Assembly: GCA_030704615.1 (NCBI GenBank)
Contig: CM060731.1
Coordinates: 32,984,001-33,048,000, forward strand
DNA: 64,000 nucleotides
Direction of reading: 5' to 3'
Source of the DNA: Takakia lepidozioides
Lineage: Eukaryota; Plantae; Bryophyta
Part shown: one piece after another, positions 1 to 64,000 of the stretch
Layout of the letters: each line of letters opens with the position of its first letter
How positions within the stretch are numbered: the stretch's first letter is position 1
The notes under the pieces: model-generated
Database searches by the model: none
Seen by the model: only the letters and a program-made list of their open reading frames with translations
Told to the model about the DNA's origin: nothing
Made by a program: the position numbers and the translations under genes

Positions 1-197
1 CACACCTGCATCGGTCTTCGCGCGCGGCGATGGCGGGAGGGGCATACCGCAATCTCAGAACAAACTCTGAATCCCACAGCAACGATCGCAGCCTGTTATT
101 CTCCACCTCCACAGCCTCACTCTGATTCGGTCTGCTCCTGCAACACAATGTAACAGCAAGGAGAAGGTGTAGCTTAACTTTTAAGTCCAGTGCGATT

Positions 198-205
198 TAG
201 GGTTT
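198..205 (-). promoter_or_regulatory. Telo-box (AAACCCTA)
   Basis: TAGGGTTT at 198-205, upstream of a possible minus-strand first exon (ATG at 45, donor at 5-4). Confidence 0.25.
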
Positions 206-711
206 CCAAGGGTGGGTGTGTGAGGAGGCAAGCACGGGTGAGTTCTGCAAAGTAAGCAGCGTCAGCGCCCGGCCCGCCTATTCGCCCCCCATAAATTAGT
301 GCGCACAAGGGCGCAGCAATTGGCATCGACCAATCGCATTGTTTTCCTTACTCATTAGTTTAAGGCAGGGAGCCTATCGCGCTCCCACTACTTATAGGAC
401 GTAAAGGCAGAGTTTGTTACAAAAGATATGGGATTATTCCAACCCCCAAATATGCCTCAATTCCGCACACTAACCCTTCCTCTGTCGCCGTTTTTTGGCC
501 CCCTCACACGAAAGTTGAGGAGGATTCCCATGCCCACAGATTGCTCCTTCGATTAATTAGCTGATGGTACACACGGTAGACAGTGAGGTTATTGTCTAAG
601 GTTGGTGATCGTCTCGCACCTCCGTCGCTGCTTGGCAGAGGAGGGGGTGAGCTCGTGGGCTCGCGGACAGTCTTGGAGGAGGGGAGGAGGGGAGGAGGGG
701 AGGAGGGAGGG

Positions 712-2255
712 ATGGGATCCTCAGGGGACTCGACAGTAATCGGTGAGGCGGGCCCAACGCCGCAGAAGTGGCTGCAAGGGTTGAAATCCAAAGTGGCTGT
801 GGCGAAGCCGGAGTATGAATTCCTCGGCTTCCATGACACGCTGCTGCTCCAGGACATTGTGGTGCTGCTGTTTGAGCCCGGCCATCTCACCTTCACCATT
901 CCCGTGACTGCCCGTCTCACTGTATGGGTTTCCTGATCCGTTGCTCCTTCCGTCCCCCTTCCATTATCGCTTAGTAGATGGGTGTTTGACCAGGTTTTCA
1001 GACTCATTTTCAGCTTGGTGCAGTGATGAGTTGCTAGGAATCGGAGGTAAATGTCTTGGACGTCTCGGGCTAATGTGCCATGAGACGTGCGTCTGCTCAG
1101 AAATAGTCTTGTTCTGTTGTTTGAGAAGCAGATAAGACGGATTGCGTCTGTGGAACAAAGTAATGGCTGGAGGACCTTATGGATCCGATCCAAACAAAGG
1201 GCTTCAAAGCTGTGTTGGGCCCTTGCAAAGATTTCCGTAGAGTGTCAAGTAATAGGTCAAGGTTGAGTGGAAATCTCAATGTAATACATCAAATCTAATC
1301 ATGTGAATGGCAGTAGTGGACTGTATACAGATAATTCTGACCTAGAAATGTGTCTGGCACCAATTTGTGATGTCTATCATCAGTTCTTAGACTGAAATCC
1401 CACCCCTGGTGAGAAGTCTTCTGTAACTCTAGCACAACTATTAGTATTTGTAGAGTGACCTGGTAGACAGACTTTTGTAATTACTAAGTTGAAATGTCAA
1501 ATCGGGGTCTCCTCAAGATCATATGACCTGTAAAGCTTGGCAGCAATGGATGATTTGCTCAGTGCGCAGGACAATATGAACTCATGCTTGCATTGTTGTG
1601 CATTGGCAGTTGAGGTGATGAGGAAGACCATGGAGATGTCAAATTGCACCGTGGTTGTCTTTCCCAAACATGTTTACACAAGCCCCACAGCGTGAATGCA
1701 TAACCTTGTGACATGATGGGGCTGCTGGTGCAGAACAAGTATAACACGTTGCATGGAGGTGCCATAGCCTCGCTGGTTGACATGTCTGGAGCATTTGCAA
1801 TGACCAGTGCCATTGGTCGCGGGATAAAAGGAGTGACAACAGACATCACCATTTCCTATATATCCGCAGCTCCACTCAATGTGGGTCCCTCTGCCCACTG
1901 TTCTACTTGGTGTGTGGTGTCAAAGAAGTGGGGAAGTTCATCTAGAGAAAACACCGAAACAGGATTTGTAGTGGTTGTCTTAGATTGGGGGAAAGTCATT
2001 CGCATCTTATTTCCTTCACCTCGCATCCACAGACTGCCAAGTGTCTGTAGATGTAAGGTAGGTAGCCAGGATTGGAGATGAAATGCTGACGTAGTTTTTT
2101 GTCCTGGATAGGCACAAGTGGAGGTGGAGGCGAAGGTAATGAAACTTGAGAAAGTTGTGGTGGTGGTAGTGGACATTCGGGACACAGTAAGTAAGAAACA
2201 TTTTGCCCAAGGCCGTGTGTCAATGTTCATTTCAAGCCCGATATCAAAGCTTTGA
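712..2255 (+). CDS. Hotdog-fold acyl-CoA thioesterase (PaaI/ACOT13-like) with C-terminal PTS1; 3 exons
   Basis: Exons 712-921, 1734-1880 and 2112-2255, all GT-AG and phase 0. Contains the N..LHGGAIASLVD motif, GVTTDITISYISAA and VEVEAKV. Ends in -SKL*. Confidence 0.85.
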
Positions 2256-3600
2256 TCAAGTTACAACATCAGACATTTGTGAGTCCAGCCTGATATGAAG
2301 AGTTCTACGACTAAGAACTGTGCTGGTATTCCTGAGTCCTAATTGACTTACATTTCCTTCTTAGTCTGTGTCAAGATTAAAGAAGCAATTTGGCGGGTTC
2401 TAAAATTGAGTGCTGTCTAGTGGTATTCTGACGTGGAAAGTGATGCAGTTGCTGGCATTAACTTTCTTGTACACTTTCCCATTCTTTGTACAATGTCAAA
2501 CAATAGTTCTTTGCCTTTTTTTGTACAATGTTAAGCTGTCATATCTCTTGTCACACCAATCTATGTAATCTAATTTACTGAAGTGGATATGACAGTGAAA
2601 TTTCTTGATTCATGCTGTGTCAACAAGTGCCAAAGGTGCTATTTAGGCATTGCAGCAGGCTGCTCAGACACAGGTCAGTCATCAGATCAGTGTATTTTTT
2701 TTGCAGACAACTTTAGAGCCATCACCTTAATCATGTTATGACATTATTAAACAAGAATTTTGTTGGCTTTATAAATACATGATACTTCAAGCTCGAGCTT
2801 TTTGTTTTTGAGAGCTTTTGGGCTCATTCTGGGCTGTTGGCAGCTTCAATTTTGTTGGTAGTGCTATTTCCATCGGGGAGATCTCAGGTCAGCACACAGC
2901 ATTGCACATCCCCATCAATAATTCTCAGCGATGTTTTTGGGGCAGAACAAGATTCTGGCCAGGGGTTTGTCTACTCGGGCTTCTAGTCACTGCTGCTAGT
3001 CAACCAGTCATCTTCCATCCTCATAATGCCTCAACTGGCTTCAAACTTGGCCTTCAGCATGGTTTGTTGATAGCGATATTTGCGGACTAACTTCAAAACA
3101 GAGTACTCTCTCACATGACACCATAATATTTTTGAACCGGACTTCATCATAATTATGGAGATTGTGGGTACAGATGCCTGAAGGGGGTTTGTTTGTGGAT
3201 CTAAGTTGATTGCCCCACCCTCAACCTGACTGTTTGTTTGTTTGTTTGTTCCTCTTTATCATCTCTCAGTCTCAATCCCAGGCTCCAGATTATCAATTTT
3301 TAGTGTATCAAATTCTTTACTTTTTAAGTCCATATTCTCCTAGTGTTGTCAACGGACCCATCAAACCCCATGGTGTGTCCAAACGTCTCTTTTAGCAACA
3401 GATGTATAAATAGATTATATCGCAATTACGTTTGAGTTGCGCAAGCTTATTATCATCACATACCTATGCACTGTGATGTGCTCGACTTCTCGGCTATATT
3501 GCTCGCGATAGCTCGCGACGACCCAATGACTATATGCAGCTCTCAAAAAGTCTATTATGGTATGGCACAATGTCCAAAAACAATTCTGTCCAGGACACCC

Positions 3601-5629
3601 TCAAACAGTCTCTCGGATAAGGTTGGCTTCCACCCAAAGCTTGCAACGGCATTTTGGACGACCTCTTATCCATCCAGCTCCACATGTATAGCAAAATTCA
3701 TGCCCACACCTGCCAGTGAAGTGGACAAAATAAGAGCTGGAGTTTGTCTTTTCATTCACTAGTCTCTTCTGAGAACTTGAAATGCAAAAGAAGGAAACGA
3801 GACTCATTTATAGGTATATGTGATAGGCAGGAGAACACCTTCAAGAGATAAATGCAATGATATGAAAGCGATCTCAACAGTAGACCTCATGTATGAGGTG
3901 ACTCAACAGCTGTGCATATGCGCCATATCCAGAAACAAGCAGAGATGACAAATAATACAGAAGATTACACTGACCGGCAGGTGATATGGTTGCAGCCCGT
4001 TTTGAGCTCAATGACCTGTCCACATTGTTGACAGCGCTTCCATTTCTTCTTCTCAGCTAACTTACGCAATTTTTCATCCCCAGAGGCTTGTGCGTTCTTG
4101 CGTTCAGCTTGATACTCAGCACAGGTAAGATCTCCATGCCAGGGCAAAACGCATTTTATGCAGAACCCTCGGTTGCATTCCCAGCATTCGACAAATGTTA
4201 TGCTCTCAATTCCTGGCTTTTCCATTAGTACTGAGCAGTCAGGGAATGGACAATACACTTTCTCTTTCTCCGGGATTGCAGCTTCTGTTTGTCGCTTGAT
4301 CAAAATCTCATAGGACCTCGGGGAAAGCACGTCCGAGCACTGGGCAAGACTAAAAACGGCAGGACAATCTTTATGGGGACAGCTAACATGCAGTTTCCCT
4401 CCTTTGACCTGCACTTCTGCATGCTGGGAGATACAATTGTCGCAAAATTCATGGTGGCAACCTGTCCTATTAGCCCGGTTAGTATGCTCTTCAATTTCTG
4501 AAGATCCACTGCTCCTTCCAGCATCACCGGCAAGACAAAATACCACTTAATATTAGACCAGCCGTGAGCGCAGTATAGAACACGATGCAAATCGGATAAT
4601 TATCTGCAATAGGAACTTCTGTACTAAGTAACGAGCCAGTGATCATCTGATGATTAGGCCCGTATCAGCTTGATAGACGGTACTGGGTCCCCGACACAGG
4701 CCCGACACACACAAAAATATAAAATACTACTGGTATCATCTGGCGCATCAATACCAAGCCATCATCTCTGTGAATAGGTTCCAAAAGTCCACTCGAAATC
4801 CATCGGAGAGGACCTGTCTGCCTCAGGCAGAGCCGCTGGAGTGAGTCCTCTCCGTTGATATTAAAGCAAGTAGCCTGCTTCAATCCAGCAAATCAGACCA
4901 GATTCTGTTGGAACGTTCGTATTTTAAAAGGCACACAAACTTACCTTCTGCGACGAGAAAATTGGTAACAGGACGAGTATCCATGCAGATCTGGCACTCG
5001 ACTTCAAAAAAATTCGCCGCATCATTCCAATCTTCCAGTGCAGCATCACTCATATGACGCAGCGGTGGCGCCGAGGGGGACGCCTTCTCCCTGAGCACGG
5101 CCAGAGTCTCTGTGTCCGAATGGATCCCTAGCCCTGACGTGATGAGGGCCACTAATTGGTCTGTCCTTTCCTCATCCTCTTGTAAATCTGCATTCCTCAC
5201 TTACAGGAGACGGTAGGAATCCACGCAGTTTCTTTATTCATCAAGATGCCAACCAGCATAACTAGCGTCAAAAGACTCCATGCAGTCATAATGGTACTAT
5301 TAGTCGTATTGCCCTGCACATCCACGTTTCCGCATTGCTACAAGGAAGACCAATGACCTCAAAGCATATCGACCTTAACTACGCCTGCCCCGACATGTTT
5401 GACAATTGCACAGTAGAGCAAGCAGATTGCGACATGACGTGATATTCGACAAGTGTACATGAGAAATCATGAGAATTTCGTTACCATAATCCCCCCTTGA
5501 GCCGCGCAGCTCTTTGGCATGAGAATTTTCATTTGCCAGACATGCAAGACATGCTCCGTCAATAGTTTCTTCGATCTGCAGTTGGAGAGCTAATTCAGAA
5601 TCTGTCACGTCGAGAGTGGCTCTTGCCAT
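3601..5629 (-). CDS. RBR (RING1-IBR-RING2) E3 ubiquitin ligase; 4 exons
   Basis: Exons ~5629-5485, 5187-4945, 4461-3975 and 3709-3601 splice in frame. RING1 CQIC...CHHEFCDNC...CPHKDC; IBR YCPFPDC...CWECNRGFCIKC..PWH; RING2 KRCQQC..IELKTGCNHITCRCGHEFCYTC. Start could instead be the ATG at 5725. Confidence 0.85.
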
Positions 5630-6384
5630 CTCTTCCTGGAGCTTCGCAGAAGTCGATAAACCTCCCGCCAACGAGCACTGGCCTCTGGACGGAAATAGAA
5701 CAGTGCTTAACCAGCGCTGCCACATAATCTGTCAGAATTTTGCTCGCCTTTTCATGAGCCTTTTCCTGCACAATCAAACAGAACGAGAAGCTCTAGATGC
5801 TAAGTAGCGAGAAAGTGGTGCAGCTGAAATGATGGAGAGCACAGGAAGAAAGAACCAGAGATCCGTGGCAGCACACCGACGGATCATCATGTCTGTGAAA
5901 CGAAGAAGGAAAGCGAGAGCGAAGTCCGTCGGTCTTCTCGTCTGCCCTGTGGACACTTGGCGGGGACCACCGTACCGACAACCTAGACAGGTTCGGAACC
6001 AACACAGTAGCCTCCACCACACCTCTAAGACCCAGGTGACTTTGGGCTCAAATTCTGACTACCCCTTTGTATAGTTGCATTAAATATATATGTATATATA
6101 GACGCCTCCCTAAGGGAGCGTAAATTATGGTGTCACTTCACCACAAGGGCTACTGCCTTCCAGCTGAAAGGTGACACACCATAACGTAGTTTGAACCCAC
6201 AACCACATCCAACGTGGTAGGTGCCCATTACCTGCTGACTGTTGTCTAAAATCTTTTCTTGTCTTTTCTTTTCTTGGGACAAGGTTGGCCTCTCATTGTA
6301 GATAATAGTGTCTTAAATGCATCAGGGGCCGCACATGTGGTGCCCGCAAGAAAGAGAGGATCAACCCCACCCGGCCATGGGTTT

Positions 6385-9310
6385 GGAGTGAATCTACAAC
6401 TCCTGATGCCCTGCTGGTCTACCCGCGAGAGGGCCTTTCCTTAGGCCACCTATCCCAAGGTGAGCTATTCATGTTGGAATTCGACATAGAAAAGAGATGA
6501 AAGGTTAAATTGATGAGTGAGAACTCTCCACCCAAACCACATGACAACATGTTGGGATACTCTCCAAGCTCTCCATATTTATACTCAAAGTCTATTCCAA
6601 GAATAGCTCCAAATTGCCATTCTGGTAATCTGACTTGAGTCACTAATAACTAAGCTAACTTTAATTAACTGAGGGTTATCTCTATTGTTAGCTCTGACTT
6701 ATTAGCACTATTATTATTGCAGTAGTAGTAACTTGGTCAGACATTCATACTCAACGAGTTATGAAGCTAAACACTTAACTACTCCCATCAAGCCTCGAAA
6801 GCATTCGTGCTTTTCAGCACTAAGCCCTTTTGATAGTTGGTGTTGCAATATATTAGTTTGACAACTCCTGCTGGAGTCTTCTCTCGTACCAAATGATGAT
6901 GAATCTCAATATGTTTTGTGCAAGCATGAAAGATTCTTCGAGAGAGCAATACACCCTTGGTTGTCATCATATATGACCATGGTATCCCTATGTGGACGAC
7001 CAATACTACATCATCCGGCCAATTCTTCAAAAAACTATCACTAATTTGTCCAGGTTGTCAATGCCCTACCGACATGTGCTAAAAAATGAAAAATAGTGGC
7101 GGGCCCTTGGGGCTGCACATGCCGTGACCCTTGACCCGTGACTTGTGCACCGGCCCCAACTTCATATCTAGATGCTATACCATGTGTATAGTCCAGTGTT
7201 CGACTGGTATCATGGAAATATGAAATATGATACCAGACTAGTCTTGGTATTGGGGTCAGGGGCCAGGTAGGGTATAGGAGGGGTATCAATAACGTAAAAT
7301 TGTGGATGTATATCACCCAACTTCATATCTAGATGCTATACCATGTGTATAGTCCAGTGTTCGACTGGTATCATGGAAATATGAAATATGATACCAGACT
7401 AGTCTTGGTATTGGAGTGAATCTACAACTCCTGATTATTCATGTTGGAATTCGACATAGAAAAGAGATGAAAGGTTAAATTGATTAGTGAGAACTCTCCA
7501 CCCAAACCACATGACAACATGTTGGGATACTCTCCAAGCTCTCCATATTTATACTCAAAGTCTATTCCAAGAATAGCTCCAAATTGCCATTCTGGTAATC
7601 TGACTTGAGTCACTAATAACTGAGCTAACTTTAATTAACTGAGGGTTATCTCTATTGTTAGCTCTGACTTATTAGCACTATTATTATTGCAGTCTAATTT
7701 GTCATCACAGGAACTCTTAGTAGTAGTAACTTGGTAAGACATTCATACTCAACGAGTTATGAAGCTAAACACTTAACTACTCACATCAAGCCTCGAAAGC
7801 ATTCGTGCTTTTCAGCACTAGGCCCTTTTGACAGTTGGTGTTGCAATATATTAGTTTGACAACTCCTGCTGGAGTCTTCTCTCGTACCAAATGATGATGA
7901 ATCTCAATATGTTTTGTGCAAGCATGAAAGATTCTTCGAGAGAGCAATACACCCTTGGTTGTCATCATATATGACCATGGTATCCCTATGTGGACGACCA
8001 ATACTACATCATCCGGCCAATTCTTCAAAAACTATCACTAATTTGTCCAGGTTGTCAATGCCCTACCGACATGTGCTAAAAAATGAAAAATAGTGGCGGG
8101 CCCTTGGGGCTGCACATGCCGTGACCCTTGACCCGTGACTTGTGCACCGGCCCCAACTTCATATCTAGATGCTATACCATGTGTATAGTCCAGTGTTCGA
8201 CTGGTATCATGGAAATATGAAATATGATACCAGACTAGTCTTGGTATTGGGGTCAGGGGCCAGGTAGGGTATAGGAGGGGTATCAATAACGTAAAATTGT
8301 GGATGTATATCACCCAACTTCATATCTAGATGCTATACCATGTGTATAGTCCAGTGTTCGACTGGTATCATGGAAATATGAAATATGATACCAGACTAGT
8401 CTTGGTATTGGAGTGAATCTACAACTCCTGATTATTCATGTTGGAATTCGACATAGAAAAGAGATGAAAGGTTAAATTGATTAGTGAGAACTCTCCACCC
8501 AAACCACATGACAACATGTTGGGATACTCTCCAAGCTCTCCATATTTATACTCAAAGTCTATTCCAAGAATAGCTCCAAATTGCCATTCTGGTAATCTGA
8601 CTTGAGTCACTAATAACTAAGCTAACTTTAATTAACTGAGGGTTATCTCTATTGTTAGCTCTGACTTATTAGCACTATTATTATTGCAGTCTAACTTGTC
8701 ATCACAGGAACTCTTAGTAGTAGTAACTTGGTAAGACATTCATACTCAACGAGTTATGAAGCTAAACACTTAACTACTCACATCAAGCCTCGAAAGCATT
8801 CGTGCTTTTCAGCACTAGGCCCTTTTGACAGTTGGTGTTGCAATATATTAGTTTGACAACTCCTGCTGGAGTCTTCTCTCGTACCAAATGATGATGAATC
8901 TCAATATGTTTTGTGCAAGCATGAAAGATTCTTCGAGAGAGCAATACACCCTTGGTTGTCATCATATATGACCATGGTATCCCTATGTGGACGACCAATA
9001 CTACATCATCCGGCCAATTCTTCAAAAAACTATCACTAATTTGTCCAGGTTGTCAATGCCCTACCGACATGTGCTAAAAAATGAAAAATAGTGGCGGGCC
9101 CTTGGGGCTGCACATGTCGTGACCCTTGACCCGTGACTTGTGCACCGGCCCCAACTTCATATCTAGATGCTATACCATGTGTATAGTCCAGTGTTCGACT
9201 GGTATCATGGAAATATGAAATATGATACCAGACTAGTCTTGGTATTGGGGTCAGGGGCCAGGTAGGGTATAGGAGGGGTATCAATAACGTAAAATTGTGG
9301 ATGTATATCA
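6385..9310. repeat. Tandem triplication, ~997-bp unit
   Basis: The same ORFs recur at 6788/7786/8783 and 7041/8038/9036. Copies 2 and 3 are nearly identical. Confidence 0.95.
6550..6940 (-). mobile_element. Degenerate Ty1/copia 3' end (RNase H tail plus short LTR), repeated in each tandem unit
   Basis: FHACTKHIEIHHHLVREK..GVVKLIYCNT matches the copia RNase H C-terminal motif HARTKHI. It is followed on the minus strand by a TGTC...TATAAATA...CCCAACA LTR-like segment (~6742-6550). Confidence 0.6.
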
Positions 9311-9819
9311 ATAGGGTATCAATATTTGTTTTTCCCCATCTCATATGGGGCGAATATGAATATTGCCCGGGTATGTATATGAAATATTTAGTATATTTAA
9401 GAAAATATTCAATAACATGAGAAAAATAATTGACCTTCACAATGGATCACAATTACAGCATAATGCACATACAAAAATACATTGCTGATACACATTGCAC
9501 ATTGCAAAAATACACCATACCATATCTGTATTTTTGCACATTGCACATTGAGTATAAAACAGATGCCATAAATGCTCTTGAATTCCCTTGCCCTAACTCC
9601 ATATATACACCTATTGCGCCTTTGGAGGCTCACATAATATTGGTATCAATACCAATCTTGTCCATCGCAATACTAGATGGGTATGGTATATGCCATAGTA
9701 TGGAGCAAGCAATGTATTGCCCCTAGTATGGTATTGCCCGGGCCCTACCTACCAGCCGGATATGGTCTTACCTACCTTTGTTGATACCCGGGTTGGACCT
9801 ATACACCCGTCCAACACTG
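9189..9819. mobile_element. Non-autonomous hAT (MITE-like), 631 bp
   Basis: Left end CAGTGTTCGACTGGT, right end ACCCGTCCAACACTG (13/15 inverted match). Identical 8-bp TSD GTATAGTC at 9181-9188 and 9820-9827. Confidence 0.85.
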
Positions 9820-10728
9820 GTATAGTCCTTGTTTTTGCCCATAATATAGGTATTGCACGGGTATTGCCTTTATCGTAGGGTATTGACCAGTGTTGGCCGG
9901 GTACCATGTTTTGAGCCCTCTTCCAGTCCCGGTTATGGCCTACTCCTTGAAAAAAGTGGATGGCCGGGGCAGGGTATAACAATAGGTTTGAAAAACATCT
10001 CGGTTACAAGTTCTAATTAAACACATGAATTTTTTTTTGTCCGGTTCTCAATCTACCGCCTCTCATTTTACAATAATTGGGACGTTATGGCGCACGCGCG
10101 AGCTGACTGGTGGGCCCCGCGCATGGACGCCCTGCTCCCCCCGCCCGCCGCTGCGCGGGGTTGCCCACCTGCTGCCGCAGCCCCACCAGCCGCGCCCCTA
10201 GTCCGGCGTGGCCAATCCGTCCGCCAGTCCGCTGCGCGTGAGTCCAGTTCCCCTCAGTCCGCCAAACCGCCAGTCTGCCGGCCAGTCTGCTGTGCACGCC
10301 AGTCCGCTGTGCCAGTCCCCGCAAGTCCACCCAACAGTCCGTTGTGCCCGTCTGCTGCCCCCCAGTCTGCCAGTCTGCCAGTCCGCGCCGGCCGAAGGAT
10401 CTGGATCGTCCATTCTGAGAAACCCATCCGCGCCATCCATCCCAGTCCACTGTGCCAGTCCCGGCCAGTCCACCCAACAGTCTACCTGCCAGTCCGCCGC
10501 CCATGAGTCCGTTTTCCTTCAGTCCACTGATGATGCCGCATCTGGACCGTCTGTTCGCAAATGCCATCTGAGCCCTCCATTTTTAGGGCATGAATTCAAA
10601 GCCGCCTGCCACTTGCCAGCAGCCGCGAACATGCGCACTGATGCTCCTTGCACGTTGTCCATCGTGTCCAGTGTATTGTGGTGCGTTTCTTGCAGGTTCT
10701 GAAGCCTGTCCTCTGTACTGTACAGGGC

Positions 10729-11050
10729 ATGGACGTGGAAGCAGAATGTGATGATATACTAAAAACGGGATGCTGGATTATACAGCCTATTCGACAAAGT
10801 TTGCAAACACCCAAACCAGGACCCTTCAACACGAAGGACCTCCAATAGAAGAGAGACACGCAATATGGTTATATGGGTGCCAGACAGAATGTTCTGAAGG
10901 CCTGCATACCGTGGGATAGAATTGATGACTTTCTCCTTGGAAATGAGAGTTTGGTGGACTACCCCACTCAGTTTTGGGTGAATGTCCATACTAAAGTGCA
11001 ACCCGGCATGCTAAAAGAGCTGAGAGCCAGCAGTTCTCTGAACAGTATCA
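10729..11050 (+). pseudogene. N-terminal fragment of a SWIM-zinc-finger/MULE-type transposase-like gene, truncated
   Basis: MDVEAEC...PFNTKDLQ*...KACIPWDRIDDFLLG...YPTQFWV resembles the N-terminus of plant SWIM-finger proteins (F...DL.W...IP..RVDDF..GE...PT.F.V). The TAG falls at the conserved W. Reads inward from the left TIR. Confidence 0.55.
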
Positions 11051-11261
11051 TGTGTGTTCCATCCTCATCGTCCTTTTGTAGTATGATTACATGTCTGTTG
11101 CCATTTTTCGTACCCACGTTTTGTGATTTCATGCTTCCAGAAGTCGATGGATATCCATTGTGATTTTTATGTCTAGGTATCAATGCTGCTACGATCCAGA
11201 TGACAAGCGCACCAACAATGCGATAGTGGAGGATCCCAAACTGAAACGTGGAGGACCTCTT

Positions 11262-12425
11262 GTGGCAAATCCGGCTCTCGGCCAAAGAGAAGGAAATATG
11301 GTGAGAAGGAGGCAAGTGATGTCTGCTTGCTAAACCTGTAGCCCATGGCTAACCAAGGTACCTGAAGATCCCAATCTCCTAGGTGTCCCTTTTGCAAGCC
11401 ATACTTGCGCAAACCCCTCTTCACTATCTAAACCACTCTCTCTGCCAAGCCATCGACCTCAGGATGATCCCGAGAAGTGGTACGGTGGTCTATCAAGGCT
11501 TTATCACACAAAGCCTGAAACTCCCCCAAGAACTCTCTCCCTTGGTCCGTGAGTACCTCAGCTGGAGCACCGAATCGGCTAAGCATACGATCCAGGAATG
11601 CATACGCAGCCCCCTCACTAGCCTTGTCAGGCAATGGAACCAACTCAATCCACTTGGAGAAGTGCTCCACCATCACCAACACATATCTGTATCGTCAGTG
11701 ACAACGGCCCTGCAAAGTCAAGACTCCACCTGTAGCCCAATCCCATGATGGGTAAAGGATGCAACTGTGGTGTAGGGGCATTGAATGAAGCACGCACCCT
11801 GTCACACACCATGCACCTAGCCACGAACTGTTGCACCTTTGTGTGCATACCAGGCCACCGATACTGCCCTTGTAGTAAACTATGAGTGCATCGCGACACT
11901 CCAAAATGCCCCAACTCCTCATGGGTATGCCGCACTAACCATGCACGTTGTGTTGGGTGAGACACGATCCTCACCCGACCATATTCCCATACTCGAAGCA
12001 GGTGTATCCCCTCCCACTTGAACCTCTTGGCTCGTTGCAGGATCCGATCCCTCTCCTTGGCAGTTACACTAGTTGTCGTGTCTCCAGTGCGGAGGTAATC
12101 CAACACAATCGACTCCTCATGTATATCTCTGGCACCATCTGGCTCATCACTAGCCTCAGGGTCATCAGACACTCCGTCTACAGTCATCCCTGTTGTAGGT
12201 CCAACCTGACCTCCCGATGCCAAGATACACAAAAATGCAGATGCATGCCATCCCGGCACCATCTCCTCGTTCGTCTCACCATGCCACCGAGCTCCAGTGT
12301 CATCTTGCTGGCTCGTGCATGGATTGCGACTCAATCCATCCACATCCCTATTGACCAAACCCGGTCGATGCACAACCTGAAAGTCATACTCTTAGAGTAT
12401 AAGTGCCTACCGTGCAAGCTTCCCC
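11262..12425 (-). mobile_element. Ty3/gypsy remnant, RNase H tail plus integrase (pseudogenised)
   Basis: GKLAR*ALIL*EYDF.VVHRPG..N.D.DGLSR; HHCC region HEELGHFG...CMVC; WSLDFAGPL; VLTDQGREF; DGLAER; FSPYFLLFGREP. Has frameshifts. Confidence 0.9.
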
Positions 12426-13093
12426 CACTACAACAGATGAGCGTTTTTATGACTTCACATATGACTATTTTTTCAGTCTTATATGCGTTCATGACTACAT
12501 CACTCTGTAGTGAAAAAAACCCTGTCATAGCGACTAGTCTTTAGGACTGCGTTTTGCAAGTCATATCCATGACTGCTTGCGTGGCACCTGGAGTCCTGCT
12601 GCAGAGAGGGTTGCAGTCACAACTATATGACTAATATATGACTACATTGTCTGTTGAGCGCTGCCTATATGGAGAGGCTTCAGCGGGATACGTGCGCCAC
12701 TGCGCAAGCAACACGTCATGCATTCGTCAGGGGATCATATGACTATATGTCTGCAAAGTGATGCCTACATGGAGAGGCGACGGATGGACACGTGCGCCAC
12801 TACGAATTTGACATGTCACGACTTCTTGCCATGATCATATGACTACATGTCTGCACAGTGATGCCTACATGGAGAGGCGCTAGCGAGACACGTGTGCTAT
12901 GGCATATTTCACACGTGGTGACTACATGACTCGCTCATATGACTACAGGGATGTCTACATGGAGAGTTGTTAGCGGGACACCTGTTGCACTTGATATGTG
13001 ACATGTGGCACACAGACAAAATATATGACTAGCATATATGACTACGGATCTTTACACGTGGTGAAAATATGGATGAAGAATGTCGTGTCATAT

Positions 13094-13747
13094 TGTCGCG
13101 GCCCTTTGCCTTGAGGGCAGGGGGTCGGGACACATGAGGGGCTGCCCCTGTGGTGGGGGCAGCAACAGCGATAGGTATGGGGGGCTGAAGCACCCTTGAG
13201 TGCCCAAGGCACTCAGGGAAGCGGAGGCACTCACTAGGTGGAGCCCCGCACACCGGGTTGTGGTGGGGGTGGCATAGGACTCACCATGGGGGCGGAGACC
13301 TCGTGGTGGGAGTTGTGGGGAGTCTTGGGACTCATCACGGTCCATTGGGGCCGCGGTGAGTGGGCCAAGACTCACCGCGACTCACCACCGGGAATCGAGG
13401 GTCTTCGTGGTGGTTCGCCATAAAATGGCATGGCTGGTTGTGAAACCCCCGCGGACAGCTACAGAAGTATATATAGGGAGTAGTAACCCCGAGAACGGTG
13501 CAAGCCCGTTGGTGACCAAAAACTAGTGAGTAAGCGAGCGAGCCGAAAAGCGACCAAAGAGTGGGGAGCTGTTCCGGACTGCCATCTACCAAAGGGAATT
13601 CCACTAGGCCCAAATAGGTGGAGGGTTATGTCCCGGTGAGCAGCCGAAGCTCCAAGTTGGCCCGGCGGCCGGTTGGGAGTCAGGCGCGCGCATCAAAGCG
13701 AGTAACTATGACTTGAGGGGGAGCTTAACGAAGTGAGGTGCGCGACA
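13094..13747 (+). repeat. 5' LTR (654 bp)
   Basis: TGTCGCGG...GCGCGACA; direct repeat of 19271-19995. Confidence 0.95.
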
Positions 13748-13749
13748 TT

Positions 13750-13761
13750 TGGTATCAGAGC
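13750..13761 (+). promoter_or_regulatory. Primer binding site (tRNA-iMet)
   Basis: TGGTATCAGAGC, 2 nt after the 5' LTR. Confidence 0.95.
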
Positions 13762-13802
13762 TTAGAGTTCAGTACGCGATCATCCTTGGGATTGGCCTCA
13801 TC

Positions 13803-16800
13803 ATGGGGTCGGGCAAGCCGAAGCGAAAGCAGAATGGCCCAAAAGATGATGATCCCGGTGAGCCCGATGGGTTTGACGTGTCACCGAGGCGGCCGTTTGA
13901 GGAAGCGATGCATGTTTCCAAAAATGAGGCCGCTCAAGAGCGGGAGGAATCCGAGGAGTCGGAGCCCGAGGAATCCTTGAGAGCTCCGACAAACCAAGAG
14001 ATGCCTCCCATGCCGGCTGCCTTTTGGGAAGGGTTGTTGGCGCAGTTTGGCGGGACGTTGAAACACGTGTTGAAGGCGGCTAATGCCACTTCCACTAAGG
14101 CAAAGTTTAAGGTGAAGCCTAAGGAACCCAGCACCTTTGAGGGCGTCCAAAATTGGAAGGCACTCAACACTTGGCTCCTGGAGCTAGAGCAGTACTTCTT
14201 GGCAGCCAAGTTGAGTGACGAGGATCGGGTGGAAGTGGCTCCCACCTATTTGAGGGGCTATGCTCAACAATGGTGGCAGAAACGCCTTCACGACCGAGGT
14301 CCAAGCCCGGAAACCTTGAACTGGAGTGGGTTCAAGGAATTGATGAAGAGACAGTTTGTGCCCCTCAACGCGTCTTGGCTTGCCCAGGACAAGATGAGGA
14401 ATTTGAAGCAAACAGATGACATTCGGGGATATGTCCAGGCTTTCAATGTGCTGTTGCTCGAAGTCGCGGACATGGCAGAACCAGAAATGGTCTTCAACTT
14501 TGTGGCGGGACTGGCCCCATGGGCCAAACGGAAGTTGGAGGAGAAGCCACCCAAGACTTTGGACGAGGCTATTGAGAGGGCTGAATGTTTCTCAGATGTC
14601 CCTAGGGGTGAAAGACAAGGCCGTACGGAGCTGAACCACAAGAAGATTCGGCGGGAAGGTGACTCCTTCCGACCGGAAAAGAAGTGGGATAGGCCACGCG
14701 GCGAAAATGGCACGTGGAAATCGAAGGGAGGGCCTTCACACGTCAAGGCGACACCCGGTGCTTCGAAAGGAAAAGCGGGTGGAGCGGCTTATGGCGGACA
14801 GAAGGCGACCTTTGATGGAGTGTGTTTCAATTGCGGGGAGCTCGGGCACATGGCCAAGAAGTGCACGAAGCCCCGGCAATTGAACATGATTCGGGCGACC
14901 ACGGAGCTGTCGGAAGATACCATCAGTCGCTTGGTGGAAGCGGTGGTCGCCAGGACTTGCAAGGTAGGCAAATTTTCTTGTGAGTTGTATCAGGAAACTG
15001 GCGCCTTACGAAAAGGGAGTCAGTTATTGTTCGTGGATGGGATAATATCCGGAACTAATGTATCGTTGTTGGTGGACACAGGAGCGTCGCACTCCTTCAT
15101 GACACCGGCAACGACACAAAAGCTGGGACTCCCGACAAGTGACGTGGGGGCCTCTATTGAGGTGCGTTCTGCCAAAGGAGAACCACAGTTGGCGACAAGG
15201 TTGGCAATTGATGTTCCTCTTCAACTGGGGAGTCGGGAAGGACGTGAGAACTTCACCATCAACGAGATCGATGGAGTGGATCTCATTTTGGGGATGACCT
15301 TTTTGAGCAAATCCGGAGCGGTCATAGATGGCCGCAAGAGAGTAGTCACGCTGCCATGTGGGAATGGTGGCGAGGTTTTACGAGTGTCAGAAACGCCCAA
15401 ATCCGTGGGAGGGCGAATAAACCTTCTGTCAGCAAAGGAGTGGGCCGTGGAGCAGGCACACGAGCCCCAGTTTGTGCTTTACATTAGAGAAGTGAAAGGA
15501 GAAGGCGATGGGGAGCCGAGCCCAGATTGGATCAAGGGGATTTTGGAGAAATACCAGGATGTGATGCCGGAGGATTTACCAAGCGGCTTGCCACCGCGAA
15601 GAGGAGTTGACCACAAGATTGAGGTGATACCGGGATCGGAACCGCCTGCCAAGGCGCCCTACCGGTTGAGCCACAGAGAGTTGGTCGAGCTGAAGACTCA
15701 GCTCAAGGATCTAATGTCAAAGGGGTATATCCGGCCGAATAAGTCACCTTACGGAGCCCCGGTGTTATTTGCAGACAAGAAGGATGGGACGCTGCGGATG
15801 TGTGTCGATTACAGGGCTCTGAATAAGGTGACTATTAAAAACCGGTACCCTTTGCCAAGGATCGACAACCTCTTCGATCAGTTGGCAGGAGCGAAGTATT
15901 TCAGCCGGATCGACTTGCGCTCCGGCTATCACCAAATTCGGGTGGCGGAAGGAGATGAGGAGAAGACCGCGTGCAGGACAAGGTATGGTTCATATGAGTT
16001 CTTGGTGATGCCTTTTGGGCTCACCAATGCACCAGCGACATTTAGCACGCTGATGAACAGCCTTTTTCAGGAGTGGTTGGATGACTTTGTGATCGTGTAC
16101 ATCGACGACATCTTGGTGTACTCGAAAACAAAGGAGGAGCACCTGGAGCACCTCAAAAGGGTGTTCCAAAAATTGCGAGAAGGGAAGCTGTACGCGAAAG
16201 CTTCAAAGTGCGAATTCGGGGTCACGAAAGTGGAGTTCTTGGGGCATGTGATTACACAGGATGGGATCAAAATGGATGACAGAAAGGTGAGGGCGATCTT
16301 GGACTGGGAGCCTCCGACTTCGGTCCCGGGAGTGCGATCCTTCCTTGGACTCGCCTCCTATTACCGGAAGTATGTAAGAAATTTCGCCAAGATCGCGGGG
16401 CCGTTGTCAGACCTTCTGTGTAAATCTAAAGTCTGGGCATGGAACACCTTTTGTGGCCAAGCTTTTGCTGAATTGAAGCAGCGGATGGCGGAAGCTCCAG
16501 TCTTGAAAATCCGGGAGTTCGATCGTCCGTTCGAGATACATACAGATGCGTCGGACTTCGCGATTGGGGGTGTACTGATGCAAGATGGACGTCCAGTGGC
16601 TTACGAAAATAAGAAACTGAATGAAGTGGAGCGACGGTGGCCGACGCACGAAAAAGAGATGAAGGCGGTGGTGCACTGTCTTGAGCTTTGGCGCCAGTAT
16701 GTTGGTTCCAACCCAGTGAAGGTGTTCACGGACAATGTCACGGTGAAGTATTTTGCCACGCAGCCCAAGTTGTCCCCAAAACAACTTAGGTGGCAAGATA

Positions 16801-18365
16801 CTTTGGCGGTGTTCGACGTGGATATCCAGTACAAACCGGGAAGAGACAACGTGGTGGCCGATGCTTTAAGTAGAAAGCAGCAGCTCTTGTTGGTGTACAA
16901 GGGCGAGACGGCGCTCCAAAGGAAGATATGGAAGGCTTGCCGAAAGGATGAGCTGGCGAAGTCCGTGATGCAGGACTTGAGGACGGGGGTTAAATCGCAG
17001 TTCCACTTGCAAAATGGACTGCTCCGGTATAAGCAAAAGCGCCTCTACGTGCCGAAGGGAGGGATCAGGGATAGCCTCTTGAGAGAATGCCATGATAGCC
17101 CGCTTGCGGGCCACGGCGGAGCCAAGCGCACTGCGGCACTCTTGAAGAAAGAGTATTTCTGGCCCAAACTGAGGGAGGAGGCAGAGGAGTATGTCAAGAC
17201 ATGCACCACATGCCAACAAAACCGGAGCGAGTACAAAAAGCAAGCGGGGCTGTTACAACCCTTGCCGATTCCAGAGGGGACTTGGGAAAGCGTCTCGATG
17301 GATTTCATGACTGCTATGCCGCTGTCAAAAGGATTCGATGCAATCATGGTGGTGGTGGATAGGTTCAGTAAAATGGGCCATTTCATCCCCACCAAGGAGA
17401 CGGCAACGGCGCAGGAGACAGGGCGACTTTACTTCGCCCACGTCTTAAAGCATCATGGAGTCCCGAAGGATATTGTCTCGGATCGTGATCCAAAGTTTAC
17501 GAGTAAATTTTGGAGGACACTTTGGAAGAAGATGGGGACGAGGCTGAAGATGAGCACCGCCTTCCGACCTACGACGGACGGCCAAACGGAAAGAGTGAAT
17601 TCCGTAGTGAAGCAATTCTTGCGGAATTACGTGTCGGCAGACCAATCAGACTGGATGGAACACTTAGACGCGGCAGAGTTCTGTTATAATAACACAGAAC
17701 ACTCCGCAACGGGAGTTTCCCCTTTCGTATTGGTCTATGGAAAAGCACCTCTGGTGCCGACAAGTTGGGCCGCCCAGGACGTTGAGGAACCGGCAGTAGC
17801 GGCAGTATTGGAAGAACGCGAGCGTTTGTTGAAGCTCGCAAAGTACAACATTGCCAAAGCTAGGAAACGGTATGAAAGGCAGGCAAATCGGAAGCGGAGG
17901 GAAGTGAAGTTTGAGGCAGGCACAGAGGTCTGGTTGAACATCAAGAATTTCCGACTACCTCTGGAAGTGAGTCCAAAGTTCGTACCTCCGTATGCGGGAC
18001 CCTTTCGCATTCGGAAGGTTATGAATGAGGATGTGTATGAATTGGAGCTGCCGGCAAACAGCAAGGTGCACCCAGTATTCCATGTCTCCCTTTTGAAGCC
18101 TTACTTCAAAGATGAAGCGCGTCCGAATCGGCATCAAGTGTTGCGCCCGCCACCTATGCTATTGGATCATGAAAATGAACCTGAGTACGAGGTGGAGGCA
18201 ATACTTAAGTCGAGGAGGTTCAAGAACCGAGAAACGGAGTATCTCGTCAAATGGAAGGGCTATCATCATGTGGAGGCATCTTGGGTGCGTGCCTCAGAAA
18301 TGGGAAACGCATCCGAGGCGGTTGCAGCTTTCGAAGGGCGACCTCAAAAGCGGAAGAAGCGTTGA
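13803..18365 (+). CDS. Gag-Pol polyprotein: gag, CCHC knuckle, protease, RT, RNase H, integrase, chromodomain
   Basis: Single open frame. [14 protein letters not shown]; LVDTGAS; YIDDIL; TDASD; [12 protein letters not shown]; SMDF/SDRD/TERVN; chromodomain YEVEAIL...YLVKWKGY...SW; C-terminal PQKRKKR. First ATG at 13803. Confidence 0.96.
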
Positions 18366-19270
18366 TTGGGACATCAACCTTGGAGCGTGGGGGAGGAAAT
18401 GCATGCTTAGCCCGGCTTAGCTAGCTTAGGAATCCGATTGCAAAAAACTTGTATTGTACAAAACGTGCTATAAATGAAATGGATTCCAAATGTTGTGCTT
18501 CCTATTTTGTTTGGAATGGTGATGCATGGAATGGTTGGCTAGTGTGTAGAATGCATGCTAGCTTATAAAAGTGGGAGAGGTAAATTGGGTTAATCGTGTG
18601 TTTGCGTAGTGCCGAAATCGGGTGACCCCCATCCAAGGGGCAAGAAAACTTGCGCCTTCTTTGGGAGTTCACGTGCTAGTGCGCACCTGGCGCGTGCGCG
18701 TACTATAACTGCGCTACCGAGGGGGTTGCCTTGTAGTGCGGGCTAACGCGGAAGCTACGTGCTTCCATTCACGTACTATAATCGTGTAGCCTCGGGACGA
18801 AGTCGTAGTGCGGCTTCGGCGTGTTCCCGTACCTCAGGCCAGCATTCCAAGGCGGACCCAATTGTAGTGATTGGGGCGCACGGTTGATTCAAGGTTATCT
18901 TCCTAGTCAAAGAGGGTTCCAGGGAACCCTTGCTCAAGGTGATGCCAAAAGCGGCATCATGAGCGGTCGCAAGCAATGTTGTTGCAGTAAGGCGATTCGA
19001 TCCTCGGGGAGGATCGTTCCTTGGCCTTGAAGTAGGCCAAGAAGAGTGCACTGGGAGGAGCTGGAGAGGCTCCACCCTTGGCCGGGACTTGGAGGAAGTC
19101 GGCCGAACTAGCTAGTGGAGAGTAGAGTCAAGTGTGGGGTTTGGTTCTTTGCCATGGGACGCCATAGTACAGAAACAAACTCCTTGATGTGGGACGCCAC
19201 AACTTGGATGTTTGTTTCTACAAAATGGACAAGTCGATGAGGACATCGACTCCCTGTTGGTAGGGGTGTG

Positions 19271-19995
19271 TGTTGCGGCCCTTTGCCTTGAGGGCAGGGG
19301 GTCGGGACACATGAGGGGCTGCCCCTGTGGTGGGGGCAGCGACAGCGATAGGTATGGGGGGCTGAAGCACCCTTGAGTGCCCAAGGCACTCAGGGAAGCG
19401 GAGGCGCTCACTAGGTGGAGCCCCGCACACCGGGTTGTGGTGGGGGTGGCTCCACAAGGGGTGGTGGTAGCTTAGTGGGACTTAGTGGGGGTGGCATAGG
19501 ACTCACCATGGGGGCGGAGACCTCGTGGTGGGAGTCGTGGGGAGTCTTGGGACTCATCACGGTCCATTGGGGCCGCAGTGAGTGGGCCAAGACTCACCGC
19601 GACTCACCACCGGGAATCGAGGGTCTTCGTGGTGGTTCGCCATAAAATGGCATGGCTGGTTGTGAAACCCCCGCGGACAGCTACAGAAGTATATATAGGG
19701 AGTAGTAACCCCGAGAACGGTGCAAGCCCGTTGGTGACCAAAAACTAGTGAGTAAGCGAGCGAGCCGGAAAGCGACCAAAGAGTGGGGAGCTGTTCCGGA
19801 CTGCCATCTACCAAAGGGAATTCCACTAGGCCCAAATAGATGGAGGGTCTTTCGGGAGAGCGAAGGGGGACCGTTATGTCCCGGTGAGCAGCCGAAGCTC
19901 CAAGTTGGCCCGGCGGCCGGTTGGGAGTCAGGCGCGCGCATCAAAGCGAGTAACTATGACTTGAGGGGGAGCTTACCGAAGTGAGGTGCGCGACA
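19271..19995 (+). repeat. 3' LTR (725 bp)
   Basis: TGTTGCGG...GCGCGACA, preceded by the G-rich tract GGTAGGGGTGTG. Confidence 0.95.
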
Positions 19996-20509
19996 CATAT
20001 ACTGCCACGTGTTCTAGTTTGAGCAAGAGTGATGTCACGTGTCATATAGATTGTTTTCCGAAATAGTTTATATTTTTAATGTTCATATTTTATTTTTTAG
20101 TTTTCATTTAATATTTAAAAGAACAGGGAGATTGCAGCCTTGGATTTTTTTTTTAATGGTATTATTTTTAATATTATTATTTAAAATGAAAGTGAATTAA
20201 ATGATTTAAAATCTTCATTACATGGTGAAATTCCAACATGAAAACAGAATGGATCCCTCCTGCATACTATCAACCACAAGGAGAATGAAAATAGTCAACT
20301 ACAGGGCAATACAAGCCCTATAAATCACATTACAAAAATCCAAATGAGACCAATATCCCAATGGACACCTCAAAAGCCACAAGGTCAAAAAATCCATGCC
20401 TCAAAAGGCCCAGCCAAAAACAAGCAAGCCCACACATGGGCTGAATTGTTGTAGCTAGTATGTTCTAGTGCTATTAGAACAAGAATTCTGTTAAACAGTG
20501 CAATACTGA

Positions 20510-23500
20510 CTATCCCTTCCGCAGCTCCATAAGTTTCAGTAACTTTAGACTCCAAAGTGTTGTCTGGCCAACCACCTGCCCCAACTCGGTCTGTTTCCTA
20601 ACACCATTCACATATGGTAGAGGGGTGTTACTGACACATGCCTCTTTGATGTACACACAGGCATAATCAAGGGGCACAGCAGGATACCCGTAACCCACCA
20701 CAGCACCTTGAAGAGCAACAATCAGCCCTACTCCACATTTCTTGCGTTTGGAGTTCACATCCAACAGCCGAACCTCGTCACCCACCCTGAACTGTGATCC
20801 CAACTCCACACAAAAAAGAACACGATGTGAAAACCCATGACATACACACGACTAGGACACTCAACATTTGCGAGTTAAAGAGAGCCCCAACGTTGGAAAA
20901 ATAATAACAAACAAGACAACGGCCTGGACTTACTCCATTTGCAGTCTCCAGTGGTGGTGAGACCTCTTTTGGGGGGCTACTCGTCGGGTCGACACTCTTG
21001 CCCCTCGTCTGTACCGGCTTGTCGACAATATCACCTTTGTTTGTCACAAGTTCCTGTGTCACAGACCAGAGAACAACCAGGAAAGCAATGAGCAAACAGG
21101 AATAGTGAATAGAAACAAAATCCAAGTATGAATCAAACAAAAAAAGCCAACATGAAAAGCTGCAAAGAAAACCTAGCATTAATCAAGCAACCGAGGAGAA
21201 GCATCCAGGAAAGCAATGCAATGAATGAACCCACAAAAATTTAGCCTCTGGAGCACTGTCAGAATGTTTGTACCTTCACAGTAGCAGTGTTGTACGGTTG
21301 TTGTCCGAAAACAGGCTGAGACTCCAAAAACTTGGGAATACTGGCAGCTTTCGATGTCTTCCACAAGAAAGGCCACAACACCTCTCTTAGATACTCATCA
21401 GTTGGTGAATCTGGTTGCACCTTCCATGGCTCTGGAAAATCCCACTGAAGGGAGGATTGTTTGCCGCCTTTCTTGGTGTGTCGTCAACAAGAACAGTGTC
21501 CTCATAAGTCCATTTTGGCCAGTCTGCCCACACTGTAGACAAGTTCTTGAAATATAATGGCTTTGAATCAGACCCCTTACGGCATGGGAGGACTGGATCC
21601 TCGTCACAGTGAAGGGCATCCCACTGGAAAACCAGGTTAGTGTGGGCTGCAAAAATATAGTCCACCATTGGGAAGAAGTTGCGAGCTTGGCAACAAGACC
21701 ACACCGCCACCTCAAAGTGTTCAAAACACTTTTGCAAAAAGTAATAACAGCGTGGTCTCAAAACTACCATCTTCTTGCCACACATCTTCCCCACAAAACC
21801 TTTGGGAAGGGATGCAGGCCCATTAGCAGAATGAAAAGATTCACATAACAGACCATTTAAGTCCAGAATTAGTAAATGCTTCCTCGTTGGTCCAGGAAGT
21901 AAACTGACATTTGGCTTCAACATGTGAGCAGGAAAAATTAAAGCAACCTGCTTGTTTGTTTTGTCCCCGTCTGCATCTTCCTCCCCATCTAAACTCCCAC
22001 ATACCTGCATACCAGAATCCGGTGTGCCCGGCGGCTCTGTCACCATTGCCCCCTGGACCGGTACTGCCTTTATACGTGGCAAGGGCTGAATTTCCACGTG
22101 TACCTCACAATTGGCCTTCCCTGTATCCTACTGCTGCTCGGTCAAATTCAAAAGATCATCAGTGACAGGAAGACATAAGGGCTTAGAGTGAGCACCAGTT
22201 ACCGTCTGAAATTGGGATTCCAAACATTTTGATACTGTCACAGCAGACGTATCCATCGTAGATGTCATTGGTCCTGCGCCTGGTAGATTAATCCCCAATC
22301 TGGTCACAATGGCTTTCTGGTACTCAATCATACTCTGCATCTGTAATTTTAATTCTGCCATGTCACGTCCTTGTGATTCCACCAGTTTGTCCAAGCCATG
22401 CATCCTGCCAACTACTGTAGAATATGCGAGACTTCCCTCCTGCCAATCCATGAAAACTTGCCCAAGTAAGAATCAAACCAAAAAAACCTAGCATGAAGAA
22501 CCGTTGGAAAGAAAACCCAGGCCAAAAGCCGTGAAAAAAACCCTAGCAACCTATGATGCAGCAACCACTCTAGCAAACGTGGAAAACACACTTACCCGCC
22601 TGTCACTCCCAGCTGACAACCGTGACACTGAACCCTCTTGAATTTCATATAATGTAGGTGGGCACCCTGATAGTGTTTCCTACAAATTAATCCATGCCAC
22701 AAACAAACCCATGCCACAAGTCAGTAAGCAATGTGAGGGCTGACTATATACACATAGCAATTCAATGAGGAACAAAATACAGAGTCGTGATGATGCCACT
22801 TACCAAGCGTGCTTCCACCATTGCCTTCCCACCATGGCCAGTCTTGGTAGGATTCAGAATTGCACCATTTGCCTTTTTCATGTTGCCCGACACTTTGTGG
22901 AACACCTCTGTCTGCCAGTAACTTACAAGCTTGTTCCATACCTCGTCAGATACAGTAATGGGTTTCCCCTTACCACCCAACCACGCAGTGTGTGCTTCAT
23001 AATGCTGGCTCTTCATTATTCTGCCAATTGTTTGTTTTAGGTTGAAGTCTTTTAACTCGTGTGGCGTATATGAAAATAGCTTAGCTAGGTGATCTCTGAT
23101 TTCGTATACAACTTCATCAGGTTGGTTGTTGATGGCAAGGGAACAATCTAGCTTGCGATAAGCCTGTCCTTTAAGGGCAGCGTGCCATACATTCCGGGTC
23201 TGACCATACGGGGCTCCTTTGAGGTTCGTCAAAATCACCGTGGGAGGAAGACCTGCAGCTATTCTCTCTTCCTTGACCTTGGCAGCTTCAATTCTGGCTG
23301 AGCTATTAGCCCTCCTTAAAGCATTGGTTCTATCATTCTTTGAAACGGCACCCTCCCCTCCTTCAGAGACCTCCGTGCGCTCAGGAGAATTCAAAGCAGG
23401 ATCCTGCCAAGTAGGGACTGGTGGCCATGGTTGTTGGCCAGAAGGCCGAGGACCATACTGGCCATACTGTCCATAAGCAAAAGGATATTCCGGTGGCCTG

Positions 23501-24627
23501 CCACCCCCATAGCTATTAGGGGGTGGCAAATATGGTGGAGGAGGATACTGGCCATACTGCCCATATGGAGGAGCACCATATTGACCCTGACCATATTGAG
23601 TGCCAGACTGTGGGTACTGAGGCATACCATAATAAGGTGGGGGTACTGGTGGCACAGAACCCACAACGTTGGGAGAGTTAGGGCCACCTCCTGCGTTCTT
23701 GTGGGCGCCATCTCCATTGCTAGCAGCAGGGATCGTGGATCCAGTGCGCTTGTGCTTGCCCTGAAAAGAAATTCCCCCAGTACAATGTGGGTGATTACAC
23801 ATACATATAGGCAGCAAGCAGCAAATCCTTGAATTCAGGCAAAACAAACTGGAAGCACATATCATTTGTAAAGACAAGATTACCCAAAACTCAGTATGAT
23901 CTTGGGCAGTAAATCTCCCAAATTTGATTGGCCCCAATGATGTCCTCCCAGTACATTTTTGAGCCCTCTTAGGTATGGGGTGTTCCTGAAATCCATAGCA
24001 AGAATTCAAATGGACAAACCTGATGGGTCCATGAGAAGTATCCCTCCAAGTTTTACTGATATTCTGGGTGCATAAGTAACCCAAGTATCCCTATAAGTAG
24101 CCATTGTAGCTTAGTACCAGGACGTTGGTTTCATGGGGCAAAGAATTTGAACACACCTGAAGTCTACATTGGCCTGACATCATGCCTTTGGCACTTCAAC
24201 TTGTCTAGTGGAAATCATTTGTGATTGTGCCTTGGCTGACCCCTGCATTGTCCAACTTCCCTGTCTTGACAGACATACCGTATCTCTTCGTGATTTTACC
24301 AAAAACATACATAATTAGAATCATGGTCATTGTGAAGAACTATAACTCACAGACGGAGAAGGTGTTTGTAGTGTAGATGATGGGTGTTTTTGTCCTGCGA
24401 CATGAGCATGGGCATGTTCTCCTCGGCTTGCCGTGGCATCCGCCGACGACGCACTCGCCTCGCACTGGCGTGGGAGGAGTGGATCGTCCTCATCGTCCTC
24501 AGAAGAGCCCTCATGCAGAATCGTAGTCTTCATCGTCTTCAGTCTGGCACTTTGCCTTGCAGGACCTTGATCCCTAGCTTTTTCCTTCGGAGCGCGTGGC
24601 TTGCGAGGGTGATTCGCTCCCGCAAGC
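20510..24627 (-). pseudogene. CACTA TnpA-like gene with an internal FCP1/NIF-type HAD phosphatase domain (multi-exon; at least one stop and one frameshift)
   Basis: Exons ~24627-24351, 23760-22804, 22679-22596, 22439-~21272, ~21052-20932 and ~20803-20510. Ptta/En-Spm-like region (VWNKLVSYW...TGHGG...PPT), coiled coil, LLILDLNGLL...LRP..FL..CFEHFEVAVWS...LVDDTPRK, then a C-terminal Tnp1-like V.I.....PLPY...LG..VG...LW. Confidence 0.7.
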
Positions 24628-25204
24628 CTGCACAAACACCTCCATGACCTCCCTCTCAAACAATCACAAACAAATGTAAGCATACATACCCTAATACTCT
24701 TAAGCCTACGCTGAACCACAGCCGCACCCTACCAGGACGTAATGTCTGCCCACGAATGACGGCGGACATCTCCCGCCTAATGACACACCCTCCTCAAACC
24801 TAATCGTCATTCACTGCATGTTGTTTGCCTCTCTGTTTGTACAAGTCGCAGGTACTCGCCCCCATTTGTGCTATGAAGCTTATGATCGCTGTAGGAAGGT
24901 TAGAGGATAAGGCAAATCGCAAGTTTTGTGGGTGGGTATCCAAAGTCAGGAACTAAACTCACCCATCTATCGACTGTTTGAACGTTGCTTCCACCTCCTT
25001 TATGGCAGCAATCCGGCGCTCTCGGAACTTCTCGTACTCAGTGAGAGGGACTGTCACTTCGAAGACCTTCCGCTTCACCATGGACACTCAGAAACGATAC
25101 TTATAGTATACTATAGATATAGAAATAGCACATTGGCAGCTGGTGCAAAACTAGAGACAATGCACTGTGCGTAGCATGCAAAGAGGGAAGGGGTGATTTA
25201 AAGC

Positions 25205-28200
25205 ATGTACAATGCAGGTGGCGAACGGATGCGTAGGCGTAGAATAGATGACCGTCTATGGCGAATGGAAGAAGCTTATGCCACAAGGAATGGGCATACA
25301 AAAATGCTATGCAACTGCGATGAGTGTCATGGAGGAAAAGTACTATTGTTGGAAACAGTGAGGAATCATTACATGATACACGGGAGGGATCCTCTTCTCC
25401 AACGCTGTTCTCTTCCGGTAAGATCGCCACTTTCCCTTCAGCACTTTAGTTTGAATTTTGAATGCAACGATCCTCTTCTCCACATGTCGACATTTCGTTG
25501 GGTGATTGTAGTCAAGAAGCCATAAGATACAGACGTGACTATGACTACGCCACTTCCGTTATCACTTTAATTAATGCACATGTCGTGTTTTCATTGGTCA
25601 TGTGTAGTCATGTAGTCATATATGACTAAGTAAGTGACTGCAACTATGACTTCAATGGTTACAAATGTCGTGTTTTGATTGGGTGTATATTCATAAGATA
25701 CATACGTTAATATGACTGCATCACTGCAACGTCACCGTGCCTCCTATGTCATAATATGAACAAGTGTCACATCGTTGTTGGTCCACTCACAAGATGACTA
25801 TTGGGATGCAGGGATGTGAATATTCAGATGATGAAGACGAAGGCCCTGCGGCACAGCGGGAGCCCAATGTCACAGAGAACGCAGATGAGAGTGGTGGATT
25901 GGAGGTAGAAATGCAGCGTGCATTGCAGGAAGCGTTTCTCTTTGCAGATGCAAACAGAGAGGACCCCATTCATGGTGGAACCGATCACACATTTGCCGAT
26001 CATGACGATGATCTCGACGATTCCGGAGACAATGAATTTGATGAGAATGCTCACCTGCACGTTGATCCCGAGTATGATAAACTCTTCCGCGCGTCGCAAT
26101 GTCCACTTTTTGAAGGGTGCTCCATCAGCTGGCTGCAAGCAACTTTGACGTTGCTGAACGCATGCACTACCCACAAGTGCACCAATGCATTTGTGGATGA
26201 GCTTCTGGGATTGTTGCGTAAGAGTTTTTTGCCTAAAGAGAATTCATTGCCGAAAACTCACTATGAAGCAAAAACCATGATTGCCAAGATGGGATTGCAG
26301 TACACGATGATTCATGCCTGTGAGCGTGGTTGTGTACTCTTCCGTGGGGAGTATGAGAATGTAGACATTTGCCCAGTGTGCCGCAGTTCCCGTTACATTC
26401 CAGGTCGTGGAAGTGTGCCCAAGAAAGTATTGCGACACTTCCCTGTCATTCCAAGGTTGAAACGTATGTACCGATGTAAATCGATCACTAACCTCATGAC
26501 ATGGCACGACAGACATAAGAACTAGGATGGGTTGGTTCGACATCCAGCTGATAGCAAAGCATGGAGACACATTGACACCACATTTGCGGATTTTGTTGCA
26601 GAGCCACGATCTCTGCGATTTGGATTGGCCTTAGACGGTGTAAATCCCTACGGAGCTCAATCCACAAGTTGGAGCACATGGCCCGTTCTCTTGGTCAATT
26701 ACAATCAGCCTCCGTGGTTAATGACCAAAAAGTTCTGTGTCATGTTAGCGCTACTGATTCCTGGTAAGGAGTCTGTTATCTCGGACAACGTAGATGTTTA
26801 TCTGATGCCCCTAGTGGAAGAGCTATTGGAACTATGGAGAGGGATTGCAGCTCATGATGTTTCCCATCCTCGTGGTCAACGCGAATTCACACTGAGGGCA
26901 GTGTTGATGTGGTCAATCCATGACTACCCTGCATATGGCTTGCTCTCAGGTCAAGTGACGAAAGGTTATGCTGGTTGTCCAGCTTGTGGACCCGGGGTGA
27001 CTTCACAGTAGTTACACACATGTGGCAAAATTGTTTTCCTAGGCCACCGAAGATTTTTGGCTTGCAATCATCCATATAGAAGGTCAAGAATGTTCAATGG
27101 CGCTACTGAGCATGGAACTCCTCCAAAAACGCAGACTGGAACACAAATCAAGGACCTTGCAACAGCTCGCACTGCATGGGTGGAAAACGGAGGGACACCA
27201 GATAGCAGGACAGACCCAGCAAAAACTCATGGAGTTAAGCGATTGTCAATTTTATATGTCTTACCTTATTGGGGGTAATTCCTTCATGGCCTTTAAATTG
27301 GCTGTGTACATTTTTGCGTTTTCTGTTTAAATTGTGATGAGTAAATGCTCAATTGCTTATGTGTTCATTTTGTAGGGTCTCCTCATCCGCCACACGTTTG
27401 ACGCAATGCATTGCGAGAAGAACTTGGCTGAAAATATTATTAAAACTATCTTTGGTGAGAAAGACACATTGAAAGTTCGCCGTGATTTGGAGCTACTTGG
27501 GATGCGCCCGGAATTGTGGCTACAACGTGATCCTGACAGAGCAGATACGTTAATTATGCCTCCTGCCCCTTATGTCCTCACTAAGGCTGAGTTACAAGTC
27601 TTTCTGGAGATTGTGCAGAACTTGAAAGTGCCAACAGGCTACGCATCAGCTTTCAAAAAGCATATGGTGAAGAAGAAGTTGTCAGGCATGAAATCACATG
27701 ACTATCATGTGCTCATGCAGCAAATTATACCGCTTGCTATCCGTGGGCTCATGCCAAGTGGTCCTCAAAGGGCCATTTTGCGAGTATGTCGTGTATTTAA
27801 GAAGTTGTGTGCAAAAGTGGTGAATCCTGTAGAGTATAAGGAATTGAGAACTGAAGCAGTTCTCACTCTGTGTCTTATAGAGAAGGAGTTCCCACCATCA
27901 TTTTTTGATGTGATGACACATCTGGTTGTTCACCTAGTGGATGAGTTGTAGTTATGCGGGCCCGTAGCATCTCGTTGGATGTACCCCATGGAGCAGGCAA
28001 TGAAAGATATGAAGGGCTACGTAAGAAACATGGCAAGGCCCGAGGGGAGCATGGCAGAAGGATACCAATTTGAAGAAGCATTGGGTTTTTGCACAGAGTA
28101 TATGGCAGGATTTTATGGAAGTGTACGAAGGGTGTGGGATGCAGATGAGGCAGAATCTGTGGAACGTGAAGTTGTGGAAGGAAGTTCTAAAGCCCGAAAA

Positions 28201-29357
28201 TTGAATGACCTGTGTGATATTGTACATGAGTACATCATTCAGAACTATCCTCGTCTATCCGTCATGTTGGGGTAAGAAATCTACTTCATTGACATTCAGA
28301 TTTCCAAGTTTTAGTCATTTATCATTAGTTGGCATATGGCGTCTTTTCAAATCTCCCACGCCACCTCTGTCAATCTCCTGGCTGACCCTCGGATTGTGAC
28401 ATGATATATGAAGTAGAGTCCACACGGATAGAAGCCAGACGACGCTTGTTTCGTGAGGAGCAAGGGCTGGAAGGCATGAGCAATCCCACGACAATTCAGT
28501 ACCCTCATGATTTGCATCCTTGTCCTCCATTTGCTGTTTGGCTCCCTCAAGGTGTACGAGATCATCTCTCAATTCAATCAGATGGGCTTGATCCTACAAC
28601 ACGTGAGGAATTACTGGATCTTTCAAGGCCTCCATCATTTACTGCCCTGTCATTCAAAAGTATGACAACGTATGGTAACCATTACAGGGTTATATCCCCC
28701 GGCATGAACACAACAAGTATGGTGTCTTTTGATTGTGGAGTCTCATCTGTTTTCCAGCACCAGCCCATTACCAACAATTCAGGCAATGACATGGAGGAAC
28801 CTACAAGATATGTGGGTCTTATAAGGGAGATTTTGCAAATTGACTATGGCCAAACACAGCCTATAGTGTTTTTGTGTTCGTGGGTACGGGCGAGTTGCGT
28901 GGGTCGTCAACCTATGTCAATGAAGCAGGATGATGTTGGCTTCACACTTGTCAATTTTAACCGTATGCTTCCACCTTCTGAGCAACCTTTTGTGTTTCCT
29001 GGCCAGGTTGATCAAGTGTTTTTTTCTGATTGTGTGAAGGAGCCGGGGTGGAAAGTCGTCCTGGAGAAGAGCCCCTGAGCACGTAGAGTGGTCTGCGACA
29101 TATCAATTGATAATGATGATGTGGCGGAAGTGGAAGGATTGTTAGCCCCACAAAGACTAGAGGAGACTGTGGTTACTGATGGCCCAACATGCAGCCGAGC
29201 GGTACCGGTTACTCGAGAGCAGGTGGCCTCCTTGTACCTCCGAGCACCCCGTATACGTGGTGATGATGTTCAGCCAACCCTTGGAGAAGATGAAGTCTGT
29301 GATGAAGACAATGATACATGTAGTGACCCAGACATAGATGAGGATGATGAAGATTAG
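25205..29357 (+). pseudogene. CACTA Tnp2/TnpD transposase (transposase-associated, Transposase_21, DUF4218-like, DUF4216-like regions) with premature stops
   Basis: CNCDEC; IHACERGCVLF..CPVC; LRHFPVIPRLKR; RHPADSKAW; LALDGVNPY; SIHDYPAYG; DAMHCEKN; GMKSHDYH; RWMYPMEQ; EQPFVFPGQVDQVFF. Stops end the ORFs at 26525, 27011, 27951 and 29078. Confidence 0.93.
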
Positions 29358-30339
29358 ATATGCGCAATTTGTGCACTCCAGTTATAGACCATGCATGATA
29401 GTTTAAGGTGGTAACACTCCCTTCGCATTCCCATTAAGATATCATGCTTGGACACTGGATTTTATGATCAATTATGGAGTGCTTTCCTTTCAGCACCATT
29501 TATTCATTTGTTGTTGCAATTGGCTTTGGACCAACCCGTGCTGGTACCATTGCCATGGGTTCTGCCTGTAATGTTTTCTTGCCATGGATTTGGCACACGC
29601 CACGAAAGGCCATCCAGACCATCCTCTGGAAATGCTCCAATGTTGTTTCAAACATCTCCACATTGCAATGGATACAACACTGACATTAGATGAGTGAAAG
29701 TGAGACTAGACCTCCAGCCAGCCGGCTTTCCCACATCAAATTGAAGGGGATCTGTAGATTATAGATAACGGCTGTTGCCTTCTCAATGTCTTTTCCAATC
29801 ACCTCTGCAATGAACTGGGGTATAAGATCCTTCACATCACAAGTTTGAGCATCACGCACAAGCCACTTACGAGGATAGAGTTTCCAATGCGAACCATTGG
29901 TCTTTTATTGATAGCATTGTTGTAAAATACATGGACCAACATGGTCAATTTCGGGAATGACATATAGTACGCTTTCATGTACTATGTAAGCATGCAACTA
30001 TGTACCAGTGACGTGGCTTGTTCGCCACTTAACCTGTTTGCCCATTCAGCCAGCTCCACATTGTCATGGATTTTGCATGCTGGATTGTGAGGCCATCCAC
30101 ACCGTCCTCTGGAAATGCTATCATGGGGTTTCAGCTATGTCCACATTTCCCTGGATTATGCCTGCACGAAGCAAGGCCAACTGCATTCAGCACCCTCCAC
30201 TTTATTATAGTATTGCAGCAACATTCAAAGCACTTCAATTTGTATCCATCGAAAACATCTAGGCTGGAAAAAGACATTGTTGTAGCAGAACTTAGGAAAG
30301 TACTTCTCCCCTTCCACTACACACGTGAAATGAAAGAAG

Positions 30340-31522
30340 CCAACCAACAGCATACCAGCCAAGAAAATATGAAACCAGCTGCACGGGCCATGTGGACCAT
30401 GTGCAGCTCTTTGATCCGTATGGGTTTACTCCATCCGTAGATACAGCCAATCGCACATTGCGTGGGTCCTCGGCGAAATCGGGCCAAGTTGCATCTATAT
30501 GCTTCCATGCAAGGGAATCTGGGACCATGCCTTACCAAACCATCGTTTGAGGCATTCCTGGAATGCCAAGTCATGAGCTCACTAATGGTCTTGCATTTGT
30601 ACATTCGTAATAGACGGGGGATAAGGGGAAAGTGCCTCAACACCTTGGCTGGCTGTTGTAACCTGCCCACATCATGGTATCGGGCTGCACTGCATTTGGG
30701 GCACTCCATAGCGTCCTTGTACTCTCTTCTGAAAAGTACATGTCCTTTTGGACATGCATGTATTTTCACGTAGTTGAGGCCGAGCTTCCCAATCATTTTG
30801 TTGGCCATGTGACAGCTTTTTGGCATTTCATTTGGTTGTGGAAGCAAGTTCAGCCGAAGCAAAGAGAACAACTCGTCCACAAAATGGTCTGAGACACCGT
30901 GGGTTGTGCATAGGTTCATCAACAGCATGGTGGCAGCAAGCTTTGTGGATTTGCATCCCTCGTACAGTGGCACACATGCTTCTTCTAGTGTCATGTGTGC
31001 TGAATTCTCATCTCCATCTCCACCTCCTTCCACGCCTTCCCCCATGTGAATGCCTTCATTTCCTGCGTCATCACCATCCCCAGTTGTCGCAGCGCCGTCC
31101 CCCTCTTCAGCATCGTCCATGATGTGGAATGCTTCCTGCAACATTCGAGTAATCTCCACCCCTCCGTCCATGCCTGGTTCATGTCCTGCGCCCATGACAT
31201 AATCCTCGTCTGGCCTGTTTGTATGGCTCTCCCGGGGGTGTGCATTGTCCAATTGTGCCCACTCCTCATCGTCTTCGTCTGCAGGTCCATCTCCAATCCA
31301 CACCCGAAATGCTTCATGTCTTTTGTGGTGAAGGAGATGTGTGCGCACACCGTCCTCAGATCTACTTGTAGTGCCCAAACAACGTTCACATGGGCATGGC
31401 ATCCTTGAAAGCCCAAGGGCTCGGGCACGTGCCACTTCTCTTTCCCACAACCTGTCATCTCGGGTGTTCTGTCTACAGGGGTGATTAATTGGAAGTCCTC
31501 CGCATGGGCGAGGGGAACTCAT
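30340..31522 (-). pseudogene. Second, divergent CACTA Tnp2 transposase, N-terminal half only
   Basis: CPCERC; KIHACPKGHVLF..CPKC; VLRHFPLIPRL; frameshift, then PDSLAWKHID...STDGVNPYG..STWPV; truncated there. Confidence 0.88.
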
Positions 31523-32499
31523 TTTTGTTGGGGAGCCTCTTCAATGCAGTTTGTGCACGCTGTTGCAGGGGGCCGGATTCTCCTTTGCAGAGACTCCTCA
31601 ATTTGGCTCTGCCACTCCCATTTCACTACCGTCAATTCCCTCCTCCTGCAATCTCAATTTGAAAGGTTCAGCCGCACATCCTTTGGCAGAGAAGACAGTT
31701 GACATTTTATACCAACTGGTAGATTCCAGAACATGATGGAAAGTTACACTCAACAACAAACCATTTAAAAGCCATCAAGATGCTTCCCATCATAACTAGA
31801 ATCTTTTCAACAAGACACTGAGAGAAATGACCAAAATCAACTAAAAGAACGACATCCAGGAAAACCACCTGTCTCTACAGTTCGTGTGTGTGTGAGGAAT
31901 CGGAGGACGTACGTGGAATTTCAATTTTCACGATTCAGGACGTTGTGATCTTGGGTATATGGTTGAATGTGTATGAAATGTGTGCATTGAAGTGTGAACA
32001 ACCCGACTACAAGGCCAGAACTTGCGCCACTTGTCTTAGGCCATAATGAGTGATCTCCACTCATCGGCGGTCATCATCTGCACAATTTCCGGCTGCATCG
32101 ATTCGTCTCTCAAAATCACATTACGATCAAAAGTTTGTAGCAGGGGGTAGTTCGCCCAATGCCACCCTCAGCGGAAGAGCGAGACGGATTGAGGAATCAT
32201 GTATTGGAAGGTCGAATTCCATCACGGATTCGGCCGCGATCTCCAAATCAAGTTTCGGCGGTCAATCCCGTTCCGTTGCCTTGAAATTGCACCGTGGCGG
32301 GAAGGGAGTCCATTTGTGTGGCTCTATCACCATGGCGGGAAGGGGAGCATGTTAAGAATGGAGCATCGCCCTACCACTTCACTCATTTGTAGTTTGCAGC
32401 TTCTTCCACCATCTTTCTTACTTAATTGTGATTCTTGCAATGTTGCCCTTGAGACGACAACTGCAAGTGACCGGATCCTTTGATCGTCACCTTCAAAGA

Positions 32500-34952
32500 C
32501 ACTTACGTGTAGCAGATCGCAGACCCCCAAATGCCTAGAGAGAAAGCCAGATGGCAGTCAATGCATGCACGGTTGTCAGTTGAGCTACACACGCCGACCC
32601 TCCCCTGACTGCCATCCAGGCCTATAAGAAGCTGACTCCTCCCAAAAATCCAGGGTGAAGCCCATGGGGTACAACACTGCCCCACCAACAAGGACATCGT
32701 ACGAGACCACGTCTGTCACAATGGCCTTGGCTCTCATCACTGAGCCATCTATAGGATGATCCGGCTATAGTCTGATAGCCAACTCATGTCGTGTCATGCC
32801 CCGAACCTGCTCTGATCCTCCCAGAGATGTTTGTATCTAGAAAGGGCACGGCTCCATATCCGCCTCCGTGAGGCCCAAGCCTGCAATAGCAGCTCTGTCC
32901 AGCATCTATGGCTGAGCTCCCGAGTCCAACAAGACCCGCAGTGGCCGGTACCTCTTGCCTGCCGGTCCATTCAAACAGAAAATGTCATCCTGGTTGTTTA
33001 ACATGACAACTCTAGGTGTCACCATGGCGCGCTAAATGGCTGGCCTAGCGGGCAGTTCCATCAACCTGGCAGCTGCAGCTTGCCATGGCACCGCTGTGGC
33101 AGTCTTGACCCTCACATCTGAGGATCTCTCCGGCACTACACCTCCCATTATCTCCGCAGAAGATGAAGTAACCTCCCCACTCTCACAGAGTGTAGCTGCC
33201 AGCCTGAACACCTCTTCTGGTCTTACCCCCGGCGTCGCAATCATGGTAGCCGAGAACAATGGAGCTTGGCACACAGATGTGGCCGCCCCCCAGTAGCACA
33301 CTAACTGCCGTAGCCTTGGCAACACTAGGTAGTGGTGCTGCCCGTGTAGCTCTCCCCAATGGCATAGTAACCTCCGCCTTGGTAATAGTCGGGCGAGAAC
33401 TAGGTGCCATGGACGGCGTCAACACTGTCTCTGCCAATGTGAATGACTGAGGAAGCCTGGCCCGACGGCTTGCCTCCCCACGCTGTGGATCCAACTCCAC
33501 CTCTACACCCTGTGGCTCAGGAACTCGTGGTGCTCTTCGAATCACTGCCGAGTTGACTCCACTTGCACTAGTGGTAGTGCTGCCCCGCTCATAGTGGTAG
33601 TGGTAGTGCTGCCCGACACTAATGGTAGTGGTGCCCCACCCACAGTGGTAGTGGTAGTGGCACCCCTCACTAGTGGTAGTGCTGCCCCGCACATGAATCC
33701 CATGCCTCCCATGTCTCCTCCCTCAGGAGCAGGAGGTGGACTATCTGGCCTTGGAGCCGGTACCACCTGAGCTGTGGCCATGGCAGCGAGCCTCTGCTCT
33801 AGCTGCTGAAGCCGGTTGGCCATGCCTTGGTCACCACCCTGACCTCCGCGTCCTTGGCCATGTTGAGCTTGCCCTTGGCCTGCACCTCGTGCCTGGCCAC
33901 CTCATCCTCTCTAGGCTGCTCCACCTCGCCCCCGGCCACCATTGTTCTTTTGGAACTGGCCTGGGCGCAACTCAGGATGCAAACCATAGCACCGGGCTTC
34001 TCCATGCCCGTACTTGCCACAATGCCCACACTGCAACTGTGTAGGCTGTGCCGGTGCCAAACCATTGCCTCCCTCTGGGGAATCCTTCTTGACATGGGGT
34101 CCTCCACATGTCTAGTACACCACATCCGCCCGTTGTTGGCTTGCAAATGAAGGGAGAGACCCCTGCATCTGAGGTCCTCTCTGCCCTTCCCTGGGCTTCA
34201 CCTGAGCCCCCTTGTTGCCTTGAGCACGTTGAGGTAATGGCTGGCTAGGAGCACCACTACCCCGTGGTGCCTCCTTAACAAATCCCACCATGACCACTCG
34301 TTCCTCCACCCTCAGTAGGCTTCCATTGGAACTCTTGCAAGCTCCTCAACTTCTCTGTCCTCACCCCTTGGTAGTTCCTTCTCAACTCTTCGAAGAACTC
34401 CACAACAAGGTTGAAGGCAGGCACCGCCACTGGTGCTGGTGTAGCAGTAGCTTGGGTGGACGTCGTAGTTGCTGTACCACTAGTCCCACTACTGCTCGTG
34501 GAAGCTGCTGTTGTAGCTGCTGCTGCTGGTGCAGCTGCCGGTGTGGCTGCTGCCCTTGTGCCTCTAGTGCCTCTAGTGCCTCTAGTGATTGAGACATAGT
34601 CGGGTGACCAGTACATCCTCCACTCCTCGATCTCAACATCGTGCCCCTGCCTAAACTCATGGTAATCATCCATGGGCAGCCCCTCAAGGTGCTGAAACAG
34701 CCCCTTCCATGCCATAAAAGGCGTAAACAGTTGTGGATTGCGCATTTGCTGCAAGTCACACCAACTATCAAACTCTTGGATAAAATCATCCAACTCAATG
34801 GTGCCCACCGCCCCAAAGTACCTACGTGGCCCTTTGGTGGCTCCATACATCTCCTCCACTGTGTCCCACAACAATGGCAAGGAAACAACTTGCACCGCCG
34901 GTGTGAGTCCTCTTGATTCATAATCCGAATTATAACCTTCCGTAGAAGACAT
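32500..34952 (-). mobile_element. Ty3/gypsy remnant, gag plus protease (probably the 5' half of the 11262-12425 element)
   Basis: gag-like ELDDFIQEFDSWCD; CCHC knuckle CGHCGKYGHGEARC (~33990-34030); protease RVLLDSGAQ (~32912-32940) and YDVLVG. Same strand, and domain order is collinear with the integrase fragment. Confidence 0.8.
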
Positions 34953-35968
34953 AGGAGGTGAAGGTGGCCTAAACCGCACACATCGTCTCGTATGAGGCTC
35001 AACTCGAGAAAGATGAGCCCACCACGATCTGCCGTGAAGATAACAACGCCAGGTGCCCAAACATGTATTGGCCCTTGGATTGATACTTGGGTCAATCCCA
35101 AATGTCAATATATGAAAGCTAGCTATTTCCTAGCTAACTTCACACTAGTGGTAAAATAACTTGACATACGGTCTGAACCAGTCTGCTCAACCAGTCTTTT
35201 GATGTCTGAGTCTGCTGTACCAAGTTGGGACTCAGTCTTCGAACACTCTGCTGTGCCAGCCTTCTCCTGAGCAGACCAGTCTCCCGGTTTTGAACGTGCC
35301 TGCACCTGGCTGACTAGTGAGCCTCATGCGGTCTGCCCATCAGATTGGCCATTCTCAATACGGTGGACTCTCACTTACTCTGCTGACCAAACTTGGCAGT
35401 CTACTGGCCAATGCCATCTGCCTGTACTCTACCACTCCGGTGACTCTCGACACTAGTCTGTTCACAAGTGCAGACTCATGGTTCCCAATTGCATCTGCCA
35501 GTCTGCCGGACTGGTCCCAACTCCTCAGTCTGTCGGACTCTCGTCAGTCTGGCGACATTGCCCTCTGTCTGCTCACAAGCCTACGCATACCCTCTTCCCG
35601 TACTCTGGCAGTCTGCTGACTCTCGGCTGTTTGCTGACCAGTGGACTCCCTTGGTATGTTAAACAAAATGATTGTGTATGCAGGGGTAAGTTCGCTTAAC
35701 AACATGCAATGAATTGGTCACAAGTCTACAGCAACTACTCCACACTGCACTCATATGCGACCAATAGGATGTGTATACAAAGTCATATTTTATTTCATTG
35801 CAAATGCTCAAAAGCATGCTTACATGACAAAAGCGTCCTATGGTCCACAGACTGCCCATACCAAGCGGACTGAGCAGACTCGCCAGACTCACCAGACCGA
35901 GCGGACTGAGCAGACTCACACTTCTGAGCAGACTGGAGTGACCAGACTCAACAGACTGGGAGGGCTAC

Positions 35969-38900
35969 TCACTGGTGCATTTGTCGCTGAAGAACCACTT
36001 CTTTGTCCGTATCCAATGCCATTTTGCGGTCCTTGTTCATGAAGACAACGGACTTGCCTTTCTTTGCAGGTTTCTTGGCAACAGGACCCTCTCGAACTTC
36101 CTGAGTCTGCTCCACGACAGTCCGCTTCTTCGCTCTACTTGTGCCCAGGGATTTGGCGACTACTGTGGCCGGGTTCAATTTAGCAGACTGACAAAGTGAT
36201 GCGGTCCTGCTTCGCAACACGACTGTGTCTACAGGCTTGTTCACACTTGCAGGACCTATATTGGTAGCCTCACGGGTCGCATGCGTTGAACTAATCCGTG
36301 CATCTGTTGGCGTTGTAAGTAAGCCACCTTTTCTGGTTGTGGAGCCAACGTGAGCAACATCGGCGGGTTGTGGAATTGCCTGGGAGGGAAACGGTGTCCT
36401 CAAGTCCTATAGGTACAACAGATCCTGTCAATACACAAAAATTGAACATAAATCTGAAATCACAGAGGTGGAAGACGGCAGGGCACAACCTGTACAGCGT
36501 CATTGGAAGGAAGCGACTGGGCAGACTGCTCCCCTGCTTGAACACCCAAGTCCGGACCTGCTGTAGCCAGGGGTGTTATGACAGATTCCGTGTGCGCAGC
36601 ATGTTGGCCCTTAGTTTGTCCAATGTTATCGTCAGTCTGCTGCTCAGTATCCTCAGTTTGGTTAGCCTGGTGCTTAGTCTGCTTGCCGCTTTGGTCAGTT
36701 TGCTGTCGAGTCTGGTGGACACTCTCGTGTGCGGGGGGAATGACATGTTGGCCCTTAGTCTGTCCATGTTTGGCATCAGTCTGCTGCTCAGTGTCCTCAG
36801 TCTGGCCAGTCTGGTGCTCAGTCTACTCGCCACTATTGTCAGTTTGCTGTCGAGTCTGGTGGACACTCTTGTGGGCGGGGGGAACGGCATGTTGGCCCTC
36901 CCTCAAAGGACCATGTTTAGCGTCAGTATGCTACTCACTGTCCTCAGTTTGGTCAGTCTGGTGCTCAGTCTGCTTTTTGCTCTGGTCAGTCTGCTGTTCA
37001 GCCTGGTGGTCACTCTCATGGTCGGTCTGCTCTTGCAAGGAGGAGATCAATCTATCAACTTGCAAGTCAACTGTGTCTTCAGGGTCTGATGCAGAAAAAG
37101 CTTGACTACCGCCGACATCTAAATTATCCGCGGCAACTACATCGTCTAGTTCTTCAGTAAGGTCAATGATACGGGGTTGAGTTCCCATATTGCGGTCGGT
37201 CACGTAAGAATCATCTGGAGCTTTCACAAGCGAATGAACCAAAACCGGGCTGAGCTGAATGGAAATAGATGGCAGGCCATGGGCCACTGGAGAAGAATGG
37301 TTTACCGGTGCCCAACTTATATCCTCAAATGATGCGCCAATATGTGAAGATGGCCCGGTGGGAAAAGAAGACTCCGTCAATGCACTGATAGAACTCCGCA
37401 GAAATTCAGAGACAGGGTCCCGTTGAGGCCAGTGCAACCGACTTTGTTCAACGAGCCAGGATCCGGATTGGTGGACAGGAAGTGTAGTTGGGTCCTCCGA
37501 GTTAGTGTGGTCGTGAATCTGCTGGACAGTCTGCAGGGCACTGTCATTGTGGTGACTGCTTTCAGTTTGCTGGACAGTCTGGTCAATGGTATGCTGCACA
37601 GTCTGCTGGTGCACAGCTAGGTCATCCGTCTGTAGCCCAGTATGCTCATTGGTATGCTGGACGGTCTGCTTGACAACGACGTCATCGGTATTCTGCATGG
37701 TCTGGTGCAGAGGCAGACCTTCAGTCTGCTTGCCGGTCTGCTCATGAGTCTCCTCGTCCTCGATGTTGCCTGTAGTGCGCCCACTCTCCTGAACAGCGGC
37801 TGGGATAGTGTTGACAGTCTGTCCATGCTCTTTTTGTTGCAGTGGGTCAGTCTGCTGAGCTATGGCGTTGTCAGTAGTCTGCTGAACGGTGTCATGGAGT
37901 CCCTGTAACGCCAGCACAACATCTCGTGCACCTCTGGCAAGGGAATCGAAAGCACACTGCACGTGCTCGTCTAAATCGGAAACAGATGAGTTGGACAAAG
38001 TGAGTCTGACAGGATGGTGGAAGAAAAGACCATGAACTTCACAACGGTCCAGAAGAAGTTGGCATTACCTTCTAGGAGGTTGCCACTGAGACCAATATCT
38101 TGGATTTGGTGTCCCAAGCATGCTCCATCGAGATGACGAATCGCTGGCATGCGGTTTTCAAATGGGGAGCCGCACCAAAGGACTTTGAACACATCCGGTC
38201 TGTTCAATACAATATCGAACACTGCTCGCTCCATTACCGCAGCAAACCATTGCAACGCCTCATCCGCAACACTCTTCTTACCTGCATCCAAATCTGAATG
38301 AAACAAATACTTCTTCAGACTTTGCAGGTCCTTTACCAATTTACTGTATGAACGGAAATTACCGAACTGCATCCATTGATGGTGAAGGAAAGAATTAGCA
38401 ATGTGATGAAAGTACTCTTCAGTAATTCCAAGCAAGTGCTTTCCCCGCACCCCAAAGGTAGGATGTGCCATGGGCATATGTCTGAGTTCTTGAGGCCGTG
38501 GGTCATCCATGAGGATTAATTGGACAAGCAGTGGCGGGGCATTTTGGACCTTCGTGGCTGCCAAGGCAACAGAATGTGCGCTTTCGAGGACTTCATTTGC
38601 TTCTGCCATAGTAAATTCCATGGAATAATGAAAGGGAACAAAAGGCCACTGACCGTCCGTGACAATGCGATGGAGCTCATTATACCAATCCACATTGGCA
38701 TTGACTTCCCCCACCCTCAGACGGGCAAGTGTCAGGTCCACAACTTCAGGATCAATGAGCGGCAATGGCGAGCACCAAACTCCAAAAAGTCCCGTGGTGG
38801 TCGTGACAATGGGAGTCTGCTGGCTGGGAGTCCGCTGGACAACACTGTGGTGGATGGGCGTCTTCTGGGTGGCAGTCTGCTAGCTGGGAGTCTGCAAAGC

Positions 38901-40672
38901 AGTCTGCTCGATGGGATTATGCTGGACGAGAGTCTGGTACATGGGAGTGTGCTGGACAAGACTGTGCTGACTGTGAGTCTAGTGGGAAAGAGTATGTTGG
39001 GCAAGAGTCTGCTGGATGCCAGATTGGGTGAGCTTTGTGTTCACCGAGTCTGCAGTGAGTATGGTGTTGACCGGGGAGTTGGCGCGTGCTTTGTCTGCAG
39101 AGTCCAGTGCTGCTATGGCATCTGCTGAGCCAGGGTACTTAAACAAGATGTACTCCCGCACCCGCTCCACTTCCTGGCGCACCGCATTCACCGCTAAAGG
39201 AGGGTCGGAGCTCACCGTCCGCCAAGCACACAAGGCCTCCCGAATACTGGCTCGTTCATCCTGATATATGACAGAAAACCCAAAAACTCAACATCGGACT
39301 CACTAGCAGCAGACTCACGAGCATACTCACCAGCATCGTGGCACAGAACAAAGGAACCAGCGGACTCCAGGGACTGACAAGCAAGTCCACAAGCAGGGGA
39401 CTGAACCAGCAAGTCCACAAGCATGGGACTGACCAGCAAGTCCACAAGCAGACTGACGCAGCAGACCGAGCAGGTAGACTACCAACTACGAGCAGACTCA
39501 CGAGCATCGTGGCACAGAACAAAGGAACCAGCACTCCAGCAGACTCAACGACAAGAGACACCTGCACACGTATAGTAGACTGAACCAGCAGACTGTATGA
39601 CAACAGACACCTGCGGACAGTGGACTGTAGGAGGGGACGCAACAGACTGACGCAATAAACTACCAATTGTGGGGACAGACTGGGCATTATCTCCTCGTCG
39701 TCGTCAACACAGATGTCCTCCTCATCTTCAAGGGAGCTCAACCAATTTTCCTCTGCTGCTTGGATGGTTTTGCTGAGCTGTCCGGACTGGGCGAAACTGT
39801 AGAAAAAACGGAAGAAGTCTGGATCGTCCACTGGTGGGCACACCAATGGGAGAAGCCCAAATGGTATGAGGCGCAATGTGCCAGGACAGACTCCACTGGT
39901 AGCCTCTTTCGACTGGACTTCGTCCACGTGAACCCTCAACTGGTCAGGCAAGATAATGTCAACGGGAGATGAGACACCTCCCATACCTGCGAATTCATCA
40001 TTCCGAATGATGTTTGCAGACGGCTCAGCAGACTGGCTCTCACTCGAAGTACTGATGGATTGCATCTGCTGCGTAGACCGTCTCCCTGGCACAACCCATG
40101 ACACTTCCTGACTGCCTTAGGGACGAGTCTGCTGTTGAGATTTGGCCTCGCCTCCCGAGCAGACCTTGCAGCCTTTCTCTTTCCTTCTTCTGGGCCCCAT
40201 CACTAAGTTTCCTTTTTCTGGGAGCCACAGGCGATGGTGATGTCAGGTCATGCACATCTTGCATTGAAACATCCGAACCCACCCCATACCGTGCGCGCAC
40301 CTCCGCCAAAGTGCGGGCCTTTGGGTTTGCGCCACAAAGTCTGGCGGTGGCCGCATTCACCACCCTCATTGAACTTTGAACTGGCCACGGCTTGAAGCCA
40401 GGTGGGATATAACGCTTGTTTTTGCAACCCGTGTCAATACAATGGCGGTTTAGCTGCACTTTGTCCTTGATAATTTCACTACAGAAGGGACAGTGGAGCT
40501 TATCCTTTTGCCAGTTGGAGTCTGCAGGCTTGATTGCGCGGAGGTCTAAGAATGCTTCGACTATTTTCACATCATACTCCTCAGGTGAGTACCAGTACCT
40601 TCATTCCTTTAGCCTGGACTTGTGCATGAAATGCAACCAGTCTGCTCCACCCTTTGCACAAGCATCCTCCAT
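35969..40672 (-). pseudogene. Unknown MULE accessory gene(s): C2HC zinc-finger-like N-terminus, NLS, helical domain, Q/T/D-rich repeats
   Basis: Chain of long minus-strand ORFs (40570-40040, 40104-39256, 39233-38979, 38765-37971, 37998-36931, 36403-35969). MEDACAKG start at 40672 with one in-frame TGA. CPFC-x12-H-x4-C and PRKRK. No family recognised; exon structure unresolved. Confidence 0.5.
36601..37020. repeat. 144-bp tandem repeat, about 3 copies
   Basis: ATGTTGGCCCT recurs at 36601, 36745 and 36889. Confidence 0.85.
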
Positions 40673-43098
40673 GGTTGCAGAATCAGATAAGAGATGCAAC
40701 GGCAATGAGCGATAGACAGACTAAGAATAAGAAAGCAGAGACGAGCGGAAAAGAGAATGGAAAGAAACCAAAGCACAAAGTACAAAGAGGAACTCACTGG
40801 GCGTGTTGCGGAGGCGACGGTTGTTGCGACGATTCGGAGCTCACGCGACTGTCCGCGCCTCGAAAAGCTAACACGCACAAAGGAAAGCGGGCTCGCACAA
40901 ATGGGAGGTGGACGGGCCCTAAACGAAACAATGTGAAAGAAGTCCAGCGGGAAGTGGAGAATAGGTATAACCCTGCATACGTGGAGTGACGTGGCGAGAT
41001 TTCACTGGCATCCCTTTTTGGCCGCACACCCCTCACACGTGCTGGCGGTATGCCACTGCACGGACAGTCCAGCAGACGGGATGAGCGGGACTATCGTCAG
41101 TCGGTCCAGCAGACGGAAGGTTCAACAAACTGACGAAGAGATTGGCGCAGAGTAATTTGCGCAACAACAGACTGATTTCTAACAGACTAATATCCCAAAA
41201 GACAAAGTATCCCCTAGGCGGCTGGGTGATACAGGAGTAAACCGTAAACCGCACTTTCTGTCCAAGTTCAGACGCGGCGCGAGATCACTGGCGCCCCTTC
41301 CTGCCGTCGTTGCATTAATAGGTCTAGCAGACTTACACGTGATTATAATGACGGCTCAACAGACCTAGCGCAAACAGACTTGCGCCACAGTAGACTGACT
41401 TTGTGACTGATATCAGAAGAGACGGACAAACCAGCAGTCCGACGGCTCAGCAAACTCACGACAATGCGGATAATTAAAATGTAGTAGTTAAACGGACTCA
41501 TATCCGAAGAGACGGACTTCCAACTGACCGACGGTTCAACAGACTGACGAAAGAAGAGACTTCGGGGATAAGACGAGAGAAGACACTTCGGAATTTGGTA
41601 GGCAGTGACGGCCCAGTAGTCCAGTGAAGAACAGACTCGCGCCACACCAGACTTGTATCCTTACAGACCAACAGTCCAGCAAACTAGACTGATATCCCAT
41701 CAGAACCACGCTTGGCGTCGCCGTCATGCAGTGGTTGCATTTCATCCGTCCAGTAGACTTGCATATGCCCATACTCATGGTACAACACACTGGTTAGAGA
41801 AAGTACTGACAAAGACGCAGTCGAAGAGCCTGTTGATCCACGCGCATTTGCAGTCGTAAGGACCTCGAACATCCACAAGCAACGTGAATCCACATCTCTC
41901 ACGCTGCGTCTCCTTTCCCATCGTCCAGTTTTCAAGGAGATGGTAGTGGTTGAGATGTGATGTTTCAGGAGGTGCATCTGGATGTTTGAGGACTTTCGGA
42001 CTGGATCTTGTTCCGTTCACACTCTCCGCAGTTCCGAGACATGTGGTGGCAGAGACGTCCTCCCCTGAACAGTCTCATCGGTGGACATAAATTCTGCAAT
42101 GTATACACGCCCCCACGTGCATATGCTTCCGCGATTTCCGCTATCGTGTTACACAATGGTTTCCTGCTCCATACGAAGGAGCTCAGACTCGGACACACAC
42201 CACAAACCGTAAACGCATGCAATTTTTCCACATATTGTCCTAAAAAATTAAGCACGTCAGCACAAAACGAAGGCGAAAATAGTGGAAGCATATGCACGAT
42301 GGTGGTTGTAGAGCCCTGCCAGCCCTCTCATGTTCAGGCACACCCTTCATCGTCATTAAAATCGCCATAAACAAGAAGAACAGCCGCATGCGTGCAAAGT
42401 CACCTCCGCAACATTGGACAACAAAGAGCCGCAAGAACGGGACAACAAAGAGCCGCAAGAACGAGCCAACAAGAACGAGTGGGCGAGTTTGTGGCAGGAT
42501 GTTACAATCTTCCATGCCCTAAACATAGATGGCGCGGATGGGTTTCTCAGAATGGACGATCCAGATCCTTCGGCCGGCGCGGACTAGCAGACTGGCAGAC
42601 TGGCACAACGGACTGTTGGGTGGACTTGCGGGGACTGGCATAGCGGACTGGCGGTTTGGCGGACTGAGGGGAACTAGACTCACGGGCAGCGGTCTGGCGG
42701 GCGGACTGGCCGCGCCGGACTGAGGGCGCGGCGGAGCGCGGGCGGGGCTGCGGCAGCAGGTGGGCGACCGCGCGCAGCGGCGGGCGGGGGGCGCCCGTGC
42801 GCAGGGCCCACCGGTCAGCTCGCGCGTGCGCCATAACGTCCCAATTATTGTAAAATGAGAGGCCAATCTACTGGTTATGCCATCTTAAAAATTGCCGGTT
42901 CCATAGTACCGGTTATGGGATTCATCCATTTTTATATTTTTACTTTTTTCTAGCATTTTTGTGTATGTGTGTAAAACTACACAAGAGGGTTGTGGCATGG
43001 TGGTAAGCCACTCATGTATTGGCCTGTGGGTCTCGGGTTCAAAAGTTCAACCCCTACCATCTATCTCTCTGCCTTCAGGCTGCCCCTTAATACTCTAA

Positions 43099-44462
43099 GG
43101 CGCCCCCGGCTGCACCTGCCGGTTATCTAATAGGCCACTAGCCACAGCTAGCGCGCCGGTTAGCTAGCAGGTCTGGCATGAAACTGGACAGCAGCCGCAC
43201 TTGGCAGCTAACAAACTGCCGCGCGGCAGTTTGTTAACAGGAGCGCAAAAACAAGTTTTTCGGGCTGCCCGCACGTCCTCCCACCTGTCTTCCCTGCGGC
43301 TATGGTGGACGGAGCCCGTGGGAGCTGCTTGACTCCACGAAGCGAAACCTGCGAAACTTGTGTTGCTTGGTGCCTGCAAACTGTACATAGGAAATGGAGG
43401 AAATGGATGCAAACATCAAAACAAGAAGCAGCAGTTAGATTGTGGTGGATCTGTGGAAAATGTGCAAGTGTTTGTTGTAGAGATATCTGATTCAATTGTG
43501 GTTGTTCTTTAGGGACAGCCACAAATAAATTTGAAGACCAATCTTATGCTAGGTTCAAAGCGAGTAGATGAGCCAGGGTTTCACATATCATCACCAATAA
43601 TACCCTTCAGAACATGCCCCAAGTAATGTATGGGAATCTCTTCCAGCATCTCTTCCAACAGTCTTTAGCTGAATCTTGCACATGAACTTGGTGGCAGTGT
43701 GACTACTGCCACATGTGCGAAGGTTCTGGCTTATGCAGATTGGTGTCTCAGGGGATGTGCTGATTACCCCCGTAGCAGTGCCAAGCTTTTGCTTCAGTGG
43801 GCAAGGGCCAATTCCTCATCTGATCCACATTGCCTACGACAAACTGTGTGTCAGCCACATATCTTGCCAACTTCTCTCCCTGTCAACACTGCTGAATTTT
43901 GTGGTTCCAGCTTGAGAACATACTCCGCGACAAGTTCAGCTAGCTCCACATGGCCATGGACTCTGCAAGCACCAAGCAAATGCGCCCCATACTTTGGTGT
44001 CTGGATATGGCATCTTATTTATAAGCTCCTCAGCCTCATTCAGGTGCCCTGCACGACCAAGAAGGTCAACCATGCAGCCATAGTGCGCTTTTCTGTTGGC
44101 ATGATCAACAAAAAACAAGAAAGAACAAGAACAGAATGAGATGGATTGAGAGAGATGATGAAAGAGAGGGAGGCAGAGAGAGGGAAGAGGGGCAGGGAGG
44201 GAGAAAGGGAGAGATCATAGGGAAGGGGAGACGCTGTTGCGCGCAAGATCGACTGATCGACTGATCGACTTTTAGTCGGTGACCGCGATTTACCACCTGG
44301 GGGGAGGACGTGCTAAATGTCAGAGGAGTCCTTTGTTTTTAACGGCAGCTAGGAGCCTGCTAACTAGTAGGGGTCCCTAACGTGTAGGTGCGGCCGTCAC
44401 CACGCCGTTAATGGCTGCCAGCTAGCTTAGCAGGCCGCTTAGCAGCCAGGTGCGGCGGGGCC
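43099..44462. mobile_element. Non-autonomous PIF/Harbinger-like element with a captured gene fragment
   Basis: TAA on both sides (43096-43098, 44463-44465). Imperfect TIR GGCGCCCCCGGCTGCACCTG / CAGGTGCGGCGGGGCC. GCTAGC-rich subterminal regions at both ends. Confidence 0.55.
43591..44085 (-). pseudogene. PLS-class PPR C-terminal fragment (last repeat, E domain, degenerate DYW deaminase domain)
   Basis: [32 protein letters not shown], frameshift, [13 protein letters not shown]...LEP, then KL...GVISTSPETPI.ISQNLRTCGSSHTATKFM...RDA..SH...GACSEGYYW*. Confidence 0.88.
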
Positions 44463-44501
44463 TAAGTTTACAACCATTGTTTTAGCCAAATGCTCAACTA
44501 A

Positions 44502-44874
44502 TAATTTCCTATTTACTTGGGCATTCTCAATGTTGTGCACCTAATCTCCCCAACCATTGTAAGCATATTGTTACTAGTAAGACATAATCAGGATATGTCC
44601 ATATGCAATAATCTTAACTGCCATCACCAACCCCTATACCTATGTTATCTAGAACCGCCTCTACGCCATGCACATTTGCTTCGGATCCTGCTCCGGGTAT
44701 AACACCCTTATAATCACAATGCCGGTTATAACATAGGTATAGGGGTTGGTGATGGCAGTTAAGATTATTGCATATGGACATATCCTGATTATGTCTTACT
44801 AGTAACAATATGCTTACAATGGTTGGGGAGATTAGGTGCACAACATTGAGAATGCCCAAGTAAATAGGAAATTA
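44502..44874. repeat. Long inverted repeat: 147-bp arms, 79-bp spacer
   Basis: 44502-44648 is the reverse complement of 44728-44874. The same peptide appears on both strands in the ORF track. Confidence 0.95.
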
Positions 44875-45108
44875 ATTAGGAGGAACCGGCTATGGAAGGG
44901 AACCGGCAAAAGCCATCCAGCTTCCTAACCGGCTAGAGAACCGGCATCTGGATTGTAAGGGTGTTATACCCGGATAACGTAGGTATAGGGGTTCCCTTCC
45001 ATAGCTGGTTCCTCCTAGGGCTGCACTTTCCGGGTATGCATATGTGCATAACCGGCAAATAACCGTATGCATGTCCAGATGCCATACCCGGCCAACACTG
45101 GTATTGAC

Positions 45109-45223
45109 CTCGGTATTGGAATTGTCAATACCAGGCGGTTCGGTTATTAACCCTAGTATTACAACAGCCAATACCAGCTGGGTTGGTTATTTAATACCCT
45201 GGTTGATACCCGGCCAGGCCCTG
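45109..45223. mobile_element. Right end of an older related hAT-like element that was the insertion target
   Basis: Ends GATACCCGGCCAGGCCCTG, similar to the neighbouring TIRs. GGTATTG/CAATACC motifs continue from 9828-9879. Left terminus and TSD not found. Confidence 0.4.
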
Positions 45224-47101
45224 TATACACACTGGAGGAAACCTGTAACAAGTGCATGGCCTCGGCCTCGATGTCATCGATGCATGGGCCCACAAAACTA
45301 CCATCTTTAGCAGGTCTTTAGCTGCCTGCCAGGTTCAAGTATGGCGGCCAGGATCTCGAGGTTTTGAAATTGTTCACCTCCGCGGAAAACTGGCAGGCAC
45401 AGTTGTTGAACCCGAACAACAAGCTGCACTTGGTGACCTTGCACTAGAATTGCGTACTTGAGTGACTAGCGCATAGCTAGTTCATTGACATCTGGAACTG
45501 TGTGACACACGCTGCATTCCCAGACCAGAAAGGTGTTAATTAGTTCCACAGACGAGCCTCGCGACCATAGACGGGAACTTTTAAAACCATCAGGAAATTT
45601 GGCTACTCTAGATGCACACAGCATTTGCTTCCCTCCTACGAAAGGATTCATCTAGGGACGATAACAAAAGGCATCCCAAGGGCAGGTAGCCACAGCAATT
45701 CATTACGAATTTTGAAACAGCTTTTCACTTTTCACAAGTGACTGACTAGCTGTTGCTCTCTTGTAGCAGCACTGAGTAAGATAGGTGGGGAGCTACTTCT
45801 CAATTGGAAACAAAAGGAAGGTCTGAGATTGCTGCTTGTAACTGATTTGGTAGATAGACTTGCTGGATGACACGAACCTCATTCGATTTAAAGACTTCAG
45901 GAAGAAGTAGAATCATAATAGAATGGATGACAATTCAGCTATCATATCTGATACTTGACAGCCTCACTGAGATTGTGGCATTCACACTGGTCAATAGGGA
46001 CAAGCCTGGATTGGGATCTGGTATGAGTAGGCTGGTGAGTCTTGAGGGAATGGTTCTGCTACTAAATCAAGACGATATGAAAAGTGAAACCTGCAGACCA
46101 TTCAAACTCTTCATAGGTGATCTGTCCATGAGCACAGTTCACTTCAGCATAGAAAACTGGAGGCGTAGGGCTCAAAAACAGGGTAAATAGATCCCAAGGT
46201 TTTCGCGGAAATAGAATACAAGACAGACATAGGGTCCAGCTGTGAGGGCGCAAATCCTTGGTAAGAAATTCTCTAAAGGAATGCGATGTAGTGGGAGACA
46301 AAGGAACAAAAGGGGTGAAATTATGCCTGCATCCAGCAGTTTGTGGTGTTTGCAGCCAGACTGAATTCTTCAATCAGCAACTATCCCCATGACCACAGAA
46401 ATTATCAACAATCAATATTAGGCCTTCTCCTTCCCCAGAGCACACCATTTCCTTCCTACTAGTATGCTGGTAAGAGATGCTTTGAACATGTACACATGCC
46501 TCTGTCTGCTAAGGTCTGTTGGTATCTTTGTGGATGGAACACAAATTCACCCAAATTGTCCACTGCATACTGGGTGGGTCCATCTGCAAAGAGTGTAGGG
46601 GACTGCTTACAGGTTTTGTGAAGTCAGGTTTTGCAAGGAAAAATGACTGGGAAGGTGAGTGTGTAATTCTTAATTTCAGCATAGCAGGGGGCACCCGTAA
46701 TAAGACTGTAATTCCCAAGCTAGCAACAAAACAGGGAGATCTGGATGGGTGGTGAAAACTTTGAGGCCAAGATTTGGGGATCTCGTCAGATAGAATTTTT
46801 TGTGTCGGTCAACTTCATGGCAAAAATATGGAACAATAAGCCTATGGTGATCAACCAGATTTTGCTACTCCCAGCATATGCCTGAATTGGGAGATACTGT
46901 GTGGCACCCAACCACTGGCATGGGACCTTAACTGCTTTAGCTACAGTATTACTGACACTCTTGATGTGTAGTGTGCCACAAGCACACACTGCAAATCAAG
47001 AGCTTCGGGTACACTCTTGATATGTGACTGCCAAACCCTACAGCCCAAAGATAGGAGGGAGAGAAAAGGGAAGTAGTGGGTTAGGAGAAATGGATCACTG
47101 A

Positions 47102-50100
47102 TTAAAATGACAGATCTCCATTAGGGTGCCCAGTAGAGCCATTGTGAGGCTTTTCTGTCTGACCTTGAAACAGGTCACCTAGCATTTGCTCGATCATTTC
47201 AGGCAAGTACTTAACATATTTGTTAGGGCCAGCACCCAAGTCTAACAAGGGGCCATAACTCTGAATGTAGCTCCTGTAGGCAGGAACAATGGCCTGCACA
47301 ACTGCGAGCCGGGTCCCATCTCTCAAGTCATCCTCTGAGATGGTCCATCTTGAGTGTCTTCGGCAAACATCCTCAAATGCTGCAGTGAATGATCTTAGGC
47401 GCTGTCGCACCAGTTCACGAGCCACTGCTTTTCCCCCTGAAGACACCAAGAGCCCCTCACGACTAAGATGGAGTAACACACGGCGCCAACCTTCCTTCTG
47501 ATACCCAAGGGCATGTTGCTCCACCTGCAAGATCATGGGATGTCCACAATCATAAACAGAGATGAAATAATACGAGTCTTTGAGAGGTTAGAAAAGAATG
47601 TACTCATAAGACGTTGTTTGCCGTAGCCTAGAGAGGTTAGAAAAGAGAGAAAGAGAGAGACCTCATGGCATCCACAAGAAACCAAAGGACCAGAACTCAC
47701 TAGACATTGCTCAGGGTACAAGAGGGAGAGACAGAGAGAAGGAACAAGGGAGCCCCCAGGAAACAGCCACAGCCACAGCCACAGCCAGAGTCAGAGTACA
47801 TCTCTCAGATATCCTCTCTCCATCCAAATGCCCTTTTCTAGATCGTATTACAGGCCATGTTAAGTATCTGTGGTCTCAGTCAGGTCCATAGGAGTGCTGG
47901 AATCAACATTCTGGTTTCTGGCATGATACTTATACCAGCTTGTACATCATACAATACTCGATTCGTGTAGCTCGATTGTCATTAGTTGTGTTCGAGCACA
48001 ATGACCATTTCCAGGTATGACTGTATGTAGAAACCATGACAAACTTGGAGAGGGTCGATATCATGTAGAGACAACATTTCCCAGTCGGTGTTTGCAGGAA
48101 TGCTCAATGAGCACACACACATAAAAAAAACTTTCCTCTTGGTGCGAGAACCCTACCTTGCGGCCATGCTCGGAGAGCCAGGTCTCACCCAGCAGCACCC
48201 CGAGCTCACACTTTTTGCAGCGTGTCCGCATATACCAAATGTTATTCATCAGAAAGATGTGCCTCTGGGCGAGGTCAGAATACTCCTTTGAACGGTCCTC
48301 CACTTGGCGTTCGAGTGCTTGCAGGAAAAGTAGAATCCCATGGGGTAGCCCCCGCTCCTCAGGTCGCCCCTCACCCCGCCAACTCTGCTCGATCTTCAAC
48401 ACTTGGTCCATAATTGGGCTGTAGAATTCACTGACGAGATACTTGAGGTAATTGACCACGTAGCTGCAGAGTCGAGTTACACTACCGTCACAGACAATGG
48501 GCCCCTCATTCTGTTCCTCCACCCACTGCTTGAACTCCCAGAACGTTTTGGAGGCTCCATAAACAACCTGCATCCATTTTGTTCAATTGGTGAATCCAAA
48601 GGGCTCCTCAGAGTTAAAGTATTGTTGCCTGCAAGGTGCAGAAGGTTTGCAGAATATCACGATGCAAGTAAAAGGAATACCCTCTGAGGCAATCACAAAC
48701 CAGAAGAGCAATCGGTTTGTTGATGTTGCCACTGAATGACAAACATGTGCAGAGTTAACCAACCAAGCATCTTGCCATACATTTGACTTTGAAGTAAACT
48801 AGCAATTTCATTGTTTGTACCAATTACATTTAGATCAAGTTCACCACAAACCAAATCTACACACTTGATTAGTTCAATGGCCTTGTGATTGCTCCTAGAC
48901 ATGTAGGCAATACTCCATCATAATATGTACTAAAACAAGACAGCAGTCAGAAGATCAGGACAGCAAAGACCAAGCCAAGCATTTAAAGTTCTGATCAGGC
49001 TCTACACTTGCAGATTTGGCAGAATTCAACGTCTAAGTTGTGTAGCAACCTGTTTTTGAAGCTCCCGCACTCGCAAGCGAATCTCAAGGCAGCCCTCCCC
49101 CTCAAAGACTTTGGCCACACTGGGAGCACAATTCTCCAAGGCCTCAAACATGTCAAGCAGCTTGAAAAGCTTTTCAGGAGCCCGCTGGCTGCGTGCAACC
49201 CCTTCCCCGAACTTCAAAAAGGCACTCATCCCAGTGTGGGCCACCTTGCAAAAGCAATCAACCCACACTGACTGCCCCAGATTGCCAAAAATTTGGCTGG
49301 CAAGTTGCCTTTCCCTGGAATACAATACCTTCACTGCCACCTCAATCTGCTGAGCCCATGATGCTATCATGGTTTGCAGCTCCTCCCACTCTATTTTATC
49401 GACTGCCTCTGCACTAGAGTTTTTCAAATAGTCCACATGCAGTGCCTGCAAGGTAGCACGCATATGTTTAGATTCTATCTAAACATATACGTAAATCTAA
49501 ACGTATACGTTTTGTTTTCAAACTTACAGTTAATTACTCACAACCACCAGAGTCCTGTGCCCCATCTATTTATTATGAATATGGTCTTTCTTTCTTTTCC
49601 TAGTCTTTTCTTTCCCTGGCGCTTTGGAATTTCTGTGAATGTATTACGTTGTGGTTGTCCAATCCAAGGCAGTCACAATGGAAGTAAATCTAACAGATAG
49701 ACAATTTATACCTGCAAGCTCACAAAGGCCCGAGAGCTCCGAATTTCCCAGTACGTATCCATACATGCTTGAGCTTGATGATTGGCTGCCAGTCTTTTCA
49801 TAATGGAATGCAATTTATCCATCACTGCAGTTGGGAAAAGGTATGAACTCTTTTCAGGAGCAGTAGACTCATCTGTCTGGACAGGCACCCGTTCAGGGAG
49901 GGACAATGGCAGACTATGCTCAACTACTAGGCACTTGAACTCCGCCTCCAACTTCTCCAGTGCAATACCTAGCAACCCCCCATCCAGCCCTGATGATGCC
50001 TTACCTGCACAAATACCCATTACTTTTAGTTCTCTCTCTCTCTCTCTTTCTTGATCTCTTTTTTTATCCTGATGGTGGCTAAGCTCCTGGTAACACCATT

Positions 50101-52231
50101 CAAGAAGTGCCTAATCCCTTTGGAATTTCATGCCGAACAGAACAGGAAACCAACCATGTCCTACTTAACAACACTCTTGAATTGCCTAGTCCATGTCTCT
50201 CTCTCTATCACTCGTGTATTACTTAATCCTGTTGTGAGAATTAATTTTTGAGCTGCTTGTACATTTCTGTTGGGAAGGCAACAGGAATATTATGTCCATA
50301 AAAGTTCCTTGTGAACGGTGCTGCTCAGTATGACAACACGGGGCTGAGTGCTGGTGTAGCAGCATAAGCAATTCTTTGCTTTGCTGATGTACTGTTGAAG
50401 AGTAACTACCACCCCCTCACCCACTAGTATGCTGTCTTTTCTTTCTATCTTGCAATCCATGAATATCTCCTAGTTAAAGTGGACATGGATATGTCAACCT
50501 GGCTTTGCAAATCACTAATCTACTGCTTGGGGGGATGTGCATAATGGGGCCAGGTGAGACAGCTTCACTTGCTTTCGAGGGTAGACATACTCCGATTGTG
50601 AGAAGGAACAAAAAAGCCCTGAGGGAAGCCTTCATGCTGCCTCATGCTTGGTGTGGAATGGTGTTGAGAGCAATCAATTGCTTGATGGACTGTAGGATGT
50701 TGTTAGGATCTGATGATCAGTGGCAGCCTTGCCATGTGCTGATCCTGTCTACAAGAATACACCGACTGTAACGCTTCATGCCTACCTTGAAATTGGTAGA
50801 AGGGTACATGGTCTTATTTAGATACTATGACCTCCTAGGGGCCCAAGTATGCCCTCATGGAGTTTTTGAATTTGCAGAATTGCCTAATAGAACCAATCCC
50901 CAACTGCTGGGCTATGACATGTCTCATAGCTGCATAATTTTGACTTCTACATAGTTTCTACTAAAAGCATTCTAAGCATGAATCTTTGGAGGCTTCTACT
51001 GTACTTCTGGAAACTGAGAAGGACCTTATAGTCAATGCCTGCATATTCACAAATCTGAGTTTTGCAGAACTTGAAAGGTTAATATGTATATGCTAGTGTC
51101 TGTTGAAAGGGCCGGACTAGATCCAAATGATCTAGGAATGGACAAGTCATGACACACCTAACTCACAGAGACACACACACTCTCTCTCACAACCCTTTGT
51201 CATTACACCTTGGGTTTCTAGTGTAATTGCACCATTTAGGAGAACGACGCATAGAGATGTTCTTTCCAAGGTCACTTCTACACCCACATGGATGCGTGCC
51301 ACTGAAACCTGAAAGGCAGGGGATCACAAAGAACCCTGATAATGAGATAAGCCATATATAGTTCAGTAATTCTGCAGGAACACTCAGACACGAGCTGCCT
51401 GAGTGGGAGCTCCAGTCTCAGTGCACATCACACTTGAGAGCACAGCTTTACTGAGGAAACAATGTGGTAACTCTCTCTGTCAATAGGCCACCGGCTAAAA
51501 TCAGATAAGGGGGAAACACTGGTTTCCCAGGAAAATTCAAACCCACAGTAGGCCAACCAAACCTTTACCCAAAACCTACCCTAATCTGTGGTAGGCCACA
51601 AAAATGCATAGATAGAGTTATAACAGTACCATGATGCATCTCTCAAAACTATACACCTACAAACCACTATGCAAATTTGCTGACCTGCCTGCTGAGCTCT
51701 CAGAGCTGTGAGTGATTCATGGAGGCGGTGTATTTGGTACTTGTCAGCAGAACCGCTTTTCCCCAGAAATTCCACTGCTTCTTGCAACCACTGTACAGCT
51801 ACAGCAGAATTCTCCTTGAGGTATTCGAGTGACTCTTCCAGCTGCATGATCGATGCCAGGTAGCGATCAAAGTCCTCTCCAGGCTTCCCCATGAGAGTCC
51901 TCTCGAGCGTATGCACCACATCAAACATTTTGAGCACAGACATTGCTGGTCCCATGGCCCGCTCAATCCGGCTGGACAATCCCTTCAATACATTTGACTG
52001 CATTTGCAACGGGGCCATCGCTTTCTCCAGAGGCGGCAATCGATCCCCAATAGTGTACAGGCGGAGCTGCAATTTGTCCAACGTCGATCCTACTTCGCGT
52101 GTCCTGTCTAATGTGCTGCAAAGCGACTGTCTTGCTGCCAGCAGCTGCACCATCGTCGCGCTCTCGCCTTGGGTCTCCGACTCTCTCTGTTCCTGGGGAA
52201 TACCGAACCATCCAGCACTCTCTAGCCCCAT
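47102..52231 (-). CDS. EXO70: Exocyst subunit EXO70 (Exo70.3, G/I-like); 5 exons
   Basis: Exons 52231-51685, 50004-49712, 49445-49050, 48567-48157 and 47524-47102 splice in frame. PEKLFKLLDMF; DGSV..L..YV.NYLKYL; IFLMNN; F..AFED....HS.W.I....LR......IVPAYRSY; YVKY. Confidence 0.93.
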
Positions 52232-54884
52232 ATTGCGACACCGTTGGATTCTCCGTGCTCTTGTCAACCATGCAGACTCTCTGTGCTCTCCTCAATCATG
52301 CCAGTCCCTTCCTCCTCGCCCTTCTCCGTACCCACATTGCCTCTCCTGCCTTCCACCCTCTCTCTCTCTCCTTGTATTTCTCTACATCTCCGCTTCAAGC
52401 TCTCCCCAACTCCTCCCCCCGCTCCCCCTCACTCAGAAGATTATGCCATCCAGCTAACAACCTTCTCTGAAACTCACACGCACGGGTATCAAAGTACCCA
52501 TTCTGCTACCAATTGCATATCCTTCACTTCAACCTGGAACCCACAACCTCAACTCGCTTCAGAAGTACTCCAAAGCACCCCGAGATACAAACACGCCTGC
52601 TTTGGCCCTCCTGCCATGCCAGTCCTGGTCTCTCTAATGCAACACCTAACGACCCTCTCCAGCCAGTGTACCCGCATTGCCATGTGCTGCATGCAAAAGG
52701 GGCGGCCAGAGTGAGGCTCTTCTGGAAGGAAGTTTGAAAGCTGCAAGCTTTGGCAGCTGACAGCGGCCAGAGAAAGAAACAGTGCCCAACCGCGCGGTCC
52801 CAACTCCAAACCGAGACCGCGTAGTGCCCCTCTGCTCAGTCTCAGGCCCCAGATATGGAAAGTTAGGTGCAGTGGGTCCCCCGTGAGATCTACTGCAGCG
52901 AGGGAATAGCGAGGATTACTTATTAGCACGGCCCCTAAGTAATCGCAGCTGTTTGGATCATTCCACCGTCGCTCGATTCAATTCAATTCTCTTTTCTTTG
53001 GCAGAATCCAGGAGTGCAGTACTTAGAGAGTGCAAGTGTGGGTGCATGCGGGATTGGGTGTGCAATTTGCAAAGCATTGCCTCAGCAAGCGGAGTTGTAG
53101 AAACAGGAAACAGTGATGGGTAAGGTTCTTTAAAGAGGCACGTGCTGGATATCACACACCGCAGGATGGGAATACAGCTCGGTAACTGCAACCGTTTGCG
53201 ATCCAAGATGGAAAGGAAGATGGGCAGCCTGTGATTGACGAGCCCACTGCAATCCTGACGTCGCTGCCTACATAATCTGGTGCATTCAATACCACCCTTC
53301 TATTTTGTATTCAAGCTGTAGTACACGTCAACACCCTTCTTCTTCCTTCTTACTGCAGTCAACGGACTGTACACAAAATGCTGAACCAGTGCCAGCGATA
53401 CTTCAGTAACTTCACAGACATATTAGCACGTACCGTTGCAGGCTTCTCCTACTAAAACACTTCATCAAGACTTTGTTCTCTAGAATCTGCTTTCTCATGA
53501 GCCGCACATTTCTCCCAAACTCCTTCGGGAAGTTGGTGGAGAATCACAAGTGATCCATGTACCTCCGCGATGAATGTGACTAGGTAGTGATTAGGTGGAT
53601 GTACTACCAAGGAGGTACTGGGTAAGGTTCAAGTAGGAGTTTAGAAGTGGGCCACCATGATAGTGCACTGGGCCCGCTCCCTAACTCCACGGAACAGAAT
53701 GTTAAGTGGAATTCCTATATGGAGGTGGCCAAAGATGTGCAGGAAGACAAAGCGAAAGGGCCAATCATCCAAGCTCAAATCATTGTGGAGCTTGAGTTTT
53801 TGCATGCTTTCAAGTGCCTCACTGATGAAAGAGTCCTTTCTGGGGTGGAGTAATGGAGATTGACTTATTAGGTCAAGTTCGACGAAAGTTCAGGGATGAA
53901 AGGGTTGGTGCTCAAAATCGACGGAAGCACTGGAACAAGTTGGTAGGTATATCTGAGTGTCCATCTGTTAAAGGATTGGGCAGTGGTCCCACCGTGAACT
54001 TTCAGCTCGACATCTTTCAGGCTAAAGGAATCCGTGTTTGCATTCAGCAAGCTTCCATAGTGATGAGCTCCAGTCACAAAACATGCTTTGAGCTCAAGCT
54101 TTAGAGGACTTGGCAGCGATGCAAAAATAAACTGGCAGGGAGTTTGCTTATGTAGTAGAAGATGGTTAAGTCTTTAGTGAAGAGTTATCACATGACCCTC
54201 TACCTCACCTTGATATTGCCCAGCCCCCAGGCTTTACCTTTGATATATCCCAGTTTCCTTGCTTCATCCTCGGACAATGACTCCATGTTTTGTTGTCATA
54301 ATGTGTGAAAGAGAATATACTCACCACGCATATAGCTCAAGCTTCAGCACTGATGGCATCTATGCTTCAAACCTTTCATTCTCTAACCTCAAGAGTAATT
54401 TCTAAAAGCTGACTGTAGTCCTCCAAAGCATTAAAAATAGGCACGTATCACTTAGTTGGACAAACTGTCCATTGGAAGTCCACAAGAAATGTAAGGTATA
54501 TTAGATTGGTAGACTTGGAAGCAGTATTTGCTCCAATTCCATGATATGGAATTATGGGTTGGATCTCCCACATCTTCTTAGAGACCAGTAGAAAACACTG
54601 CAGTGGGGTTTAACAAATTATGCCAAGTGTATCAGTGTGATCGCATCTTAGTGTCCCTCAGTTGGGTAATTCTGTAGGGGTCCCAACCAAATATTCCTCT
54701 GTGAAGTCAAATCCTCTGTGCAAGACTTGAAATGCCACAGCTCAATGAACATGCTGCCAGTTCAGGCACAAGCTATAGATGAAGCTGTCAAAACTTCTCT
54801 GTGACACCTTTCAGGTTTTTTTCACCCAGAACCTATCTGTTCATTTGAGCTCAAGTCTGTAATTGGATCAGCCTCCGTGATGCA

Positions 54885-56278
54885 TCAAGCTAAAGCTGCA
54901 AAGAGCTCCTGAACAGACTTCTTTGGAGCATGGGGCTCAGCTATAATTTCCACTACCTTGTATGAAGCTTCTTGAATGTTGAGAGCTTCAACCGCAATGT
55001 GTGCTACAGAGTCACGGGAGATTGAGCCTCGGAAAAGAGTGTCCTGCCAAGCCACATTCCAACATTCTTTGTATTGACCTGTAAATAGTAAATCATGTCT
55101 TCATTAGAAATTTTTCCATGACAACCAGCAAAATGATAGTCTTTCCAACTGGGAGATACACAAAACACTCCCAATTATGGAATGGCATCATGATAAAATG
55201 GAGCAAGAAACCTGAAGAGCAAGAAATATGACCTACAGCTAATCAACATGAACCCAGAAACAAAGATGGAGTCAAACCTCACGGCTCATTATAAGGTTGC
55301 CACTTGGTGCATCATTCTCCAGCCCTCCAGGTCTTATAATGGTATAGTCTATGCCCGACCTTCGGATGTGGTTCTCTCCTTGAAGCTTTGCTATAAGCGT
55401 GAGCCCAAATAAGTTGAGCACTATATACGCAGGGTTAGAAAGCTGACCAATAGCTCCCCCATTGACCAGGAGTGAACTCACCAGCACAATCTTTTTTACT
55501 TTGTTCCTCTTACAGGCATCCACCAGGTTCCTTGTTCCCCAATTGTCGACCTGTAACAAAATTGCTCCCAACAGCTCCAATCCTGAGACTCTTGGGAGTG
55601 GACCAGACACCAGATTCATGATTATGCGGCACCCAACAATCAGTGACCCAACAATCAGGTGGAAAAGACTGTTTACATGAAGGATTGTGATGTATACTTT
55701 TAGTACCTTAGGGCAGGCAATTTGACAATCAATACAGCACCCTCTTGCAAGCTTTCTTTTGTCATCCCACTAGTCTGCAACTTGAATCCTGACGCGATTT
55801 AGCAGACAGACAGGGAAGGAGTACCTTCCAAGATGCCAGCAAGTCAAATGAAGTCTTGAATCCTGTAGCTACAATCAAAGCGTCCACACCACCAACCGCT
55901 TTTGCTAGCGTCTCCACACTTTGAGTGACATCTGCCAGTATCTAGACACACTTGCCACATGCTTCGTTTCAAAAACCTCAAAGAGTTGTACCCACTTTAA
56001 CATTGAACGGCGTATGGCTACTAGAAAATCAAACACACACTCTCTCTCCACATGTTTCTGAGGACTCCCATACCCCTGCCCAGTGAGCTTGCAAGATGAA
56101 GCAGCCTCCAGTGGGGACTCACAAACTCAATGTGGTCACTGCTGGGGAGAGAATCCTTAGCCTTCTCTATGCTACGGACGCCTGCACGCACTTGAAAACC
56201 CTTTGCAAGCAGCTCCTTCACAATGCGCTTGCCAGTCCGACCAGTCGCCCCGGCTACAAATACTGTCTTACTGGCCAT
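54885..56278 (-). CDS. NAD(P)-binding Rossmann-fold protein (atypical SDR, Tic62-NAD-like); 4 exons
   Basis: Exons 56278-56123, 55941-55825, 55550-55278 and 55043-54885. VFVAGATGRTG; VDNWGT.NLVDAC; YTIIRPGGL; GSISRD.VA. Confidence 0.9.
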
Positions 56279-56583
56279 TCAGTCCCCCAAAATCAGAGCA
56301 TGCATACCACAATCTGCAGAGTTCCATCCAATCCAGAGAATTTCCAAAGCAGAGCTTGAAGCCCTCTCTCTGACGCAAATACTACACCTACACTTGTGGG
56401 TCATACTGACACGTAGTGATTTGCTACAGTTTTCAATCAAATCCGAGTTTGAAATGGTTGATAGATTTTGCAGTGGCGCCATGTGGCAATTGCCAAGTGC
56501 TATTCGCTTGCGGATATACATCTCAAGAAAATGCGAGAAGGGGGTGAAAGGATGGATTGGGAGATTCTTGCAACAGACAAGAG

Positions 56584-59500
56584 ATGGGTGTTGCGGGCGC
56601 TAAGATCGTCCTGCAGCTGCTGTTAGCGTGGCTCTGGGCATGGAGTGCTGTGGCGGATTCGGAAGGAACTGTGGCGTTTGCCACCGTGGGACGAGCGGAG
56701 TATGCTTTCGATGTGTTTTCTATCACACTGCCCCCGCTTGATTTGGGGGCGTCTCCGTCCCTCAGCTTTGATGCGAAACAGCTGGAGGAAATCCGGCTCA
56801 CGGATGGCAAGTCAGTTAACTATAATGGGCAGCTTGTTGAGTGGACGCAAGGATCGGCATTATCGAAGATGTTGCAAAATCAAGGCCTCGAATTTGAAGA
56901 CGGTGGCGCTCAATTGCTTGCGTATGTCTCTGAGCGAGATGGAAGCGCGCAGATCTACTTCGATTTTTCCTCGGACGATCGGCTGCAGGGTTGGTGCATT
57001 TTACATGTTTTGTTTGTGATTCAAACTATACTTTACTCTGCCTTTCTGGTTCTTTGGGGAAAATCTGTGGACTAGTGGTGGTTCATTATGCATGTGTGTG
57101 TCGTATAAAATTTTATACAGAAGACCGGTGGGGCTTCATGGGTAAGGGATGTCCACAAGGGCCTGTAAAACCCTGAAGCAATTTGGTACTAGACTTGCTC
57201 ACTTGCCTGAAAGGAAATCATCTGTTTCACAGGCTCTCGAGGGACGATCTTGCAGTGGCCAGGAGTGAGGAGAGCAAGAGAAACAGTATCAATAGAAACT
57301 GGCAGGCTTTTGGGAGGCCGAGACCCGTCCCTCAAGGATAGGCCCTCAATAACTGGTGATAAGGTGATTTATATGTCAACTCAGGAAGCAGTTGACAGCC
57401 CACGACAGAGCTGGACTGCTGTATTTTCAACCGATTTCAAGACTGGAGCCAGCAGGCGCCTCAGTCCAGATGGGGTAACTGATTACAGCCCTTCTGTTTC
57501 TCCCTCAGGTGAGCCAATACTTTTGATATCTAATTTGAAAACAATGACAAGGGGTTTAGAAATCCCTGTTGTAATCTAGACCGAAAGGTAGAGGTCGGAG
57601 TCTTTTAAGCTTGTTATGATACCATTTGGTGGCTTTTTGTCTGGTCATAAAAGGCAGAGACACTATGCAGGTGAGTGGGTGATGGTGGCTTCTAGCCAAG
57701 GGAGGGGCTGGGCTGGAGAGATACATGACTTAGACACGGATCTCTATGTGTTCAGCGCTGTCAATGGCTCCAATCGGCGCTTGGTTGTGAGGAATGGAGG
57801 GTGGCCTTCCTGGGCAGACGATGCCAGTGTCTTCTTTCACCGGCAAGCTGATGATGGGTGGTGGAGCATCTACAAAGTCAGTTTGTCAGACACTGCAAGT
57901 ACAGAAGGTTTGCAGTGATTGCTTCCATTGCTCTTTAATGAAATGCCAAACTAGGGATCAAAAACCTAAAATGAGTCTAACGATGTAATGAATAATTGGC
58001 ACTTAGAAACTTAACGCACCTGACTGACTTGGAATGCTCTTGGACTCCTTTTGCCCAAATGCATATACTCAATCTGATGGTCCAGTTGCTATGTTTGAGG
58101 TGATATGAAAGTTGAGCGGATCACACCACCAGGCATGCATGCATTCACACCAGCAGCTTCTCAGATGGGGAAGTGGATTTCTGTGGCTACTCGACGCCCT
58201 GGATCTTCGTATCGGCATGTTGAGTTTTTCGACTTGCAAACGAAGAAGTTTGCCAAATTGACAGAATGGATCAATCCCGATGTGCACCATTATAATCCCT
58301 TTGTCTCTTCAGATTCTGGCAAAATTGGGTACCACAGATGCAGAGGAGACTCATCAGATGTCTTCTCTCCTCCCTCAATCATTCCCCATGTTGAGCATGT
58401 GAAGTCACCACTCCCACAGCTGTCCCTTCTTCGTGTGTTGGGCTCTTTTCCATCATTCTCACCCGATGGGTCGTTGATTGCCTATATACCAAACATGAGC
58501 ACTGATAGTGGTGTCTATGTGATGAAGTTGGATGGTTCAAGTAAACGGAAAATCTTTTCGGGGCTCGTTTTTGGAACTGCATGGGATCCAAAAAGGAAGG
58601 GTGTGGTGTATACGGCACATGGCCCAAATTTTGCTTCAGAGCACAGCACTGTGCATATAGTGACCATCTATAATGCAGATGTGGCCGATGTGGACACTGA
58701 TGAGGCGAGCTCCTCATGGGAAACACTAACGAAGGAGGCAAACAATGCGTTTCCCTCACCCTCGCCTGATGGCAAGTATTTAGTCTTCCGCTCAGGTCGT
58801 TCTGGGCACAAGAATCTCTACATTATGGATGCTTTCAGTGGAGAAGAGGAATATCTTCGGAGGCTGACAGAAGGGCCTTGGACAGATACGATGCCAAATT
58901 GGTCACCTGATAACCAATGGATCGCTTTTTCTTCTGACAGAGACAATCCAGGTATGCCTTTCTTGAGTTTGCTTTCTGATCTGATGTAAAGGAGAGGGTA
59001 ACAAGGGAAGGGAGCAACCTTCTGAACTTTTCTTTCTCTCTGTGGTTCTGGATTTGTTCCTCTCTCATGTTTTCTTCCATTTTGTCCCATAAGCTCTACG
59101 AGCTTTCCGCGGACATTATAAAGCACCATTTCATTTCATTTCATTTCTCTGGGGTCATCCTAGGTTTGTTTTTAATTTTGTGCAACCCATCTAACAAAGA
59201 CAACCCCATCCAGGTGGAGGAAGCTTTGCTCTGTACTTAGTTCATCCAGATGGAACAGGTCTGCACAAGGTGCTTAGTAGTGGCCAAGGGGGCCGGGTCA
59301 ACCATCCCTGCTTCAGCCCTGACTCCAAGAGTCTTGTCTTCACAGCAGATCTTGCAGGAGTGTCAGCCGATCCCATCTCTGTGCCTCACCAGTTCCAGCC
59401 ATATGGTGAGATTTTTGTTGCCAAAATTGATGGGTCTGGTGTCCAAAGGCTCACTCACAATGGATACGAAGACGGGACACCCGCGTGGGGACGCAAGTTC

Positions 59501-59617
59501 ATAGACAGCTCTGACCTATCGGAAGAAGGGGAGCAAGTCAAGTGCAAATTTGATGATGTGCACTGGCTGGAAACTAGTGGTGAAAAAGAGACCACCAGAG
59601 TCTGTGCCATCCCCTGA
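56584..59617 (+). CDS. Secreted TolB-like/PD40 beta-propeller protein (DPP6 N-terminal-like); 5 exons
   Basis: Exons 56584-56989, 57233-57508, 57671-57907, 58100-58951 and 59214-59617, in frame. Signal-peptide-like N-terminus. Repeated PD40 motifs (FPSFSPDG, FPSPSPDGK, PNWSPDN, PCFSPDSK). Confidence 0.9.
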
Positions 59618-61320
59618 CATTTGCTCAACTCCAACTCTGATAATAGTGAGCATTGGTCTCTGTAAATAACAGATATGTTGCCACGAAGAATGTACTCCTA
59701 AGATGTTGTTTGCCGTAGCATTGTGACCATCGACCCCGTGCTCAGTTTGGGTGGATGTTGCACATAAAGAGAGAGTAGTAAAATTTATGAGGAAGCGTGA
59801 TACCTTAGATGAAGGAGCTTAAGCTTTCTGAGGATTGCATATGAATAGTTTAACTCGAGTATATGTAGCAGGCAAGGCAACAGATTCTAACTCTCTGGGT
59901 TAGAGAGTTATCATCTTATAAAACTACCTTGGTATTTGATGATCTTGAGATGGGAATCTCTCTGGGTTGTATGGTTGGTCATAGTCACTGTATACGTTAC
60001 TGATCTCGTGAAGACTGGTCGTTCATCTGTTCTGGTGTATTTGTTCAATTTGCAGATCTGATATAGCATTTGTTGCATCAGTATTGAAAACTCCAAGCTG
60101 CTCTTTCCTGGAGCAATTAGCTTATCTCTATTATGAGCAGTGTTGGTATTGAAATCTTTTACATTCATAGTTCAGCTCCCTTGCTTATATGTTGGATTCT
60201 TGGAGAGTAGTAACTAACTCATCCCACTACTTGAAAACACCAGCGTTCAATAATGACTTTCCATACATCTGCTTTGCCTCCGTCTAGGCCATGCATCTTG
60301 TGACTCCCATGAGAGACGCACACTCCAAAATGTCTCGTTGTCTCCAACTGTCCAGGGCTTCTTTCACTCGTGCTGCCAAACATAGTATGAGTCTTCGCAT
60401 CACAACTTCGGATCGAGCAGCCGCCCTTGAGAGATAGCAAAGCACAGAACTCCAGGATTCATCCCTGGTGTCACCGCACATGCATCCACTGATGTTTACA
60501 CGTTAGTTCCGTTCAGGATGTGTAAAGGATGATTTTTGTTGGCACCCTTCTGCAGTTCTTCCGGCATTTTATGTGTAGGCCTGTCTGTCCCACTGTGTAA
60601 GTATGGCGAGAGAGTAGAGTGAACACAACATGGTGGCGGGTCTTGCTTTGTCTGCACAGCACCTCCTGTGTGGGCCTTCCCCTTGCGTCTTTCGATGGCT
60701 TCTGTCTGCGGCGCCTCTACCTCGCGATCACATTCCGGAAGGTACTGTCAAGTGTCTGTTGAGCTTGTACCCATGTTGTGTAAGTGAAGTCTGCAGCAAG
60801 TAGTTTTGGGTTTTAGAAGGAGCAGAACAAATTCTGTATCGAGAGTTGTTCTGCAGGGAGTGTGTTTGTCACATACGGGACTTTGGAACTGCAGGCATCT
60901 TCTGTTGCCGAACTCAATGCTATGATTTGTTACTGCACTCGTAGGACCCCCTTGCACTGGAAGGTACATCGTATATGGCACAAGAACAGAGCTTCAGGAT
61001 TGGGGCTAGTATTAGAGCAAGGTGTAGGCTTGGATAGGCTCTCGCAAAAGAGCAGTCCTCAAGTCCATGACTGGATATACCGTAGTGACAGCCTTTATTG
61101 TGAACTCCTGATTTGTGACGATGTTTACAGACATACTTTGTGGCTTTCATTCTAGCTAAGCGCTTAGGACCTGAGGTTTATGGTGCCACTCTGCAAGGAC
61201 CCATGTAAGGACGTTTCGCTGCATGCAAAAGATAACATTTGTAAAACACATTGACTTGAATGACAATGGATTTGCAATGCAGGTTTGAAGGGGAGTATTT
61301 CCTTGGATGTTCGGTGTAGA

Positions 61321-63996
61321 CAGGGTGGAAATCAATGGAAAACAGATATGTCGACAGGAGGAGAACGAGGCAATGCTCAAGGGAGGGAAAGAGGCCAACA
61401 AGGCATGGTTCCCAGACGGAAGCCTTCAGAGAATCCATCGCGGGAAGGAGTGGGTAGGGGAGGGAATGACAATGATCAGGTGAGGGAAGGCCGGAGGCGA
61501 CATCCCAGATTCGAACCTGACGTCTCCTCTCATCGTGCAGGTAGTGTTTACCTTCCAACTTCCAGTACTTTCTTCTTTTGGAGGGGACTAACTGCTGGAA
61601 TGTGGGATGTCGCCGGAGGCGACATCCCACATTCGAGCCTGTCGTCTCCTCTCATCGTGCAGGTATTGTTTACTTTCCAACTTCCAGTACTTTCTTCTTT
61701 TGGAGGGGACTAACCCCAGTTAACATATTATGTTCTGGCCAGAACCCGAGGCAAGGCCATGTATAGGAACCACAGGATCTAATAAGTAGCTCCGGGTCTA
61801 ACTGCTGTGCATGAAGTTGTTGGTCCTCTCTAATGTATTTCTGGTTTGATTTTTCTTCTGTTGAAGTGAACAAACATATGAATAGAGCAGGCATCAGCAG
61901 TTATAGTGTAGGGATGCTTGACCCATAGGAAAGGAAAAGCTGATAGATTCAGATTTGGAAGATGGACATTTTCTTGGAAGTCAAACAAGGAGCTCCAGCT
62001 TGTCAGTGACGGGTCATTAGTGAGTACCACACACAATCTCATACTCAAGGTGGTCATGATGCCACACAGAAATGGTGTCCTGTTTGTGCACCAAGTGGTT
62101 TACATTGCATTTGTGGGATGCTGATTCGGCCTCCCGCGGAGTCCAGCTCTTCATCTTATGCGAATCAGATCTATGCTCATTGGCTGTCAACGGACACAGG
62201 ATTCCTGCTCTCGGCTTGCAAGTCCCTCTTCCGAGTCTGAATCTACCAGCTTTTCCTTTCCTTTACTGCGCGGATTTGCATTCCGGCCTGAATTTCAGAA
62301 GTTCCCCGACAGTCATCTGGCATTTGCTTGTTGTAACTTTCCGTGGGATTAGGCATGGTGAGGGATCTTCGCTCTGAGAAACCCTAGAAAAGCTCCAATT
62401 GGGAAATTGTTGCAACTTGGGAACATCAACGTCCGACTGGATGTTGAATGCCATCGCGTTTTCTGGCTCCTTTGGTGAGACTACAAGTCTGACATGAAGG
62501 AAGACATCAAGAATAAGTGGTTAGCTGTTTCCGGCGGATGGCTTCAACAATTTTCCTAGAGTAATGTATCCAGCTGAAGTTTGGCCCTTGGAACTTAGAA
62601 TGGAACTAAAGCCTGAGATGTGGGGTGAAAGTTGTCAAATTCGAAGGCAAGTCATACACGTTACTACATTTCCATGCGTCTACCAAACTGGCATAGTATT
62701 CTGGGCTGACACTGCTTGGGCTTCAATTGGGTCATCATTGTGCATTGCCATGAAAATTTTCCGTAGCTTGATTTTCTGTGGTTAACCAGTCTGTGTCAGA
62801 ATTGATGGAAATAGGTTACTTTACGGGTTTCTTCCTGTACTGGTTGTTGGACTAGACGAGTGAATGGGGGAGAGGATTAGTGCAAGAAATGCGTGAACTT
62901 TTTCGTGCTGCAGTGGCAGTTGTGCGGTTACTGAGGATTGAGGAAGGAGGGGCCTACAGTGATGTGCTGACTGGGGAGGGGGAGAATTCATGGGAGAATG
63001 AGATGGCATATGTGGGACGCACTCTTGGGTTCCGCACATCAGAGCTAGAGCTGCGGGGCCGAAGACTGGTATGCAGGTGCTAACCTCTAATTCAAAGCCA
63101 GTAACATGTTTTTCACTCTCTATGTTGAAGCCCTTAGTTGATGAAAAAACAAAAACTGCAGTTTCGAAGTGTTCAGAAGAGGTGGTTCATATTCTCAAGC
63201 ACGCTGTTACAAGGTGTCCGCAACAAACATTGTGTGGTGTTTCTGACAGCTTCTTGATTATGTGGTTGCGCCAGGTGACAGATGAGGTGGCAGGGGTCGT
63301 ACGGTTCAAGCGGTACCTGGACTTCCTCATATTCTCATTCTACAAGAATGATGTTCGAGACTATGACCGTATGGAACCTCTGCTCCGTCAGGTGCTTCTA
63401 TCGGTTCTTCTTTATGTGGTAGCAAAGAAGTCACAGTCTTTGATGTACTGTTAATGCTCTAGGCAAGGACTGATACATGTCAGCGAGTCATGACTTTGGA
63501 GTGCCCAGCACTGCTGCATACCTTTGGATGCAGAGGGCACTAACTCTACCCTTGCAGTGATTTCCAGTCCAATTATTCTATCAATGGAGGGTATGGGGGA
63601 AGTGAGACTTCAGATGGTTGATGCCTCTTCAGATTTTTGTCAATCACACACTGTGCATGTAGGTCACATATTCTGATGCTTCCTCATAACCAGTGTGACC
63701 TTATTTACAGATCCTCCGTGTTGGAATCTACGAGCTACTGAAGCTGGAGATGCCCCCCCATGCTGTTTTGAATGAGGCAAGTACCTTGTCAATTCCCTAT
63801 GAGAGTTCTTTGGATTAGCAAAGTGTGGCTGTAAGTTGTCAGATGTGCTTCTGGTCACTGTTACCCACAGTTCCCTGTGGATCAATTGTGGACTTACTAA
63901 ACAATTGGCGTGGTAAGTGTCAAAGATGATTGAGGTGGCTGGCGTGTTTTCTGCAGACGGTGAAGCTTGCTAAGGTTGCTCTCAGGGAAGGAGCGG
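61321..63996 (+). CDS. RsmB/NOP2-Sun rRNA m5C methyltransferase with NusB-like domain (organellar type), 5' part; runs off the window
   Basis: Exons ...-61540, 62914-63068, 63275-63391, 63711-63776 and 63957-63996 give VSSHRAVAVVRLLRIEEGGAYSD..LGFRT..VTDEVAGVVRFKRYLD..MEPLLRQILRVGIYELLKL.MP.HAVLNETVKLAK. First exon(s) are probably near 60630-60741 but uncertain. Confidence 0.85.
61491..61713. repeat. ~100-bp tandem duplication (period 122) of an exon end and donor site, with an inverted filler
   Basis: CCGGAGGCGACATCCC...GGACTAAC at 61491 and 61613; 17-bp perfect hairpin at 61598-61634. Confidence 0.9.
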
Positions 63997-64000
63997 GTAA

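Follow-up and report, generated by a model that had tools for sequence, protein, structure and literature searches.

A decayed CACTA element of Takakia lepidozioides with a predicted accessory gene joining a likely TnpA-type core to an in-frame DxN FCP1/SCP domain

The standard anatomy of CACTA elements has been laid out previously (PMC8195511). In Arabidopsis, clusters of terminal motifs are the binding sites of TnpA, which depends on the ROS1/DML demethylases; the preprint that describes this (10.64898/2026.08.24.746577) presents TnpA-like proteins as apparently restricted to flowering plants and notes that TnpA-like genes with transcripts of their own, apart from that of the transposase, also occur. 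The route by which TnpA passes from DNA binding to activation and demethylation is only partly known. Host enzyme domains for protein modification have been kept in the genes of other plant DNA transposons, namely CACTA-ULP1 of grapevine and rice (PMC2528002) and KAONASHI/VANC-Ulp1 (KIU) of VANDAL MULEs, where the domain is fused to an anti-silencing factor (PMC13317346).

The locus described here, from the moss Takakia lepidozioides, resembles both kinds of system. As with En/Spm TnpA of maize and Arabidopsis (TnpA-Spm1/Spm3), a multi-exon accessory gene lies beside TnpD, subterminal motifs are clustered and the match to Transposase_24 is weak; as with CACTA-ULP1 and KIU, an enzyme domain of host type sits in a transposon gene. 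The cargo of CACTA-ULP1 and KIU is a SUMO protease, whereas here it is a DxN HAD phosphatase-like domain embedded in the accessory gene, which has further predicted exons downstream of it. The main text of the TnpA preprint (10.64898/2026.08.24.746577) does not contain the word phosphatase; the NIF domain and the head-to-head layout with TnpD set the present locus apart. In the open-access literature we found no description of a CACTA element with an FCP1/NIF domain, and we regard the NIF cargo as a variant on the theme of CACTA-ULP1 and KIU, accessory transposon genes known to carry enzyme domains. Our preferred reading, which we hold with evenly balanced confidence, is that this is a dead CACTA copy whose divergent second gene carries an in-frame DxN FCP1/SCP domain behind a TnpA-type core, and that in an active family the two would form one repeat-binding, phosphoprotein-handling protein.

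The window analysed is a stretch of 64,000 nucleotides (GCA_030704615.1, contig CM060731.1, positions 32,984,001 to 33,048,000), and all coordinates refer to it. The left CACTA terminus (12426-12439, + strand) cuts a Ty3 pol frame at what we take, from its motif, to be the RNaseH end. Beside it is a candidate 3-nt target site, CCC (12423-12425), whose partner end was not found. A subterminal repeat array with a period of ~100 nt follows (12450-13093, + strand), and ATGACT occurs 12 times in 12426-13093 compared with 0.6 times per kb elsewhere. The adjoining sequence is a nested Gypsy/chromovirus LTR element (13094-19995, + strand) with an open frame of 1542 aa, LTRs that are 89% alike and a CATAT duplication on both sides. 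Because the Gypsy element is nested with this duplication, the repeat array and the accessory gene on its two sides are parts of a single CACTA element, to which the accessory gene is internal. The TnpD transposase (25202-29357, + strand) comprises a weak Transpos_assoc match, Transposase_21 (PF02992, E 3.4e-57), DUF4218 and DUF4216, so that both a TnpD with Transposase_21 and a subterminal repeat array mark the element as CACTA/En-Spm. Three in-frame TAG stops interrupt TnpD, and decay is thus copy-wide. No right end matching the left end at 12426 was detected in the 64-kb window; a candidate right TIR at 60020-60037 (3 mismatches out of 18) was rejected, having neither a target site nor repeats.

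The accessory gene lies on the − strand, head-to-head with TnpD, and the two start codons are ~120 nt apart. We modelled it as seven exons, from a predicted ATG at 25081, which is further upstream than the first-pass annotation had placed the start, to a stop at 20510. With one extra letter at 21435, this model has 1,008 codons and a product of 1,007 aa. Predicted exon 1 (24963-25081) begins with this ATG and ends at a GT donor, predicted exon 2 (24351-24627) is of low complexity, and exon 3 (22804-23760) holds a P/G/Y/Q-rich stretch and then the TnpA-like core. Predicted exon 4 is small (22596-22679; 28 aa). Exon 5 (21274-22457) contains a coiled-coil-like start, which was read by eye from heptads, then a linker with a TAG and the whole NIF domain. 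Predicted exon 6 (20934-21053) is a linker of 40 aa, and the predicted last exon (20510-20791) encodes a 93-aa domain that looks beta-rich. All six predicted introns begin with GT, and five of them end in AG. The acceptor of exon 5 (22458-22459) reads AA and not AG in this copy; an alternative acceptor at 22487 was discarded, as the frame from it meets a TGA after four codons. The exons agree in phase only if the extra letter at 21435 is present; otherwise the last two fall out of frame.

It is exon 3, and no other exon, that makes the gene TnpA-like. Exon 3 matches Transposase_24 (PF03004) over profile positions 2-39 within a single exon, with an E value of 1.1e-4 and 22.8 bits against a cut-off of 28.7. 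In Atlas, it lies at 0.91-0.94 to Streptophyta clusters, and in the cluster at 0.91 PF03004 is present on 32% of members. Judged by these similarities, exon 3 is likely TnpA. TnpA has a tandem tri-helical HTH DNA-binding domain; a single-sequence structure model of exon 3 is helical, but with a pLDDT of 40 it is too poor for a structure search, and no homologue was recovered among 1543 candidates in a search limited to longer proteins. The first-pass annotation had placed the NIF domain inside a TnpA architecture that ended in a Tnp1-like domain. The TnpA-like character is likely for exon 3, where Transposase_24 stays below its cut-off, and the searches gave the last exon no support as Tnp1-like. 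A Tnp1 (PF03017)-type C-terminal domain is typical of TnpA. The last exon matched no Pfam family at E <= 10, its best Atlas value was 0.89, to unnamed viral clusters, and none of 121 candidates was a homologue in a search again limited to longer proteins.

Among 12 metagenome TnpD loci, a single one (L012) contains an exon-3 homologue, with 26% over 161 aa (E 3.6e-8; 0 of 500 shuffles) and the same intron position. In L012, the accessory gene is separated by 7.5 kb from a downstream TnpD of the same orientation and is possibly part of a different element. Its exon-3 homologue is followed by a small exon, at the same position as exon 4 of the window, and then by an exon that passes from a coil-like start to the last domain within ~109 aa. 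These correspondences downstream of exon 3 are positional only. For exon 4, the coil and the last exon, neither hhalign nor global alignment with L012 rose above shuffles (the L012 piece for exon 4 was in one case taken in the wrong frame); when the last exon was compared with the same-position domain of L012, 112 of 1000 shuffles were as good. L012 is a decayed relative, and it points to seed-free plants, in contrast to the restriction of TnpA-like proteins to flowering plants given in the preprint (10.64898/2026.08.24.746577). A NIF match was absent from all 12 loci, L012 included, most of the loci being too short for an accessory gene. Since L012 shares the core exon and does without NIF, it points to an insertion of NIF. 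The introns that flank exon 5 in the window are homologous to each other (0 of 300 shuffles as good), which suggests a local duplication at the NIF insertion.

The FCP1-homology HAD domain claimed in the first-pass annotation is well supported. PF03031 (NIF) matches ORF 21387-22127 (− strand) with an E value of 2.8e-13 and 50.3 bits, above the Pfam cut-off of 21.8, and the motifs quoted at the time are present. The domain core (21438-21890, − strand) has a DxNG motif I and keeps the Ser, Lys and DD motifs. A structure model built on a 56-row alignment reached a pLDDT of 91.5 and, in structure comparison, matched Scp1/CTDSP with Z scores of 14.6-15.2 and an rmsd of ~2.1 over 126 residues. The model also matches CTDNEP1, Tim50, UBLCP1 and Fcp1, and UBLCP1 ranked first when PDB sequences were searched with a profile of the NIF domain. 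With PF03031 above the cut-off and an SCP-type fold, the domain belongs to the NIF (FCP1/SCP) fold family. It has the fold in common with the solved structures of Scp1/CTDSP, CTDNEP1, UBLCP1 and Fcp1 (Z 11-15, rmsd 1.9-3.4), as well as the first Asp, the Lys and the DD pair. It differs from them in having DxNxL where they have DxDxT and in being only 16-24% identical; their substrates are not transferable to it. Motif I reads DLNGL, the DxDx(T/V) of canonical FCP1/SCP phosphatases is absent, and given this motif the domain is not classed here as a canonical CTD phosphatase.

Coil and NIF had been reported as lying in one exon and frame, parted by a TAG alone. The shared frame was recovered, with the upstream stretch 22131-22457 (− strand) in frame with the NIF ORF across the premature TAG (22128-22130, − strand). 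The TAG is not the sole lesion, as a 1-nt frameshift near 21435 puts the C-terminal part of NIF (21274-21435, − strand) into another frame. This part corresponds to NIF profile positions 153-204 (E 0.15, own profile) and is collinear with the main match, which ends at 156. The guess that the TAG arose from CAG fits the comparison contigs: position 22130 is A>G, giving Gln, in a contig from each of runs X1 and X2. One X1 contig has one extra letter at 21435, so that the frameshift is absent and the C-terminal frame is open. X1 is possibly the window's own source, and the diverged X2 contigs, of which the one covering the TAG is <90% alike, cover only 22062-22191. No single contig among those of X1 and X2 spans coil to NIF, and the public contigs compared contain no splice joints. 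Since other contigs show neither coding lesion, the fusion is likely a property of the element family.

The same exon bears on whether the NIF domain is read as part of this protein at all. Donor-like and acceptor-like sites occur inside exon 5, and alternative splicing is usual in En/Spm (PMC8195511), so NIF might be carried by a different transcript, through a linker donor such as 22103 or 22004, or be made as a separate product, and the long fusion would then not be the main protein. One open frame leads from the coil to the end of NIF, however, and a phase-correct donor follows the domain; we consider it very unlikely that NIF is used only in a different transcript or product.

To place the domain among its relatives, we used a search that returned 1185 clusters at E <= 0.001, of which the best 150 of 1185 were listed. 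The closest sequence matches are C1271.03c-like FCP1-homology proteins (the database name on P0019 and P0087), at 36-43% identity. DxN had been taken as a possible sign of a pseudophosphatase. The motif is indeed DxN, but it is not a loss specific to the transposon, since Asn occupies the second motif I position in 96% of the 167 closest NIF domains; DxN was therefore inherited with the donor family and does not reflect decay. The nucleophile Asp, Ser, Lys and DD pair, which the window domain keeps, are 86-100% conserved over the 167 relatives. Of 41 columns conserved at >=80%, the window domain keeps 36 (database median 39; 50 of the 167 keep as few or fewer). By motif I and these columns it is a member of the C1271.03c-like DxNG subfamily, which has both in common with it. 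The C1271.03c-like proteins examined are without transposase or TnpA domains, whereas the window domain is intronless, long-branched and fused. A TnpA-NIF fusion was found in none of 160 NIF matches, 73 of them scanned by Pfam and all by BLAST of the other exons. Two of the matches combine NIF with a domain of transposon type: P0008 pairs it with a weak Ulp1 match (E 0.0085) and P0074 with a weak PMD match (E 1e-4).

Members of the DxN family occur in plants, in other eukaryotes and in giant viruses. A viral origin of the window domain is the less likely one, with three giant-virus loci at 27-30% compared with 36-43% for the other matches. Metagenome contigs yielded no locus with the window NIF as query, and viral contigs none with P0003. 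In a quick tree, the window domain is on a long branch (1.74), falls in no supported group and is joined to another long branch.

We compared the conserved columns with the remainder of the domain. Of ~102 other, non-conserved columns, 16-24 match in comparisons with reference domains, and uniform decay is rejected against each of six such domains (binomial P ~1e-9 to 1e-11). This pattern indicates purifying selection on a long branch, and the conserved columns could partly predate capture from a host. Differences from X1 in the coding exons (5 silent, 9 replacement) are uninformative on selection. The same observations can be read as the record of a passenger, a host NIF stretch that was transduplicated in frame into a TnpA-like gene and never used, its conservation stemming from selection in the host. 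Capture of gene fragments is common among CACTA elements (PMC13317346, PMC2528002), the X1 differences look neutral and L012 does without NIF, all of which would fit. Land-plant NIF members, however, are 48-82% identical among themselves and 36-41% identical to the window domain, which nevertheless keeps its conserved columns; moreover, the frame is open at both lesions in other contigs and the exons downstream of NIF stay in phase. We judge an unused passenger to be unlikely. That the fusion belongs to the element family is supported, because the lesions are absent in other contigs, the phases close, the conserved columns are kept and L012 lacks the domain.

A further question is what such a domain could do. 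DxDxT enzymes use the first Asp as nucleophile, and a role as general acid/base has been proposed for the second (PMC9062747). The window domain has Asn in place of the second Asp and Leu in place of the Thr/Val at +4, which counts against the same fusion acting as a working, atypical DxN-type phosphatase held at the element or at host promoters by its TnpA part. The literature search found neither an assay of the DxN family nor a substrate for it. Four Arabidopsis genes are putative members of the family, and the papers that name two of them give no function. In favour of catalysis, the Asp nucleophile, Ser, Lys and DD pair persist here and across the relatives, and the family is spread over plants, other eukaryotes and giant viruses. 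On balance, we regard a working phosphatase as rather unlikely.

Under our preferred reading of a phosphoprotein-handling fusion, the seven exons would be spliced into one protein of ~1,007 aa. Exon 3 would be the TnpA DNA-binding part and would read the ATGACT repeats. The NIF domain would derive from the eukaryote-wide C1271.03c-like family and would have entered the gene downstream of the coiled-coil-like stretch and ahead of the last domain. Lacking the second Asp as general acid/base, it may bind, or slowly turn over, a phosphorylated nuclear partner, for example the Pol II CTD or a silencing factor. By analogy with TnpA and with Ulp1-bearing VANC/KIU, this would help to keep the element transcribed or demethylated. 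A DNA-tethered phosphatase or phospho-binding role, which the first-pass annotation had proposed, is likewise a hypothesis here. More broadly, DNA transposons of seed-free plants may have repeatedly recruited a DxN-type FCP1 domain, placed here on TnpA, that brings Pol II or the silencing machinery at element ends into contact with a phospho-reader or phosphatase; we offer this as a tentative and somewhat doubtful extension.

A phosphatase-fold domain on TnpA names a candidate pathway, the phosphorylation of Pol II or chromatin factors. If the preferred reading is true, kept enzyme cargo in transposon accessory genes would include a second class beside Ulp1, and TnpA-like genes would reach beyond flowering plants. 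The locus would also offer a way into a DxN subfamily that occurs across eukaryotes and of which the literature search turned up no assay. On the more tentative extension given above, the fusion would represent an anti-silencing route that works through protein phosphorylation, as KIU/Ulp1 works through SUMO.

The accessory gene, which is predicted to encode the TnpA-like protein with the NIF domain, and the CACTA transposase gene TnpD start on opposite strands ~120 nt apart (window 25081-25205), a spacing that suggests the two are served by a single compact bidirectional promoter. Further ATGACT repeats occur in the region of the first TnpD intron (about 25520-25650). Within the accessory gene, the introns that flank the NIF exon (window 22458-22595 and 21054-21273) are homologous to each other (0/300 shuffles).

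Minus-strand retroelement-like sequence lies on both sides of the TnpD and accessory genes. On the left are an integrase and an RNaseH end that look Ty3-like by their motifs (window 11173-12425), and on the right are frames presumed on the same basis to be gag/protease-like (window 32500-35129), for which no Pfam match was found. These stretches were probably once a single retroelement, which the CACTA interrupted and which later underwent a deletion; their reverse transcriptase is absent. A 5' fragment of a second TnpD (30367-31540, minus strand; 42-59% identity to the first) is accompanied by CACTACA at 30315. The 120 nt at 29742-29861 match very deep contigs from two public sequencing runs at ~87% (depth 592 in X2 and 774 in X3), and could be either part of a gene picked up by capture or a short repeated sequence. 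A tandem array of ~1-kb units that are 96-98% alike spans 6466-9310.

Transposon-like proteins elsewhere also have DxNG-type NIF domains (P0003, P0008 and P0074). The domain is paired with a weak Ulp1 domain in P0008 and with a weak plant mobile domain in P0074 (both Pfam), and that of P0003 is 87% alike to that of P0008. Giant-virus MAGs (L013-L015) carry the DxNG subfamily as well, at 27-30% identity. BRCT is a phosphopeptide-binding domain, and at the metagenome locus L003 a twin-BRCT open frame (782-1684, plus strand; Pfam E 1.6e-8) lies directly 5' of an intact-looking CACTA TnpD, although its membership in the element is only putative. Host subfamily members P0015, P0016, P0104, P0046 and P0039, some of which may be merged gene models, have DUF724/Agenet, GeBP DNA-binding or CCCH domains (Pfam), partners that hint at nuclear roles.
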